In this document: piece after piece, positions 1-41,899 of the stretch
Layout of the letters: every line of letters begins with the position of its first letter
How positions within the stretch are numbered: the first letter of the stretch is position 1
Program-made: the position numbers and the translations under genes
Assembly: GCA_018664975.1 (NCBI GenBank)
Contig: JABIXH010000296.1
Location: 1 to 41,899, forward strand
Direction of reading: 5' to 3'
Source: Nitrospina sp.
GTDB taxonomy: Bacteria; Nitrospinota; Nitrospinia; Nitrospinales; VA-1
DNA length: 41,899 bases
Notes under the pieces: generated by a model
What the model saw: the letters and a program-made list of their open reading frames with translations, nothing else
What the model was told of the DNA's origin: nothing
The model's database searches: none

Positions 1-999
1 CCCGAATTATCATCTTTTGGCAGAAAAATGATTGCTGAATTAGAGTTTGGTGATTCACATATTTCCCATACCTGGGAGGCTTGGGCCCGAACAAAACTGA
101 AAAAGCCAGATAGTTTTCGAACAGAACGGGTGCTGGATAAGATGCCCAATTTTCACCTGGCAGAGGATGAAATTGAGGCCTTGGTGGTACTTCTAAAAGG
201 ATTTAATGGAACCAAAGTCCCCGAAAAATATCGCAAGATTCTTTCTGAAAAAGAACAAGTAATTGAAACGGGTCGTCGTTTGATCACTAAGTACAATTGT
301 CGGGCTTGTCATAATGTTGAGGGGGAAGGTGGAAGAATTCAGAAATATCTTAAAGCGAAAGCACAGTACCCGCCTCCATTAGAAATGGGTGACTATCATG
401 TAGGGGAGCGTCTAAAAAGCTCATGGTTGTTCTCTTTCTTGAAAGAACCAACCCCTGTCAGGACCTGGATCAAGGTAAAGATGCCTACTTTCTTTTTTTC
501 CGATAAGGAAATTCGCGAATTGACAGCCTACTTTGAGGCATTTTCTCCGGGTAATACATATGAATTAGGTGTCCATAAAGATAAAGAGAGTACTGTGGCG
601 CAAAAAGGCGCTGAAATGGTCAATTATATGGATTGTGGCCGTTGCCATGATGATGGGCAAAAAGGAATTGAATTTTCATTAGCCAGCAAAAGACTGCGTG
701 AGGATTGGATTCCAAAATGGCTTAAAGATACACGAGGCATGATCCCCTGGACGCCAATGCCCTCTCATTGGGTTAAGAAAGGTGATAAACTTACTGTACC
801 GACTAAATACAGTGAGATTAAGACGGTGGGTGATATTGATACCCAAATAAATACTTTGAAAGACTTGATTGTAGCCTATAATACCGCTGAACTGGACTTT
901 GATGCGAGCCTGGGTGAAGGTGGCGGTGAAGACGAGAGTGGCGAGGAGGATGGTGGTGACGAAGAGGGGGGAGATGATGAGGAAGAAGATGACGAATAG
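1..999 (+). CDS. c-type cytochrome, two heme-binding sites, poly-acidic C-terminal tail; probably 5'-truncated by the window edge
   Basis: Two CXXCH motifs (CRACH, CGRCH). The reading frame is open from nt 1 to the listed ATG at 28 (no stop upstream), so the gene may begin outside the window. The tail is GEGGGEDESGEEDGGDEEGGDDEEEDDE. Confidence 0.6.
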   Translation, partial: PELSSFGRKMIAELEFGDSHISHTWEAWARTKLKKPDSFRTERVLDKMPNFHLAEDEIEALVVLLKGFNGTKVPEKYRKILSEKEQVIETGRRLITKYNCRACHNVEGEGGRIQKYLKAKAQYPPPLEMGDYHVGERLKSSWLFSFLKEPTPVRTWIKVKMPTFFFSDKEIRELTAYFEAFSPGNTYELGVHKDKESTVAQKGAEMVNYMDCGRCHDDGQKGIEFSLASKRLREDWIPKWLKDTRGMIPWTPMPSHWVKKGDKLTVPTKYSEIKTVGDIDTQINTLKDLIVAYNTAELDFDASLGEGGGEDESGEEDGGDEEGGDDEEEDDE

Positions 1000-1053
1000 A
1001 CATTCACTGCCCCAAAGAATTATTAATCTTCAACAATAACTTGAGAGTTTAAA

Positions 1054-1236
1054 ATGGAAAACTCAGGACTCGAAAACTTTCTTTTGATTGCTACCAAACC
1101 GGATAATATTCCCATTGGAACTATGTTGATCTTTGTGGGATGGGTATTCTGGGTTGCGGTGAAGCAAATGATTGCAAACGACAAATGGATTAAGCAGGGT
1201 AAAAAAGAAAAAATTTGGGATGAAATGATAAAGTAA
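1054..1236 (+). CDS. small (60 aa) single-pass membrane protein, unknown function
   Basis: One hydrophobic helix (IPIGTMLIFVGWVFWVAV) followed by a basic tail. Its TAA stop abuts the GTG start of the next ORF at 1237, consistent with translational coupling. Confidence 0.4.
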   Translation: MENSGLENFLLIATKPDNIPIGTMLIFVGWVFWVAVKQMIANDKWIKQGKKEKIWDEMIK

Positions 1237-1752
1237 GTGGCTATTTTTGTTATTTCCTTTGGCGCATTTATTATTGGCATCATCCTTATTATTTCTTTGA
1301 AAAAAATGTCTCCTCCTGCTCCTCAGGAGCAAATTCACTTCGATAAACCTTCCGATGTACCCATCTATCTATCTGATAGAGAAGCCTTTAAATCAAAATG
1401 TGTTGAGTTTCTGGAAAAATTCCACCTTGAGTACGTTCATTCTGTATGGGCGGACGACCATGAATTGGAAATCGCCCTGAATGATGTGACCCCTGTTGTC
1501 GGTGGCTCTTACCTGGCACTCTGTATTATTGATCCGCCGGGAAAAACGGTCAATGCTATAAAGGTTAGGGGGTTTCTGGATACTGTGAAGGGGGAGGGTG
1601 CATCTCGCGGAATTTTAATCACTACAGGCTATTTTTCCAATGAAGCGATTAATTCAATTGAAGATGAGCCTGTTGAATTGGTAAATGTGGTTTCTTTTAT
1701 TTCTTATCTCAAAAAATTTGACCTTTATGAAGACTCCCCCAACCCGTCCTGA
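1237..1752 (+). CDS. membrane-anchored protein with a restriction-endonuclease-like (Mrr_cat-like) C-terminal domain
   Basis: GTG start and an N-terminal TM helix (AIFVISFGAFIIGIILIISL). The C-terminal stretch GASRGILITTGYFSNEAINSIEDEPVELVN resembles the conserved Mrr_cat end motif. I could not see the canonical D...(E/Q)xK catalytic triad. Confidence 0.45.
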   Translation: MAIFVISFGAFIIGIILIISLKKMSPPAPQEQIHFDKPSDVPIYLSDREAFKSKCVEFLEKFHLEYVHSVWADDHELEIALNDVTPVVGGSYLALCIIDPPGKTVNAIKVRGFLDTVKGEGASRGILITTGYFSNEAINSIEDEPVELVNVVSFISYLKKFDLYEDSPNPS

Positions 1753-1786
1753 ATCTTAAAATTCAAACAGCCAAATTTTTATGGCA

Positions 1787-1921
1787 TCATTCGTGGTTAA
1801 CTTTCTCTAACACCTCAAGGATTCCATCCATGTTATAGGTCTCCAGAATACCCTGTAGATACTTAGCCATATCTGTGCCATCCTCGCCAACTCGTTTCAG
1901 GTTTTCTATATATTTTTCCAC
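1787..1921 (-). CDS. possible 44-aa acidic helical mini-protein (below the ORF-track cutoff)
   Basis: Hand translation of the minus strand gives VEKYIENLKRVGEDGTDMAKYLQGILETYNMDGILEVLEKVNHE*. It has a GTG start preceded by AGGAG with a 5-nt spacer. It lies in the otherwise empty 320-bp gap before metF. Confidence 0.2.
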   Translation of the reverse strand: MEKYIENLKRVGEDGTDMAKYLQGILETYNMDGILEVLEKVNHE

Positions 1922-2075
1922 CTCTTCTCCTGGGCATAAGCATATCCATAAAAGTAATATCTAAATCATTTTAAAGGATTGCAAGGGGGGTCTCATGCAG
2001 GAAAGTTTTATAGGGTGAAGAACTAAGGCTTTTCATTGGTTTATTTAGGCTCTGGGCCTGTGTTATTATCGAGGA

Positions 2076-2945
2076 ATGAAAATCAGCGAAAAACTAAATT
2101 GTTCCACCCCCGTTTTCTCTTTTGAATTTTTTCCTCCAAAAGATTCCGATGGTTTTGCGACATTATTCGAAACCATTGCCCGATTGAAGGCTTCTGCTCC
2201 AGCTTTCGTTTCTGTGACTTACGGGGCCGGTGGTAGCACACGTGAAAAAACGGTGAATCTGGTAGGAAACATTAAAAATAAGATAGGTATAGAAAGTATG
2301 GCCCACCTTACATGTGTGGGGCATGACCAGCAGGAAATTCGTTCTGTGCTCGAAAGTTTGCAGGAGCAAAATATTGAAAATATTCTTGCACTTAGGGGCG
2401 ACCCCCCTCAAGGAGAAGAAAAATTTATAAAGACGGAAGGTGGCTTTGAATATGCTGATGAACTTGTAACCTTTATTAAAAATAATTTTTCTTTTTGTAT
2501 TGGTGCGGCTTGTTACCCGGAAGGACATGTTGAATGCAAGGATCTTGAACGAGATATCGAAAACTTGCAACGAAAAGTTGATAGTGGGGTAGATTTCCTC
2601 ATTACCCAGTTATTTTTTGACAACAGGTACTATTTTGATTTTCTGGAAAGGGCGCAAAAGAAAAATATTAATATTCCGGTTATTCCGGGAATCATGCCCA
2701 TTTTAAATCTCAAACAGATCCAGAGGTTTACCAAAATGTGCGGAACCCATCTTTCTGAGCATTTAATGTCCAAATTTGAAGGCGTTCAGGACGATAATGA
2801 GAAAGTTAGGCAGATTGGTATTGAACATGCTATTTCCCAATGCAAGGAATTGTTAGAGAGCAAGGCTCCTGGTATTCACTTTTATACTCTAAATCGATCC
2901 AAGGCAACTTTGTCCATATTAGAGGAACTTAAAGAATTCGCGTGA
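2076..2945 (+). CDS. metF: 5,10-methylenetetrahydrofolate reductase
   Basis: Typical MetF motifs (FSFEFFPPK, SVTYGAGGSTR, LRGDPP, ITQLFFD) and a length of 289 aa. Confidence 0.9.
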   Translation: MKISEKLNCSTPVFSFEFFPPKDSDGFATLFETIARLKASAPAFVSVTYGAGGSTREKTVNLVGNIKNKIGIESMAHLTCVGHDQQEIRSVLESLQEQNIENILALRGDPPQGEEKFIKTEGGFEYADELVTFIKNNFSFCIGAACYPEGHVECKDLERDIENLQRKVDSGVDFLITQLFFDNRYYFDFLERAQKKNINIPVIPGIMPILNLKQIQRFTKMCGTHLSEHLMSKFEGVQDDNEKVRQIGIEHAISQCKELLESKAPGIHFYTLNRSKATLSILEELKEFA

Positions 2946-3721
2946 GTTTTCCGGTAACTTCTTATAAGTCGATGGTTCTGATTTTCCTGTGCGTGTCGCT
3001 ATATTTTGCGGTGCCTGCGTTGACTCAGGAATTAGAGACCATGGTTACGGATGATATGGTCTTGATCCAGGGGGGAACTTTCAAAAGAGGCTGTGATCGC
3101 TTTGGACCTCAACATGGAGCTCCGGAACAGAAGATCCATTTGGATGATTTTTGGATTGATAAATATGAGGTCACTAATAAGAAATTTGAAAATATTTTTC
3201 CGGAACATTTTTTGCGGCGTAGTATTTTTTCGGATTGTGACAATTGCCCGGTTTCAAAAATCAGTTGGTATGAAGCGGCAGATTATTGTCACTTGATTGG
3301 TAAATCACTTCCCAGTGAAGCGCAGTGGGAAAAAGCGGCAGGAAGTGGAAAAGGTTGTGAGTTTCCATGGGGCAAAGGATTCGATCTGGTGAACCCACCT
3401 GCCAGAGGTGGCTTGAAGCTAAACGATAAAGCCTCTCCTGTGGGCGCATTTCCGCCAAACCAGAATGGACTTTATGATACGGCCGGAAATATGTGGGAAT
3501 GGGTTAGCGATTGGTTTTCAATCAGGTTTTATTACGCCGATATACTGCATAATCCCAGAGGCCCCATGAAAGGCCTAATGAAAGTTAGAAGAGGGGGGTC
3601 CTGGTCAGACTCTGTCATAGCTATGAATTCGGGTTATCGGGACTGGAGCTATCCGTTATCTAGAGGATTTAATGATATTGGATTCCGTTGCGCTATTAAC
3701 TTGAAAACTCTAGGGGAATAA
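2942..3721 (+). CDS. secreted FGE-sulfatase (SUMF1/EgtB/PvdO) domain protein lacking the FGE catalytic Cys pair
   Basis: N-terminal signal-like helix, then family motifs (FWIDKYEVTN, WEWVSDW, RGGSW, GFRCA). The GTG start overlaps the metF stop (GTGA). Confidence 0.85.
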   Translation: MSFPVTSYKSMVLIFLCVSLYFAVPALTQELETMVTDDMVLIQGGTFKRGCDRFGPQHGAPEQKIHLDDFWIDKYEVTNKKFENIFPEHFLRRSIFSDCDNCPVSKISWYEAADYCHLIGKSLPSEAQWEKAAGSGKGCEFPWGKGFDLVNPPARGGLKLNDKASPVGAFPPNQNGLYDTAGNMWEWVSDWFSIRFYYADILHNPRGPMKGLMKVRRGGSWSDSVIAMNSGYRDWSYPLSRGFNDIGFRCAINLKTLGE

Positions 3722-3723
3722 TT

Positions 3724-4452
3724 TTGATCACCCAGGTTAAGTTGGATTATATCAATCGAGTCATTGATGAATGCCTGGACGGTGAGGCATTGGAGTTGAA
3801 AGGTAAATTTCTCGGGGATGAAGGGGTGGAGGCTCTGGTTCAAACCAATCGTATTCTTGATGTCGAAAATCTGGATCTGTCGCGTAATAAACTGACCTGG
3901 CGCGGAGCGCACCATTTGTTTCACTGCCACTTGTTTAAAAATCTAAAACGATTGTATCTGGGCGAAAATAATATTTCTGACAAGGGTGTAAAGGAACTAC
4001 CCTCTGCTAATTTTGCAGAAAACCTCTCCCTCCTGGACCTACGCTATAATAATATTGGTCCTGCCGGTGGGTTGGCAGTGGTTCAATCTGAGAAATTTAG
4101 AAAGCTTCAGGTTTTGATTTTTCAGGAAAATCCTGTGGGGGATGAAACTCTGATAGAACTGGCAAAAGCTCCTACCTTTGCTAACTTGAGAAAGCTGAAT
4201 TTCTACAGAACGGATATAACCCCGAAAGGCATTAAGGTTCTAGCCAAATCCAAAGTGTTGCAAAGGGTTAAACAACTGAACATTGCTAGAAATTATCTTC
4301 ATTTGGAATCTGCCCGACTCTTGGGGAATACCAAGACACTGACCAATATTGAAACCTTGCTCATGTATGACACAGGAATAGGTGATGCCGGGGTCAAGGC
4401 CATCATGGACTCAGAGTCATTTTCTAAACTTAAAACCCTAAGAGTAACCTGA
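3724..4452 (+). CDS. leucine-rich repeat protein, ribonuclease-inhibitor (RNI)-type repeats
   Basis: About 28-aa repeats of the form LxxLxLxxNxIGxxGxxxLa. TTG start 2 nt after the upstream stop. No signal peptide seen. Confidence 0.8.
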   Translation: MITQVKLDYINRVIDECLDGEALELKGKFLGDEGVEALVQTNRILDVENLDLSRNKLTWRGAHHLFHCHLFKNLKRLYLGENNISDKGVKELPSANFAENLSLLDLRYNNIGPAGGLAVVQSEKFRKLQVLIFQENPVGDETLIELAKAPTFANLRKLNFYRTDITPKGIKVLAKSKVLQRVKQLNIARNYLHLESARLLGNTKTLTNIETLLMYDTGIGDAGVKAIMDSESFSKLKTLRVT

Positions 4453-4483
4453 TCCACTTTCCTCCTCTTAGCACCTAGGTTAT

Positions 4484-6382
4484 ATGGAGAGTAAACTAAA
4501 TAAGTCCTCCTGGTATTTTGGCGCTGGATTTCTTGCGTTCCTCACGTTTACCGCCTATTTTCCCACATTTCAAAATTTTTATATTTGGGATGACGATCTC
4601 TATTTAACGCAAAATCCATACTTAAACGATTTTGAAGGTTTGAAGCGTTTGTGGTTGGATATGAATGCCAGGCTCCAATACTATCCAATGGTGTTTACCA
4701 GTTTTTGGGTTGAACACAAAATTTGGGGGCTAGACCCGATCGGTTACCATATTGACAATACTTTGATCCATTGTATGAATGTCATTTTGCTTTGGCGAAT
4801 TCTGGTTTTTTTGGATATTAGAGGAAGTTGGTTGGGAGCGGCAATATTTGCTATTCATCCTGTTCAGGTTGAATCGGTAGCATGGATTACGGAAAGAAAA
4901 AATTTGCTTTCCGGTTTCTTTCTTTTCCTTTCCCTTTATTCATTTTTACAGTTCTATAAACCTCATCTTTCATCGGAATCAAATATAAGAAATACTAAAA
5001 ACTGGCCTATCTATGGATTGTCACTATTGTTATTTCTTTGCGCGCTATGGAGTAAAACTGTAACTTGCACATTGCCTGCCGTTATTCTCCTGATATTTTG
5101 GTGGAAAGAAAACCGTATTTGTAAGGAAGTAATTTTTCTGACTATTCCCTATTTTATTATTGGATTATGTTTTGGTTTGTTAACCGCCTGGTTGGAAAAA
5201 TATAACGCAGGTGCGTTAGGGCCAGAATGGGAATTTTCATTTTTGGATAGGTTTCTTATTGCGGGCAGGGCGTTATGGTTTTATATGGGTAAGTTGTTTT
5301 TTCCCTCGCCCCTTATTTTTATTTATCCTCGTTGGATCATTGATGATTCAATTTGGTGGCAATATATTTATCCTTTGGCCTTTTTAGCACTGATTTATAT
5401 TTTGTGGTTGTTGAGAAATATAATAGGGCGAGGAACTCTAGCAGGAATTTTATTGTTTTCCGGCACACTTTTTCCTGCATTGGGATTTTTTAATGTTTAT
5501 CCCATGCTGTTTTCTTTTGTCGCAGATCATTTCCAATACCTTGCTTGTATTGGAGTCATTGTACTTTTCTCAAATGGTCTGATTAGAGTGTTGGACCGGT
5601 TGCAACCTTTTTTGCACTGGGCAACTGTAATAAGCCTTTTATTGGTATTGGGGAGTTTGACTTGGTTTCAAAGCCATATATACAAAAATGCCTTTTCGTT
5701 GTGGACGGATACGATTAACAAGAATCCGGGTGCTTGGTTGGCGCATAATAATTTAGGGGTGGAGTATGAAAAAATGGGAAGGTTGAGCCTGGCCATCCAC
5801 TCCTTTGAGTCTTCCTTGCAGTACAAATCTGATTTTCATTTGGCACATTATAACCTAGGTAATATTTATAAAAAACTAGGCCAATATGAAGATTCTGTGA
5901 GTCCTTATAAAAATGCGTTAAAGATAAACCCCAAATATTATCAAGCACATTTTAATCTAGGTTATTCCTATCAGTCCTTGGGGAAGTTAGAGGATTCAAT
6001 AGAATCATATGAAAAGGCGTTAAAGATTAACCCGCAATTTTTTAAGGCCCAATTTAACCTTGGTAATGCTTATCGAGATTTAGGGCGGTTAGAGGAGTCG
6101 GTAAAATCTTACGAAAGGGCGTTAATCACTATCCCTGGTCATTTAACGAGCTTGGTCAATATGGGAAAGGTATTAAGTCAATTAAATAAAAATCAACTGG
6201 CTATTAACGCTATAAGTAGGGCAATAGAATTGAATCCTGACAATATAAGCGCTCACTACAATTTGGCGGTTATATATATTAAATCTGGAGAATTAGAAAA
6301 AGCCAGGGTGGAATTTGAAAGTGTCTTGCGGCTAGATCCTGACAATCTGGAAACTCAGAATGCACTTAATAAGATGAATTAA
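4484..6382 (+). CDS. polytopic membrane protein with C-terminal TPR array, TMTC/PMT_2-like (GT-C fold glycosyltransferase-like)
   Basis: About 400 aa of multiple TM helices with an acidic first-loop motif (YIWDDDLY). A DUF1736-like stretch follows (HPVQVESVAWITERKNLLS), then about six 34-aa TPR repeats (AHYNLGNIYKKLGQYEDS...). Confidence 0.7.
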   Translation: MESKLNKSSWYFGAGFLAFLTFTAYFPTFQNFYIWDDDLYLTQNPYLNDFEGLKRLWLDMNARLQYYPMVFTSFWVEHKIWGLDPIGYHIDNTLIHCMNVILLWRILVFLDIRGSWLGAAIFAIHPVQVESVAWITERKNLLSGFFLFLSLYSFLQFYKPHLSSESNIRNTKNWPIYGLSLLLFLCALWSKTVTCTLPAVILLIFWWKENRICKEVIFLTIPYFIIGLCFGLLTAWLEKYNAGALGPEWEFSFLDRFLIAGRALWFYMGKLFFPSPLIFIYPRWIIDDSIWWQYIYPLAFLALIYILWLLRNIIGRGTLAGILLFSGTLFPALGFFNVYPMLFSFVADHFQYLACIGVIVLFSNGLIRVLDRLQPFLHWATVISLLLVLGSLTWFQSHIYKNAFSLWTDTINKNPGAWLAHNNLGVEYEKMGRLSLAIHSFESSLQYKSDFHLAHYNLGNIYKKLGQYEDSVSPYKNALKINPKYYQAHFNLGYSYQSLGKLEDSIESYEKALKINPQFFKAQFNLGNAYRDLGRLEESVKSYERALITIPGHLTSLVNMGKVLSQLNKNQLAINAISRAIELNPDNISAHYNLAVIYIKSGELEKARVEFESVLRLDPDNLETQNALNKMN

Positions 6383-6416
6383 GTGATATCTTCTTTAGGT
6401 TGAAGGGAGTTCTTGT

Positions 6417-7103
6417 TCAAGCATGCCGATCATTCAGCCAGGGTTCCGCCGTATTGGAATAACCTCTTTTTTCCCAAAATCCGAGTTCATCTCGATCACG
6501 AAATATAATTTCGCCGATCCATTTAGCTCCCTTCCAGGCGTAAAGTTGTGGGGTGATCATCCTTACCGGTCCACCATGCTCAAGGGGTAAGGGGTTATTT
6601 TCCCATTGATGAACCAGCAATACATCATATTTCATGGCTTCTTCCAGTGGCAAATTCGTGGAATACCCATCCCAGGCCTTGATATAGACAAACTTGGCAC
6701 TTGGGAGTATTTCGCAATATTCAGCGATATCGGAAAACTTCACTCCTTTCCAATTGTTATTCAACCTGCTCCAGGTGGTGACGCAATGAAAATCGGAAAT
6801 GTCATTGGTTTGGGGTAACTGAAGGAACTCTTCCCAATTGAAGGTTTTAACAGTTTTTACCAAACCAGAAATGGTTAGATTCCATGTGTGTTCATCTAAT
6901 TCAGGGGTGACCCCCAAATCCAGCACCGGCCAGTTTTCTACTATCCTTTGCCCGGGAGGGATGGTCGGATTGCCATCCCGATTTAATTCCCCTTCGCCTT
7001 GAGGAATTTCACCTTTTAGGGCCTGCTTTTCCTGAAAAGTCTTGCGATATTCGATCAGCCGTTCTCGGCCTTTTATTCTTTTTGAGTTTGGGTCGTATAA
7101 CAT
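6417..7103 (-). CDS. small molybdopterin-dependent oxidoreductase (sulfite-oxidase-like, YuiH/MsrP-type Mo domain)
   Basis: FHCVTTWS motif (Mo-ligand Cys) plus HGGPVRMITPQLYAWKGAKW. 228 aa with no obvious signal peptide. Confidence 0.8.
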   Translation of the reverse strand: MLYDPNSKRIKGRERLIEYRKTFQEKQALKGEIPQGEGELNRDGNPTIPPGQRIVENWPVLDLGVTPELDEHTWNLTISGLVKTVKTFNWEEFLQLPQTNDISDFHCVTTWSRLNNNWKGVKFSDIAEYCEILPSAKFVYIKAWDGYSTNLPLEEAMKYDVLLVHQWENNPLPLEHGGPVRMITPQLYAWKGAKWIGEIIFRDRDELGFWEKRGYSNTAEPWLNDRHA

Positions 7104-7379
7104 AAATTCTGGGGAAATATGTGTAAAGTTAAAAATAAAACAATATATTTATCTTGAGATTCCGGGAATGGGTGACTGTTTGCTTTGAGAAACTCAATAA
7201 TTAGATGATGTTTCAGCCCTTTGGTTACAGATTTATTTGAGAAGGTTTTGCAGGAGAAATTCTATTTATTCCGGCATTTTAGCTCCCATCCAAAGCACTA
7301 AATAATAAAGGTTAAGTCCTATTTCAGTTTCACCGAAAAAGTAAAAGACAGCCTATTTTTTACCGGAGCCTCCTGATCC

Positions 7380-10300
7380 ATGAAATTTAAAATTCTTTCC
7401 TTTAATTGGCACGAACCTTATCTTTGTTTACTCGCAAGACTTGGTTATGAATTCCAAATTATAGAACCTGAAGTTGCTCCCGGTCATTACAGGCGATGGG
7501 ATAAAAATATGCGCCCGGTTCCAGAAAACGTGCGCTTGATTTCAATGGCAACTGCTCAGGAAATGCTGGAACTCGGCGAATTTGATCTCATTATCGCACA
7601 CAATATAAAAGATTTGATAGCCGTTAAGGATTACTCTCTGCCTAAAATTATCGTGTTTCACAACTGTTTAACAACAGAAATTGAACTGGGTAAAGCCAAG
7701 GTTTGTCGGAAAGAGTATTTGGAAAAAATCGATTTTCTTCTGGAGGGCGTACAAAAAGTATTTATCTCGGAGAAAAAGCGCCAAGACTGGGGGGCAAGCG
7801 GAGAAGTAATTTTACCTGGTCTTGATATCTCAGATTATGGTGGCTATAGAGGCGAGAGCGAGAGGGTTTTGCAGGTGGGGAATATGTTGCAAGAACGCGA
7901 TTTGATGATGGGCTATTCAGTCAGTAAAAGAATCATTGGAACCCACCCCTTAACGACTCTTGGTTTAAACCCAAGTATTCCAGGCTCGAGGCTGTCAGAG
8001 GGATTTCAGGACCTGATAGAAAATTTCAGGAGTTCCAGAGTTTTTATTAATACTACCGTTGAAGAGTTTGAGGATGGATACAATTTAAGTATGCTTGAGG
8101 CTATGGCCACTGGAATGCCAGTGATCAGTTCAGCGAATAAATCCTCTCCCATAATAGATGGAAAGAACGGTTATATTTCTAATGACATAAAATATTTAAA
8201 CCAGCGAATTGATTTTCTGTTAAGGAACCCAGATGAAGCCAGAAAGCTGGGGGAAAAAGCAAAAGAAACTGTGAAGGAGAAATTTCCATTAACACGATTT
8301 CTCCAGTCATGGCGCAGGGTGATTGAAAAATCAGCCTTAGACTATTTAGAACGAACGGTGATCAATTTAAAAAATACCAACCAACCTTTTAAGGAAAAAA
8401 TCCGAAAAAATATTTTAATGGATTTTGTGTCCTATCCTGCGACCACCGCCTATTTTCTGGAAAGAGCCTTCAGGCAAAAGCACAATGTAATAACTTGCGG
8501 GTCTCAAATAAACGATCAAATTATTAAACTATGGAATCTTGAAGACCTTAATTGGGAAATCACTCCACAGGATTTATACAGAGGAAACACGACTCCTTTA
8601 CAAAAGGTTATGGAAGAATTGCCAGAAGGGTGGCAACCGGATTTCTACCTTTGGATTGAAACGGGATTGAGTGATATCCCATCAGATCTAGGCAGTTTCG
8701 ATCTGCCGAAGGTTTGCTATCTCATAGATACTCATATCCACTATGAGCGACACCTTGAAATTGCCGAAAATTTTGATTTTGTTTTTTTGGCGCAGAAGGC
8801 GTACGTGCCGCAAATGGTAAGGGCAGGCATTAAGAATGTCATGTGGTTGCCCTTGGCATGTGATCCCGAAATTCATGCCAAGGTTGAGGTTGAAAAAGAA
8901 TTTGATGTGGGCTTTGTCGGTTCAATTTCTTTAACACCAGACCGCCGACGAAATCTTTTGGAGAGACTACAGAAACAGTTTGACCTGAAACCTCAACGAA
9001 AATTCATGAATGAAATGGCGGAGCATTATAGTAAGTCACATATCATTTTTAATAACGCCATTAATAACGATCTTAATATGCGGGTATTCGAGGCTTTATG
9101 TAGCGGCAGTCTGCTGGTTACCGATTCAGCACCAGGAAGTGGTCTGGATGAATTATTTTTGGATAAGAAACATTTAGTGATTTACCAGGATGAGAATCTT
9201 GAAGAAGTGGTTTCTTATTATTTGCAAAATAAAGAACACCGGGAGCGCATCTCAATCGAGGGTAGAAAGGAAGTTTTGGCTCGGCACACTTATGGGCACC
9301 GCACCGATGCCATAATAAAATTTTTAAACGAAAATATCACTGGTGTTGAAAAAGAAAAACCGGCCTCGATGGAGGAAAAACCCATTTCCTATTATGAGAA
9401 TATCAGAAACGATTTGATTCCTCTTGTTCCCAGCGATGCCAATTGTATTTTAGAAATTGGCTGTGGGTCAGGAAGGACTGGTCTGGAACTCAAAAAACAA
9501 TATGGAGCTTTTGTCGCAGGAGTTGAATTGAACCCCGTTGCCGCAAATCTTGCCAATGAGGTATTGGATGATGTGGTTCAGGGAAATATTGAATCCATCG
9601 ACCTGCCTTATGGTTCTGGATCCTTTGACTGCATAATGTTTGCGGACGTTCTAGAGCATTTGGTAGATCCTCTTTCTGTTTTGATGAAAGTACGTCCTTT
9701 ATTGAAATATGGAGGGACTGTGGTAACCAGCATTCCCAATGTCCAATTCCATGGAGTCATTCATCAATTGGTGGAAGGGAATTGGACCTATGAAAAAGAA
9801 GGAATTCTTGATGAAACTCATCTCCGTTTTTTTACCTATAAAGAAATTGGAAAAATGTTTGTTAAAGCGGGTTACTCCATTCAGCATATTGAGGAGGTAA
9901 TAGATCCTCAATATGAACAATTTTCTTTAAGTAATACCAACGTCCTCAATTTTGGCAGGACGCAAATAAAAGATTTATCTCCAGAGGAATTTAAGCAGTT
10001 TTTTGTTTTCCAATATTTATTAAGAGCAAAACCAACTAACGTTAATGAGAATGAGGTAAATGATATGTTTCAAAAGGAAGAAACATTGTTTGAAATTGAC
10101 AACATTTTATTAGACGCGTCCAAGGCCTCTGAAGCAGGGGAGCATGAAACTGCATTAAAACTTTATACGGAAGTTATAAAACTATCTTCTGACAATGTTC
10201 AGGCATTGCTTGGAATGGGTAATACCAATATGAAACTTCAACTTCCTGATAAAGCGGAGGCCTTTTTTGAATTAGCTTGTTTAAAAGATCCCAATAACTC

Positions 10301-10763
10301 CAAGGTTTGGCAAGGGTTGGGATTACTGGCTCTTTATAAAAAAGATATTAAACGTGCAGATATTAGTTTTAATAAATCCCTGGAATGTGACCCCAGGAAC
10401 GATAAGGCATTATGTGGCCTGGGGATGTTGAGGGTTAATAGAGAAGACCTTGATGGGGCTGTTGAATATTTTTGTCGCGCTTTGGAAATTAATCCTGACA
10501 ATATTTCCGCTTGTAAATATCTTTTGGAGTTGTCCTATAAACTGGAAAGATTTGAGGCGATTGAAAGGCATTTAAATATATTCATGGAATTTCATCCCGG
10601 AAATCTCAATATGCTTTTTGCTTTAGCCGGGGTTCAGTACAAACTCGGAAAACTTGAAGAATCGATTAATAACCTGGAATGCATTCTTACCTTGGACCCA
10701 GAACACGAATCGGCAATTGAATTAATTGAAACTGTTAAATCTGATCTAGTTCCTAGTAAATAA
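7380..10763 (+). CDS. 1127-aa four-module protein: GT1/GT4-like glycosyltransferase, CgeB-like (DUF3880/Glyco_trans_1_2) glycosyltransferase, class I SAM methyltransferase and TPR array
   Basis: Module 1 carries EDGYNLSMLEAMATGMPVISS. Module 2 carries FDVGFVGS...DLNMRVFEALCSGSLLVTD. Module 3 carries ILEIGCGSGRTG...FADVLEHLVDP...THLRFFT. The C-terminal 230 aa are TPR repeats. Confidence 0.8.
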   Translation: MKFKILSFNWHEPYLCLLARLGYEFQIIEPEVAPGHYRRWDKNMRPVPENVRLISMATAQEMLELGEFDLIIAHNIKDLIAVKDYSLPKIIVFHNCLTTEIELGKAKVCRKEYLEKIDFLLEGVQKVFISEKKRQDWGASGEVILPGLDISDYGGYRGESERVLQVGNMLQERDLMMGYSVSKRIIGTHPLTTLGLNPSIPGSRLSEGFQDLIENFRSSRVFINTTVEEFEDGYNLSMLEAMATGMPVISSANKSSPIIDGKNGYISNDIKYLNQRIDFLLRNPDEARKLGEKAKETVKEKFPLTRFLQSWRRVIEKSALDYLERTVINLKNTNQPFKEKIRKNILMDFVSYPATTAYFLERAFRQKHNVITCGSQINDQIIKLWNLEDLNWEITPQDLYRGNTTPLQKVMEELPEGWQPDFYLWIETGLSDIPSDLGSFDLPKVCYLIDTHIHYERHLEIAENFDFVFLAQKAYVPQMVRAGIKNVMWLPLACDPEIHAKVEVEKEFDVGFVGSISLTPDRRRNLLERLQKQFDLKPQRKFMNEMAEHYSKSHIIFNNAINNDLNMRVFEALCSGSLLVTDSAPGSGLDELFLDKKHLVIYQDENLEEVVSYYLQNKEHRERISIEGRKEVLARHTYGHRTDAIIKFLNENITGVEKEKPASMEEKPISYYENIRNDLIPLVPSDANCILEIGCGSGRTGLELKKQYGAFVAGVELNPVAANLANEVLDDVVQGNIESIDLPYGSGSFDCIMFADVLEHLVDPLSVLMKVRPLLKYGGTVVTSIPNVQFHGVIHQLVEGNWTYEKEGILDETHLRFFTYKEIGKMFVKAGYSIQHIEEVIDPQYEQFSLSNTNVLNFGRTQIKDLSPEEFKQFFVFQYLLRAKPTNVNENEVNDMFQKEETLFEIDNILLDASKASEAGEHETALKLYTEVIKLSSDNVQALLGMGNTNMKLQLPDKAEAFFELACLKDPNNSKVWQGLGLLALYKKDIKRADISFNKSLECDPRNDKALCGLGMLRVNREDLDGAVEYFCRALEINPDNISACKYLLELSYKLERFEAIERHLNIFMEFHPGNLNMLFALAGVQYKLGKLEESINNLECILTLDPEHESAIELIETVKSDLVPSK

Positions 10764-10772
10764 AATATTCTT

Positions 10773-12566
10773 ATGGATTTTTTTGAGCAAAATTTAAAAC
10801 ATTTACGTCTCTACGACCCCGATCTGGCAGAACGTGTTGCTCTACAGCCTTTTCCTGAGAATGTAAGCGTTATCCAATCAAAAGATGGGTTTCCCGTTCC
10901 CAGAATTGCCGGGGCATTATTGCATAGCCAATACCGCCCGATTGAAGAAGGGAAGAAGGCCATTGAAAAATTCGAGTTTGACCCGGAACAAAAAACAGTT
11001 ATATACGGATTAGGATTTGGTTACCACATCCAGTCTTTACTGCTTAAGTGCCCCGGGAAGTTGATCGTTGTAGAGCCATTGATGACCCTATTCAGGGCAT
11101 TTATGACATCCATGGATATACAGCCTTTTATATCCCGGGTACGCTTTAGGATTGGGGAAACGCCGGCATGCCTTATTTCCCGATTGGAACCGGATTGTTG
11201 GAATATTTTCAAGCATCTTCCCTCCATTAGAATTGGGGAAACCTACTACAACAGGCTGGATGAAGGACTTGAAGTAAGAAACCTCCTTCAACTGCGCTCT
11301 CTCAAAGTGATGATTGTTAACCCCATTTATGGAGGTTCACTGCCAACGGCCCATCATTGTGCTGGAGCTTTCAGGAATTTAGGACATGAGGTTGCTACGG
11401 TAGATTGTGAAGAATTCGCGCAAGGATTTTTTTCTTTAAAGAGTGTGACTCGAAACCCTGATAATTCTGAAATTCTTTCCCGAAATTTTATGAGTTTTAT
11501 GGGTGAAATAGCCGCCGCCAAAGCCGCAGAATTTAAACCGGATATTATTTTGGCACTCGCTCAGGCCCCTCTGGCCCCGGAGGCCATTCAAAAACTTAAG
11601 GCACTGGGAGTTCCAGTCGTTTTCTGGTTCGTGGAAGATTTTAGGACTTTGACTTATTGGGATGAAATAGCCACTTCTTATGACCATCTTTTTACATTGC
11701 AGGCCGGTGAATTCCACGATTCATTAAGATCTAAGGGAGTAAGGGATTGTTATTACCTGCCGCAGGCTTGCTTCCCGGACATTCACAAACCTATAGATGA
11801 GACGGACAGGGATACAGCTAGGTATAAGGCTGATTTATCTTTTATGGGGGCCGCTTATCATAATCGGGTTCAATCTTTTCCACGCCTGATGAATTTTGAC
11901 TTTAAAATTTGGGGAACAGGTTGGAATTTAGAAACACCGTTGGGACGCTTAGTTCAAAATAATAATGAACGATTGTCTACAACTGAAATAGTTAATATTT
12001 ATAATGGAGCCAAAATAAACCTCAACCTGCATTCTTCTACCTATCATTATGGCATTAATCCTGATGGAGATTTTTTGAACCCACGCACTTTTGAAATTTC
12101 TGCTTGTCAAGGATTCCAACTGGTGGATTCTCGTAAAGATTTATCGCGAATGTTTAAAGTTGGTGAGGAGGTAATCACGTTTGATACGCTTGATCAAATG
12201 CGGGATCAAATCGAATATTATCTTTCTAATCCTGAGGAAAGAAATACAATTGCTTTAAAATCCTACCACCGAGTTCTGAATGAACATACCATGGAACATC
12301 GTATGCAGGAGTTATTGCTACATGTTTTTCTGGATCGCAAATCGGCTCTTGATTCCATCAGAGATACTCAATGTGATCCTCTAGATTATTGCATTGAACA
12401 AGCTGGTGAAAATTCTGAATTGGGAAAATATTTGAATCAGTTTAAGGGCCAAGTCCCATTTTCTTTAAAGACGGTGATTGATCATATCCATCAGGGAGAG
12501 GGAGCTCTGGATCAAAAGGAGACTCTTTTTTTGATGTTGGATCAGATTGTAAAGGAGAAAGTTTGA
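10773..12566 (+). CDS. Maf-like N-terminal module fused to a CgeB-like (DUF3880/Glyco_trans_1_2) glycosyltransferase
   Basis: The N-terminus (FFEQNLKHLRLYDPDLAERV...VIYGLGFGYHIQSLL...LIVVEP) resembles motility-accessory-factor/DUF115 proteins. The C-terminal half (DLSFMGAAY, YNGAKINLNLHS, NPRTFEISACQGFQLVD) resembles CgeB-type GTs. Confidence 0.65.
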   Translation: MDFFEQNLKHLRLYDPDLAERVALQPFPENVSVIQSKDGFPVPRIAGALLHSQYRPIEEGKKAIEKFEFDPEQKTVIYGLGFGYHIQSLLLKCPGKLIVVEPLMTLFRAFMTSMDIQPFISRVRFRIGETPACLISRLEPDCWNIFKHLPSIRIGETYYNRLDEGLEVRNLLQLRSLKVMIVNPIYGGSLPTAHHCAGAFRNLGHEVATVDCEEFAQGFFSLKSVTRNPDNSEILSRNFMSFMGEIAAAKAAEFKPDIILALAQAPLAPEAIQKLKALGVPVVFWFVEDFRTLTYWDEIATSYDHLFTLQAGEFHDSLRSKGVRDCYYLPQACFPDIHKPIDETDRDTARYKADLSFMGAAYHNRVQSFPRLMNFDFKIWGTGWNLETPLGRLVQNNNERLSTTEIVNIYNGAKINLNLHSSTYHYGINPDGDFLNPRTFEISACQGFQLVDSRKDLSRMFKVGEEVITFDTLDQMRDQIEYYLSNPEERNTIALKSYHRVLNEHTMEHRMQELLLHVFLDRKSALDSIRDTQCDPLDYCIEQAGENSELGKYLNQFKGQVPFSLKTVIDHIHQGEGALDQKETLFLMLDQIVKEKV

Positions 12567-14314
12567 TCGTGGCTAAAAATATATTAATTCTAAGTATGAC
12601 CCGAATGGGAGATATGATTCAGACAACTCCCCTGATTAAGGGTTTGAAAGAAAAATATCCCTCAGCCAAGATCACTCTTTTGGTCACCAGTGATTTTTCC
12701 AGTGCCGTGTCTCTGATACCTGAGGTCGATGAATCTATAGTTGTGAATTTGAGACAGTTTGATAATCAAGAAGTTTGGGAAGACCTTTCCTGGATTAAAA
12801 TATACCGTTATCTTGAAGATACATTGGGAGATATTAAAGGTAGAAGTTTTGATTTGCTAGTAAATTTAAGCCATTCAAAATTCAGTGCCCTTATGGTTCG
12901 TTATTTGGGAGCTAAAAATATAGTTGGCTTTTATTGTAACGATTTTGGAAATCGTATGACAGGCCACCCTTGGATGCAGTATTTCAGTGTAGAAATATTC
13001 AATCGTAACTATAATGAGTTTAATCTTGTTGAGATATTTTCAAGGAGTGGAGGTGTTGATGCAAAGGGTCGTTCCATTGCTGTGACCCCCTCGCACGATG
13101 AACTTTCACTTGGTACCTTAATTCCGCCTGAGTTCAATGAAGGCGAGGTCTTGATTGGTATTCAAGCCGGATCCAGTCTGGAAGGTCGGCGGTGGCCCGT
13201 GCAATCATTTGCGGCATTGGCTGATCAGTTAATAGAAAATATTAATGCGCGAATATTGATATTTGGTGTGGAGTCTGAAAATGCAGTGGCTGAAGATGTA
13301 TTAAGTTTTGTTGAAAATAAGGATAAGGTCGTAAACCTTGCCGGCAAAACAACCCTCAGTCAGTTATCGGGATTGTTGGAAAAATGCCAATATTTAGTCA
13401 CTAATGATACCGGAACGATGCATTTGGCTGCGGCCTTGGGAACTAAAATCGTAGGACTCTTTTTTGCCCATGCGCATCCGTATGAAACGGCACCATTTTC
13501 TCCGGGGCATTTGATATTCCAGGCAAGAATTTCTTGTGCACCCTGTAGTTATGGAGTGCACTGCAACAATATAGTTTGTATTGACAAGGTAAACCCCCAA
13601 GACCTTTCTTCGGTGATTGAGAGTCATATAATAACTAAATCATGGGTTCTTCCTGAGCAAGTTAATACAAAATCTGAATTAAACGTATATGAAACCGTTT
13701 TTGATTTTGATGATAATTTCCAATTACGGCCTCTTGTAAAGCACAGGTTACAAATAGATGATATGTTCCGGACGGCCTATACCCTTTTGTGGAGGAATAG
13801 TCTTGACGAAAAAATGAAGGCAAATGATTTCGAATTCCTCATAAATGGGGTTTGCGAAAACTTGAATCGTGATTATGATTGTACTGATATAGATTCGGTG
13901 GATGAACAATTAGAAAAAAAATATTTAGCTTTAGAGGAGATTGTGAAACTTGCATTTAAAGGAAGGAAGCAATGTGGGAACCTCATCAGAGAAGTTTCTG
14001 GTATAAAGGGGAGTCCAGACAAAATTGCTCAGTCTAGTGCTGAAATTACACGCATTGATGAGAAGATTGAAGAATTGGGGCTTACTAACCCCGAATTGCG
14101 TCCTTTATCTGATATGTTCAGTAAAAGAAAAGAAAATTTTGCAGGTAACAATGTTTGTCTTTTGGCTATTGAAACCCGGAAGGAATACAATAATTTGATC
14201 GATGAATGTGAAAAGCTGAGTACTATTTTAAATAGTTGTCGGAAAAAATTGACGGGCACCAAGCCTTGCTATATTTCGCATGATTCCATTAATGTGGCGG
14301 TTCCCGGTAGGTAG
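12563..14314 (+). CDS. glycosyltransferase family 9 (heptosyltransferase-like) with a C-terminal extension of about 230 aa
   Basis: GT9 hallmarks: ILILSMTRMGDMIQTTPLIKGLKEKYP near the N-terminus and TNDTGTMHLAAALGTKIVGLF. The listed TTG start overlaps the upstream stop, and GTG at 12569 is an alternative. Confidence 0.8.
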   Translation: MIVAKNILILSMTRMGDMIQTTPLIKGLKEKYPSAKITLLVTSDFSSAVSLIPEVDESIVVNLRQFDNQEVWEDLSWIKIYRYLEDTLGDIKGRSFDLLVNLSHSKFSALMVRYLGAKNIVGFYCNDFGNRMTGHPWMQYFSVEIFNRNYNEFNLVEIFSRSGGVDAKGRSIAVTPSHDELSLGTLIPPEFNEGEVLIGIQAGSSLEGRRWPVQSFAALADQLIENINARILIFGVESENAVAEDVLSFVENKDKVVNLAGKTTLSQLSGLLEKCQYLVTNDTGTMHLAAALGTKIVGLFFAHAHPYETAPFSPGHLIFQARISCAPCSYGVHCNNIVCIDKVNPQDLSSVIESHIITKSWVLPEQVNTKSELNVYETVFDFDDNFQLRPLVKHRLQIDDMFRTAYTLLWRNSLDEKMKANDFEFLINGVCENLNRDYDCTDIDSVDEQLEKKYLALEEIVKLAFKGRKQCGNLIREVSGIKGSPDKIAQSSAEITRIDEKIEELGLTNPELRPLSDMFSKRKENFAGNNVCLLAIETRKEYNNLIDECEKLSTILNSCRKKLTGTKPCYISHDSINVAVPGR

Positions 14315-15828
14315 GAAGCCATATCCCCCTTTGCTTTCTCTTTTAAAAAACCATGTAGGAATTCGAGAGAGGCACCTCCCCCTGTGGAGACGAAAAAGTT
14401 TTTGGCGAAATAATTCCATAATTGGTATGCATCATTTTCAAGGAAGTCGATGGATATTTGATTGCGATTAATGGTCGGGTGAAATTGTTTTTCAATTTGA
14501 AGTTTGATCATTTTTTTTAATTCGGTAATTCCTATTTTGTTGAGAATTGCCGCAGAATCTCCTCCTCCAATAACTACAGACATTTTAGGATTTGATAGAG
14601 CTGATTGAAAAAGCAATTTTGCTAATTCCAAAGACCCTTCTGCATAATAACTGCAAGCAGGGTGGTCGTAGGCACCCAAGGGTCCGTTCCAGAATACATT
14701 TTCGATATCCTTGAAAAGATCTTCAAATTGAGCAATTGTTTTTTCTCCTAAATCCAACTGTAGCTCTTTGGAGAAGTCGGGCGAACTTTTATTTTCAAAA
14801 ATTGTGCTTTGAAAATCCGTGACTATTTTATAGTCTTCGGGTAAGCACAGGCTTACTTTGTTGACCTCAGCGAGTTCAATGATTTTTTCAGCGAGGTTGA
14901 TTTCGTTTAGAAGTTCTATGTTTTCATTATCGGCCTGGCTTTGTAATTTTGTGGGTAAGGTGTCTTTTTGAAAAGGTTTTAATAATTCCTTTTGTTGTTG
15001 GGCTAAAAGGAAAGCGTTGGCCATTTTTCCACCGATTAAAATGGTTTTAACTCCGGTAGAAACAAATTGTTTCAAAATTTCAATTTTATCCGATACCTTA
15101 GCTCCCCCTGCTACGACCAGGGTTTTTCTGGGCTTGGATAAAACTTTGCTGCCAAACTTCCCAAGACGGGCAATTTCTTCGTAAAGGAGAACACCTGATA
15201 CCACCGGTTTGCCTTTTCGCCGCATTAATTGAGGTAAAAGCTTAATGCTCTTGGTCACTCGATGACTACAGCCAAATGCGCAGTTTATATAGACATCCGC
15301 TATATCCGCCAATTGGGTGATAATTTCTGTACGGTAGATGTCTGTGTTCTTTGGGTCTAAAAGATATCGCAAATTAGGAAGAAATTTGATTCCACCTGGC
15401 GGTAAACGTTTATGCGATACAATTTCCAAAGAATGTTGCATATGGGAGTCAATCGTTTCAGGCGGAAAAATAGTGTAAGTGTCACCATAAATCCTGCGAA
15501 TCAAAGTGTCAAAATGAGAGGAAACAAATTGTATGTTGAAGATACCATCCCATCCAGAATGGTCTTTAGTTTTATGAGGTCGACCTAAGTGCGAACCTAT
15601 AATCATTCGACAGTCACCTTCTGTTAATTCATGAATTTTTCTGAAGGTGAGATCCAGAAAACGCCGGATTCGGGTATCATCTGCGACTCGATATAATCCT
15701 TTCGCGGTGGACCGCAAAGGAACGTTAAAATCACACCGGATAAATATAGTTTTGCCTCTTAAATCATCCGATTTCAATTCTGCCAATTGGGTCATTCCAA
15801 TTGAATTTGTCGAACTTGAGTTTGCCAT
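14269..15828 (-). CDS. pgk: phosphoglycerate kinase homologue, unusually long (519 aa) and divergent
   Basis: PGK motifs present: CDFNVPL, GSHLGRP, VVAGGAKVSDKI, LIGGKMANAF, FWNGPLG, VIGGGDSAA, STGGGASLEFL. AGGAA lies 6 nt before the ATG. Several insertions relative to the usual PGK of about 395 aa. Confidence 0.8.
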   Translation of the reverse strand: MANSSSTNSIGMTQLAELKSDDLRGKTIFIRCDFNVPLRSTAKGLYRVADDTRIRRFLDLTFRKIHELTEGDCRMIIGSHLGRPHKTKDHSGWDGIFNIQFVSSHFDTLIRRIYGDTYTIFPPETIDSHMQHSLEIVSHKRLPPGGIKFLPNLRYLLDPKNTDIYRTEIITQLADIADVYINCAFGCSHRVTKSIKLLPQLMRRKGKPVVSGVLLYEEIARLGKFGSKVLSKPRKTLVVAGGAKVSDKIEILKQFVSTGVKTILIGGKMANAFLLAQQQKELLKPFQKDTLPTKLQSQADNENIELLNEINLAEKIIELAEVNKVSLCLPEDYKIVTDFQSTIFENKSSPDFSKELQLDLGEKTIAQFEDLFKDIENVFWNGPLGAYDHPACSYYAEGSLELAKLLFQSALSNPKMSVVIGGGDSAAILNKIGITELKKMIKLQIEKQFHPTINRNQISIDFLENDAYQLWNYFAKNFFVSTGGGASLEFLHGFLKEKAKGDMASYLPGTATLMESCEI

Positions 15829-16358
15829 CGTGATTTCCTGTTGTATTGAATCGCCGATTTACAAAAAGCGGTTGTTTTCAGCAATTTATGCCGATAATTC
15901 TGCTATAAGTATTTAACGGGATTATTCGTCAATTCAATAATAAAGTTTTCCTTCTTTTTGATAAGAATGGTATGATTAAGAGTGAATGAATTTTGAGCCT
16001 GCCTGAAAATAATAATTTGTGCCAGATTAACCTGGCTTTGTTTATAGATGAGTTGAAAAAAAATTATTTTGAAAGAGTGAGTAGTATCTCGAAAGATATA
16101 GTTTTTATTAAAATTTAGAAAATTTAAATAACACTTTTATAGGCTTTCCAACAGGAAAAACCAACCCTAAACACAGATTTCTTCTTTCCTCACCAAGACC
16201 GTTAAACTGTGATCCCGACCGCCACAAAAATTAAATTAGTATTTAATTATTTGAATTATAAAGGTTAATTTTGCATATATCAACCTTTTGAGTATTTGGC
16301 CGGACTTCAAACCCACCTTTGGTGATTACCTGCAAAGAAGAGTCAGGAAGAATTTCTA

Positions 16359-18356
16359 ATGAGAAAAAGTAAATCAAACAAAAAAGTAATGTTAATCAAT
16401 GCCCAGCACCCTGAAGAATGCCGGGTGGTTGTCCTGGATAATAATGTTATTCAGGACTATATCGTTGAACATTCCTCGCGAGAGCAGATCAAAGGGAATG
16501 TTTATCTTGGCGTGATCAATCGAGTTGAGCCGTCTATTGAAGCGGCTTTTGTCGATTTTGGTGGTAAAAAATTTGGTTTTTTACCCTTCAAGGATGTTTT
16601 AAGGGAATCTTATGTCCACACAGGCGAGAAAAAGGCAAAAGTAAGAATTCAGGATGTTCTAATTCGAGGCCAGCGTATTTTGGTTCAGGTGGCAAAAGAG
16701 AGCAGAGATGCCAAAGGTCCTTCCTTAACCAATGCGATGAGTTTGGCCGGAAGGTTCCTGGTTTTAATGCAGGGGCATGGGAGTGCAGTTTCCCGAAAAA
16801 TTGAGGATGAAAGTGAGAGGAAAAAACTTAAGGATATTGTCGCAGATTTTAATTTACCAGAAAATCTGGGGATTATTATTCGCACTGCCGGATTAGGTCA
16901 AACTAAGATCGAATTGCAAAAAGATGTGCAGATGTTACTGAAGATTTGGAACACAATTGAAGATGGACAAAAGAATGAATCTGCCTCAGCCCCATTTTTA
17001 ATTTATCAGGAACCTGGGTTAGTTGTAAGGACGGTTCGGGATCATTTTAGCAGTGATACTTCTCAAATCATCGTTGACAACGCTGAATCTTATAAAGATT
17101 TAAAAGATTTCGTGAAACTCGTAATGCCTCGCAACCGAAATCTGGTCAAGTTTTATAAGGAAACGAAGCCTCTATTTTCTGAATACCACGTAGAAGAACA
17201 GATTGAATCGATTTATCAGCGTAAGGTTTTATTGCCTTCAGGAGGATCCATTGTGATTGATATTGGTGAAGCAATGGTTTCTATAGATGTGAACTCGGGT
17301 AAAACAAAAGGTGGCTTGGACTTGGAAGAAACGGCTGTAACAACTAATCTTGAGGCCGCTACAGAAGTTGCAAGACAACTCAGATTGAGAGACCTGGGAG
17401 GCTTAATCGTTATTGATTTTATCGATATGTTCCAAAAACGGAACAAGGCCGCCGTGGAGAAAGAGGTTAAGCAAGCTTGCAAAACGGACAAGGCTCGAAT
17501 AAATATATCTCGGATTTCAAAGTTTGGTTTGCTGGAAATGTCCAGACAACGAATCTCCCCGCCTGTTAAAGAGGGGGTTTTTACTCAGTGTGGACAATGC
17601 GAAGGAACAGGACTAGTTCGGTCCATGGACTCCATTATTCTTAATGTTTTACGGAAAATCCATGAAATAATTGCAAAGGAAAAGGTCAAAGTGCTTACTC
17701 TGGAGGTTTCTCCTGAAGTCTCTAATTACTTTTTAAATCACAAATTAAATATTTTGGCGGAATTAAAAAATAAGCATTTGGTCGATTTCCGTTTTCAAAT
17801 TGCACATGGGTTATCTTATGAAAATTTTAAATTTAATGTTTCGGAAGTATGGGAAAGTGAGATTGTTCCAGAGGCAAAATCATCTGAAAAATCCGAAGCA
17901 TCTACTGATCCTAATAAATCAGTAAGACGGACTCAGAAAAGTGCGAGTGGGCGGGAGGATACAGATAAAAGTGCGAGTGGGCGAGAAGGTACAGAAAAAA
18001 CCGAGAGTGGGGCACAGGAAAGCGCAGAAAAGAAAGAGCCCGGAAATGCCAAGCCTAATGCCAAAAGAAGGTATACCCGTCGAAAACCCGCTGCCCGGAA
18101 GGGTCCTCCAAGGGGCAGATATCGACGTCCGAACCAAACTTCAAAATCATCAGAAGCGGAAACGAATCAAAATGCTTCTTCAGACTCTAAGGTTGAGCCA
18201 AATACAGGGAATGCTGAAATGCCTAAAGATAATAATCCATCAGACCTTAGTTTACCAATTCCTCCCATGCCTATGCCTTATGTGCGAGAAGGCTCGAATC
18301 TGGGGGGCGAGCCGCCTCTATCGAACGAACCGGCGAAAGACGGGGCAGGGGACTAA
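16359..18356 (+). CDS. rne: ribonuclease E (RNase E/G family) with a basic, low-complexity C-terminal tail
   Basis: S1 domain (GNVYLGVINRVEPSIEAAFVDFGG), catalytic core (SIVIDIGEAMVSIDVNSG, GGLIVIDFIDM) and a Zn-link motif (CGQCEGTG). An arginine-rich segment (RRYTRRKPAARKGPPRGRYRRP) sits in the roughly 160-aa tail. Confidence 0.85.
   Translation: MRKSKSNKKVMLINAQHPEECRVVVLDNNVIQDYIVEHSSREQIKGNVYLGVINRVEPSIEAAFVDFGGKKFGFLPFKDVLRESYVHTGEKKAKVRIQDVLIRGQRILVQVAKESRDAKGPSLTNAMSLAGRFLVLMQGHGSAVSRKIEDESERKKLKDIVADFNLPENLGIIIRTAGLGQTKIELQKDVQMLLKIWNTIEDGQKNESASAPFLIYQEPGLVVRTVRDHFSSDTSQIIVDNAESYKDLKDFVKLVMPRNRNLVKFYKETKPLFSEYHVEEQIESIYQRKVLLPSGGSIVIDIGEAMVSIDVNSGKTKGGLDLEETAVTTNLEAATEVARQLRLRDLGGLIVIDFIDMFQKRNKAAVEKEVKQACKTDKARINISRISKFGLLEMSRQRISPPVKEGVFTQCGQCEGTGLVRSMDSIILNVLRKIHEIIAKEKVKVLTLEVSPEVSNYFLNHKLNILAELKNKHLVDFRFQIAHGLSYENFKFNVSEVWESEIVPEAKSSEKSEASTDPNKSVRRTQKSASGREDTDKSASGREGTEKTESGAQESAEKKEPGNAKPNAKRRYTRRKPAARKGPPRGRYRRPNQTSKSSEAETNQNASSDSKVEPNTGNAEMPKDNNPSDLSLPIPPMPMPYVREGSNLGGEPPLSNEPAKDGAGD
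17937..17996 (+). repeat. in-frame tandem 30-bp direct repeat (2 units, 26/30 identical, plus a degenerate third unit to about 18029) inside the rne tail
   Basis: The units are aaaagtgcgagtgggcgggaggatacagat and aaaagtgcgagtgggcgagaaggtacagaa. They encode KSASGREDTD and KSASGREGTE. Confidence 0.85.
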
Positions 18357-18359
18357 AAA

Positions 18360-19094
18360 TCATCCGACAGATTTAGCACAACGAAAACCGGTGTCCCAGT
18401 ATCGCATTTGAGGAGGGGAAAAATTTCGGTAAGGTAGCATTGTGAACTGTTTTAAAAACCCGTGTTCACGTTTATTAATTGAACCGCCACGGGTCACCTT
18501 GAATTTCTCCCCAAAGTTATTATCTTGCAGAATGGAGTTGGGGTAGGGTTTGTACCAGCTTGCGGTCCATTCCGAAACATTTCCATTCATTCCCCATATA
18601 CGATAGGTGCTGACATCTCCCTCAAGGGCGTTTACCGGTTGTACTTGTTTGCCGAAATTAGCAGTGCCCTTTTCGAAATCGTTGCCCCATACGAAAAGTC
18701 GGTTGTCACTCCCTCGGGCCGCTTTTTCCCATTCATACTCTAACGGCAGACGCTTACCTGCCCAAAGACAATAGGCATCGGCTTCGTACCAACTGATTCC
18801 GCTGACTGGTAAGTTCATTTGCTGAACAGGGTATTGTGCCTGGGGTTTAAACTTCATAAACTCCTCATAGGTGACCTCAAACTGGTCTATATAAAAGGCC
18901 TTCAATAAATATTGTTGCTCCGGTTGTGCATTGAGGGCAGATGTTTTTTCCGACATGAATTGCAGGATTTTACTCTCGGGATTGAGACCCAATGTGAATT
19001 CGCCTTCAGGAATGAGGACCATCCCTATTTGTTTCTGGGCTTCGCAAGAAACAAAGAGTATTGATAGGAGTGCAATCAGGAGTATTCTATTCAA
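18360..19094 (-). CDS. FGE-sulfatase (SUMF1/EgtB/PvdO) domain lipoprotein lacking the FGE catalytic Cys pair
   Basis: Lipobox-like signal (LLSILFVSCEA). Family motifs FYIDQFEVTYEEF, SEWTASW, TRGGS, GFRCA. Its stop lies 3 nt from the convergent rne stop. Confidence 0.85.
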   Translation of the reverse strand: MNRILLIALLSILFVSCEAQKQIGMVLIPEGEFTLGLNPESKILQFMSEKTSALNAQPEQQYLLKAFYIDQFEVTYEEFMKFKPQAQYPVQQMNLPVSGISWYEADAYCLWAGKRLPLEYEWEKAARGSDNRLFVWGNDFEKGTANFGKQVQPVNALEGDVSTYRIWGMNGNVSEWTASWYKPYPNSILQDNNFGEKFKVTRGGSINKREHGFLKQFTMLPYRNFSPPQMRYWDTGFRCAKSVG

Positions 19095-19803
19095 TTAATT
19101 GAGCAGGAGCTGGGATGTTTTTAGCCAAATGGGTGTCAGGGTTCAAAAATATGCTTGAACCTGGTTCCGTCAATATATATTCAATTGTAAGGCAAGCCGC
19201 TTCTTCACGTGTACACATCATGGAACGGCAGTCGTTCGATTGATTGGAACAATAGTAGTTTAAGATTCTCATTTTCATGAAGATGTCATCTTTTAATTGT
19301 AATGCATAAACATTTTTCTTGGATTCAATATTATGTGTCCGGGTACGATAATTGTACCAGCCCGCCAACTCTTTATTGATTAAATTGCCCAGCGAGCGGT
19401 GATCCTGGGCATAGCCTGTATTCGGAGCTGTTTTAACTTCATCAAAGTTTATGGGTCCCAGGTTTATGACTCCAGTTTTCCCGAGGGGATTGGTTTTTCC
19501 ACCATTTGAAATGATTTTTGTCCGGCTGAACCCAAGGTCCCAGGAAAATTGGTTAAATTTGCTAGATTCTGATTCAGAAATTTTCTGAGTTTTCCCAGTA
19601 GAAAAATCTACTAGCGTCCAGGTATTCTTTTCTTTGGCATTAACTTTGATTATGGGATTATTCGTGCTGATCTTCTTTATTTTTTTGGGAGGAAGAGGAA
19701 CAGTTTCAAAATCTCCTATATTTTCCTCCATAAAATTTAAGGTGGTATGGAACAGGAGAGTCGCCGCAAGGAGCATTAAAAATATGCGTGGTGTCGGGTT
19801 CAT
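19087..19803 (-). CDS. secreted HmuY-like domain protein
   Basis: Signal peptide present. The pattern WTLVDFSTGK...SWDLGFSRTKIISNGG...FDEVKTAPNTGY..D...WYNY...VYALQLKDDIFMKMRILNYY matches my recollection of the HmuY family signature. Overlaps the downstream FGE-like gene by 8 nt. Confidence 0.5.
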   Translation of the reverse strand: MNPTPRIFLMLLAATLLFHTTLNFMEENIGDFETVPLPPKKIKKISTNNPIIKVNAKEKNTWTLVDFSTGKTQKISESESSKFNQFSWDLGFSRTKIISNGGKTNPLGKTGVINLGPINFDEVKTAPNTGYAQDHRSLGNLINKELAGWYNYRTRTHNIESKKNVYALQLKDDIFMKMRILNYYCSNQSNDCRSMMCTREEAACLTIEYILTEPGSSIFLNPDTHLAKNIPAPAQLIE

Positions 19804-20001
19804 AAACTTATTTTAACATAGCCTCTTTTTGTCATTCCTGACAAATCCAGGGAATTATTTAGATAATCCCGTTTAACAATTTTTGTGAACATAAAAGGGC
19901 TATTTATAAGAATTACAATTAGTTGTGAAAAGCTTATCTTTTAATGAAATATGCTATATTGTATAATTATTTACAAGGGTTATGGGTTAAAAAAACAGAC
20001 A

Positions 20002-20619
20002 ATGGGTAAAGACAGACATTTTGGTTTCAAAAAAGCGCAAATAGAAAATTATTTAAGAGCGGAATTTAAGAAAAAATTTAAGAGTAACGGTAAAATTTCC
20101 CTCCGAAAAAGACAGAAGTTTATCAGTGAGGTGACTCAGAAAATCGCTAAACGATTTGGGAAAGATGTACTGGTGCTCATAGACTTCGCTCGCAATGGTT
20201 TTTGTTCTGTGGTTTCTCCGGCTGAAATAGAATCGACGGATAAAGGGAAGCTGATTAAATCCTTTTCTCACCCTCAGGTATTTTATACCTCCCACTGTGT
20301 TGAGCGTTTTAGTGAAAGGATGGGCTCTAAGGAAAATTGTGTTATTAAATTGGATGCTTTTTTCAACGATGCCCTGTCTACTTATGGTGAAAATGACGGC
20401 TTCCTGACTTGCCCTGATGGGGTGTTTGCTTTTGATTTGATTGAAGACCGCCTTATTGTAAAAACCTATATTAATTTTGATCTTTTATCAGATGATCAGA
20501 TAAAGCAGTTTTATGGTTTAGGCATGATTTCAATGCTCCCTAAAGAATATGCTACTAAAGACATGTTCGGTACAGATTTTATTCTGGCTGACGAACATGA
20601 AGAATTTTTAAATAAATAG
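20002..20619 (+). CDS. hypothetical protein with a possible DUF4258-like (HxxxRxxxR) toxin-type motif
   Basis: The ORF is listed from ATG 19951. A perfect TATAAT at 19962-19967 lies inside that extension, so ATG 20002 (MGKDRHF...) is preferred. Motif FYTSHCVERFSERMG followed by GVFAFDLIEDRLIVKTYI. Confidence 0.5.
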   Translation: MGKDRHFGFKKAQIENYLRAEFKKKFKSNGKISLRKRQKFISEVTQKIAKRFGKDVLVLIDFARNGFCSVVSPAEIESTDKGKLIKSFSHPQVFYTSHCVERFSERMGSKENCVIKLDAFFNDALSTYGENDGFLTCPDGVFAFDLIEDRLIVKTYINFDLLSDDQIKQFYGLGMISMLPKEYATKDMFGTDFILADEHEEFLNK

Positions 20620-20698
20620 ATATAAATCTACATCTGACCGCCGCAAATTGTTGTTACTTCATTTTCTTCTCCACCTGAGTTCTTAATAAACTCTGAGT

Positions 20699-21355
20699 AT
20701 GATCCAATTATTCAATGTAATTAAAAATTATGGCAGTGGCAAGCCCGCACTGGATGACGTCTCTATCAAAATAGAAAAAGGGGAGTTTGTATTTTTAACG
20801 GGACCGAGTGGTGCTGGCAAGACCACGATTCTCAAAATACTTTTTGGTTGGGAACATTTTGAAGAAGGTCAGGTTTTAGTGCAAGGCATCAATGTGGGGA
20901 GGTTGGATCCTGGAAATATCCACACATTAAGGCGCTCAATGGGGGTAATTTTTCAAGATTATAAATTACTTCCGAATAAAACAGTGTTTGAAAATGTTGC
21001 ATTTGCCCAGGAAGTAACAAACCGTGACCAAAAAAAAATTAAATTTAAAACATGGGAAGCCTTGAAAAATGTGGGGCTAACCCCCAAAAAAGATTCTTTC
21101 CCCCCCCAACTTTCCGGCGGTGAACAACAACGTGTTGCTATAGCCCGGGCGATGGTAAACACCCCTCCTATTATTCTGGCAGATGAGCCGACTGGAAACC
21201 TGGATCAGGAGATTTCGAACGAGATTTTAAAGCTTTTTGAAGAAATAAATCGCAATGGGGCAACTATTGTTTTTGCAACTCATAGTCAGGAAATACTCAA
21301 ACCAGGAAAACATCGAGTGATAGTTTTAAATCGAGGGAAGGTTGTCTCATCGTGA
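20699..21355 (+). CDS. ftsE: cell-division ABC transporter ATP-binding protein FtsE
   Basis: Walker A (GPSGAGKTT), ABC signature ([14 protein letters not shown]), Walker B ([11 protein letters not shown]). 218 aa, directly upstream of ftsX. Confidence 0.9.
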
Positions 21356-22269
21356 ATTCTGCCACTCAAACTCTGTTGACCAGTCTCAGAACAACGATTT
21401 CAAATATTCAAGCCAATAAACAAACCTTTCTGATTTCTGTCATGACCATTGCCATTTCAGTGGGTATTTTGGGACTTTTTCTAATAATATTTTTAAATTT
21501 GAATGCGCTTCTAACAAGTTGGAACCAGCATGTTCAACTGGTGGTTTATCTGAAAAATGATATTTCTTTTGCTGAGAAGAGTGACCTTCAAGATCTGTTT
21601 AAATCCAATTCAAAAATTCAATCTATGGAGGAAATAAATAAAGAAAAAGCCTGGGAAGAATTCAAATTAACTCAAAAAAATAGTGGAGGATTAGAATTGG
21701 ACTTGGGATTTAATCCTTTGCCTGATTCTTACAGAATCCGCTTTAAACCCTCTGAAAACCGGTCATTGCATATCAGTGAATTTGCTGAACAGGTTCAGGG
21801 TAACCGGGGAGTTGAGTCGGTTGAGTATGGAAAAAAATGGATTGATCGTTTTGAAAAGTTTATGATTTTTTGCCAGGTTTTTCTTTTGGGAGTTGGTGTT
21901 TTATTGAGTTTAGGCTTGATCCTGATTATTTCTAATACCATTCGGCTATCTATATATTCCCGGCAAGAGGAAATTGAATTGATGTTGTTGATAGGGGCGA
22001 CCCCAAGTTTTGTCAAAATCCCGTTCATGCTTGAGGGAATATTTCAGGGTTTGATCGGTTCGTTAGTTTCGCTGGGTTTTATGGGAGCTGTTTATAGTTA
22101 TTTAAAAAACCAATTTCAACCTTCTATTGATTCCATTGCAAGAGGGATGGAGTTTCAGTTTATCTCGCAACCATTTTTGTTAATTCTTGTGGGTCTCAGT
22201 ATGCTGATTGGTTTTGTCGCCAGTTATATTTCAACCTATCAATATATGCAGGTTCTTAACAAAAAATGA
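21352..22269 (+). CDS. ftsX: cell-division permease-like protein FtsX
   Basis: 4-nt overlap with ftsE. Has an N-terminal TM helix, a periplasmic loop and three C-terminal TM helices. 305 aa. Confidence 0.85.
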   Translation: MNSATQTLLTSLRTTISNIQANKQTFLISVMTIAISVGILGLFLIIFLNLNALLTSWNQHVQLVVYLKNDISFAEKSDLQDLFKSNSKIQSMEEINKEKAWEEFKLTQKNSGGLELDLGFNPLPDSYRIRFKPSENRSLHISEFAEQVQGNRGVESVEYGKKWIDRFEKFMIFCQVFLLGVGVLLSLGLILIISNTIRLSIYSRQEEIELMLLIGATPSFVKIPFMLEGIFQGLIGSLVSLGFMGAVYSYLKNQFQPSIDSIARGMEFQFISQPFLLILVGLSMLIGFVASYISTYQYMQVLNKK

Positions 22270-23456
22270 TTTATAGATTTTTAATTCTGCCGACCTTTAT
22301 TTTTATTGGCTTTGTTGTGGCTTTTTCCTCCACCTCATGGTCTGCCAGCAAAAGCTCTGCGCAAATTAAAGTGCTTTTGAAGGACGAGCAAAGAGAGTTG
22401 AAAATTTTAAAGAATAAAATCGCAAAACAGGATCAATTTATTTCTTCAGCAGGGAAAAAGGAAGGCCAGATTCTAGGAAAACTTAAGAAAATTGATAACC
22501 AGATTAAGTTGAAGGAAAGAGAACTTAAAATATATAAATGGAATTCTTTAATTAATAAAAAGAAAATTGCAAAACTTGAAAAAAATTTAAAAGGAAATAA
22601 GAACGAATTAGATAGGCAGAAAGTATCTTTGGGTAAACGCCTTCGCCATATTTATATGGAGGGTCCAGTTTTTCCTCTTAAAGTGGCATTCTCCTCTGAA
22701 GGAATAAACGATCTATTACAGCGCCTCAAATTTTTGGAATTGATTGCTGAATATGATGCAAGTTTGATGACAAATTTTGAAAATCGGCTAAATGATTCGA
22801 AGGTAGAAAAGCAATCACTACTTGCGGTGCGGGCCAAATTGGTTCGTCTGGAAAAAGATGCTTTGAGTAAACAGAGTGAATTCGAAAATGCCCGAAAGGG
22901 TAAAAAAAAGTTTTTAAAAAAGATCAAGAATAAAAAAAAGCTGGGAATTCAAAGCCGTAAAGAGCTTTTAAAAGCTTCCAGCAATCTAAATGATCTAATC
23001 CAAAAAATATTGGGTAAATTAGTGTCTGGGGCAGGGCTGGATATTACCGATAAAAAGGGCAGGTTGAACCTGCCTTTAAAGGGTAAGATTCTCAATAAGT
23101 TTGGAAGACAAAAAGATAAGCAATTCGACTCATTTATTGTCCATAATGGTATCAATATCAGATCGAAAACCGGGTCGTCTGTCCATGCAGTTTTTGATGG
23201 AAAAGTTCTTTATACCGGCGAACTGGATGGTTATGGAAACCTGGTTATTATTGGACATGGAAAGGATTACCACACTTTATATGGGCATTTGGACCGGATT
23301 AAGGTCAAGCAAAATCAGATCGTCCAGACTGGCAATATCATTGGTCTCAGTGGTGATACGGGGTCACTGATAGGAGAAACGCTTTATTTTGAAATGCGTA
23401 AAAATGGTAAACCTATTGAACCGGTTCGCTGGTTTAAGATGGCACGTCGGAAATAG
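22266..23456 (+). CDS. envC: EnvC-like murein hydrolase activator (coiled coil plus degenerate LytM/M23 domain)
   Basis: Signal peptide, a long K/E-rich coiled coil, and a C-terminal M23 fold (GNLVIIGHG..YHTLYGHL). Metal-ligand positions are degenerate: GINI instead of GxDI, and LYFEM instead of LHFE. Overlaps the ftsX stop. Confidence 0.8.
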   Translation: MIYRFLILPTFIFIGFVVAFSSTSWSASKSSAQIKVLLKDEQRELKILKNKIAKQDQFISSAGKKEGQILGKLKKIDNQIKLKERELKIYKWNSLINKKKIAKLEKNLKGNKNELDRQKVSLGKRLRHIYMEGPVFPLKVAFSSEGINDLLQRLKFLELIAEYDASLMTNFENRLNDSKVEKQSLLAVRAKLVRLEKDALSKQSEFENARKGKKKFLKKIKNKKKLGIQSRKELLKASSNLNDLIQKILGKLVSGAGLDITDKKGRLNLPLKGKILNKFGRQKDKQFDSFIVHNGINIRSKTGSSVHAVFDGKVLYTGELDGYGNLVIIGHGKDYHTLYGHLDRIKVKQNQIVQTGNIIGLSGDTGSLIGETLYFEMRKNGKPIEPVRWFKMARRK

Positions 23457-23535
23457 GAAGTCATGTATTGAGTGCGTGGCTCTTCTAATTAATATATAAT
23501 TAAGTTACAAAATTTCTTATCAAGGAGATAATACT

Positions 23536-24972
23536 TTGAAATTGTCATTGCTGAATAATCCAATTAAAACCGGATTGACTCGGTATCTGCTCGTCATTAT
23601 GTTGCTGGGGTTACCTGTGCAGGCTCTTTATGCAGATGAAGCTACTGACGATCCCAAACCAGATACTTATAACAAGCTAAAGGTATTCTCCGAGATACTT
23701 TCTCTGATTGAATCAAATTATGTGGAACCTGTGGGAAGTGACACCATGATTGATGGTGCTATAAAGGGGATGGTTAAATCTCTTGATCCTCATACATCCT
23801 ATTTACCCCCTACGTCCTACAAAGAAATGCAAGTGGAGACAACCGGAAAATTTGGTGGTTTGGGCATCGAAATTAGTATTCGGGATGGTGTTCTTACTGT
23901 TGTTTCACCAATTGATGATACTCCGGCTTTTAAAGTAGGAATAAAAGCAGGTGATAAAATTATTAAGATTGAAGATGAGTCTACCCTTGATATGACTCTT
24001 CAGGATGCGGTCTCCCGGTTAAGAGGGGAAACAGGTTCTCCGATCAATATCACCATTTATAGAGATTCTTTCAAAGCTCCAAAAGAATTTACTATTGTCA
24101 GAGCTATTATTAAAGTTCGGAGCGTTATCCATAAAAAATATAAGAAGGATATTGGTTACATCAAAATCCGTAGCTTTTCAAAAAATACCAGTTTGGACTT
24201 GGATAAAGCTCTGAATGAACTTGAGAAAAAGGAAATATCCAAGCTGATTCTGGACCTCAGGAACAACCCCGGGGGACTGTTGAATCAGGCCGTTGAAGTG
24301 ACAGATCGGTTTTTGAATCGGGAAAATCTAATTGTTTACACCAAAGGACGCTCTGACGAACAGAATATGCGATTCACCAGCCATGATAAAGTGGCGGGTG
24401 TTTCATACCCATTGATTATTTTAGTTAATAGCGGAAGTGCCAGTGCCTCTGAAATTGTTGCGGGTGCCTTGCAAGATTTAAATCGTGCCATTATTTTAGG
24501 TACGCCAACTTTCGGAAAAGGGTCCGTCCAGACCATTATACCGCTGAGTGATGGATCTGCCTTAAGGTTGACCACAGCTAGATATTACACCCCCAGTGGT
24601 AGGGTGATTCAGGAAAATGGTATTGAGCCTGACATTATCATTGAGCGTGAAATTCCTGAAGAAGTAGAAGAAGATGATGAAAAAGAAAAGGAATCGGAAG
24701 AAAAAACCCGTCTGCGAAGGTTTTTGCGGGAAAAGGATTTGAAAAAACATTTGAAGGGAAAAAGTAGTATTGGTGATGTCGATGAGGAAGAGAGTGATGA
24801 AACATCGGCTAAGGAAGACACTGAAGAAGCCTTTCTCAATGAAGACCTGGTAAAGGACAATCAATTACAACATGCCGTTTCACTTCTTTCGGGTTGGGAG
24901 GTCATGAAGAAGGTGTTTAAGAATTTACAAATACCTATTGCCAACCCGGATAGTCGCGTCAGTATGCATTGA
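23536..24972 (+). CDS. ctpA: carboxy-terminal processing protease (S41 family) with PDZ domain and a charged C-terminal insert
   Basis: TTG start 9 nt after AAGGAG. PDZ domain (GGLGIEI...GIKAGDKIIKIE). S41 motifs (NSGSASASEIVAGALQD, TFGKGSVQ). Confidence 0.85.
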   Translation: MKLSLLNNPIKTGLTRYLLVIMLLGLPVQALYADEATDDPKPDTYNKLKVFSEILSLIESNYVEPVGSDTMIDGAIKGMVKSLDPHTSYLPPTSYKEMQVETTGKFGGLGIEISIRDGVLTVVSPIDDTPAFKVGIKAGDKIIKIEDESTLDMTLQDAVSRLRGETGSPINITIYRDSFKAPKEFTIVRAIIKVRSVIHKKYKKDIGYIKIRSFSKNTSLDLDKALNELEKKEISKLILDLRNNPGGLLNQAVEVTDRFLNRENLIVYTKGRSDEQNMRFTSHDKVAGVSYPLIILVNSGSASASEIVAGALQDLNRAIILGTPTFGKGSVQTIIPLSDGSALRLTTARYYTPSGRVIQENGIEPDIIIEREIPEEVEEDDEKEKESEEKTRLRRFLREKDLKKHLKGKSSIGDVDEEESDETSAKEDTEEAFLNEDLVKDNQLQHAVSLLSGWEVMKKVFKNLQIPIANPDSRVSMH

Positions 24973-25027
24973 TGCTTGTTTCTGTTTTTGATTATTGGAA
25001 ATATGTTTATAGGTTTTAATCCCACCC

Positions 25028-26050
25028 ATGCTTGTTCTAGGCTTAGAAACCTCCTGCGATGAAACTGCCGCCGCTGTCTTAAAAGATGGCGGTAATCTTT
25101 TATCTAATGTGATCAACGACCAAATAGGGGTTCACTCTAAGTATGGAGGAATTGTTCCTGAACTGGCGGGTCGGTCTCATATTGAACGCGTGCATCGAGT
25201 AATAGAGGAGGCTGTACAAATAGCCGGTGTCCAATTAAGAGACATTGACCTCATTGCAGTTACGATGGGGCCAGGCCTGATCGGTTCATTGCTGGTGGGT
25301 TTGAACACTGCCAAAGGCCTTTCTTATGGACTCAATACACCCATGATCGGCGTGAATCATTTGGAAGGCCATCTTTTCGCTATTTTTCTCCAGAAAAAAA
25401 TAGAGTTTCCCTTCATCGCTTTGATTGTTTCTGGAGGACATACAGACCTTTATAGAGTAACTGGTTTTGGACATTATAAATTACTGGGGCGTACCCGGGA
25501 TGATGCGGCAGGGGAGTCTTTTGATAAGGTAGGGAAAATGTTAGGACTTCCTTATCCGGGAGGACCAGCCATCGAAAAATTAGCGCGACAAGGAAATGGA
25601 AAGTTACATAAATTTCCCCGAGCCTATTTGGAGAAAGATTCGTTGGATTTTAGTTTCAGCGGACTTAAAACCTCGGTTCGCACTTTCTTGCAACGCAGGG
25701 AGCAGGACACTGGCATAACCTTGACGGATGAAGATGTCTCAGCAGGGTTTCAGGAAGCGGTAATTGATGTTCTGGTGGATAAGTTGATAAGCGCCTGTAA
25801 AAAAGAACGTCTAACAAGAATTGTCGTGACGGGTGGAGTCGCTTCAAATGGTGCCCTGCGTGAAGCGGTACAAAAAGCGGCTCAAGCCTACGAGTTTGAG
25901 GCTTCTTTCCCTGATCCAATTTTTTGTACCGATAATGCCGCCATGATAGCTTGTGCCGGTTATCATAAGTTTTCCCAAGATCCAAGCTTGTCAGCAAACC
26001 TAAGGAGCCTGGATGCCAAAGCAAATCTTGCGTTAGATAATTCTCCTTAA
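25028..26050 (+). CDS. tsaD: tRNA N6-adenosine threonylcarbamoyltransferase TsaD
   Basis: Motifs LGLETSCDETAAAV, NHLEGHL, VSGGHT, GGVASN. 340 aa. Confidence 0.9.
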   Translation: MLVLGLETSCDETAAAVLKDGGNLLSNVINDQIGVHSKYGGIVPELAGRSHIERVHRVIEEAVQIAGVQLRDIDLIAVTMGPGLIGSLLVGLNTAKGLSYGLNTPMIGVNHLEGHLFAIFLQKKIEFPFIALIVSGGHTDLYRVTGFGHYKLLGRTRDDAAGESFDKVGKMLGLPYPGGPAIEKLARQGNGKLHKFPRAYLEKDSLDFSFSGLKTSVRTFLQRREQDTGITLTDEDVSAGFQEAVIDVLVDKLISACKKERLTRIVVTGGVASNGALREAVQKAAQAYEFEASFPDPIFCTDNAAMIACAGYHKFSQDPSLSANLRSLDAKANLALDNSP

Positions 26051-26063
26051 AAAGGACAGTGAA

Positions 26064-27059
26064 ATGCGGGCTCTGGTTACAGGCGGCGGCGGATTTCTAG
26101 GTAGTGGAATTGCTAAATCTCTCCATGAAAAACAGCATGACGTTACGGTTATTGGCCGGAACCACTATTCCCATCTTCCAAAGGCCATAAAACAGTTTCA
26201 AGGAGATATCCGGGACTTAGATTTCCTGCGCAAAGTACATGTCGGAATGGATGCTGTTTTTCACACCGCGGCTTTTCCCGCTATTTGGGGACAGGCAGAA
26301 GAGTTTTATAGTATCAATGTCGATGGAACCCGCAACATCATAAAGGCCTGCCTGCTTACTGGTATTGCGAAACTTGTTTATACCAGTTCTCCTAGTGTTG
26401 TATTTGGAAGCACGAGCCTTGAAGGGGTAGATGAGTCCATTCCTTATCCAGACGACTATTTATGTGAGTACCCCCGAACTAAAGCAATTGCTGAAAAACT
26501 TGTAATAGAAGCTAATGGTCAGGATTTGTCAACAATATCCCTCAGGCCCCATTTAATATGGGGACCGGGTGACCCACATTTGATCCCTCGGCTATTGGCA
26601 AGAGCGGATAAAGGAAAATTAGTGCGTGTAGGCAATGGGGACAACAAGGTCGATATTATTTATATCGATAATGCTGTACACGCGCATCTTAAGGCTTGCG
26701 ATTCTATTGGAATAGGTAAGGCATCTTCTGGCAAGGTATATTTTATCAGCGATGGAGATCCGGTAAATCTTTGGGATTGGATCAGTGAGTTGTTGGAAAA
26801 AACTAACCGCCCCTCAATTACTCGTAGTATTTCTTACCAAACTGCATCCTGTTTGGGGAAGATATTGGAAGGAATTTTCAAATTTGGAAATATCAAAAAA
26901 GAACCCCCTATGACACGATTCCTGGCTTCCCAGTTAGCAACCTCTCATTATTTCAATATTTCCAGGGCCAAAAATGATTTTGGATATGAGCCTGTTGTGA
27001 ATAGAAAGGAAGGAATGAATCGCCTCATTCAGTCTCTATCTGATCCCCAAGGATGTTGA
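26064..27059 (+). CDS. NAD-dependent epimerase/dehydratase, 3-beta-hydroxysteroid dehydrogenase-like SDR
   Basis: Rossmann motif VTGGGGFLGSGIA and catalytic YPRTK (YxxxK). 331 aa. Confidence 0.8.
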   Translation: MRALVTGGGGFLGSGIAKSLHEKQHDVTVIGRNHYSHLPKAIKQFQGDIRDLDFLRKVHVGMDAVFHTAAFPAIWGQAEEFYSINVDGTRNIIKACLLTGIAKLVYTSSPSVVFGSTSLEGVDESIPYPDDYLCEYPRTKAIAEKLVIEANGQDLSTISLRPHLIWGPGDPHLIPRLLARADKGKLVRVGNGDNKVDIIYIDNAVHAHLKACDSIGIGKASSGKVYFISDGDPVNLWDWISELLEKTNRPSITRSISYQTASCLGKILEGIFKFGNIKKEPPMTRFLASQLATSHYFNISRAKNDFGYEPVVNRKEGMNRLIQSLSDPQGC

Positions 27060-27795
27060 TGCGGTGGGCCATACTTCCTGCTCCAAACCCATTGTCTATA
27101 TTGACCACAGCTATTCCAGGTGAACAACTGTTCAACATGGTGAGAAGGGCGGAAACCCCTCCAAAAGATGTTCCATAGCCAATACTGGTAGGTACCGCTA
27201 TGAGGGGTTTGTCCACTAAACCTCCGACTACACTGGCCAGGGCTCCTTCCATTCCTGCTACCACAATGACTACCCGAGCCTTACGGATCTGCTCAAGGTT
27301 ATTAAATAGGCGGTGAATACCAGCAACGCCAACATCAAAATGAGTTTCTGTCTGGCTTCCTAATAATTCAGCGGTTATAGAAGCTTCTTCAGCGATGGGA
27401 ATATCTGATGTTCCCGCAGTGATAATGCTTATCAGGCCCTTTTTTTTCCGGGACTTGTTTTTATCGATGACCAGAGTCTGTGCCATTTCATTGTAGCTGG
27501 CAGTTTTAGGCAGAGAAGGTTTTAGTTTGCGGAAACTATCTTTAGATAATTTGGTTGCAAGAATGGAATGCCCGGCACGATTCATACTCTGAATAATTTT
27601 CTTTATTTGGGCTACCGTTTTCCCCTGACAATAAATGACTTCGGGCATACCACTTCTAAGGTCACGATGATGGTCAACTTTGGCGAATTCGAGATTTTCA
27701 TAAGGCAGGGTTTTAAGTTTTTTCAATGCCTGCTGGGGTGTAAATTTTTGCTTGTGCAAGTCCTCCAACAATTTTTTTAAATTCTGAGGATTCAT
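27025..27795 (-). CDS. larB: LarB-like protein (PurE/AIR-carboxylase fold, nickel-pincer cofactor biosynthesis family)
   Basis: About 120 aa of N-terminal domain, then a PurE-like core (ISIITAGTSDIPIAEEA...VIVVAGMEGALASVVGG). 4-nt overlap with the gpsA stop. Confidence 0.7.
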   Translation of the reverse strand: MNPQNLKKLLEDLHKQKFTPQQALKKLKTLPYENLEFAKVDHHRDLRSGMPEVIYCQGKTVAQIKKIIQSMNRAGHSILATKLSKDSFRKLKPSLPKTASYNEMAQTLVIDKNKSRKKKGLISIITAGTSDIPIAEEASITAELLGSQTETHFDVGVAGIHRLFNNLEQIRKARVVIVVAGMEGALASVVGGLVDKPLIAVPTSIGYGTSFGGVSALLTMLNSCSPGIAVVNIDNGFGAGSMAHRINILGDQIETE

Positions 27796-28811
27796 TGCAG
27801 CCCTTTTATGCCCGCAAACTCGGAAGATATTTCTACTTTCATAAGATCTTCCAAGGCTTTCCCAGGGGATTTGTTTTCATAAAGCACCCGGTAGGTTTCT
27901 TCCATAATTGCCGCTTGAACATTGAATTTCTTTATCAGGGAGTAAGCTGATTTCACTGTCAAAACCCCTTCGGCTACCATTTTCATATTTTCTGTTATTT
28001 CTTTTAGAGATTTTCCTTTGCCGAGTTCGATTCCCAATTGCCGGTTTCGGCTCAAGTCACCGGTGCAGGTGAGAACAAGATCGCCCAAACCAGTTAGGCC
28101 ATAGAATGTTTCGGGCCGGGCCCCAAGCTTTGTTCCAATTCGGCTGATCTCTACAAGCCCACGAGTAATCAGGGCGGCTCGGGTATTGAAACCCAAACCC
28201 AGACCGTCACAAATTCCTGTGGCGATAGCAATGACATTTTTCAAGGCTCCACCCAGTTCCACCCCTATCAAATCGGTGCTGGTGAAAACTTTCATTTTAT
28301 CTGTACTGAAAAGCTCCTGAACCTGGCTGGCAGTTTCCTGAGTTTCAGCCGAAGCCACCAGAGCAGAAGGAACACCTGATGCAACCTCTTTGGCAAATGT
28401 TGGGCCGGAAATGGAAGCTATAGAATAATTAGTATGTAAAACATCTTGAAAAATTTGATGGGTGGTAAAAAGGGTATCATTCTCAATTCCCTTGCTGGCA
28501 CAGATTAATAGACAATCTTTTTCTAAAAACGGTTTGATTTGGATTAAGGTCTGTCTAATTACATGGGTAGGAACTACCAGCATGATTAAGGTTTGTCCCG
28601 TTATGGCTGTTTGCAATGACGAGGTGGGCTGGATATTGACGGGCAAAGTGTGCCCGGGTAAAAACCACTTGTTTTCACCAGAATGGGTCAGGGTTTCACA
28701 CAAGTCTTTTTCGTAGACCCAAAGAGAAATATGGCGGAATTTACCAGCCAAATGGATCGCTAATGCGGTGCCCCAACTACCCGCACCAATGATAGATATT
28801 GTTTCATGCAT
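27792..28811 (-). CDS. gpsA: NAD(P)H-dependent glycerol-3-phosphate dehydrogenase
   Basis: Motifs IIGAGSWGTALA, GPTFAKEV, GALKNVIAIA, GDLVLTCT..SRN. 339 aa. Confidence 0.9.
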   Translation of the reverse strand: MHETISIIGAGSWGTALAIHLAGKFRHISLWVYEKDLCETLTHSGENKWFLPGHTLPVNIQPTSSLQTAITGQTLIMLVVPTHVIRQTLIQIKPFLEKDCLLICASKGIENDTLFTTHQIFQDVLHTNYSIASISGPTFAKEVASGVPSALVASAETQETASQVQELFSTDKMKVFTSTDLIGVELGGALKNVIAIATGICDGLGLGFNTRAALITRGLVEISRIGTKLGARPETFYGLTGLGDLVLTCTGDLSRNRQLGIELGKGKSLKEITENMKMVAEGVLTVKSAYSLIKKFNVQAAIMEETYRVLYENKSPGKALEDLMKVEISSEFAGIKGLQ

Positions 28812-28965
28812 GTTTTGGCCTTTTGACTAAAAGATTCAGGCATTATAACGAATTCAAATAGCTATTGCTTGGGGTTTGCCTTTGTGATTAAATGATAACA
28901 CCAACCTATAACATAATTTTACCGGTTATTTCTGAACATTTCTTCATTCAAGCAGGGTTTATCTC

Positions 28966-29640
28966 ATGGCAAAACGTATTAAAGTCAGTAGAAAAGATTT
29001 ATTGAAGGAGCCCGATCAGTTTTTATCCACATCCGAAAAAGCCATGGTTTATTATATGGATAATCGGGCTACTGTTCTGGGTGGCGTTGCTGTCGTCCTA
29101 ATTAGTATTGCATCTTTTTTTGGATTTAAATATTTTAAGAAAACCCAGACGCTAGCAAACGAAGCCTTCTATTTCGAAATAGAGAAAATTGTTGATACCG
29201 CAAAAGATAGCAAACCTACTTCTGAAGTAGAATCAATCCTTAATAAAATTGGGGATGGCTTACAAAAAGAACGCGCTTCACTATTATTGGCTGACCTCTA
29301 TTTCCAAAACCAAGAATATGATAAGGCCGATGCCCTTTATTCAACAGTAATGAATAGCTCTTCTGCCGGGCAGGTCAATTACCAATTGGCGCAGGTGGGG
29401 CTTGCCTACAACTATGAATCCAATAAGCAATACCAAAAGGCGATAGATTTGTTCAAATCGGTTATTGATGCAAATACCGATTTTCCCTTGTTCGAAGTAT
29501 ATTGGAGTCTCTCAAGGTGTTACGAGTTAAACAGCGACAGTTCTAACGCATTGCTGATTTTAAGGGAAATGCAGATTAAATTTGCTACGAATCCCCAGAT
29601 GGAAAAAGTAGAGCTCCGCATTAAACAGCTTTCTGTCTAA
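28966..29640 (+). CDS. single-pass membrane TPR-like protein (YfgM-like architecture)
   Basis: Basic N-terminus, one TM helix (VLGGVAVVLISIASFFGF), then a helical repeat region with TPR-like A/Y/L spacing. Confidence 0.55.
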   Translation: MAKRIKVSRKDLLKEPDQFLSTSEKAMVYYMDNRATVLGGVAVVLISIASFFGFKYFKKTQTLANEAFYFEIEKIVDTAKDSKPTSEVESILNKIGDGLQKERASLLLADLYFQNQEYDKADALYSTVMNSSSAGQVNYQLAQVGLAYNYESNKQYQKAIDLFKSVIDANTDFPLFEVYWSLSRCYELNSDSSNALLILREMQIKFATNPQMEKVELRIKQLSV

Positions 29641-29659
29641 TAGCCTGACGGCTATTTAT

Positions 29660-30769
29660 ATGACGAAAATATCTAAAAATTTAGTAATCAATTTTTCACT
29701 TTTCCTGGTGCTACTGTTTTCCCCCCTCCCTCCAGATAGCCATGCTGTGCCTTTCATTGATCAGGAAGCCGAAATTGCTATGGGCAAAGGTGCCGACATA
29801 CAAATTTCGCAACAATATGGAATTTATCAGGATAAGGAATTACAAATTTACGTTAACAAAATAGGGCAGAAACTTGTATCCCAGTTATCTGATAAAGTTT
29901 TTCCAAACTACTATTTTCGTATTGTCGACAGTTCTGAAATCAACGCTTTTGCTTTGCCGGGTGGCTATGTATATGTGACTCTGGGTTTGTTAGCCATGGT
30001 AAATAGTGAGGCAGAGCTGGCTGGGGTGTTAGGCCATGAAATTGGACATATAATTTTTCATCATGGTGCCAAACAAATGGTGCGTAGTATCGGTTCACAG
30101 GTGTTAGCCTTGGGTGGGGCGATCGCAAGCCCAAAAAATGCAGGTCAATGGCTTGTTGTCAGTAGTGCCATGTCTCAACAAATCCTACTGGGATATGGTC
30201 GGGAAGCAGAAATTGAGTCGGATCAACATGGAATTTTGAATAGCAAGGAAGCGGGATACAGTCCCTTTGGGATGTCCAGTTTTTTAAAAAGCCTGAGGCG
30301 TAAGGAAATCATGTCAGGACAGTCGTATCATGCCTTTCAAGCATCCCACCCAGATACTCGTGATCGAATTGTTAAGGCCCACCTTATGGCCGGACGCATG
30401 ACTCATGCTTCGGAAAACGAAAATAGTTATCGTGATAGATATTTAAATAAAATCCGTGGTTTAAAATATGAAGGGCAAAAGCACGCTGGAGATAAAAAGC
30501 GTTACAACCCTCAATATATCGATTTTTACGAGGTTCAGGATGGGGATACTTTCCAGAGTATTGCGGCAAAGGAGTTGGGGGATAAGAGAAAAGATCTGGA
30601 TATTTCTGTTCTAAATGGACGTAAGGAATCCAGCCAACCCAAGCCCGGTGACTTATTAAAGATAGTACGAAATGGTGAATTCAAAAAAAATAAAATCCTG
30701 CAACTCAATCCAAGTTTTGGCAGTAACTCTGCTCTGGATCTGCCTGCGGCGCGTTTAGGCAAGTATTAG
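29660..30769 (+). CDS. M48-family zinc metalloprotease with C-terminal LysM domain
   Basis: Signal peptide, HEIGH zinc motif (LGHEIGHIIFHH), and a LysM-like segment (YEVQDGDTFQSIAAKELG...PGDLLKIV). Confidence 0.8.
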   Translation: MTKISKNLVINFSLFLVLLFSPLPPDSHAVPFIDQEAEIAMGKGADIQISQQYGIYQDKELQIYVNKIGQKLVSQLSDKVFPNYYFRIVDSSEINAFALPGGYVYVTLGLLAMVNSEAELAGVLGHEIGHIIFHHGAKQMVRSIGSQVLALGGAIASPKNAGQWLVVSSAMSQQILLGYGREAEIESDQHGILNSKEAGYSPFGMSSFLKSLRRKEIMSGQSYHAFQASHPDTRDRIVKAHLMAGRMTHASENENSYRDRYLNKIRGLKYEGQKHAGDKKRYNPQYIDFYEVQDGDTFQSIAAKELGDKRKDLDISVLNGRKESSQPKPGDLLKIVRNGEFKKNKILQLNPSFGSNSALDLPAARLGKY

Positions 30770-30779
30770 CAGGTTTGTT

Positions 30780-30965
30780 TTGGAAGACTTCCTCCTCAGT
30801 AAGGCGCATACGGTTCACCTCAAGCCTGAAGGTGAAATCTGCAATCGACTCAAACAGGGAACTCGTGTAAAGACGGTCAAAAGAAAAGGTGACTGGGTTC
30901 ACATCACTTGGCGTAGCGGTAAAAAGAAGGGATGGATACATTATCCAACTCCTGCACCGCTATAA
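30780..30965 (+). CDS. stand-alone bacterial SH3 (SH3b)-like mini-protein, 61 aa
   Basis: The sequence HLKPEGEICNRLKQGTRVKTVKRKGDWVHITWRSGKKKGWIHY follows the SH3b pattern. Only a TTG start is available and there is no clear SD, so expression is uncertain. Confidence 0.4.
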   Translation: MEDFLLSKAHTVHLKPEGEICNRLKQGTRVKTVKRKGDWVHITWRSGKKKGWIHYPTPAPL

Positions 30966-30971
30966 GCACGC

Positions 30972-31007
30972 AAATAAAAACCCCCTGACGGTTCAACCGT
31001 CAGAGGG
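30972..31007 (-). terminator. rho-independent terminator downstream of aconitase (hairpin shared with the convergent plus-strand SH3 ORF)
   Basis: Stem CTGACGG/CCGTCAG (30985-30991 and 30997-31003) with loop TTCAA, extendable by CCC/GGG. On the minus strand the hairpin is followed by TTTTTATTT. Confidence 0.6.
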
Positions 31008-31027
31008 TTTACTTGCCTAACTAAACC

Positions 31028-33286
31028 TTACTTTTGTGAACCTACGAAGTTGAGAGCAGACCCCGCCTTAAACCAATTTATCTCGTTATCGTTGAGAGTA
31101 TGATTGACTTGAAAGGATTCGGTGGACCCATCTTCGTGTTTGACATTAAGGGTGATTGCTTTACCCGGTGCCAACTGATCCAGACCTGCAAAACTGATTC
31201 GATCTTTGGCCTGAATCTTATCGTAGTCGGCCTTATCCGCAAACGTGAAGGGCAGGACGGCCTGCTTCTTCAGGTTGGCCTCAAAAATACGTGCATAGGA
31301 ATTGGCGACAAAAGCCATGCATCCCATATGACGGGGTTCCATTGCCGCATGTTCTCGACTTGAACCTTCGCCCACATTTTCCCCGGCAAACGCAACCCAA
31401 CCTAATCCGGAATCCTTCAGGTTGCGGGCAATTTTATTGAGTTCCTGATTTTCTTCTCCCGTCACAGGGTTGTTTCCATTTCCGGTTTCTGGATGAAAAG
31501 CGTTGGTCGCGCCCAGGAACATATTGTTACTGATATTGTCTAGATGTCCACGGAACTTGAGCCATGGACCTGCCTGTGAGATATGGTCCGTGGTACATTT
31601 TCCACTGGCTTTGAATAAAACCGGTAGATCTTGATAGTCGGCAACCGGATCCTGTTTTGGAAACGGATCCAGAAAAGAAAGTCGTTCACTGGTGGGGCTT
31701 ATTACAACTTCCCCTGACATGGTTGGAGATTCAAAACCTGCATCTTGAGGGGTATAACCGTTAGGCGGAAGGACTTCTCCCTCAGGCGGTTGGAATTTGA
31801 AGTCATTACCATCCTTATCCTTTAAGGTGTCGGTCAGAGGATTAAACTTCATGGATCCCCCAAACGCCATCGCCACAACCAGTTCTGGACTACTGATGAA
31901 TCCTAATGTCTCCGGGTTGCCATCGTTTCGTTTGGCGAAGTTACGATTGTAAGAAGTGAGGATACTATTTTTATCCCCTTTTTTCATGTCATCGCGTTTC
32001 CACTGTCCGATACAGGGACCGCAGGCATTAGCCAGAACGGTACCGCCCACATCTTCAAATTCCTGAAGAATGCCATCACGCTTGATGGTCTGATAAATCG
32101 TTTCGGAGCCTGGAGTTACCATCAGATTGGACTGAGTCTTAATGCCAGCCGCTTTCGCCTGTCGAACCAGGCTGACCGAACGTGTCATATCTTCATAACT
32201 GGAGTTGGTGCAGGAACCGATCAATGCGGCAGAAAGTTTTTCCGGATAATCTTTTTCATCCACTTCTGCGCTCATTGCAGACACTGGTCGACCGAGATCC
32301 GGGGTATGCGGTCCAACAATATGTGGCTCAAGGCTGTTCAGGTCAATTTCATAATATTCATCGTAGTATTTTTTCGGGTCCGCTTCCACAGAGGCATCAG
32401 ACCTCAAATCGTCCGCATATTGTTTGCAAAGATCGGCAATGGGTCCACGGTCGGTTGCGCGCAGATACGGATCCATCATCTCGTCGTAACCAAAGGTAGA
32501 AGTCGTTGCACCAATTTCTGCTCCCATATTGGTGATGGTGCCTTTACCGGTCGCACTCATGCTACGTGCTCCTTCACCAAAATATTCGACAATCTTTCCT
32601 GTTCCACCCTTAACTGTTAGCATGGTGGCAACCTTAAGGATGACATCCTTGGATGCTGTCCAACCACTCAGTTTGCCTGTCAATTTAATACCTACCAGTT
32701 TAGGCATTTTAGTCATAAAAGGTTGGTTGGTCATTACATCGACCGCATCTGCACCGCCTACACCAATAGCGATGGTGCCCATTCCGCCCGCGTTGGGGGT
32801 GTGGGAGTCGGTACCAATCATCATGGTTCCAGGACAGGCATAGTTCTCATAAACCACTTGATGAATGATTCCAGATCCTGGCTTCCAGAAGCCCATGCCA
32901 TATTTCATTGCGGCAGAACGCAGGAAGTCATACACTTCCTTATTTGTTTCCTCTGCGGCTTTAAGGTCTGCCATAGCACCGGTATAGGCCTGGATCAAAT
33001 GATCACAGTGGACAGTGGTGGGCGCAGCTACCTTAGCCATGCCTGCAGACATAAACTGAAGGATAGCCATCTGAGCGGTGGCGTCCTGCATGGCCACCCG
33101 ATCAGGATTAAGAAAAATATTGGAAACGCCACGCTCTAGCTTAGAATAGTCCGTGCTGGGATCCATATGGGTAAAAAGAATTTTTTCAACAATGGTCAGA
33201 TCTCGGCCCAGATTTTTACGGGCGGCATCACAAATACTTGCGTAGGATTTAAACAGCTTTTCAATTGGAGCTAATTCCATTAACAT
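31028..33286 (-). CDS. acn: aconitate hydratase, about 750-aa mitochondrial-type
   Basis: Fe-S ligand motifs (IGSCTNSSYEDM, ANACGPCIGQW), plus GTDSHT and a swivel-domain C-terminus. Visibly more GC-rich than its neighbours. Confidence 0.9.
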   Translation of the reverse strand: MLMELAPIEKLFKSYASICDAARKNLGRDLTIVEKILFTHMDPSTDYSKLERGVSNIFLNPDRVAMQDATAQMAILQFMSAGMAKVAAPTTVHCDHLIQAYTGAMADLKAAEETNKEVYDFLRSAAMKYGMGFWKPGSGIIHQVVYENYACPGTMMIGTDSHTPNAGGMGTIAIGVGGADAVDVMTNQPFMTKMPKLVGIKLTGKLSGWTASKDVILKVATMLTVKGGTGKIVEYFGEGARSMSATGKGTITNMGAEIGATTSTFGYDEMMDPYLRATDRGPIADLCKQYADDLRSDASVEADPKKYYDEYYEIDLNSLEPHIVGPHTPDLGRPVSAMSAEVDEKDYPEKLSAALIGSCTNSSYEDMTRSVSLVRQAKAAGIKTQSNLMVTPGSETIYQTIKRDGILQEFEDVGGTVLANACGPCIGQWKRDDMKKGDKNSILTSYNRNFAKRNDGNPETLGFISSPELVVAMAFGGSMKFNPLTDTLKDKDGNDFKFQPPEGEVLPPNGYTPQDAGFESPTMSGEVVISPTSERLSFLDPFPKQDPVADYQDLPVLFKASGKCTTDHISQAGPWLKFRGHLDNISNNMFLGATNAFHPETGNGNNPVTGEENQELNKIARNLKDSGLGWVAFAGENVGEGSSREHAAMEPRHMGCMAFVANSYARIFEANLKKQAVLPFTFADKADYDKIQAKDRISFAGLDQLAPGKAITLNVKHEDGSTESFQVNHTLNDNEINWFKAGSALNFVGSQK

Positions 33287-33597
33287 TAGACTTCACCTTA
33301 GTTTTAAATGGGGTTTCAAATAAAAGGCCCGGCAATCCATACCCGGCCAAAATTTCAAATACACTAATATAATAATTGCCATGAGTTATCCCGGTTTTTA
33401 AAGGGATGGCAAATTGCAAAGCAAACAATCAAATCATTCGAGCCACTTTTAATTTACACAGACCACTTTTCGAGGCGGATATTTTGGCATGAATCTTAAC
33501 GGATTTCAATGTTTTTCAAAATTAGTTTTTAAGGGCTTTTGCTTCTAAAAGTATTGTTATTTTAGGGTTTACCTTATATTTATTCAGGGCTAATATT

Positions 33598-34350
33598 ATG
33601 TCTTCAGTTTTCGATTCTCAGGCTTTTAATGCCAATCTCTTTTTTCCTAGAGGTGATACAGGGTCCACTCCGGATAATTGCGATGAAATTCAGGTAAAAG
33701 TTGCACCGGAAACATCTATCCATGTACGTCGGCATCCATCCTCCGAAGCACGATTCAGTTTATTATTTTTTCATGGTAATGGAGAGATTGTATCGGACTA
33801 CGATAATTTCGCGGAAATTTTTAATTCAATGGGGGCTGAATTGGTCATTGCTGATTTTCGTGGTTATGGAAGGAGTACAGGGTCCCCCACTCTCAGGGCT
33901 AGCCTTGAAGACGCGCACAAAATTTATGATGAACTTAAATCAAATGGTAAGTTAAAAGAAAAAGTCTGTATTATGGGCCGTTCTCTTGGCAGTGCGCCGA
34001 CTCTGGAGCTTTGCGCCAAACGTTCTGATGTCGCAGGATGTGTTCTAGAAAGCGGTTATGCAGACCCCATTCCACTGGTAGAAAGGCGCGGATTGAAAAT
34101 TGATAAAACCACGCCTGATGAAGATGAGGTTTTTAATAACAGCCAGAAGATTCGTTCAGTAAAATGCCCACTTCTTATCATGCATGGCTCCGACGATTTT
34201 TTGATATCACCCCATGAAGCCAAGTTGAATTATGATAATGCCGGGTCTAAATTAAAACATCTTGAAATATTGGAAGGGGTAGGGCACAACGATATGATGA
34301 TGAACCCTTCCTATTTTTCTACCTTAAAACAGTTTTTTGATTCTTTGTGA
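33598..34350 (+). CDS. alpha/beta-fold hydrolase
   Basis: FFHGNGE oxyanion region, nucleophile elbow GRSLGS, late HG.DD and GHND segments. 250 aa. Confidence 0.75.
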   Translation: MSSVFDSQAFNANLFFPRGDTGSTPDNCDEIQVKVAPETSIHVRRHPSSEARFSLLFFHGNGEIVSDYDNFAEIFNSMGAELVIADFRGYGRSTGSPTLRASLEDAHKIYDELKSNGKLKEKVCIMGRSLGSAPTLELCAKRSDVAGCVLESGYADPIPLVERRGLKIDKTTPDEDEVFNNSQKIRSVKCPLLIMHGSDDFLISPHEAKLNYDNAGSKLKHLEILEGVGHNDMMMNPSYFSTLKQFFDSL

Positions 34351-34363
34351 CAGGGAGTTTATT

Positions 34364-35560
34364 TTGAAAAAATTTTATAATATTGAAGGTTTGATTCGGA
34401 GCGGATTTAAATTAAGCCGTGACTATGAAACCCTCGATTTTACTTTTGCCAAATTCGGTGATGATGCAGTGCGAGAAATGGTTAAATCGCGCTCCATTAA
34501 ACAGGTACGCAGACTGACCATCAATGGAAAAAAGTTGACCGCAGTATCGGCGCAGGCATTGGCGGGTTCTGACAAGCTACCTAATCTGGAATCCTTGAAA
34601 TTGTATAAAAACAAAATAGGGGATGAAGGAGTAAAATATATAGCCGAATCTGATCGACTTCCAAATCTCAAATCCCTGCGATTAGCTTGGAATGAGATAG
34701 GTCCCGAAGGAGTTCGTAATCTGGCTGAATCCACTCACTTGGGAAACTTGACTTCCCTGACACTATCAGAAAATCAAATCGGTGATGAAGGGTTGAAATA
34801 TCTGGCTGAATCCAAATCCCTGAGCAGTCTGGAGATTATTGATCTCAGGAAAAACCAGATTACCGATGCCGGAGCCGTTGCATTGTCTAAAAGTAAAAGC
34901 CTGCCTAAACTGCAATCCATCGACCTTACTGATAACGCATTAACGGTGAAAGGAAAGGATGCCCTGGCCGAGTTTAAAGTTTTTAATCTTATTCGCGCAC
35001 GACTCAGTGAAGATGGCAACAAACTGGATCTCAGTAATCTGGGTATTGGAGATGTTGAGTGCAAGTGTATTGCTGAATGCGAAGATTTGATGGACTTGAC
35101 CCATCTATATCTGGAACTGAATAAAATCACAGAGAAAGGCATTGCTCACCTTGCAAGCAGTGAATATTTGAAAAATGTTACCCTTCTTTCTCTCGATCGC
35201 AACAAAATTGGAGATGAGGGTTTTATTCATATCATTAAGTCAGAAACCTTGCAGAATATTCAGGTGCTGATGGTCGAAAATGCTGGCATTACAGACGAAG
35301 GCATCAATGTAATTTGTGAAGAAGAATGCATGAAAAATCTGCTCCGCTTGTATATTGAAGAAAACGATACCACTGAAGAGGGGCTGGAGCTACTGGCCGA
35401 GCCGGAGCATTTGCAACAACTTGAATACCCAGAATTTGACCGCGAAGAAGAAATAGAAGAAGAGGAAGAGGACGAAGAAGAATTCGAAGATGTCGAAGAC
35501 ATCGAGGAAATTGAGGAAGAAGAAGACCTCGATGATGATACAGAATATGAAAATCAATAG
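34364..35560 (+). CDS. RNI-type leucine-rich repeat protein with poly-acidic C-terminal tail
   Basis: Repeats of the form LAES..L.NL.SL.L..N.IGDEG.KY. The tail is EEEIEEEEEDEEEFEDVEDIEEIEEEEDLDDD. The ORF track starts at TTG 34337, overlapping the hydrolase. I prefer TTG 34364, which lies 6 nt after AGGGAG. Confidence 0.75.
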   Translation: MKKFYNIEGLIRSGFKLSRDYETLDFTFAKFGDDAVREMVKSRSIKQVRRLTINGKKLTAVSAQALAGSDKLPNLESLKLYKNKIGDEGVKYIAESDRLPNLKSLRLAWNEIGPEGVRNLAESTHLGNLTSLTLSENQIGDEGLKYLAESKSLSSLEIIDLRKNQITDAGAVALSKSKSLPKLQSIDLTDNALTVKGKDALAEFKVFNLIRARLSEDGNKLDLSNLGIGDVECKCIAECEDLMDLTHLYLELNKITEKGIAHLASSEYLKNVTLLSLDRNKIGDEGFIHIIKSETLQNIQVLMVENAGITDEGINVICEEECMKNLLRLYIEENDTTEEGLELLAEPEHLQQLEYPEFDREEEIEEEEEDEEEFEDVEDIEEIEEEEDLDDDTEYENQ

Positions 35561-35649
35561 CTTCAGGTGAGAGACCTGTATTTGTCAAATACCCCCCTCC
35601 GGTTTTGAAGATATTTTCCTCAAAAACAAGAATAATCCGAATAAAAACT

Positions 35650-35681
35650 CAAAAAACTAATCTTAACTATAGTGGTATAAT
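35650..35681 (+). promoter_or_regulatory. candidate sigma70-type promoter with extended -10 (TGgTATAAT) for the VWA/CsgG cluster
   Basis: TG at 35673-35674 and TATAAT at 35676-35681, about 65 nt upstream of ATG 35747. The -35 region is weak (aaaact). Confidence 0.35.
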
Positions 35682-35746
35682 AGATTTCATCAAATAGAAT
35701 CATCCAAATAAATCGGCATTAAAGCATCCTCTTGAGGAGAATTTCG

Positions 35747-37228
35747 ATGTATGGTCGATTCTTGATTTATTTGTTCTCTTTTTTAACTCTCCTTTTTACT
35801 TCTGAACCTTCTTGGGCGGAAAAAAGCCAGGAAATCGAAATCATTGTGGACGGTTCCGGCAGTATGGCTGGAAAAATGGAAGGTTCCACTAAGCTTGCCA
35901 TCGCCAAGCAATCCCTCGCTAAAATTGTCAACGAAATACCCCCGGGTTCCCAAGTCGCTCTCAGGGTCTATGGTCAGAATTTCTCTGTCGATGAAAAAGA
36001 ACAGAGCTGTCAGGATTCTGAATTAATTTATCCCATGGGGCCAATCGATAGCGAAGTTCTTACTCAAAAAATCCAATCGATAAAAGCTAAAGCTTACACC
36101 CCAATTGCGTTCAGCCTTGCCGAAGCTGGGAAAGATTTCTTAGCCAAGGACAACAGGTTTATTATGCTGGTTAGTGATGGTATAGAGACATGTGGTGGGG
36201 ATCCATGCCAGGTGGCCAGGGATATTCAGACTACGGGAGCTCCTCTTGTTATTCATAGCATAGGGTTCGATGTTGATGAAAAAGCCCGAGAGCAGTTAGT
36301 TTGTATTGCAGAAGTTTCTGGAGGGAAATATTTTGACGCAAAAGACGCAAAGGGCCTTTTCACATCCCTCCAAACGATTGCCAAACAGGAATTGAAACCG
36401 GTGGAACCTATGACTCAGGCCGAACTGCCTCTTGAGGAACCCCAAAACGAGGAGCCTAAATTTTTGGCGCCTCCCAAAAAGACACGTTTCGGTGAATGGA
36501 TTCGCGGAGGGCGCTATTATGAGGATGCGATCCCGCTCAAACCCGGAAAATACCGTATTGATCATGATTTGCGGCAGGGGGAATATGATTACTTCAAAAT
36601 CAGCCTTAACAATGGGCAAAAGCTTCGCATTCAATATACCACTCAGGACGAAGGAAGTGGTTGTGCTGGTGCGGCGATACATTCCAAGGATCGTCTCAAA
36701 TTGTTAAGCAATTATATTGTTTATAAAAGCTCGACCGGAGAAACAGATCTGGAGGTGTTTGATTTGGAAAAGGCTCCCGTAGAATTCTATGTGCTTATCG
36801 GGAGTACCTGTCAGGGCGTTCAAAGTAAAGATACTATGTTGGATATTTTTATAGAAGACCGTTTTGATGGCGGGAGTGGTCAGGAGGCAGGCCCCAAACT
36901 GAAAAAACCGTTACCTATTAAACCAGGGAAACATGAAGAGAACTGGTTACAGCTCAAGTCTGATGTAGACACTTTTGTAGTCACGGGTAAGCCTGGCAAG
37001 GAATTGCACGTGAAGGTTTTACCAGAAAGTGAAATCGCTACATTAAAATTCTCTCTCTACAATGAAGACCGGGAAAGATTGCTTTATGCTCAGGCCAAAA
37101 ATAATGGTGCGGTAGTAAAAGGTAAGGTCTTGGTGAGTGAGGACTATCCGGAAATTTATATTCAAGTTTCTGGTTTTAACGCTACAAAATATAGTTTAAA
37201 AATTCAAAGTCGGGAACCAAAGAAGTGA
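35747..37228 (+). CDS. secreted von Willebrand factor A (VWA) domain protein with two C-terminal PPC-like beta-domains
   Basis: ATG 35747 lies 7 nt after GAGGAG (the track lists TTG 35732). Signal peptide ends ...SEPSWA/EK. MIDAS motif DGSGSM. Two similar C-terminal segments (IPLKPGKYRIDHDL..GEYDYFKISL and LPIKPGKHEENWLQL.SDVDTFVVTG). Confidence 0.8.
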   Translation: MYGRFLIYLFSFLTLLFTSEPSWAEKSQEIEIIVDGSGSMAGKMEGSTKLAIAKQSLAKIVNEIPPGSQVALRVYGQNFSVDEKEQSCQDSELIYPMGPIDSEVLTQKIQSIKAKAYTPIAFSLAEAGKDFLAKDNRFIMLVSDGIETCGGDPCQVARDIQTTGAPLVIHSIGFDVDEKAREQLVCIAEVSGGKYFDAKDAKGLFTSLQTIAKQELKPVEPMTQAELPLEEPQNEEPKFLAPPKKTRFGEWIRGGRYYEDAIPLKPGKYRIDHDLRQGEYDYFKISLNNGQKLRIQYTTQDEGSGCAGAAIHSKDRLKLLSNYIVYKSSTGETDLEVFDLEKAPVEFYVLIGSTCQGVQSKDTMLDIFIEDRFDGGSGQEAGPKLKKPLPIKPGKHEENWLQLKSDVDTFVVTGKPGKELHVKVLPESEIATLKFSLYNEDRERLLYAQAKNNGAVVKGKVLVSEDYPEIYIQVSGFNATKYSLKIQSREPKK

Positions 37229-37247
37229 TTTGGGAAAGGTTAACAGG

Positions 37248-37874
37248 ATGAAGCTATTAAATTGCTTACTTGCTTTTTGGTTGATTTCAGGATGCATTAC
37301 ACCTCCTCTTTTGGCACAAGAAAGTTCGGGATTATCTCCTCAAACAAAGCCTGTTGTCATGATAATGATCAATGAGCAAATCTGGGTCGAAAATCAGGTT
37401 ATTTATGACTATTACGGCAACTTGTCTAAAGTAATGAATATATGGACTAGCGTTTCCCAGGCGGATACCACATTTACAAGTGCATTTCTTGAAAAGGGGT
37501 TCAAAGTGATAGGTAGCGGGGTACCAAATACCACCAAAGGAAAGGTGAGTCGGGACGATATGTTGAAAGCCATGGAAGGAGATGACCTGACCTCTACTTA
37601 TCTGGGGAATTATTTAAAGGCAGATCTGGTTATCGTGGGTCAGGTGGTGGCACGCGGTGTGACGCCATTGAGTAATTCTAGACAAAAATCTGCACGGGCC
37701 AACCTTAATGTAAGAGCTGTGCGAGTGGATACAGGTGAAATAATTGCTGTAGCTAGTGGGCAAGGCACTGCGGCGGCCATTGATGAAATAAGTGCCGGAG
37801 TAGACGCCATTAAGAGGGCCACTAAAGTTACTGCGGAGAAACTCGTTAGTACGATAATTGATAAAGTTCCATGA
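37248..37874 (+). CDS. lipoprotein with a CsgG/LpoB-like N-domain pattern, unknown function
   Basis: Lipobox LISGC. The segment KADLVIVGQVV...ANLNVRAVRVDTGEIIAVASGQG mimics the CsgG-family core pattern. An alternative TTG start lies at 37230. Confidence 0.55.
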   Translation: MKLLNCLLAFWLISGCITPPLLAQESSGLSPQTKPVVMIMINEQIWVENQVIYDYYGNLSKVMNIWTSVSQADTTFTSAFLEKGFKVIGSGVPNTTKGKVSRDDMLKAMEGDDLTSTYLGNYLKADLVIVGQVVARGVTPLSNSRQKSARANLNVRAVRVDTGEIIAVASGQGTAAAIDEISAGVDAIKRATKVTAEKLVSTIIDKVP

Positions 37875-37930
37875 ATAAACTTTGTATATCCTGGTTGAAC
37901 TTTTGAAATCTATTTTTGAGGAGCGGTATC

Positions 37931-38833
37931 GTGAAAAAACCGGCTAAAAAAACTCAATTAATTCTCGCTTTAACACTGGTATCTTCCTTTTTGTGGATAC
38001 CAGTATCTTATTCCGAAGAATTCAAAAAAACCATTGCTGTATCCAGATTTGATGTTCGGGTGGGAAAGTCAACCCTTGGAGAAGGAATGTCGGACATGCT
38101 GGCCGATTCGCTTATTCAAAGCGGAAGTTTTGTGGTACTGGAGCGTCAGACACTGGAGGACATCATCACCGAGCAGGATCTTGCTGCAAGCGGTAGAGCC
38201 GCAGTATCGAAATCTGCTCAGACTGGCAAATTAATTCCCTCCCAGATCTTGATCAAGGGAACGGTCACCGAATTCGATGAAAAAACCGAAAGCAGTGGCA
38301 CCGGGATTGGATTTGGTGGGTTCAACATTGGTTCCAGTTCCACTGCGGCTCATGTGGCGGTTATTTTAAGAATTATCGATACTACTTCGGCAGAGGTTCT
38401 CGACTCCATCAGGGTGGAAGGCAAGGCAGAAGGAAGTGGGCTCAAGTTGGGAGGTTCCATTGCAGGTATTAGTTTGGGGACGGAAGGTTTTTCAAAGACG
38501 CCGTTAGGAAAAGCTACTCAGATTGCTATTGACAACGCAGTAGAAAAAATTGTTGCTCGTTTGCAAACGATTCCCTTTTCCGGAAAAATCATCAAGGTTT
38601 CGGGAGACACCATTTATACCAATCTGGGAGGGAGAAATGGTGTGTCGGTGGGGGATCTTTTTAATGTTTACAATCCCGGCGAGTCATTGATTGACCCTGA
38701 CACGGGAGAAAACCTGGGTTCCGAAAAAACCAAAACCGGGTCCTTAAAAATCAATTCGGTTCAGGAAAAATTTTCCAAAGCCAGCGCAGAAACAGGAGAA
38801 CTTTTTGAAAAAGGATTTCAACTGACAGAATAA
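37931..38833 (+). CDS. CsgG-family (curli production assembly/transport component-like) protein with an extra C-terminal beta-domain and no cysteine
   Basis: GTG 37931 lies 7 nt after GAGGAG (the track lists TTG 37916). CsgG-like core: IAVSRFDVRVGK...GMSDMLADSLIQSGSFVVLERQTLEDIITEQDL, QILIKGTVTEFDE, AHVAVILRIIDTTSAEVL. The signal peptide has no lipobox. Confidence 0.8.
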   Translation: MKKPAKKTQLILALTLVSSFLWIPVSYSEEFKKTIAVSRFDVRVGKSTLGEGMSDMLADSLIQSGSFVVLERQTLEDIITEQDLAASGRAAVSKSAQTGKLIPSQILIKGTVTEFDEKTESSGTGIGFGGFNIGSSSTAAHVAVILRIIDTTSAEVLDSIRVEGKAEGSGLKLGGSIAGISLGTEGFSKTPLGKATQIAIDNAVEKIVARLQTIPFSGKIIKVSGDTIYTNLGGRNGVSVGDLFNVYNPGESLIDPDTGENLGSEKTKTGSLKINSVQEKFSKASAETGELFEKGFQLTE

Positions 38834-38845
38834 AAGGAGTATGTC

Positions 38846-39067
38846 ATGAAACATGCTTGGAGATATTTTTCACTCCTATTGCTACTGATTTTTTCTTTTT
38901 CCGGTTGCGCCTCGATGAATGAGCCTCTGGATTCTGCCAATGAGAGTGCCGAGGAAATAGGAAAACCTGTGGGGAAAATTATGAAGATACCCGGATCGGC
39001 TACAAAAGGAGCCGCTGAAGGCATGCATACAAAAGAGAACGACCCTAATAATCCTTATGACAGATAG
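38846..39067 (+). CDS. 73-aa mini-lipoprotein
   Basis: AAGGAG 7 nt upstream of the ATG. Lipobox-like FSFSGC after a hydrophobic signal. The mature part is short and hydrophilic. Confidence 0.6.
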   Translation: MKHAWRYFSLLLLLIFSFSGCASMNEPLDSANESAEEIGKPVGKIMKIPGSATKGAAEGMHTKENDPNNPYDR

Positions 39068-39157
39068 CTGAAAAAAAAACTAACTATTCCAAAAAATAGC
39101 TGGTTGATTGTGAAATAGGGGATCGTTTATAAAGCCCCTGGAAGGATTTTTGAACGC

Positions 39158-41899
39158 ATGCAAGCCAGATTTTCATTTCATTTTCTTTTATATAAAACAT
39201 CCCAAAGTTTGCTCCATCGCCTGCCATTAAACATTCATAGCCGGAAGAAACCGATCCTTTGGAGTAGCTTTTTAATTCTATCCGTTATCCTTTTTACCCC
39301 CTTCCTAGATCGTTCTGCTCATGCCGATATCAGGGCGGATATTAAAATGGCGCGGGAAGCGGTGGCCACTGCGGAAAAGAATTTAAATGCCGCAGAGCGG
39401 AGGATAATTTCTTTTGCCAATGGAGAATTAACTTCTGCAAGAAATAGGTTTCGGGAAGCAGAGGAGAATTGGAAGAAATTCCGCAGAAAAATAAATGAAA
39501 AGGAACTTCAACTAAAAATAGAGTCTGAAAAAAATCGACTGGATCTGGAAAATGTATTTAAGCAAAAGAAAAAGTTTTCAAGCAAGTCAGAAACTTTTAG
39601 GAAATTGGAGAAAGAAATAAGGCGTTTGATTGGGGAAGCGGAAAATATAACCGCAAGAAAAAAGAAATTAGTCGATGTTGAGATAAAAAACGATCTGACT
39701 ATTTTTAACGAGTATGTTGCGGCAGATTCTGACCTGTCCGCAGTAGCGTCTGATTTCAGAGAGGTCATAAAGGCTCGGGAAAGAGTTTTTTCACTTTTGA
39801 CCCGCGTAAAGGATAATCTGTTTCAACTCAGAAAAGATGCTCCAAGCCTGCTGGAATATGAGGCCCCTCCGTTTTTGAAAACTGTCGAAGCTGTTAAGGA
39901 CGAAATCCAATTTTATTATCATCAATGGGTGCCGATCGAAGTTGAAGAATTAGAAAAAGAAATTAGTGTCGTCCAGAATTTATTGTCTCAAAATATCTCA
40001 AATCGAGACGAACTTTTTTCCCAAAAAAAGGAAGCATTTAACAAATATTTTGAAGCTGGAATTTTATTAAGAGGTACTGAGAAAAACCTGATTAATGTAG
40101 TGGAAAGTATTTTCTGGTATGACCTTTGGCTGGATTTTTCTGATAAGACCATGGATATTATTTTGGATGCTCGAAAGGTTGGGCCGGCGGCTGCTATCAT
40201 AAGTGCTGCTGGAGGAGAGCTTTTGGACCTTGGTATTAGTACCATCTTCCCCGGCGAAAAATCTCAATTGTATGACATTTCTGAATTTACGAGTTGGCAG
40301 ATAAAAAAGCCAGCAGGTAAAAATCAGCAGTCTCTTGGGAAAGTAGCCTGGGATACTTCTAAGGATCTTTTAAATAGTAAGGGGAAGGGGGTTGTCAAAG
40401 GAGTAATTACAGAATTTATCGAAGGAATCAGCCCCAGCGAGAAACTATTGAATACAAATATCCTGGAATTACATTCAGCGGTATTGGAAGAAGTCTGGCC
40501 TCAAGCCAAAGCAACTGAAGGTTTTTTAGATAGGTTAAACGATGCTAATAAATTAAAAGATATTTCAGGCTTCACCAAAAAAGGGGCTCTGAGTTTTGGG
40601 ACAAATTTCATAAAAAAGAAAAATATCGATTTTGCTAAAGAAGAAATGAAAAAAGTTATTGTTAATTCGCATCCTGACTTTTTGGAATACCTTGATAAAA
40701 GGGCGACCTTTGTTTTCACAGGCATGCAAAACCGGTATTTCGCCAATCAACTAGATGTGGTAAACGTCGAGATTACAGCTCTTGATGAAGTTTTGAACGA
40801 CCTTCTTGATGAACTGGATGGAAAACGATTTAAGAGAAACCTAGACGAAGACAAATTTGCTAGGAATATCGATAAGGAATCGGTCAACCTAACCCTGACT
40901 TTTAGTTCAGACATTGATGATGTCAAAGTTGCGGTTGATGGAAGGCGCCTTAAAGGTTCTGTTGCAGGAAATATATGGACAGGTTCATTGAATAACACAA
41001 TAGCCTTAGATGCTAACCTATCAATCTTTGGCGTAGATAAAGTTTCACGAAAACAGCTGGATGGGGATCCTGAAACAATTGCCCGGTTAGATTTGAGTTC
41101 AGATGAAAACTCTGAGTTCATAGGCTATGAAGAAAGAAGCGATATTACTCACACTCTGAATTTTGGGGAACCAGATACGCAAGAGTTAGCTGGATCAGGC
41201 GAATGCATAGATAGTATCACCTTTAAGAAGACGGTTAGGGCTATTGGTGATGCAGGTTTCGAATCCGTTGACGTTGATCCCTCTCAGAGAGCGCCTGATC
41301 CTCCTCCCTTGAATCATCATTATAGCCAACCCCACCGCATAGGTTCTCCGTTTACCCTGCACGGATGGGGATACAATCTTGCGCTCAATTATTATTACTT
41401 CGATCTCGCAAACGATGCCCTATTGTATGAGCCTAATGTTTGGAAGGAAGGGCATAGCGGTGTTGTGGATGTGGAGCGTCTCTCTACCAGGGATTCATCC
41501 CAGTTTCCGGGACTGAAAGTGGTCTCGTTTAAAAAAAGGCCCTGCCTCTGTATTAAGACGATGGAGTTAAGAAATTTCGTCAGGAATAAAGACGAAAATG
41601 AGATTCCCGTAAAGGTGCGACTTAAAAAGGATTCTGAGGGAATAGCATTAGATGAAAGACAGAGTTTCAGATTCCGGGGTGCGGCCAAATGTCTGAAACT
41701 TTCCTCCAGCGGGAAAAATCTTAAGGATGAAGATGCGGAAACTGGTGAAATTTGTGGCAAAGACTTGTATAGACCTCGGTATAAAAACTTGTCGGGTTTA
41801 TCCATTGGCAAATATAGTTTGGGAGATTGTTCTACCGGGCCGAATACCTATTCATTACAACTTTTAGAAGAGCCGGTTTTTAAAGAAAGAATCGATATC
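39158..41899 (+). CDS. large secreted coiled-coil protein (at least 914 aa, 3'-truncated by the window); absent from the supplied ORF track
   Basis: Hand translation from ATG 39158 runs without a stop to nt 41899 (2742 nt, exactly 914 codons). In-frame TAG at 39116-39118 upstream. Signal-like N-terminus (ILWSSFLILSVILFTPFLDRSAHA/DI), about 250 aa of K/E/R-rich heptad-like sequence, then mixed domains with clustered Cys near the end. The listed minus-strand ORFs here are S/F-rich antisense artefacts. Confidence 0.7.
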   Translation, partial: MQARFSFHFLLYKTSQSLLHRLPLNIHSRKKPILWSSFLILSVILFTPFLDRSAHADIRADIKMAREAVATAEKNLNAAERRIISFANGELTSARNRFREAEENWKKFRRKINEKELQLKIESEKNRLDLENVFKQKKKFSSKSETFRKLEKEIRRLIGEAENITARKKKLVDVEIKNDLTIFNEYVAADSDLSAVASDFREVIKARERVFSLLTRVKDNLFQLRKDAPSLLEYEAPPFLKTVEAVKDEIQFYYHQWVPIEVEELEKEISVVQNLLSQNISNRDELFSQKKEAFNKYFEAGILLRGTEKNLINVVESIFWYDLWLDFSDKTMDIILDARKVGPAAAIISAAGGELLDLGISTIFPGEKSQLYDISEFTSWQIKKPAGKNQQSLGKVAWDTSKDLLNSKGKGVVKGVITEFIEGISPSEKLLNTNILELHSAVLEEVWPQAKATEGFLDRLNDANKLKDISGFTKKGALSFGTNFIKKKNIDFAKEEMKKVIVNSHPDFLEYLDKRATFVFTGMQNRYFANQLDVVNVEITALDEVLNDLLDELDGKRFKRNLDEDKFARNIDKESVNLTLTFSSDIDDVKVAVDGRRLKGSVAGNIWTGSLNNTIALDANLSIFGVDKVSRKQLDGDPETIARLDLSSDENSEFIGYEERSDITHTLNFGEPDTQELAGSGECIDSITFKKTVRAIGDAGFESVDVDPSQRAPDPPPLNHHYSQPHRIGSPFTLHGWGYNLALNYYYFDLANDALLYEPNVWKEGHSGVVDVERLSTRDSSQFPGLKVVSFKKRPCLCIKTMELRNFVRNKDENEIPVKVRLKKDSEGIALDERQSFRFRGAAKCLKLSSSGKNLKDEDAETGEICGKDLYRPRYKNLSGLSIGKYSLGDCSTGPNTYSLQLLEEPVFKERIDI

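What the first reader, a model, noticed from the sequence alone, without database searches (positions are those of the whole stretch)
7380..14314. Seven-kb glycosylation block built from unusual domain fusions
Three consecutive, tightly packed genes encode at least four glycosyltransferase modules. These are GT1/GT4-like, two CgeB-like DUF3880/Glyco_trans_1_2 modules, and GT9. They also encode a SAM methyltransferase, a Maf/DUF115-like N-module and a TPR array.

The 1127-aa GT/GT/MT/TPR fusion is an uncommon architecture. CgeB-like and Maf-like modules are known from protein or surface-layer glycosylation (spore crust, flagellin), not from classical LPS synthesis. No flagellin or other substrate gene is present.

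Together with the TMTC-like GT-C/TPR protein at 4484-6382, this could be a protein-directed glycosylation and methylation pathway with TPR-mediated substrate recognition.
Basis: partly seen in the sequence, partly recalled or inferred. Interest (0 to 1): 0.65.

Follow-up and report, generated by a model that had tools for sequence, protein, structure and literature searches.

The report
Displaced flagellin glycosylation operon in Nitrospina
Three tightly packed genes of a marine nitrite-oxidising bacterium (Nitrospinota) encode soluble sugar- and methyl-adding enzymes that most likely decorate the flagellar filament protein; the enzyme combination has not been studied, and it sits behind a flagellar-type promoter.

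Summary
ORFs 7380-10763 (1127 aa), 10773-12566 (597 aa) and 12563-14314 (583 aa) carry the stated domains. One correction: the "Maf/DUF115-like" part is only the Maf N-terminal domain, not the DUF115 catalytic domain.

The 1127-aa fusion is real. More than 120 full-length homologue clusters exist in independent Nitrospinota assemblies.

This is not an LPS or EPS operon, and the neighbouring membrane/TPR gene (4484-6382) is not a conserved partner. Three lines of evidence point to flagellin glycosylation:
- In Nitrospirota, Desulfobacterota and Latescibacterota, the orthologous G2-G3 pair (often with G1-like modules) lies inside flagellar clusters. In two loci it sits directly upstream of flagellin. 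Elsewhere it lies next to motAB, PilZ and CheY-like genes, or next to true Maf genes.
- A sigma-28 (FliA)-type promoter, TTAAG-N16-CCGAAAA at 7312-7339, precedes G1. The motif is present in 44 of 48 Nitrospinota loci.
- G2 is a Maf N-domain fused to a CgeB-type GT-B. G1 ends in TPRs, as the flagellin-binding FlmG and Maf-1 do.

All three proteins lack transmembrane helices.

Verdict: a new variant of a known kind of system, the flagellin glycosylation island. It is relocated into housekeeping context in Nitrospinaceae. Donors, acceptor sites and the actual glycan are inferred, not shown.

The parts
7312..7339 (+). Sigma-28 (FliA)-type promoter, TTAAG-N16-CCGAAAA, at -68 to -41 from the G1 start codon. 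A GGAG ribosome-binding site lies at 7366-7369.
   Evidence: In alignment A3 the -35 and -10 blocks are invariant while the spacer varies. The motif [TC][AT]AAG-N15-17-CCGNNAA lies within 150 nt upstream of G1 in 44 of 48 Nitrospinota loci. Background is 0.005 per 150 nt, and 46 of all 91 matches in 2.8 Mb sit at this one position. In the window there are 2 matches against 0.22 expected. The same motif form precedes flagellin genes in L071 and L060.
7380..10763 (+). G1: 1127-aa soluble fusion protein, GT4-like GT-B / CgeB-like GT-B / SAM methyltransferase / TPR.
   Evidence: ORF; Pfam and NCBIfam domains; no TM segments; more than 120 full-length homologue clusters.
7380..8369 (+). G1 module 1 (aa 1-330): GT4-like glycosyltransferase with a D-x7-E variant of the EX7E region.
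   Evidence: Glycos_transf_1 and Glyco_trans_1_4, aa 208-296. Partial matches to GT4 families EpsE, TreT and BshA. Weak Glyco_transf_4 hit for the N-lobe. The motif was read from the translation.
8397..9344 (+). G1 module 2 (aa 340-655): CgeB-like glycosyltransferase (DUF3880 + Glyco_trans_1_2).
   Evidence: Pfam. Paralogous to the G2 catalytic module: 24% identity, E 1e-12.
9351..10028 (+). G1 module 3 (aa 658-883): class I SAM-dependent methyltransferase.
   Evidence: Methyltransf_23/11/12/25. Matches PDB 3cc8, a putative methyltransferase, at E 1.4e-49. Weaker matches go to a D-glucose O-methyltransferase (6uv6) and other small-molecule O-methyltransferases.
10092..10760 (+). G1 module 4 (aa 905-1127): TPR array, the putative acceptor-binding (flagellin-binding) domain.
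   Evidence: TPR_1/2/8/19; PDB TPR hits including the OGT TPR domain. The function is inferred by analogy with the Maf-1 and FlmG TPR domains.
10773..12566 (+). G2: 597-aa soluble protein. A Maf N-terminal domain (aa 1-180, nt 10773-11312) is fused to a CgeB-like GT-B (aa ~181-520, nt 11313-12332), followed by a helical tail.
   Evidence: Pfam. hhalign of the G2 family against true Maf proteins gives probability 98.6%, E 6e-16, for aa 1-180. A weak profile hit goes to Maf PDB 5mu5. AlphaFold model pLDDT 70.5. The top Foldseek hit is Maf 5mu5, followed by GT4 GT-B enzymes. No MptE-like domain.
12563..14314 (+). G3: 583-aa soluble protein. A GT9 glycosyltransferase domain (aa 1-360, nt 12563-13642) is followed by a beta-hairpin and a helical-bundle C-domain (aa 361-583, nt 13643-14311).
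   Evidence: Pfam GT9. NCBIfam heptosyltransferase I/II/III hits all fall below their curated cut-offs. PDB 3tov and 1psw. Model pLDDT 80.1. Foldseek gives WaaF/WaaC/GT9 at TMt 0.72-0.77 and TibC lower. The catalytic TRMGD and NDTG.MH motifs are invariant.
13535..13579 (+). Invariant four-cysteine cluster in the G3 C-lobe, C325-x2-C328-x5-C334-x4-C339: a putative metal knuckle.
   Evidence: Invariant in 18 Nitrospinota sequences and in 14 orthologues from other phyla. It lies in a low-confidence loop of the model, aa 323-338. The analogy is to the TibC iron finger, Cys339/342/358/370 (PMC4358343).

Best explanation
The block is a three-gene, sigma-28-driven operon for cytoplasmic O-glycosylation of flagellin, or possibly another late flagellar export substrate, with a short methylated glycan.

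**Proposed mechanism.**
- Newly made flagellin monomers are captured in the cytoplasm, before export through the flagellar type III system, by the non-catalytic modules. These are the C-terminal TPR array of G1, the Maf-type N-domain of G2, and perhaps the Cys4 knuckle and helical domain of G3.
- One of the four GT-B modules primes Ser/Thr residues. The modules are the G1 GT4-like module, the G1 CgeB-like module, the G2 CgeB-like module and the G3 GT9 domain.
- The other modules extend the glycan. The GT9 domain may add a heptose or a related sugar.
- The G1 methyltransferase O-methylates or caps the glycan.
- No sugar-nucleotide synthesis genes belong to the block, so housekeeping donors are used.

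**Evolutionary setting.** In Nitrospinaceae the operon has moved away from the flagellar genes into a conserved housekeeping neighbourhood, between an MsrP-like gene and pgk. It has kept a flagellar-class promoter.

**Shown.** Domain content, soluble nature, conservation, flagellar synteny of the orthologues, and the conserved promoter motif.

**Inferred.** The acceptor, the donors, the order of the steps and the target of methylation.
For: 1. **Flagellar synteny of the orthologues.**
   - G2+G3 orthologues (36-41% identity, full length) exist in Nitrospirota, Desulfobacterota, Latescibacterota and groundwater Nitrospinota. Most of these loci carry G1-like GT4/CgeB/MT modules upstream.
   - In L071 the order is G2-G3-small ORF-flagellin-FlaG-FliD-FliS. 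In L060 it is G2-G3-small ORF-FlgN-flagellin-FliD-FliS-?-flagellin.
   - In L059, L063, L065, L066, L067, L068, L074 and L080 the block is followed by a CheY-like regulator, PilZ, MotA and MotB.
   - True Maf genes (MptE-like) lie beside G2 in L064, L076, L077, L079 and L054.
2. **Promoter.**
   - A sigma-28-type motif precedes G1 in 44 of 48 Nitrospinota loci, with conserved -35 and -10 blocks and a variable spacer.
   - Canonical sigma-54 motifs precede G1 orthologues in other lineages.
   - Both promoter classes drive the adjacent flagellin genes in L071 and L060.
3. **Acceptor-recognition modules.**
   - The G2 N-domain is homologous to the Maf N-domain (Foldseek top hit 5mu5).
   - G1 ends in TPRs, as does Maf-1, whose TPR domain binds flagellin. 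FlmG is a further TPR precedent (my own knowledge; the paper was only listed).
4. **Soluble proteins.** None of the three has a TM helix, which fits cytoplasmic protein glycosylation.
5. **Gene fusion.** In L060, G3 is fused to a second Maf-N + CgeB module, which ties the G2 and G3 functions together.
6. **Flagella in the phylum.** The Nitrospinae core genome encodes flagellar assembly and chemotaxis genes (PMC5029188). N. gracilis has 97 COG-N motility genes and a G3 orthologue (P0290).
7. **Core-genome conservation.** Identity of 50-90% in a fixed position is unlike hypervariable O-antigen or EPS loci.
Against: - No flagellar gene lies in the window, or within +/-10 kb of the block in any Nitrospinaceae locus.
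- The presence of fliA and fliC in this particular genome was not checked here.
- The promoter is a sequence match only.
- Characterised GT9 enzymes act mostly on LPS, and CgeB acts on the spore crust. No member of the G2 or G3 families has been characterised, so donor and acceptor are inferred.
- The small helical ORF that follows G3 in other phyla is missing here.
- Flagellin glycans with heptose are not known to me.
Confidence: 0.62

Rival explanations
1. The block is a sigma-28-co-regulated protein glycosylation system whose target in Nitrospinaceae is not flagellin. After the operon left the flagellar cluster, the target could be another exported or cytoplasmic protein, for example the syntenic LRR protein, an adhesin, or another flagellar export substrate such as a hook-associated protein.
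For: The operon is physically separated from flagellar genes in every Nitrospinaceae locus. An LRR gene is conserved 3-6 kb upstream within Nitrospinota. TPR domains are generic protein binders. Cultured Nitrospina have not been seen to swim.
Against: The LRR gene and the other flanking genes do not accompany the block in other phyla, whereas flagellin and motor genes do. The Maf-type N-domain is known only from flagellin glycosyltransferases. The retained flagellar-class promoter argues for continued use within the flagellar programme.
Confidence: 0.17
2. The block consists of ordinary envelope-glycan enzymes. A GT9 heptosyltransferase plus GT4-type transferases and a methyltransferase would build LPS core, or an O-antigen or EPS-like polymer with a methyl cap. 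This is the pattern of ABC-transporter-dependent O-antigen systems or S-layer glycan systems (WbdD- or WsaE-like, from my own knowledge).
For: G3 has a GT9 fold closest to WaaF and WaaC, and public annotations call it an LPS heptosyltransferase. Fusions of glycosyltransferase, methyltransferase and a helical 'ruler' domain occur in O-antigen chain terminators (my own knowledge). The G3 C-terminal helical domain could be such a ruler.
Against: All NCBIfam heptosyltransferase scores are below their curated cut-offs: 106.9 against 134.6, 90.9 against 170.2, and 90.7 against 185.3. G3 carries about 230 extra residues and a Cys4 cluster that WaaC and WaaF lack. The window has no wzm/wzt, wzx/wzy, initiating phosphoglycosyl transferase, Kdo transferase or lipid A gene; the only ABC pair is FtsE/FtsX. 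The flagellar context and promoters are unexplained by this model. Strong sequence conservation is atypical for O-antigen genes.
Confidence: 0.12
3. The block synthesises a cytoplasmic methylated oligo- or polysaccharide. This would be analogous to mycobacterial methylmannose or methylglucose polysaccharides and unrelated to protein modification.
For: All three proteins are soluble and no export machinery is present. Foldseek of G2 hits the methylmannose-polysaccharide mannosyltransferase 7qsg among GT4 enzymes. A methyltransferase is fused to the glycosyltransferases.
Against: The 7qsg hit is one of many generic GT4 GT-B matches with similar scores. This model does not explain the TPR domain, the Maf N-domain, the sigma-28 and sigma-54 promoters, or the flagellin-adjacent position of the orthologues.
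Confidence: 0.05

Closest known systems
Maf (motility accessory factor) flagellin glycosyltransferases, with or without the adaptor GlfM (Campylobacter, Aeromonas, Shewanella, Magnetospirillum; PDB 5mu5)
   Same: The G2 N-terminal 180 aa are homologous to the Maf N-domain (hhalign 98.6%; Foldseek top hit 5mu5). Both are cytoplasmic and both are encoded in flagellar clusters, as the G2 orthologues are. Maf-1 uses a C-terminal TPR domain to bind flagellin, and G1 also ends in TPRs.
   Different: G2 lacks the MptE-like/DUF115 catalytic domain and carries a CgeB-type GT-B instead. No nonulosonic-acid (Pse/Leg) synthesis genes accompany the block in the window. In some distant loci a true Maf is present in addition to G2, so G2 does not simply replace it.
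FlmG, the bipartite TPR + glycosyltransferase flagellin glycosyltransferase of Caulobacter (PMC7591256)
   Same: Both are soluble modular enzymes in which a TPR domain recognises flagellin and a separate domain transfers the sugar. Both act before export (the paper was listed; its content is from my own knowledge).
   Different: FlmG has an N-terminal TPR domain and a single GT domain that transfers pseudaminic acid. G1 has a C-terminal TPR domain, two GT-B modules of other families and a methyltransferase.
BAHT protein heptosyltransferases TibC/Aah (PDB 4rap, 4rb4)
   Same: Both have a GT9-related GT-B fold and act on a protein acceptor in the cytoplasm. TibC has a four-cysteine metal finger inserted in the C-lobe that is needed for substrate recognition and assembly. 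G3 has an invariant Cys4 cluster in its C-lobe, and Foldseek does detect TibC (E 4e-7).
   Different: G3 is closer to WaaF and WaaC than to TibC. It lacks the TibC N-terminal beta-barrel, since the model starts directly with the Rossmann lobe. Its cysteine spacing differs and it has a helical C-domain. No autotransporter substrate is adjacent.
LPS heptosyltransferases WaaC/WaaF/WaaQ (GT9)
   Same: Same fold and the same catalytic motifs: an N-terminal GD and NDTG.MH.
   Different: G3 scores below all curated family cut-offs. It is 583 aa against about 330 aa, it has the Cys4 cluster and a helical domain, and its context is flagellar rather than LPS.
CgeB, the Bacillus subtilis spore-crust maturation glycosyltransferase (DUF3880 + Glyco_trans_1_2)
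   Same: The same Pfam domain pair appears in G1 module 2 and in G2. Both are presumed to glycosylate proteins of a surface structure.
   Different: Nitrospinota are Gram-negative bacteria that do not form spores (my own knowledge). Here the modules are fused to Maf-N or to GT4/MT/TPR, and they are linked to flagella. I found no paper connecting CgeB-type enzymes with flagellin.

Membership tests
Flagellin glycosylation island / cytoplasmic flagellin O-glycosylation system | Glycosyltransferase genes located within or beside flagellin or other flagellar genes | tested here: inconclusive
   Not met in the window or in any Nitrospinaceae locus. Met for the orthologues in other phyla: beside flagellin in L071 and L060, beside motAB/PilZ/CheY in 8 loci, and beside Maf in 5 loci.
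Flagellin glycosylation island / cytoplasmic flagellin O-glycosylation system | Expression from a flagellar-class promoter (sigma-28 or sigma-54) | tested here: met
   A sigma-28-type motif lies at 7312-7339 and is conserved in 44 of 48 Nitrospinota loci. Sigma-54 motifs occur in other lineages. This is sequence-level evidence only.
Flagellin glycosylation island / cytoplasmic flagellin O-glycosylation system | Soluble glycosyltransferases carrying an acceptor-recognition module (TPR, Maf-type domain or an adaptor) | tested here: met
   No TM helices; TPR array in G1; Maf N-domain in G2.
Flagellin glycosylation island / cytoplasmic flagellin O-glycosylation system | Flagellin actually carries an O-linked glycan that depends on these genes | not testable with these tools
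   Requires mass spectrometry and genetics.
Flagellin glycosylation island / cytoplasmic flagellin O-glycosylation system | Flagellin and fliA genes present in the same genome | not tested
   Only literature is available: the Nitrospinae core genome encodes flagella and chemotaxis (PMC5029188), and N. gracilis has 97 COG-N genes. The genome of this window could not be read beyond the contig.
Maf family (G2) | Maf N-terminal domain (PF20157) | tested here: met
   Pfam E 1e-6; hhalign 98.6%, E 6e-16.
Maf family (G2) | MptE-like/DUF115 catalytic domain (PF01973) | tested here: not met
   G2 has no PF01973 hit, whereas the true Maf of L064 scores E 3e-44. G2 carries DUF3880 + Glyco_trans_1_2 instead, so it is not a Maf.
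LPS heptosyltransferase WaaC/WaaF/WaaQ (G3) | Score above the curated family cut-off | tested here: not met
   TIGR02195 106.9 against 134.6; TIGR02201 90.9 against 170.2; TIGR02193 90.7 against 185.3; the PRK models fall far below.
LPS heptosyltransferase WaaC/WaaF/WaaQ (G3) | GT9 GT-B fold with a catalytic Asp and the nucleotide-sugar motif | tested here: met
   Foldseek TMt 0.72-0.77 to 1psw, 3tov and 2h1h. TRMGD and NDTG.MH are invariant.
LPS heptosyltransferase WaaC/WaaF/WaaQ (G3) | Single-domain protein of about 320-350 aa in an LPS-core gene context | tested here: not met
   583 aa, with a Cys4 cluster and a helical C-domain of about 220 aa. No LPS genes are nearby.
BAHT protein heptosyltransferases (TibC/Aah) (G3) | N-terminal beta-barrel, beta-hairpin thumb, iron finger, adjacent autotransporter substrate | tested here: not met
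   The model begins with the Rossmann lobe and has no barrel. The TibC Foldseek match is weaker than the WaaF match. A Cys4 cluster is present but with different spacing. No autotransporter gene is present.
CgeB-like glycosyltransferases (G1 module 2, G2) | DUF3880 + Glyco_trans_1_2 domain pair | tested here: met
   The two modules are paralogous.
ABC-transporter- or Wzy-dependent O-antigen/EPS/S-layer-glycan pathway | Initiating phosphoglycosyl transferase and an exporter (wzm/wzt or wzx/wzy) in the locus | tested here: not met
   None in the 41.9-kb window. The only ABC pair is FtsE/FtsX with an FtsX extracellular domain.
TMTC/PMT-type GT-C (neighbouring gene 4484-6382) | Recognisable GT-C membrane domain (PMT_2/DUF1736 or similar) | tested here: not met
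   No Pfam hit for aa 1-400 even at E<=1, and only TPR hits in the PDB. About 8 hydrophobic segments and a WDDD loop are compatible with GT-C, but that is only a resemblance.

The most novel reading that the evidence does not exclude
G3-type proteins (GT9 + Cys4 knuckle + helical domain) form hundreds of 50%-identity clusters across at least four phyla. They may be a second, previously unrecognised family of protein-directed GT9 transferases, possibly heptosyltransferases, dedicated to flagellin. Working with 'catalytic-domain-swapped Maf' enzymes (G2) and a GT/GT/MT/TPR megaenzyme (G1), they would build a methylated glycan free of nonulosonic acids on the flagella of major marine nitrite oxidisers. 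That would imply Nitrospina makes functional, glycosylated flagella in nature.
Probability: 0.3. Interest if true: 0.7.

Novelty: new variant of a known kind. Interest (0 to 1): 0.55.

Why it matters
- **Glycobiology.** Flagellin glycosylation is known mainly from Maf/Pse-Leg systems, FlmG, and a few GT2/GT4 enzymes in pathogens. This block defines a different enzyme set that has not been characterised: GT9 with an extra domain, a Maf N-domain fused to a CgeB-type catalytic domain, and a four-module GT/GT/MT/TPR protein. It is conserved across Nitrospinota, Nitrospirota, Desulfobacterota and Latescibacterota.
- **Annotation.** Hundreds of proteins now annotated as 'LPS heptosyltransferase' or 'spore maturation protein CgeB' would receive a testable function.
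- **Biology of Nitrospina.** Cultures have never been seen to swim. A strongly conserved operon behind a flagellar promoter argues that the flagellar programme is in use.
- **Genome annotation method.** A conserved promoter class can reconnect a displaced operon to its regulon.

Tried and rejected
- **Assembly-fusion or frameshift origin of the 1127-aa ORF.** Rejected: full-length homologues exist in more than 120 clusters.
- **GT-C/TPR partnership.** The gene is not syntenic beyond the closest relative. Its membrane half has no Pfam or PDB hit. A 24%-identical paralogue lies on the other side of the block in five lineages; this is left unexplained.
- **Sigma-54 motif in the window (TGGGTGACTGTTTGCTT at 7169).** It is not conserved in the window's own clade, so it is not claimed here. 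Canonical sigma-54 sites do exist in other lineages.
- **G3 C-terminal domain.**
  - No significant Pfam hit.
  - No profile hit in the PDB.
  - No similarity to Maf (hhalign probability 0.2%).
  - The whole-model Foldseek search is dominated by the GT-B part.
- **G2 sequence search of the PDB.** Nothing except a weak Maf hit.
- **Non-coding RNA upstream of G1.** No Rfam family and no tRNA anywhere in the window.
- **Internal terminators or promoters inside the block.** Nothing above shuffle expectation.
- **Literature.** No paper links CgeB-type or GT9 enzymes with flagellin glycosylation.
- **LPS/EPS reading.** No exporter or initiating transferase in the window.

Full report
**1. What is in the sequence**

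Three same-strand ORFs occupy exactly the reported coordinates:
- G1, 7380-10763, 1127 aa
- G2, 10773-12566, 597 aa
- G3, 12563-14314, 583 aa

The G1-G2 gap is 9 nt and G2 and G3 overlap by 4 nt, which is the packing of an operon. The 3' end of G3 overlaps the convergent pgk gene.

Pfam assigns the following:
- G1 has a GT4-type C-lobe (Glycos_transf_1 / Glyco_trans_1_4, aa 208-296). It also has a CgeB-type module (DUF3880 447-516 with Glyco_trans_1_2 544-646), a class I SAM methyltransferase (685-836) and a TPR array (917-1110).
- G2 has a short Maf_flag10_N hit (72-124) and a second CgeB-type module (284-515).
- G3 has Glyco_transf_9 in its first ~350 residues only.

Further details:
- The two CgeB-type modules are paralogues (24% identity, E 1e-12).
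- The methyltransferase matches the uncharacterised PDB entry 3cc8 at E 1.4e-49. It matches sugar and small-molecule O-methyltransferases more weakly.
- None of the three proteins has a hydrophobic segment compatible with a transmembrane helix, so all are predicted to be cytoplasmic.

First, G2 carries the Maf N-terminal domain, not the DUF115/MptE-like catalytic domain. Second, the 'TMTC-like GT-C' label for the neighbouring 4484-6382 protein cannot be verified. Its C-terminal TPRs are clear, but its polytopic N-terminal half has no Pfam hit even at E<=1 and no PDB relative.

**2. Organism and reality of the fusion**

Homologues of all three proteins are named Nitrospina, Nitrospinaceae or Nitrospinota wherever a name exists. 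One of them is a 'glycosyltransferase family 9 protein [Nitrospina gracilis]' (P0290).

The 1127-aa protein has more than 120 full-length homologue clusters at 49-85% identity. They come from independent assemblies, including megabase contigs. The fusion is a conserved gene, not a frameshift or an assembly artefact.

**3. Neighbourhood within Nitrospinota**

Across about 55 Nitrospinota loci the gene order is fixed: cytochrome c, Mrr-like, MTHFR, FGE-sulfatase-domain, LRR, a variable slot, MsrP-like (minus strand), then G1 G2 G3, then pgk (minus strand), RNase E/G, FGE-sulfatase-domain, HmuY-like, and FtsE/FtsX.

The block is thus a core-genome feature in a housekeeping setting. It is not a variable surface-polysaccharide island.

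The membrane/TPR gene occupies the variable slot only in the window and its nearest relative, L021. Other lineages carry CsgG-like or SLT genes there. A 24%-identical paralogue sits between pgk and RNase E/G in five other lineages. I leave that unexplained, but it is not a conserved partner of the block.

The window contains no flagellar, LPS, exporter or sugar-nucleotide pathway genes next to the block.

**4. The orthologous block in other phyla lies in flagellar gene clusters**

A genome-collection scan with a G2 family alignment returned full-length G2 relatives at 36-41% identity. They come from Nitrospirota, Desulfobacterales, Desulfarculaceae, Latescibacterota and groundwater Nitrospinota.

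In these loci G2 is again immediately followed by a G3 orthologue. Most loci carry G1-like GT4, CgeB and methyltransferase modules upstream.

The genes that recur beside the block in these distant loci are flagellar:
- **L071 (Desulfarculaceae):** G2, G3, a small helical ORF, flagellin, FlaG, FliD, FliS.
- **L060 (Latescibacterota):** G2, G3, a small ORF, FlgN, flagellin, FliD, FliS, an unassigned ORF, and a second flagellin.
- **Eight Nitrospirota and other loci:** the block is followed by a CheY-like receiver, a PilZ protein, MotA (with MotA_N), MotB (with the MotB plug) and a PAS histidine kinase.
- **Five loci:** a true Maf protein (MptE-like domain, E 3e-44) lies beside G2.

In L060, G3 is fused at its C-terminus to a second Maf-N + CgeB module. 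This gene fusion ties the two functions together.

**5. A flagellar-class promoter in the window itself**

The 276-nt region upstream of G1 contains TTAAGTCCTATTTCAGTTTCACCGAAAA at 7312-7339. This matches the sigma-28/FliA consensus, TAAAG-N15/16-(G)CCGATAA (the consensus is from my own knowledge).

The evidence that it is functional is as follows:
- In an alignment of nine close relatives, the two promoter elements are invariant while the spacer varies.
- The motif [TC][AT]AAG-N15-17-CCGNNAA lies within 150 nt upstream of G1 in 44 of 48 Nitrospinota loci. Two more loci are one mismatch away.
- The background rate is 0.005 per 150 nt. Of 91 matches in 2.8 Mb of loci, 46 are at this single position.
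- The window alone has 2 matches against 0.22 expected.

Several lineages have canonical sigma-54 motifs (TGGCA-N6-TTGC[AT]) 90-135 nt upstream of G1. These include the distant loci L059, L064, L066 and L074.

The same two promoter classes drive the flagellin genes that lie next to the orthologous blocks:
- Sigma-28 in L071: CTAAAGTTTTCCCCGGCCTGACCGATAT.
- Sigma-54 before the first flagellin of L060, and sigma-28 before the second.

The window's own sigma-54-like string at 7169 is not conserved, so I do not claim it.

**6. Module-level homology and structure**

*G2.* Profile-profile comparison aligns aa 1-180 with the N-terminal 190 residues of true Maf proteins (probability 98.6%, E 6e-16). 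The AlphaFold model (pLDDT 70.5) has Maf 5mu5 as its best Foldseek match, followed by GT4 GT-B enzymes. G2 is therefore a Maf in which the nonulosonic-acid-transferring catalytic domain is replaced by a CgeB-type GT-B.

*G3.*
- The model (pLDDT 80.1) has a GT9 fold closest to WaaF, WaaC and 3tov (TMt 0.72-0.77). TibC, the protein heptosyltransferase, matches further down the list.
- Its scores are below every curated LPS-heptosyltransferase cut-off.
- The catalytic TRMGD and NDTG.MH motifs are invariant.
- An invariant C-x2-C-x5-C-x4-C cluster sits in the C-lobe. It is conserved in orthologues from four phyla.
- TibC has a four-cysteine iron finger in its C-lobe that is required for assembly and for recognition of its protein substrate (PMC4358343). 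I note this as an analogy, not as shown homology.
- The last ~220 residues form a helical bundle with an invariant FxKRKEN motif and, in Nitrospinaceae, an invariant C-terminal VPGR. Its function is unknown.

An exhaustive search of 1.84 billion representative proteins finds 639 clusters at E<=1e-30. Most of the best 150 are full-length proteins of 540-600 aa. This is a large uncharacterised family that public annotation calls 'LPS heptosyltransferase'.

**7. Mechanistic reading**

Established precedents:
- Maf-type flagellin glycosylation takes place before chaperone binding and export through the flagellar type III system (PMC4065374, title and abstract listed).
- Acceptor specificity comes from a TPR domain in Maf-1 and in FlmG (my own knowledge), or from a small four-helix adaptor, GlfM.
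- Methyltransferases are common in flagellin glycosylation islands (PMC5109656).

By analogy, I propose the following. The G1 TPR array and the G2 Maf-type domain capture flagellin, possibly with help from the G3 accessory parts. One GT module primes Ser/Thr residues. The others extend the glycan. The G1 methyltransferase methylates it. Because no sugar-nucleotide genes belong to the block, housekeeping donors are used.

The shown steps are domain identity, solubility, conservation, flagellar synteny of the orthologues and the conserved promoter motif. Everything about donor, acceptor and order of action is inference.

Two published points make a flagellin substrate available. The Nitrospinae core genome encodes flagellar assembly and chemotaxis genes although motility has never been seen in culture (PMC5029188). 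N. gracilis has 97 genes in COG category N (PMC3578206).

**8. Rivals**

- A non-flagellin protein target that is still co-regulated with the flagellar programme remains possible, because the operon is physically detached from flagellar genes in Nitrospinaceae.
- The LPS/EPS reading has several problems. G3 fails the family cut-offs. It carries extra domains. The window has no exporter or initiating enzymes. This reading does not explain the flagellar context or the promoters.
- A cytoplasmic methylated polysaccharide would not need the TPR or Maf-type domains.

**9. Comparison with known systems and novelty**

The block works like a flagellin glycosylation island, but it is not a member of any characterised enzyme family of such islands:
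- G2 fails the Maf test because it has no MptE-like domain.
- G3 fails the LPS-heptosyltransferase and BAHT tests.
- G1 has no characterised counterpart.

Full-text searches of the open literature found no paper linking CgeB-type or GT9 enzymes to flagellin glycosylation.

I classify it as a new variant of a known kind of system.

**10. Limits**

- I could not read the rest of this genome to confirm fliA and fliC, or to test the promoter motif at other flagellar genes.
- I could not assign CAZy families.
- I could not isolate the G3 C-domain for a separate fold search.
- No biochemical evidence exists.

Confidence in the flagellin-glycosylation reading is about 0.6.

Noticed in passing
window 14269-15828 (-): The phosphoglycerate kinase is 519 aa. 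The Pfam PGK profile (379 positions) is spread over residues 22-493, so the protein carries about 100 extra residues as insertions. The long form (516-521 aa) is conserved in other Nitrospinota loci, and its 3' end overlaps the end of G3 by 46 nt.
   Followed up: partly
window 4484-6382 (+); L023 15177-16904 (-): A polytopic membrane protein (about 8 hydrophobic segments, WDDD loop near the N-terminus) with C-terminal TPRs, whose membrane half has no Pfam hit. It fills a variable slot upstream of the block only in the window and L021. A 24%-identical paralogue sits between pgk and RNase E/G in L023, L031, L036, L037 and L051. The recurrent proximity to the block is unexplained.
   Followed up: partly
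L066 13544-13978, L061 13663-14079, L071 13614-14054, L060 11565-12281 (and at least 10 other distant loci): A small helical ORF of about 140 aa with no Pfam hit and a conserved C-terminal motif, DW(I/V)xLxDL(I/V)xYEL. It immediately follows G3 orthologues in other phyla and sits directly before flagellin in L071. It might be a GlfM- or FliS-like adaptor. It has no counterpart in the window or in Nitrospinaceae loci.
   Followed up: partly
L060 7990-11562: In a Latescibacterota MAG the G3 orthologue is a 1190-aa fusion: GT9 + helical domain + a second Maf-N + CgeB-like module. Other long forms of 929-1393 aa appear in the representative search.
   Followed up: partly
window 7190-7240 (about 200-150 nt upstream of the G1 start): Two further conserved blocks lie upstream of the sigma-28-like promoter in the window's clade: TAAGATGA and TTGGTTACAAATTTATTT. 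They may be regulator binding sites, or the promoter of the divergent MsrP-like gene.
   Followed up: no
window 2930-2957 (+): A second match to the sigma-28-like pattern, TAAAGAATTCGCGTGAGTTTTCCGGTAA, lies at the end of the MTHFR gene, 12 nt before the FGE-sulfatase-domain gene that is followed by the LRR gene. By the strict pattern it is also present in L021. It may be chance, or conservation due to the coding sequence.
   Followed up: partly
window 35732-38833 (+) and 39119-41899 (+): A VWA-domain protein is followed by two CsgG-like lipoproteins. The second also hits the FlgT C-terminal domain (E 1.5e-6). After them comes an open frame of more than 900 aa, with a coiled-coil-rich N-terminal part, that runs off the end of the window and is therefore missing from the ORF list.
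   Followed up: partly
window 2942-3721 (+), 18360-19094 (-), 3724-4452 (+), 34337-35560 (+), 19087-19803 (-): Two FGE-sulfatase-domain proteins, two LRR proteins and a HmuY-like protein flank the block. The first FGE-LRR pair and the second FGE-HmuY pair are syntenic across Nitrospinota. Their function is unknown.
   Followed up: no
L008, L013, L044, L059, L066: Contigs 77-83% identical to the window's G2 are filed under 'Opitutia' (L008) and 'Neomarinimicrobiota' (L013) MAGs. A Nitrospina-like contig is filed under 'Nitrospirae' (L044). These are probably binning contaminants. Two loci titled 'Nitrospira japonica' are deep-mine MAGs (L059, L066).
   Followed up: no
L066 5934-7544; L059 2459-4819: Distant versions of the cluster carry extra enzymes that are absent from the window: a B12-binding radical SAM protein, a methyltransferase-GT2 fusion, and additional CgeB-like glycosyltransferases. 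This suggests more elaborate glycans in those lineages.
   Followed up: no

Follow-up and report, generated by a model that had tools for sequence, protein, structure and literature searches.

The window analysed here, a stretch of 41,899 nucleotides from Nitrospina sp., ends in five open reading frames on the + strand, which encode a secreted VWA protein of 493 aa (35747-37228), a 208-aa protein with the CsgG superfold (lip208, 37248-37874), a 300-aa CsgG-family protein (37931-38833), a 73-aa mini-lipoprotein (s73, 38846-39067) and the first 914 residues of a large secreted protein (client 1, 39158 to the window end at 41899). The intergenic gaps are 19, 56, 12 and 90 nt, and a signal-type leader is found at the N-terminus of all five products, in agreement with the initial annotation, which had described five same-strand genes spaced by about 12-90 nt with a signal peptide or lipobox on every product. 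That annotation had also called for the rest of the truncated last gene, and this could be retrieved from a contig termed L001, which shows 1 mismatch to the window in 900 aligned bases compared. On L001, the gene is complete and encodes 1115 aa, and a sixth same-strand gene for a 230-aa protein follows 40 nt downstream, outside the window. The genes are real and their order is conserved, but the originally proposed five-gene unit has to be modified, as a sixth gene follows, the assembly is layered, and the CsgG-family protein has only one widely conserved partner, which is s73. The view that the cluster has a CsgG-family protein at its centre and is not of the curli type is supported.

The 300-aa protein matches the Pfam CsgG family (PF03783) with 134 bits (cut-off 20.8) over aa 51-217 (nt 38066-38566), a C-terminal FlgT_C domain follows (29 bits, cut-off 27; nt 38603-38791), and cysteines are absent, as was already recognised when it was first described as a Cys-less CsgG homologue. 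Lacking cysteine, it therefore has no lipid anchor, and about 92% of its homologues (n = 114) have no lipobox. A database search identified 853 homologues, and the best 120 of these 853 share more than 50% identity across several phyla. The likeness to CsgG of the Escherichia coli curli (type VIII) system lies in the PF03783 domain, in a TM1 hairpin of the same length, in a second amphipathic hairpin, and in the arrangement as a small operon of secreted envelope proteins. The homologue differs from CsgG by the missing lipobox and cysteine, by a constriction loop that is 7-10 aa shorter and contains neither Tyr51, Asn55 and Phe56 nor any equivalent of the YPASNF motif, and by the additional FlgT_C domain. 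Moreover, CsgA, CsgB, CsgE and CsgF partners are not encoded here, and the clients described below are large, non-amyloid and differently tagged.

Membership in the Pfam CsgG family, together with a loose resemblance of one half of the client tag to the start of mature CsgA, could be taken to indicate a divergent curli- or holdfast-type system, in which the homologue would secrete the amyloid or anchor product of a nearby gene, just as CsgG secretes CsgA and HfaB secretes HfaA and HfaD. We regard this as very improbable. The homologue reaches 32 bits with the NCBIfam CsgG equivalog PRK15184, which has a cut-off of 505, and 16.6 bits with the HfaB family NF037935, which has a cut-off of 300. 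The initial annotation had noted that CsgA/CsgB-like Q/N-rich repeat proteins and partners of CsgE/CsgF size were missing, and indeed the Pfam families for the curlin repeat, CsgE and CsgF gave no match among the cluster proteins or clients scanned, none was recorded downstream on L001, and a Q/N-rich repeat protein is not present in the cluster. A curli channel sensu stricto was rejected on these grounds and for want of a lipobox and of the constriction-loop residues. It also has to be considered that only 26% of PF03783 proteins are found in curli loci (PMC3521004). HfaB from the Caulobacter holdfast system is a non-curli member of the CsgG family that presumably exports and anchors the co-encoded HfaA and HfaD, but HfaB is a lipoprotein, and HfaA- or HfaD-like neighbours are not found at our locus.

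With respect to fold, the best full-length match of the homologue in Foldseek searches is FlgT of the Vibrio flagellar H-ring (3w1e and 8z5n; TMq 0.60-0.68, 293 columns, E = 1e-16), and CsgG structures are matched with a TMq of 0.33-0.39. Together with the Pfam FlgT_C domain, the protein thus combines the CsgG-like middle domain and the C-terminal domain of FlgT. At the sequence level, the similarity to CsgG is far greater: FlgT_M gave 14.7 bits and thus stayed below its cut-off of 31.2, FlgT_N gave no match, and the family profile, when compared with PDB sequences, recovered CsgG with E = 7e-11 and, for the C-terminal domain, TsaP chains with E = 5e-9 and 3e-6. The mature protein comprises about 272 aa versus 354 for FlgT. 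FlgT is an unlipidated ring subunit that is paired with the small outer-membrane lipoproteins FlgP and FlgO, and a corresponding pairing would exist here with s73 if the homologue forms a ring as well, although s73 is unrelated to FlgP and FlgO. FlgT_C acts as a docking scaffold in FlgT, and the FlgT_C-like domains of TsaP constitute the spokes on the PilQ secretin (bioRxiv 10.1101/2020.05.29.123786); these beta-domains of TsaP surround an outer-membrane channel as a peripheral ring. TsaP differs in that it has a LysM domain, no CsgG domain, and a secretin partner.

These parallels give weight to a rather unlikely alternative, according to which a ring of the homologue beneath the outer membrane, held by s73 as FlgT is by FlgP and FlgO, would be a FlgT-like periplasmic scaffold that docks tagged periplasmic clients, among them proteases and the coiled-coil protein, with nothing crossing the membrane through the ring. 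The structural match to FlgT, the unlipidated subunit with its small lipoprotein, and the docking function of FlgT_C in both FlgT and TsaP are in line with such a scaffold, and one homologue from a cultured organism even passes the Pfam cut-off for FlgT_M (32.3 versus 31.2 bits). The far higher CsgG score of the sequence argues against it, and so does the genomic context, as neither a flagellar nor a secretin partner is encoded nearby; no flagellar family, as would be expected from a context of flgO, flgP, motX, motY, flgH and flgI, was detected in the 27 window proteins scanned or in the Pfam-annotated syntenic loci.

In the CsgG nonamer, two transmembrane beta-hairpins per subunit build a barrel of 36 strands, and the homologue has two candidate counterparts. 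Hairpin 1 (aa 118-140, nt 38282-38350) aligns without gaps to TM1 of E. coli CsgG and has the same length, with conserved alternating hydrophobic residues at positions 126, 128, 131 and 133, and on its returning strand, polar or charged residues occupy the sites of the Tyr and Leu of CsgG. Hairpin 2 (aa 166-190, nt 38426-38500) is the counterpart of TM2, is about 5 aa shorter than in E. coli CsgG, and alternates hydrophobic residues at positions 171, 173, 175, 177, 180 and 182. The hydrophobic alternation at both hairpin tips is conserved in 121 homologues across phyla, which speaks against the scaffold alternative; in the model of the monomer, the tips have a pLDDT below 50. Judged from the sequence, the hydrophobic belt seems not to reach the thickness of a bilayer, because hairpin 2 is shortened and hairpin 1 has a charged returning strand, and these features, as well as the missing constriction loop, would fit the scaffold. 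It is of relevance in this context that non-lipidated CsgG has been crystallised in a pre-pore conformation (title of PDB 4uv2). The homologue may thus form a pore or a FlgT-like periplasmic scaffold, and its channel function is putative.

The gene order in related genomes had been proposed as a check, and the cluster proved to be syntenic, with three distinct layers. The first is a widespread core that consists of the homologue and a lipoprotein of 63-75 aa, whose gene immediately follows in the same orientation in 44 of 83 loci from about seven phyla. In our locus, this lipoprotein is s73, whose lipobox FSG|C confirms the assignment made initially; the mature form has about 53 residues and ends with an NPxxR motif. 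A signal peptide followed by a Cys is present in all s73 members listed, and Pfam holds no family for them. The second layer is a narrow cassette of lip208, the homologue, the mini-lipoprotein and a client, which is found in Nitrospinota, Omnitrophota and Planctomycetota. Its order, lip208, homologue, s73 and tagged protein, is kept in every locus that is long enough to show it (L001, L006, L010, L011, L013, L014, L089-L095, L098-L100, L104 and L105), and s73 is present in every cassette locus in which its position is covered. The third layer is a VWA gene restricted to Nitrospinota: L011 contains, in order, the genes for the VWA protein, a 208-aa protein, the homologue, the mini-lipoprotein and a large secreted protein, and L089 and L090 contain all six genes.

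The cassette-specific protein lip208 has a partial Pfam CsgG match of 24.4 bits and no FlgT_C domain. Its AlphaFold model (pLDDT 84.5) resembles FlgT, the pre-pore form of CsgG, PelC, HpaA and LptE-like proteins with a TMq of about 0.4, and the hairpin equivalent to those of the homologue is polar, as seen in the sequence and in the model. It had been annotated as a CsgG-like half-size lipoprotein. The CsgG fold and a lipobox (ISG|C) in this particular protein were confirmed, but the lipoprotein label is doubtful, since a lipobox exists in only about 2-3 of 30 aligned family members and the conserved end of the leader is a signal-peptidase-I site, PxxA|xE. The family is small (43 clusters), and its gene lies directly upstream of the homologue in all loci except for one Omnitrophota MAG, in which it is unlinked from the pair of homologue and s73. 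Fold matches of the model to PelC-, LptE-, PqiC- and GNA1162-type lipoproteins have a TMq of about 0.35-0.45, and several of these proteins assemble into rings, by which cargo is directed towards a barrel formed separately, whereas lip208 shows no sequence-family match to them, most of its members are not lipoproteins, and a PelB-, LptD- or MCE-type partner is not encoded. For an operon of the GNA1162/DUF799 type, with its CsgG-like lipoprotein, we presume that partners of the DUF799, DUF4810 or LPP20 families would be expected. Neither the 208-aa nor the 73-aa protein has a Pfam match to these families, and as the sole link is a generic fold resemblance of lip208 to 4hrv (TMq 0.36), this operon type was dismissed. 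We consider it a candidate role of lip208 to serve the cassette as an adaptor or to form a second ring.

The large protein encoded behind s73 begins with a signal or anchor sequence, continues with a helical, coiled-coil-like region from about aa 55 to 300, as judged by composition and heptad profile, and with a mixed region, and ends, beyond the window, with a Pro/Ser/Thr-rich tail or linker of about 140 aa and a C-terminal bipartite tag (HMM E = 9e-25 for the tag). It had been termed a giant secreted coiled-coil protein of at least 914 aa; it is indeed large and secreted, but the coiled-coil character is confined to the region mentioned. Comparisons with Pfam and PDB sequences gave no match. 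The 230-aa Cys-rich protein encoded next on the same strand (client 2, L001 13701-14393) also carries the tag, and the similarity between the two clients is restricted to 80 aa at this site.

The first part of the tag follows the pattern F/W-x-[DE]-x-[IV]P-x-[LIVF]P-x-Y with the core [IV]PxxPxY, and after a spacer of 10-35 residues, in which Pro, Gly, Ser, Thr and Glu are abundant, the second part follows PM[IV]xxxLxxx[IF][KR]xxPR. In the form [IV]PxxPxYG, the first half loosely resembles the GVVPQYGGG at the start of mature CsgA. The tag is positioned near the N-terminus or at the C-terminus of clients and always between Pro/Ser/Thr-rich linkers. HMM matches have E-values of 1e-10 to 1e-28, and among about 10,000 ORFs they occur only at the position behind s73. 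Carriers in other loci include proteins of 1400-1757 aa that end with a metzincin-like HExxHxxGxxH motif, and in a caspase-domain protein, only the second half of the tag is matched, and this marginally (E = 0.47). This bipartite tag is previously undescribed and is what otherwise unrelated clients have in common. The earlier suggestion that the coiled-coil protein could be a cargo is thus strengthened, as it is a plausible client whose tag is shared by the next gene and is again found at this position in all cassettes of sufficient length.

The VWA protein, which had been proposed as the other possible cargo, does not share these characteristics. It could also start at a TTG codon at 35732. 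Its VWA domain (31.3 bits, cut-off 23.8; nt 35834-36355) contains the metal-site motif DxSxS of a MIDAS as DGSGS (35849-35863, translation IIVDGSGSMAG, aa 40-44 of the 498-aa ORF), just as initially annotated. The two PPC-like domains that had been assigned to the protein were not confirmed, as PF04151 gave E = 0.094 and 14 bits over only 20 residues (cut-off 25.9). What stands for the C-terminal half (36482-37225) is a weak internal duplication of two domains of about 120 aa (36482-36862 and 36863-37225), with a pairwise BLASTP E-value of 2e-5 and 22% identity over 67 aa. The tag HMM does not match the VWA protein, and its homologues occur in Nitrospinota or Nitrospinota-like loci only, at the same position in L011, L089 and L090 and downstream in L006, L010 and L091. 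Because of this restriction and the shifting position, we regard the VWA protein as a Nitrospinota-specific accessory and not as the defining cargo.

Most pairs of homologue and s73 in other phyla lie beside unrelated genes without any tag-bearing neighbour, many family members have weak profile matches to LpoB and TolB_N, and Nitrospinales genomes encode several paralogues. This could mean that the pair has a general envelope role, as a tether between outer membrane and peptidoglycan or in an LpoB-like regulation, that the VWA, 208-aa and large proteins are products of co-located envelope genes and not substrates, and that the tag is a membrane- or peptidoglycan-binding or processing site. 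We consider this improbable, as the lip208 gene and the tagged gene co-occur perfectly and in fixed order in three phyla and many metagenome contigs, and as the tag is present on unrelated proteins and yet only at the cassette position among the sequences searched.

Our analyses tentatively suggest, at somewhat less than even probability, that a ring machine with the CsgG/FlgT superfold is encoded here, which would be associated with the outer membrane and act on tagged client proteins by tag-directed export or anchoring. The homologue, with its CsgG-like domain, its two amphipathic hairpins and its FlgT_C beta-domain, would be the core ring subunit and would oligomerise on the periplasmic side of the outer membrane, into which the hairpins might insert, and s73 may tether or complete this anchorless subunit. 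A second ring or an adaptor could be contributed by lip208, which is found only where clients are encoded. The complex would recognise the bipartite linear tag on the products of the one or more genes that follow directly; in the window locus, the candidates are client 1 with 1115 aa and the Cys-rich client 2 with 230 aa. As the most likely outcome, the tag would remain attached within or below the ring, the linker would pass through a CsgG-like channel, and the functional part of the client would be displayed or released at the surface, so that the system could be described as type-VIII-like, combining tag-directed export and anchoring. Binding of CsgF to CsgG, as stated in the titles of PDB entries 6l7a and 6si7, is a precedent for the docking of a peptide in such a ring, and the spokes that TsaP builds on PilQ are counted as a further one.

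Several points speak against a channel: the best fold match is FlgT, a periplasmic ring without a pore, the lipid anchor is missing, and the loop and hairpin 2 are short. For a tag that can function at one or the other end of its carrier, docking is at least as good an explanation as vectorial secretion, and this again would favour the periplasmic scaffold. The unlinked lip208 gene of the Omnitrophota MAG and the untagged surroundings of most pairs in other phyla also count against the ring machine. The clients themselves speak against a purely periplasmic location, as giant metzincin-like enzymes and proteins with long Pro/Ser/Thr-rich stalks look like surface or secreted proteins. Beyond the ring machine as such, it is possible, at a lower level of confidence, that the cassette represents a sorting system for proteins that has so far gone unrecognised in diderm bacteria. 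Its outer-membrane translocon or anchor would then consist of an unlipidated member of the CsgG family, another subunit of CsgG fold and a lipopeptide with about 50 aa in the mature form, and a portable tag would direct metzincin-like proteases and caspase-domain, coiled-coil or adhesin-like proteins to surface display in Nitrospinota, Omnitrophota and Planctomycetota, with the pair of homologue and s73 being the ancestral module in at least seven phyla.

No more than about one in four PF03783 proteins resides in a curli locus (PMC3521004). Our analysis delimits a large subfamily with more than 50% identity between phyla among the best 120 of 853 homologues, its small lipoprotein partner, and a narrower cassette with tagged variable clients. 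The question of what CsgG-family proteins do outside curli systems thereby becomes concrete and can be addressed by tag binding, client localisation and the structure of the multimer. If the ring is a scaffold, it would be related to the FlgT/FlgP/FlgO arrangement without being flagellar and would inform the evolution of the flagellar H-ring. If the ring is a channel, it would represent a new tag-directed route in environmentally important and poorly cultured phyla, including the Nitrospinota, which are marine nitrite oxidisers, and the Omnitrophota, and such a pore, which would be free of the constriction loop of CsgG, might attract interest as a nanopore.

The cluster at the 3' end of the window represents a conserved cassette, in which two proteins of the CsgG superfold are combined with a universal mini-lipoprotein and with at least one client protein that carries a portable peptide tag. 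Five closely packed plus-strand reading frames extend from 35.7 kb to the window end and encode a 493-aa VWA protein (35747-37228), a 208-aa protein with a CsgG-type fold (lip208; 37248-37874), a 300-aa CsgG homologue (37931-38833), a 73-aa mini-lipoprotein (s73; 38846-39067), and a large protein of which 914 aa lie within the window (39158 to the window end), with intergenic gaps of 19, 56, 12, and 90 nt in this order. The reading frame of the CsgG homologue comprises 305 aa, and gene callers place its start at a GTG 15 nt downstream. An exact-match search with s73 led to contig JABIIF010000121.1 (GCA_018649235.1; L001), which runs past the window end and shows 1 mismatch in 900 aligned bases compared. 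According to this contig, the complete last gene encodes 1115 aa and is followed after 40 nt by a sixth gene on the same strand, encoding 230 aa, then by two genes on the other strand and one for a protein with a metallo-beta-lactamase fold. Genes for a leucine-rich-repeat (LRR) protein, an alpha/beta hydrolase, and aconitase lie 5' of the cluster, and ordinary chromosomal genes make up the remaining window (PGK, RNase G, FtsEX, M23 and S41 peptidases, TsaD, glycosyltransferases). Promoter and terminator scans gave counts that equal the shuffled expectation and are uninformative.

Some further features of the window may be mentioned here. It encodes two LRR_6-type proteins (34337-35560 and 3724-4452), and the one just 5' of the cluster has a strongly acidic C-terminal tail (EEIEEEEEDEEEFEDVEDIEE…); this protein is kept in two of the compared loci (L089 and L090), and none was detected in L011, a locus from a groundwater Nitrospinota MAG. 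A gene at 7380-10763 encodes an 1127-aa fusion protein in which two glycosyltransferase modules are joined to a methyltransferase domain and to TPR repeats, and is followed by two further glycosyltransferase genes (10773-14314). There are also two FGE-sulfatase-family paralogues (2942-3721 and, on the minus strand, 18360-19094); FGE-sulfatase genes are likewise found near a CsgG homologue–s73 pair in locus L008, which is probably a coincidence.

The CsgG homologue scores above the cut-offs of both Pfam CsgG (134 bits) and FlgT_C (29 bits), and fails the NCBIfam models for the curli CsgG equivalog (32 against a cut-off of 505) and for HfaB (16.6 against 300). The system is neither curli nor HfaB, and we regard a divergent curli or holdfast system as very improbable. 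Only 26% of the PF03783 proteins are found in curli loci, the rest being uncharacterised paralogues (Dueholm et al., PMC3521004). A search of 5.8 billion proteins yielded 853 relatives, with more than 50% identity in the best 120 of these; named relatives belong to Nitrospinota, Omnitrophota, Planctomycetota, Thermodesulfobacteriota, Nitrospirota, Verrucomicrobiota, and Poribacteria, and Nitrospinota (Nitrospinae) MAGs provide the best named matches to the homologue as well as to lip208. MAGs or metagenomes are the source of all members except the Marinobacterium homologues (L063, L064). The protein contains no cysteine; among the 114 members whose leader is complete, about 92% show the signal-peptidase-I type without a lipobox, and about nine have a lipobox with a long linker after it. 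In Marinobacterium jannaschii, which is in culture, the homologue is a genuine lipoprotein and exceeds the FlgT_M cut-off. In L011, tandem genes for the CsgG homologue (3901-4920 and 4941-5924) precede a single s73 gene, the first with a signal-peptidase-I-type leader and the second combining a linker of about 40 aa with a lipobox (LLGC).

The family profile matched CsgG structures (E = 7e-11), the alignment being free of gaps across the TM1 hairpin, and its C-terminal domain matched TsaP (E = 5e-9). E. coli CsgG exceeds the homologue by 7-10 residues in the constriction loop, which in the homologue is devoid of the YPASNF residues, and by about 5 residues in hairpin 2. Among 121 sequences, alternating hydrophobics are kept near the tips of both hairpins (126, 128, 131, 133; 171, 173, 175, 177, 180, 182), and Lys, Arg, and Glu abound on the returning side of hairpin 1 at positions where CsgG has Tyr and Leu. 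The AlphaFold model (pLDDT 72, falling below 50 at the tips of the hairpins) has its best structural match in FlgT (3w1e, 8z5n; TMq 0.60-0.68, E = 1e-16), followed by CsgG (TMq 0.33-0.39, E = 2e-8). Because of these sequence, hairpin, and fold comparisons, the subfamily is placed between the pore-forming CsgG and FlgT, whose periplasmic ring has two lipoproteins, FlgP and FlgO, as its tether. A periplasmic scaffold of the FlgT type is the main rival to a channel, as FlgT is the best fold match, the lipid anchor and the constriction loop are missing, and the hydrophobic belt appears thinner; we consider such a scaffold somewhat less probable than the channel. Neither a flagellar context nor an FlgT_N domain, both features of FlgT, is present here.

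To assess synteny, reading frames were called in 83 loci that had been obtained by searching genomes and contigs, and the window proteins were scored against these frames. An s73 homologue lies directly 3' of the CsgG homologue in 44 of the 83 loci, loci with s73 are essentially those in which the CsgG homologue is more than about 50% identical, and three independent look-ups concur with this adjacency. The s73 homologues comprise 63-75 aa with a signal peptide followed by Cys in every sequence listed, and share the consensus C-x-x-x-N-x-G-A...G-K-x-x-[RK]-[VI]-P-x-S-x-x-E-G-A-A-x-G...N-P-[YF]-x-R. A Pfam scan assigned no family to s73 or to the large protein, and a single-sequence search with s73 in 1.84 billion representatives gave 28 matches, the query being too short to size the family. 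A strict rule that s73 supplies the lipid anchor in trans had to be dropped in favor of a trend: s73 is present in 45 and absent from 19 loci in which the CsgG homologue has no lipobox, and present in 7 and absent from 10 in which it has one. Generic response regulators and kinases were the only other recurrent neighbours in the 83 loci. That the pair has a general envelope role unconnected with its neighbours appears rather improbable to us; pairs without lip208 do have no tag-bearing neighbour. A Verrucomicrobiia locus (L009 8001-10012) and about 7 similar loci are arranged differently: the CsgG homologue is followed in turn by a 67-aa lipoprotein, a second CsgG-domain protein that is fused to a PEGA domain, and a TolC-like OEP gene. 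In L082 (7827-9803, minus strand) and about 10 other loci with distant CsgG-FlgT_C homologues, the latter adjoin Ser/Thr protein kinases whose extracytoplasmic C-terminus resembles CsgG/TolB_N by eye only.

The second CsgG-superfold protein, lip208, matched Pfam CsgG partially (24 bits) and belongs to a small family of 43 clusters. Its gene is located directly 5' of that of the CsgG homologue in Nitrospinota, Omnitrophota, and one Planctomycetales MAG, a metagenome scan with lip208 added 13 loci with identical gene order wherever the contig permits, and two additional look-ups were consistent with this order. The exception is the Omnitrophota MAG GCA_016932855.1, in which the lip208 homologue (L103 9001-9606) and the CsgG homologue–s73 pair (L015) are on different contigs; this lip208 homologue has a GIY-YIG gene and the gene of a Gly-rich lipoprotein of 82 aa as neighbours. 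Most members lack a lipobox, and the model (pLDDT 84.5) shows the alpha/beta fold of CsgG, FlgT_M, PelC, and LptE with a polar hairpin. PDB sequences gave no usable match to lip208, the VWA protein, or the 1115-aa protein. The VWA protein, in which the MIDAS motif reads DGSGS, matched Pfam VWA with 31 bits; the initial annotation had described its C-terminus as PPC-like, which Pfam did not bear out (E = 0.094), and the two C-terminal halves are a weak duplication (E = 2e-5). It was found only in Nitrospinota or Nitrospinota-like loci, with its gene 5' in L001, L011, L089, and L090, and 3' in L006, L010, and L091.

The similarity of the 1115-aa and 230-aa proteins is confined to their last 80 residues, which contain a bipartite tag: F/W-x-[DE]-x-[IV]P-x-[LIVF]P-x-Y, a spacer of 10-35 residues in which Pro, Gly, Ser, Thr, and Glu are abundant, and PM[IV]xxxLxxx[IF][KR]xxPR. 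In every cassette locus of sufficient length, this tag is encoded by the gene immediately 3' of s73 (HMM E-values of 1e-10 to 1e-28); no comparable match was obtained elsewhere among about 10,000 reading frames, and the 42-kb window contains no further copy. The tag alignment returned nothing from an index of 5.8 billion proteins, which is not a gauge of genome-wide distribution. The tag is C-terminal in the two Nitrospinota proteins of this cluster, lies 50-260 residues from the N-terminus in other loci, and is always flanked by Pro/Ser/Thr-rich linkers; a function at either client end, as implied by this variable position, speaks for the FlgT-like scaffold. A comparison of s73 with the tag detected no kinship. 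In its first half ([IV]P-x-x-P-x-Y-G), the tag bears a loose resemblance to GVVPQYGGG, with which mature E. coli CsgA begins (csgA, L102 5448-5903); this segment belongs to the N-terminal part of CsgA that is reported to direct it to CsgG, and we regard the resemblance as a lead only.

The tag carriers are otherwise unrelated to one another. They include metzincin-type proteins of 1400-1757 aa with a C-terminal HExxHxxGxxH motif (L011, L014, L094, L104, L105), a 533-aa protein in L006 and at the same site in L010 and L091, and a caspase-domain protein in L012 that marginally matched the second half of the tag only (HMM E = 0.47); besides the caspase domain and a sub-threshold Reprolysin_3 match, Pfam recognized almost nothing in the clients. 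The large window protein had been taken for a giant coiled-coil protein, and this holds for about residues 55-300 of the 1115, which are helical and coiled-coil-like, but not for the rest; its C-terminal 190 residues are a Pro/Ser/Thr-rich linker and a short conserved end. In the linked cassettes, lip208 and the tag-bearing gene co-occur without exception, and this, together with the tagless pairs devoid of lip208, suggests that lip208 is a client-specific component.

Some client genes are interrupted. The apparent signal peptide of the 533-aa protein contains an in-frame TAG (L006, about 9395-9446; …ITPLILL, stop, PPSVWAFFCGPQN) that is identical in three independent assemblies (L006, L010, L091) and may reflect pseudogenisation, phase variation, or recoding. 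A second lineage with a disrupted client gene is that of the giant metzincin-type client, which is split exactly within the tag (L105 5599-5889 / 5889-10688; L098 and L099 3223-3516): a 96-97 aa frame ends with …AVPKIPKYKD, and the next frame starts with MDKIRSTPRTP at a 1-nt overlap (TAATG). The gene is unsplit in L100 and L104. The metzincin-type client gene is followed by one (L104 7613-8890; L105 10702-11967) whose product of about 420 aa is conserved, secreted, and without a Pfam family, and may be a further cassette member in this lineage.

We tentatively favor, at somewhat less than an even chance, a putative tag-directed export and anchoring via a CsgG-like channel, because the homologue is close to CsgG in sequence, its TM1 equals that of CsgG in length, the hydrophobic hairpin tips are kept across phyla, and the clients resemble surface proteins. 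The CsgG homologue would oligomerise at the outer membrane, s73 would provide a lipid anchor or complete the ring, lip208 would adapt the ring to the clients, and the tag would dock in or under the ring. A literature search gave no description of the subfamily, the cassette, the mini-lipoprotein, or the tag. There is a fair chance, though one clearly below even, that we are dealing with a new tag-directed surface-display system.

Follow-up and report, generated by a model that had tools for sequence, protein, structure and literature searches.

At the end of the window, by which we mean the whole stretch of 41,899 nucleotides analysed here, lies a string of plus-strand genes in which a VWA protein, two CsgG-related proteins and a small lipoprotein are followed by a large gene that is cut by the window end. 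Gene spacing suggests that this cassette is organised as an operon, and promoter and terminator scans of the locus gave chance-level signals only. The genes and the start region of the large gene are as follows.

35747 to 37228, plus strand: exported protein that combines an intact VWA domain of the MIDAS type with two PPC-like beta domains
37248 to 37874, plus strand: CsgG-like lipoprotein (weak CsgG match), lipobox LISGC
37931 to 38833, plus strand: CsgG homologue with an FlgT_C domain and no lipobox cysteine
38846 to 39067, plus strand: 73-aa lipoprotein, lipobox FSGC
39140 to 39146, plus strand: Shine-Dalgarno-like GGAAGGA, read directly from the sequence, 11 nt before the start codon
39158 to 41899, plus strand: first 914 of the 1115 codons of the large protein, the gene being truncated by the window end

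An earlier note on this DNA had claimed that a large ORF starts at ATG 39158 and is hidden in the ORF track because it runs off the window, and direct translation confirms this: the frame is open to position 41899 over 914 codons with zero stops, and the in-frame stop that the note had named as a refutation was looked for and is absent. The other five frames across the same interval contain 24-85 stops each, with a longest open stretch of 150 codons. The closest upstream in-frame stop is at 39116, and ATG 39158 is the earliest start codon past it; a TTG start at 39209 was considered and dropped, because the orthologue keeps the upstream MQARFSF and lacks a start codon where the TTG lies. The minus-strand ORFs listed over this interval are only 81-138 aa long and S/F/L-rich, as the note had said, and are antisense artefacts. 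Codon usage favours the plus frame: its correlation with that of nine other window genes is r=0.92, compared with 0.38-0.44 for the remaining five frames. Against its orthologue (P0001) the large ORF has a dN/dS of 0.28, which indicates purifying selection. The reading in which the large ORF is a chance or decaying frame and the minus-strand ORFs are the true genes has nothing in its favour beyond the lack of known domains; it has practically no probability left and is refuted by the stop-free frame, the codon usage, the selection on the gene, the conserved orthologue and its synteny, and distant homologues with invariant residues. The open frame from 39158 is a real gene.

The full-length protein, which the note had proposed to seek in further contig sequence, was obtained from four contigs (L009, L010, L011 and L012) that match the window at 99.9-100% identity and in which the frame runs on to a stop to give a gene of 1115 codons. 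The 201 aa beyond the window end form a disordered Pro/Ser/Thr linker with a conserved motif at its close. At this length the protein is the largest of the VWA/CsgG cluster, as had been stated, but not of the window, where the ORF at 7380-10763 encodes 1127 aa as compared with 1115 aa. From the N-terminus, a signal peptide of 56 aa leads into the helical stalk, which is followed by a middle region of helical character, the Ig-like sandwich, an insert, the 4-Cys domain, the linker and a bipartite motif; the parts that fall within the window are listed here.

39158 to 39325, plus strand: extended signal peptide, aa 1-56 (hydropathy; conserved cleavage-site context and mature N-terminus)
39326 to 39862, plus strand: first part of the stalk, two very long helices, aa 54-137 and 145-235 (AF2, pLDDT about 76-91; heptads from about aa 127)
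39863 to 39934, plus strand: family-signature beta hairpin, aa 236-259, APPFL..V......Y..W (family alignment and AF2)
39944 to 40252, plus strand: third long helix, aa 263-341, running into an amphipathic segment (alignments and AF2, pLDDT low after aa 314)
40253 to 40828, plus strand: variable, mainly helical middle region, aa 366-557 (alignment and AF2)
40832 to 41161, plus strand: Ig-like beta sandwich, aa 559-668 (alignment, AF2, beta periodicity, weak Foldseek matches to IPT/CBM sandwiches)
41204 to 41548, plus strand: lineage-specific insertion of about 115 aa, aa 683-797, missing from the orthologue P0001
41549 to 41872, plus strand: 4-Cys beta domain, aa 798-905, with C798, C845, C866 and C891 (alignments)

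The signal peptide that had been proposed holds up as a Sec-type signal. Its features are the invariant MQARFSF, a basic n-region, hydrophobic residues at aa 32-50 as its core and an A-H-A site just ahead of D57; at 56 aa it is unusually long. The mature N-terminus (DIRADI or DIRTEI) is kept in three lineages, and all six cysteines fall in aa 682-891, four of them being kept in the orthologue. The conserved hydrophobic core and A-x-A site, together with the confinement of the cysteines to this region, support export, and the protein is thus predicted to be a Sec-exported protein of the cell envelope.

The protein had also been described as having a long heptad-like region, a description that stands in part. 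Residues 54-341 are helical and their heptad periodicity (3.5-residue hydrophobic repeat) is significant only at about aa 127-252 and 267-336; it is not significant in the segment that had been quoted, and about two thirds of the protein consist of other elements, namely more helices, the Ig-like sandwich and Cys-bearing beta domains. In an AF2 model based on a 17-sequence alignment (mean pLDDT 68.5, confident for the helices and the sandwich, poor at aa 314-404 and 459-501, and covering nothing of aa 673-1115), the stalk is made up of three helices of about 80-90 residues each plus the conserved beta hairpin; a model from a two-sequence alignment had a pLDDT of 34.5 and was useless. Across the family Y253 and W257 of the hairpin are invariant, and P237 and P238 nearly so. 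The conserved amphipathic segment that follows the stalk (aa 318-365) reads IFWYDLWLDF...GPAAAIISAAGGELLDLG, and the middle region closes with a 52-residue helix bearing a conserved L.EL..ER....R motif. Outside the window, the C-terminal motif is preceded by about 150 aa of disordered linker of the Pro/Ser/Thr/Gln type.

The body of the protein belongs to a very rare, uncharacterised family without structural or functional annotation. The note had recognised no catalytic motif, and neither a catalytic motif nor a known domain was found with Pfam, NCBIfam, the PDB and PADLOC: sequence searches against these collections gave no specific match, the PADLOC anti-phage defence models included, and the profile matches in the PDB were generic coiled coils, e.g. 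SMC and tropomyosin. The remote-homology and Foldseek searches that had been recommended differed in outcome, with relatives recovered by profile search and no meaningful match by Foldseek. For the AF2 model Foldseek returned nothing in the PDB at E<1e-3, the best matches being Ig-like sandwiches and BAR-like helices at E>0.03, and in a viral library only tape-measure hits with a TM of about 0.15. The family profile, searched against 1.84 billion representatives, recovered only 20 relatives, with E values from 1e-47 to 1e-4 and coverage of profile positions of about 38-362 and 581-742. A word-indexed homologue search with the single protein or the family profile yielded one orthologue cluster only, its list probably being saturated with low-complexity words, and the patterns IFWYDLW and MQARFSF, as well as N-terminal CsgG patterns of the uninformative kind, had no match in species-representative genomes.

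The closest relative is the orthologue P0001, which is about 51-54% identical and lies in a syntenic locus. Together with P0003-P0021 it forms an unnamed exported family to which the window protein belongs by profile similarity over the stalk and the Ig-like domain, and whose members share with it the signal peptide, the stalk, the APPxL..Y.A.W hairpin, a GP.A segment and the Ig-like domain. An alignment of 17 sequences (the window protein, P0001 and 15 full-length relatives) has eight invariant columns, the initiator Met, Y253, W257, F582, D635, E658, D662 and H665, and the window protein carries all of the invariant residues as well as the APP motif. In 12 of the 17 members, or 12 of the 15 full-length relatives, a VWA domain directly follows the Ig-like domain; the window protein, P0001, P0003, P0005 and P0016 are without it, and neither a Pfam scan nor the family comparison found a VWA domain with the MIDAS D.SGS motif in the window protein itself, which in its place has the insert, the 4-Cys domain, the linker and the docking motif. 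The VWA and PPC-like domains of the window locus sit instead in a separate gene, that at 35747-37228, which lies three genes upstream of the large ORF in the same apparent operon, and directly downstream of three of the VWA-fused relatives homologous PPC-repeat proteins are encoded. The domain fusion in the relatives links VWA to the large protein, and the VWA protein is likely a partner provided in trans.

Comparative loci provide a context for the protein, so that the earlier note's description of the protein as the least explainable of its cluster is no longer upheld. The CsgG homologue is well supported (Pfam E=6e-39) and aligns to E. coli CsgG structures (E=1e-7), including the first transmembrane hairpin. 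Its type is followed by a lipoprotein of about 72 aa in all six of the other lineages examined, and this pair is widespread also where no payload gene is present. The CsgG gene has its closest relatives, named Nitrospinae or Nitrospinota, in three other loci, where a lipoprotein of about 72 aa again follows. These names point to marine Nitrospinota-like bacteria as the apparent hosts; the phylum Nitrospinota includes marine nitrite oxidisers and has few cultured members. A sister lineage keeps the gene order of the window cassette, and elsewhere the order varies (VWA, 210 aa, two CsgG genes, 72 aa and 1403 aa in L025; 200 aa, CsgG, 72 aa, 516 aa and VWA in L023). We describe the cassette order as VWA protein, CsgG-like lipoprotein, CsgG, lipoprotein of about 72 aa, and one or two payload genes, the large ORF being placed directly after the CsgG-lipoprotein pair.

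The payloads are connected by a short sequence. In two of the three other loci the gene after the lipoprotein encodes a large protein that is non-homologous to the window protein and shares just the linker and the motif, with a 4-Cys domain in addition in one of them. In the full-length protein the bipartite motif, IPxxPxY ... KPMIsxxLxxxIkxFPRR, is C-terminal (aa 1061-1115 in L009, outside the window), and its general form in payloads, IPxxPxY...PM[IV][SP]xxLxxx[IF][KR]xF, follows a Pro-rich linker. It occurs six times in four lineages, in proteins with non-homologous bodies whose genes all lie directly after the CsgG-lipoprotein pair or adjoin such a gene, and six-frame scans of the window and of all non-redundant loci compared found it nowhere else. 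Scanning metagenomes with an alignment of the motif brought back just the two lineages already known. The association of motif and cassette rests on four lineages, all from one phylum. Between the 4-Cys domain and the non-homologous 1403-aa payload of L025 there is an alignment with the cysteines in register (z=6-6.8). Within the protein, conservation is highest in the motif segment, with a dN of 0.148 as compared with 0.29-0.51 elsewhere.

The rest of the gene diverges rapidly. Between two lineages the protein is 54% identical, as compared with 80-92% for 11 of the 12 neighbouring genes compared, the twelfth being the other payload gene, at 66%. Its dN is 0.36, that of nine neighbouring genes 0.05-0.09 and that of the other payload gene 0.23, and its rate is 4-7 times that of its neighbours.

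We give an even chance to the interpretation, drawn from sequence comparison, that the protein is a variable or polymorphic payload that either docks to a CsgG/VWA module of Nitrospinota-like bacteria or is exported by it. Once exported by Sec, the protein would be docked to the cassette by its linker and motif, probably along with the 4-Cys domain, either at the CsgG-type outer-membrane channel or at the MIDAS site of the VWA protein, and the docked protein would be tethered at the outer membrane or threaded through it. The stalk and the Ig-like body could then act with the VWA-PPC protein as an environment-exposed, metal-dependent adhesion or scaffold complex. The partner of the motif, the crossing of the outer membrane and the ligand of the protein are here things that we infer only.

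Some properties of the module run counter to the payload model. CsgG pores take unfolded chains only, so that a folded helical protein of 1000 aa is an unlikely classical substrate, the CsgG homologue of this locus is without a lipid-anchor cysteine, and a Pfam scan of the neighbours found no CsgE, CsgF or curlin-repeat proteins. Distant relatives of the body are encoded at L016, L018 and L019 without a CsgG neighbour, which also means that the family of the body can be separated from the CsgG cassette. As to an adhesion role, Foldseek gave no structural relative pointing to adhesion.

The FlgT_C domain of the CsgG homologue, its weak LpoB matches and its missing lipobox fit a reading in which the protein stays in the periplasm, where the stalk would span or measure the periplasm and organise a ring or platform of the CsgG/FlgT_C-type proteins and the small lipoproteins, comparable to flagellar H-ring proteins or LpoB-type regulators, without any transport by CsgG. 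The occurrence of the CsgG-lipoprotein pair without a payload, and hence with a function of its own, also fits such a scaffold, as do weak N-terminal coiled-coil matches that include EnvC (M23 peptidase), RipA and Lpp among generic coiled-coil proteins. We nevertheless consider it unlikely, since rapid divergence (dN/dS 0.28 as compared with 0.04-0.10) and whole-body payload swaps between lineages are unusual for an internal structural scaffold, and the alignment of the CsgG homologue over the first transmembrane hairpin also speaks against it.

The L025 payload ends in a metzincin-like HELGHLFGAEH motif, so that payloads can be enzymes, and the cassette might export polymorphic effectors or toxins, of which the window protein would be a non-enzymatic, membrane-active helical representative with aa 318-365 as a ClyA/XaxA-like insertion element. 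Its long helices, the conserved hydrophobic or amphipathic segment and the rapid diversification agree with this reading; the conserved charged residues within the hydrophobic segment, the lack of a pore-forming-toxin match by Foldseek against the PDB, the lack of an evident immunity-like gene and the presence of an adhesion-type VWA domain in most relatives instead make it quite improbable. As a specific fold assignment, an alpha-pore-forming toxin of the ClyA/XaxA type was dropped, with no fold match and nothing at E<1e-3 (Foldseek against the PDB, with a model of moderate confidence).

The payload interpretation is best viewed against three known systems. Curli export by type VIII secretion is, to our knowledge, the sole CsgG-like secretion role known in detail. 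The window locus resembles it in having a true CsgG homologue in the same gene string and a candidate cargo whose long disordered stretch might be accommodated by a narrow pore. It differs in that CsgE, CsgF, CsgC and curlin-repeat proteins were not found in Pfam and NCBIfam scans of all neighbours, and the protein itself has no Pfam match to curlin-type amyloid repeats and its DNA no meaningful tandem repeats. The cargo would be a large folded multidomain protein, CsgG has an FlgT_C domain and no lipobox, and a second CsgG-like lipoprotein, the 73-aa lipoprotein and the VWA protein are added. While curli recognition uses the N-terminal N22 segment, the candidate signal here is the linker-flanked bipartite motif, which is C-terminal (internal in other payloads). 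In the Caulobacter holdfast system HfaA/HfaB/HfaD, a CsgG/HfaB-family outer-membrane protein is encoded beside a large non-amyloid surface-anchored partner, and the closest relatives of the CsgG gene bear the NCBI name 'CsgG/HfaB family protein'. The match to the HfaB model is only E=0.0034 (16.6 bits, as compared with a cut-off of 300), however, no HfaA-like or HfaD-like sequence was detected, and the organism and gene set differ. Finally, and by analogy only, the stalk would hold a MIDAS-type adhesion domain at a distance from the cell, in the manner of fibrillar coiled-coil or VWA surface adhesins (such as the Myxococcus VWA adhesin CglB, pilus-tip VWA adhesins and M-protein-like stalks). 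The gene also diversifies rapidly, as expected of exposed proteins, but searches detected no sequence or fold similarity to such adhesins, and there are no sortase, pilus or autotransporter anchoring signals.

CsgG-like outer-membrane proteins occur across many bacterial phyla (PMC13397529). A broader proposal, which we put forward tentatively, is that non-curli CsgG homologues are a display or secretion system that recognises polymorphic non-amyloid payloads through a linker-flanked short motif and a 4-Cys adaptor, with the window protein as one payload that would act together with a VWA adhesion subunit. If true, it would provide non-curli CsgG channels with a cargo code for the first time, and a conserved cassette with wholly different payload bodies in each lineage and one short shared motif offers a testable handle on it. 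The protein also defines a new, rare exported family that is tied to VWA adhesion domains by gene fusion.

The plus-strand frame that opens at ATG 39158 runs through 914 codons to the end of the window at 41899 with no in-frame stop, as the earlier note had claimed; the other five frames each contain 24 to 85 stops over the same stretch. The nearest upstream in-frame stop lies at 39116 and the next start codon is ATG 39158, with GGAAGGA read at 39140-39146, 5' of this ATG. The frame is missing from the ORF list because that list omits ORFs running off the window; it gives only minus-strand ORFs of 81-138 aa here, whose translations are S/F/L-rich, as had also been described. Neither the alternative that these minus-strand ORFs are the real genes nor that of a non-coding artefact holds, since the codon usage of the plus frame follows that of nine other window genes (r=0.92, versus 0.38-0.44 for the other frames), a syntenic orthologue exists in a sister lineage (P0001, 1095 aa) and dN/dS against it is 0.28. 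Full-length copies came from a search with the 73-aa protein whose gene lies immediately upstream. Three contigs (L009, from NCBI assembly GCA_018649235.1, L010 and L011) are 99.9-100% identical to the terminal 3.6-13 kb of the window, and a fourth, L012, encodes an identical 1115-aa protein. The full gene thus has 1115 codons, with one residue differing from the window (T742A), and the 201 residues beyond the window form a Pro/Ser/Thr/Gln-rich, apparently disordered linker with the end ...LIPKFPEYKKST...SKPMISNELRDRIKAFPRRKQTED.

The gene belongs to a tightly packed, single-strand cassette, which the sister lineage has in the same gene order:

35747-37228: VWA protein
37248-37874: CsgG-like lipoprotein of weaker CsgG similarity, lipobox LISGC (within 37248-37330)
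37931-38833: CsgG with FlgT_C domain, signal peptide ending SYS|EE (37931-38020), no lipobox cysteine
38846-39067: 73-aa lipoprotein
39158 onward: large protein
past the window end, on L009: 230-aa exported protein

By sequence comparison, the gene at 37931-38833 encodes a true homologue of CsgG (Pfam E=6e-39); its alignment with E. coli CsgG structures (E=1e-7) spans the first transmembrane hairpin. Its homologues at E up to 1e-10 number 851; among those with names, the nearest are Nitrospinae/Nitrospinota MAG proteins (66-73% identity), which makes this phylum the probable origin of the window. A wide distribution of CsgG-like proteins over many phyla has been reported (PMC13397529). The presence of LISGC in the CsgG-like protein and the lack of a lipobox cysteine in the main CsgG suggest a mixed lipidated and non-lipidated assembly. 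Four more loci were examined for the cassette:

L025 (Nitrospinae MAG): VWA protein (54% identity to that of the window), 210-aa lipoprotein homologue, two CsgG genes, 72-aa lipoprotein, 1403-aa and 318-aa proteins
L023 (Nitrospinota MAG): 200-aa homologue, CsgG, 72-aa lipoprotein, 516-aa protein, VWA protein
L026 (Omnitrophica MAG): CsgG and 72-aa pair only
L031 (3.4-Mb contig): CsgG and 72-aa pair only

The 72-73-aa lipoprotein that follows CsgG/FlgT_C (the two together at window 37931-39067, and in all four loci) has a conserved core, GKPVGKVMKIPGSA..GAAEG, and the copies compared have 50-74% mutual identity. CsgG/FlgT_C and this lipoprotein are a conserved, undescribed pair, found in Nitrospinota, the Omnitrophica MAG and the 3.4-Mb genome with payload genes (for variable proteins encoded after the pair) present or absent. 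Adjoining the window cassette is an LRR_6 (ribonuclease-inhibitor-type) repeat protein (34337-35560) with conserved synteny, 86% identity and an extremely acidic C-terminal tail (EEEIEEEEEDEEEFEDVEDIEEIEEEEDLDDD); a second lies at 3724-4452.

The large protein begins with the signal peptide already proposed from the sequence, which is unusually long. An AlphaFold2 model built from a 17-sequence family alignment (mean pLDDT 68.5) covers the residues before aa 673. The features along the protein are:

aa 1-56: signal peptide with invariant MQARFSF, basic n-region, hydrophobic core (aa 32-50) and A-H-A before D57
aa 54-137, 145-235 and 263-341: predicted helices of the stalk
aa 240-259: conserved beta hairpin
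aa 559-668: beta sandwich, confidently predicted
aa 683-797 (window 41204-41548): insertion of ~115 aa, present in the window lineage and missing in P0001
C798, C845, C866 and C891: 4-Cys domain, all four conserved in the orthologue

The mature N-terminus, DIRADI/DIRTEI, is kept in P0001 and in a distant relative, P0003. The strongly conserved segment IFWYDLWLDF...GPAAAIISAAGGELLDLG falls in a poorly predicted region, which is followed by more helices, the last of 52 residues, and then the sandwich; beta periodicity peaks at aa 547-630. The long heptad-like region of the earlier note is narrowed to two stretches with significant 3.5-residue periodicity, at about aa 127-252 and 267-336. P0001 has its own low-complexity insertion (~50 aa, after aa 385), and between close lineages the protein gains and loses whole segments.

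The absence of a recognisable catalytic motif stands: sequence searches of Pfam, NCBIfam, PADLOC and the PDB returned nothing specific, and Foldseek against PDB and viral models gave no significant or meaningful match. A word-indexed search found a single orthologue cluster, P0001, with 46% identity in local BLASTP and 51% when aligned by MAFFT. When 1.84 billion cluster representatives were scanned in full with a HMMER profile, 20 proteins matched at E up to 1e-3. Fifteen full-length relatives aligned with the window protein and P0001 (n=17) have in common a signal peptide, stalk, APPxL..Y.A.W hairpin, W...EL.DSA..I..D.K..GP.A segment and Ig-like domain, with Y253, W257, F582, D635, E658, D662 and H665 invariant. 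In 12 of the 17 the Ig-like domain is directly followed by a VWA domain that bears a D.SGSM MIDAS motif. This fusion is lacking in the window lineage, but three genes upstream lies a separate gene for an exported protein that has an intact VWA domain and two PPC-like ones. In all three VWA-fused genes inspected (L018, L019 and L020), the next gene encodes a homologous PPC-like "EPND" beta-sandwich repeat protein with a C-terminal membrane anchor. The pattern of fusions speaks for a joint function of the large protein and the VWA-PPC protein. At these three loci (L018:5062-9174, L019:5456-10311, L020:159-4645) the VWA match of the fused protein ends with the protein, around position 120-133 of the 174 in the Pfam model, and the next gene contains a segment like the final third of a VWA domain. 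When the pieces are joined, the Pfam match lengthens in two of three cases, and hhalign selects exactly this segment (E=8e-4, probability 24%); the domain may be divided between two adjacent genes.

The payloads share a putative docking module. The bodies of the L025 1403-aa and L023 516-aa proteins are non-homologous to the window protein, yet all three share a Pro-rich linker and a bipartite motif, also present in the 230-aa protein:

L025 1403-aa protein: DVIPKIPRY...SKPMIPKGLREHIRSF
L023 516-aa protein: DVIPQVPGY...GPMIPEGLMNQIRSFPRR
window-lineage large protein: GLIPKFPEY...SKPMISNELRDRIKAFPRR
230-aa protein downstream of the large gene: EYIPELPGY...SQPMISKKLTESFKIFPRQ

A six-frame regular-expression scan of the window and all the non-redundant loci analysed found six occurrences, all in cassette payload positions and none outside them. 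Because the motif shifts position (C-terminal in the window protein, near the N-terminus in the L025 and L023 proteins) and is flanked by disordered linkers in all three, we infer that it behaves as a short docking motif. The window 4-Cys domain can likewise be aligned with part of the L025 protein, and its four cysteines then stay in register (Smith-Waterman z=6.8 and 6.0, 300 shuffles). That protein (L025:6280-10491) comprises an N-terminal Ig-like domain, linker and motif, 4-Cys domain and tandem TETVP repeats, and its C-terminus bears a metzincin-like HELGHLFGAEH (motif HELGHLFGAEHPDGG), so that cassette payloads can, on this motif, be enzymes. The closest VWA-less distant relative, P0003 (L016:10001-13267), ends in ...YPPEKQKELIDKIRSMPPEERKK, which is similar to the docking motif's second half; it is flanked by two-component genes and a receiver-T2SSE ATPase, with no CsgG.

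When the two sister lineages are compared, the large protein (54% identity) and the 230-aa protein (66%) diverge faster than the other eleven neighbouring genes compared (80-92%). Their dN values are 0.36 and 0.23, versus 0.05-0.09 for nine neighbouring genes, and their dN/dS 0.28 and 0.21, versus 0.04-0.10; the motif-bearing segment is the most conserved part of the large protein (dN 0.148).

Elsewhere in the window, a 519-aa phosphoglycerate kinase (14269-15828, minus strand) matches the 379-position Pfam PGK model over residues 22-493, a span that suggests a large insertion. A 1127-aa multidomain protein (7380-10763) has two glycosyltransferase regions together with a methyltransferase domain and TPR repeats, and two more glycosyltransferase genes come after it. 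Two formylglycine-generating-enzyme-like (FGE-sulfatase) genes (2942-3721 and 18360-19094, minus strand) occur in the 42 kb, one adjoined by an HmuY-like gene.

In the best-supported reading, with a mechanism drawn from few loci, the frame encodes a payload that is specific to its lineage and belongs to a CsgG/VWA envelope cassette. After Sec export, the protein would dock through its linker-motif module to a putative partner in the cassette and, with the VWA-PPC protein, form a complex for adhesion or scaffolding that is exposed and evolves fast. The main rival is a scaffold confined to the periplasm; a toxin is a weakly supported reading. In the literature we found neither a CsgG cassette that includes VWA proteins nor a motif of this type. 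The CsgG-type outer-membrane system is of a known kind, and we rate the payload class as what is new here.
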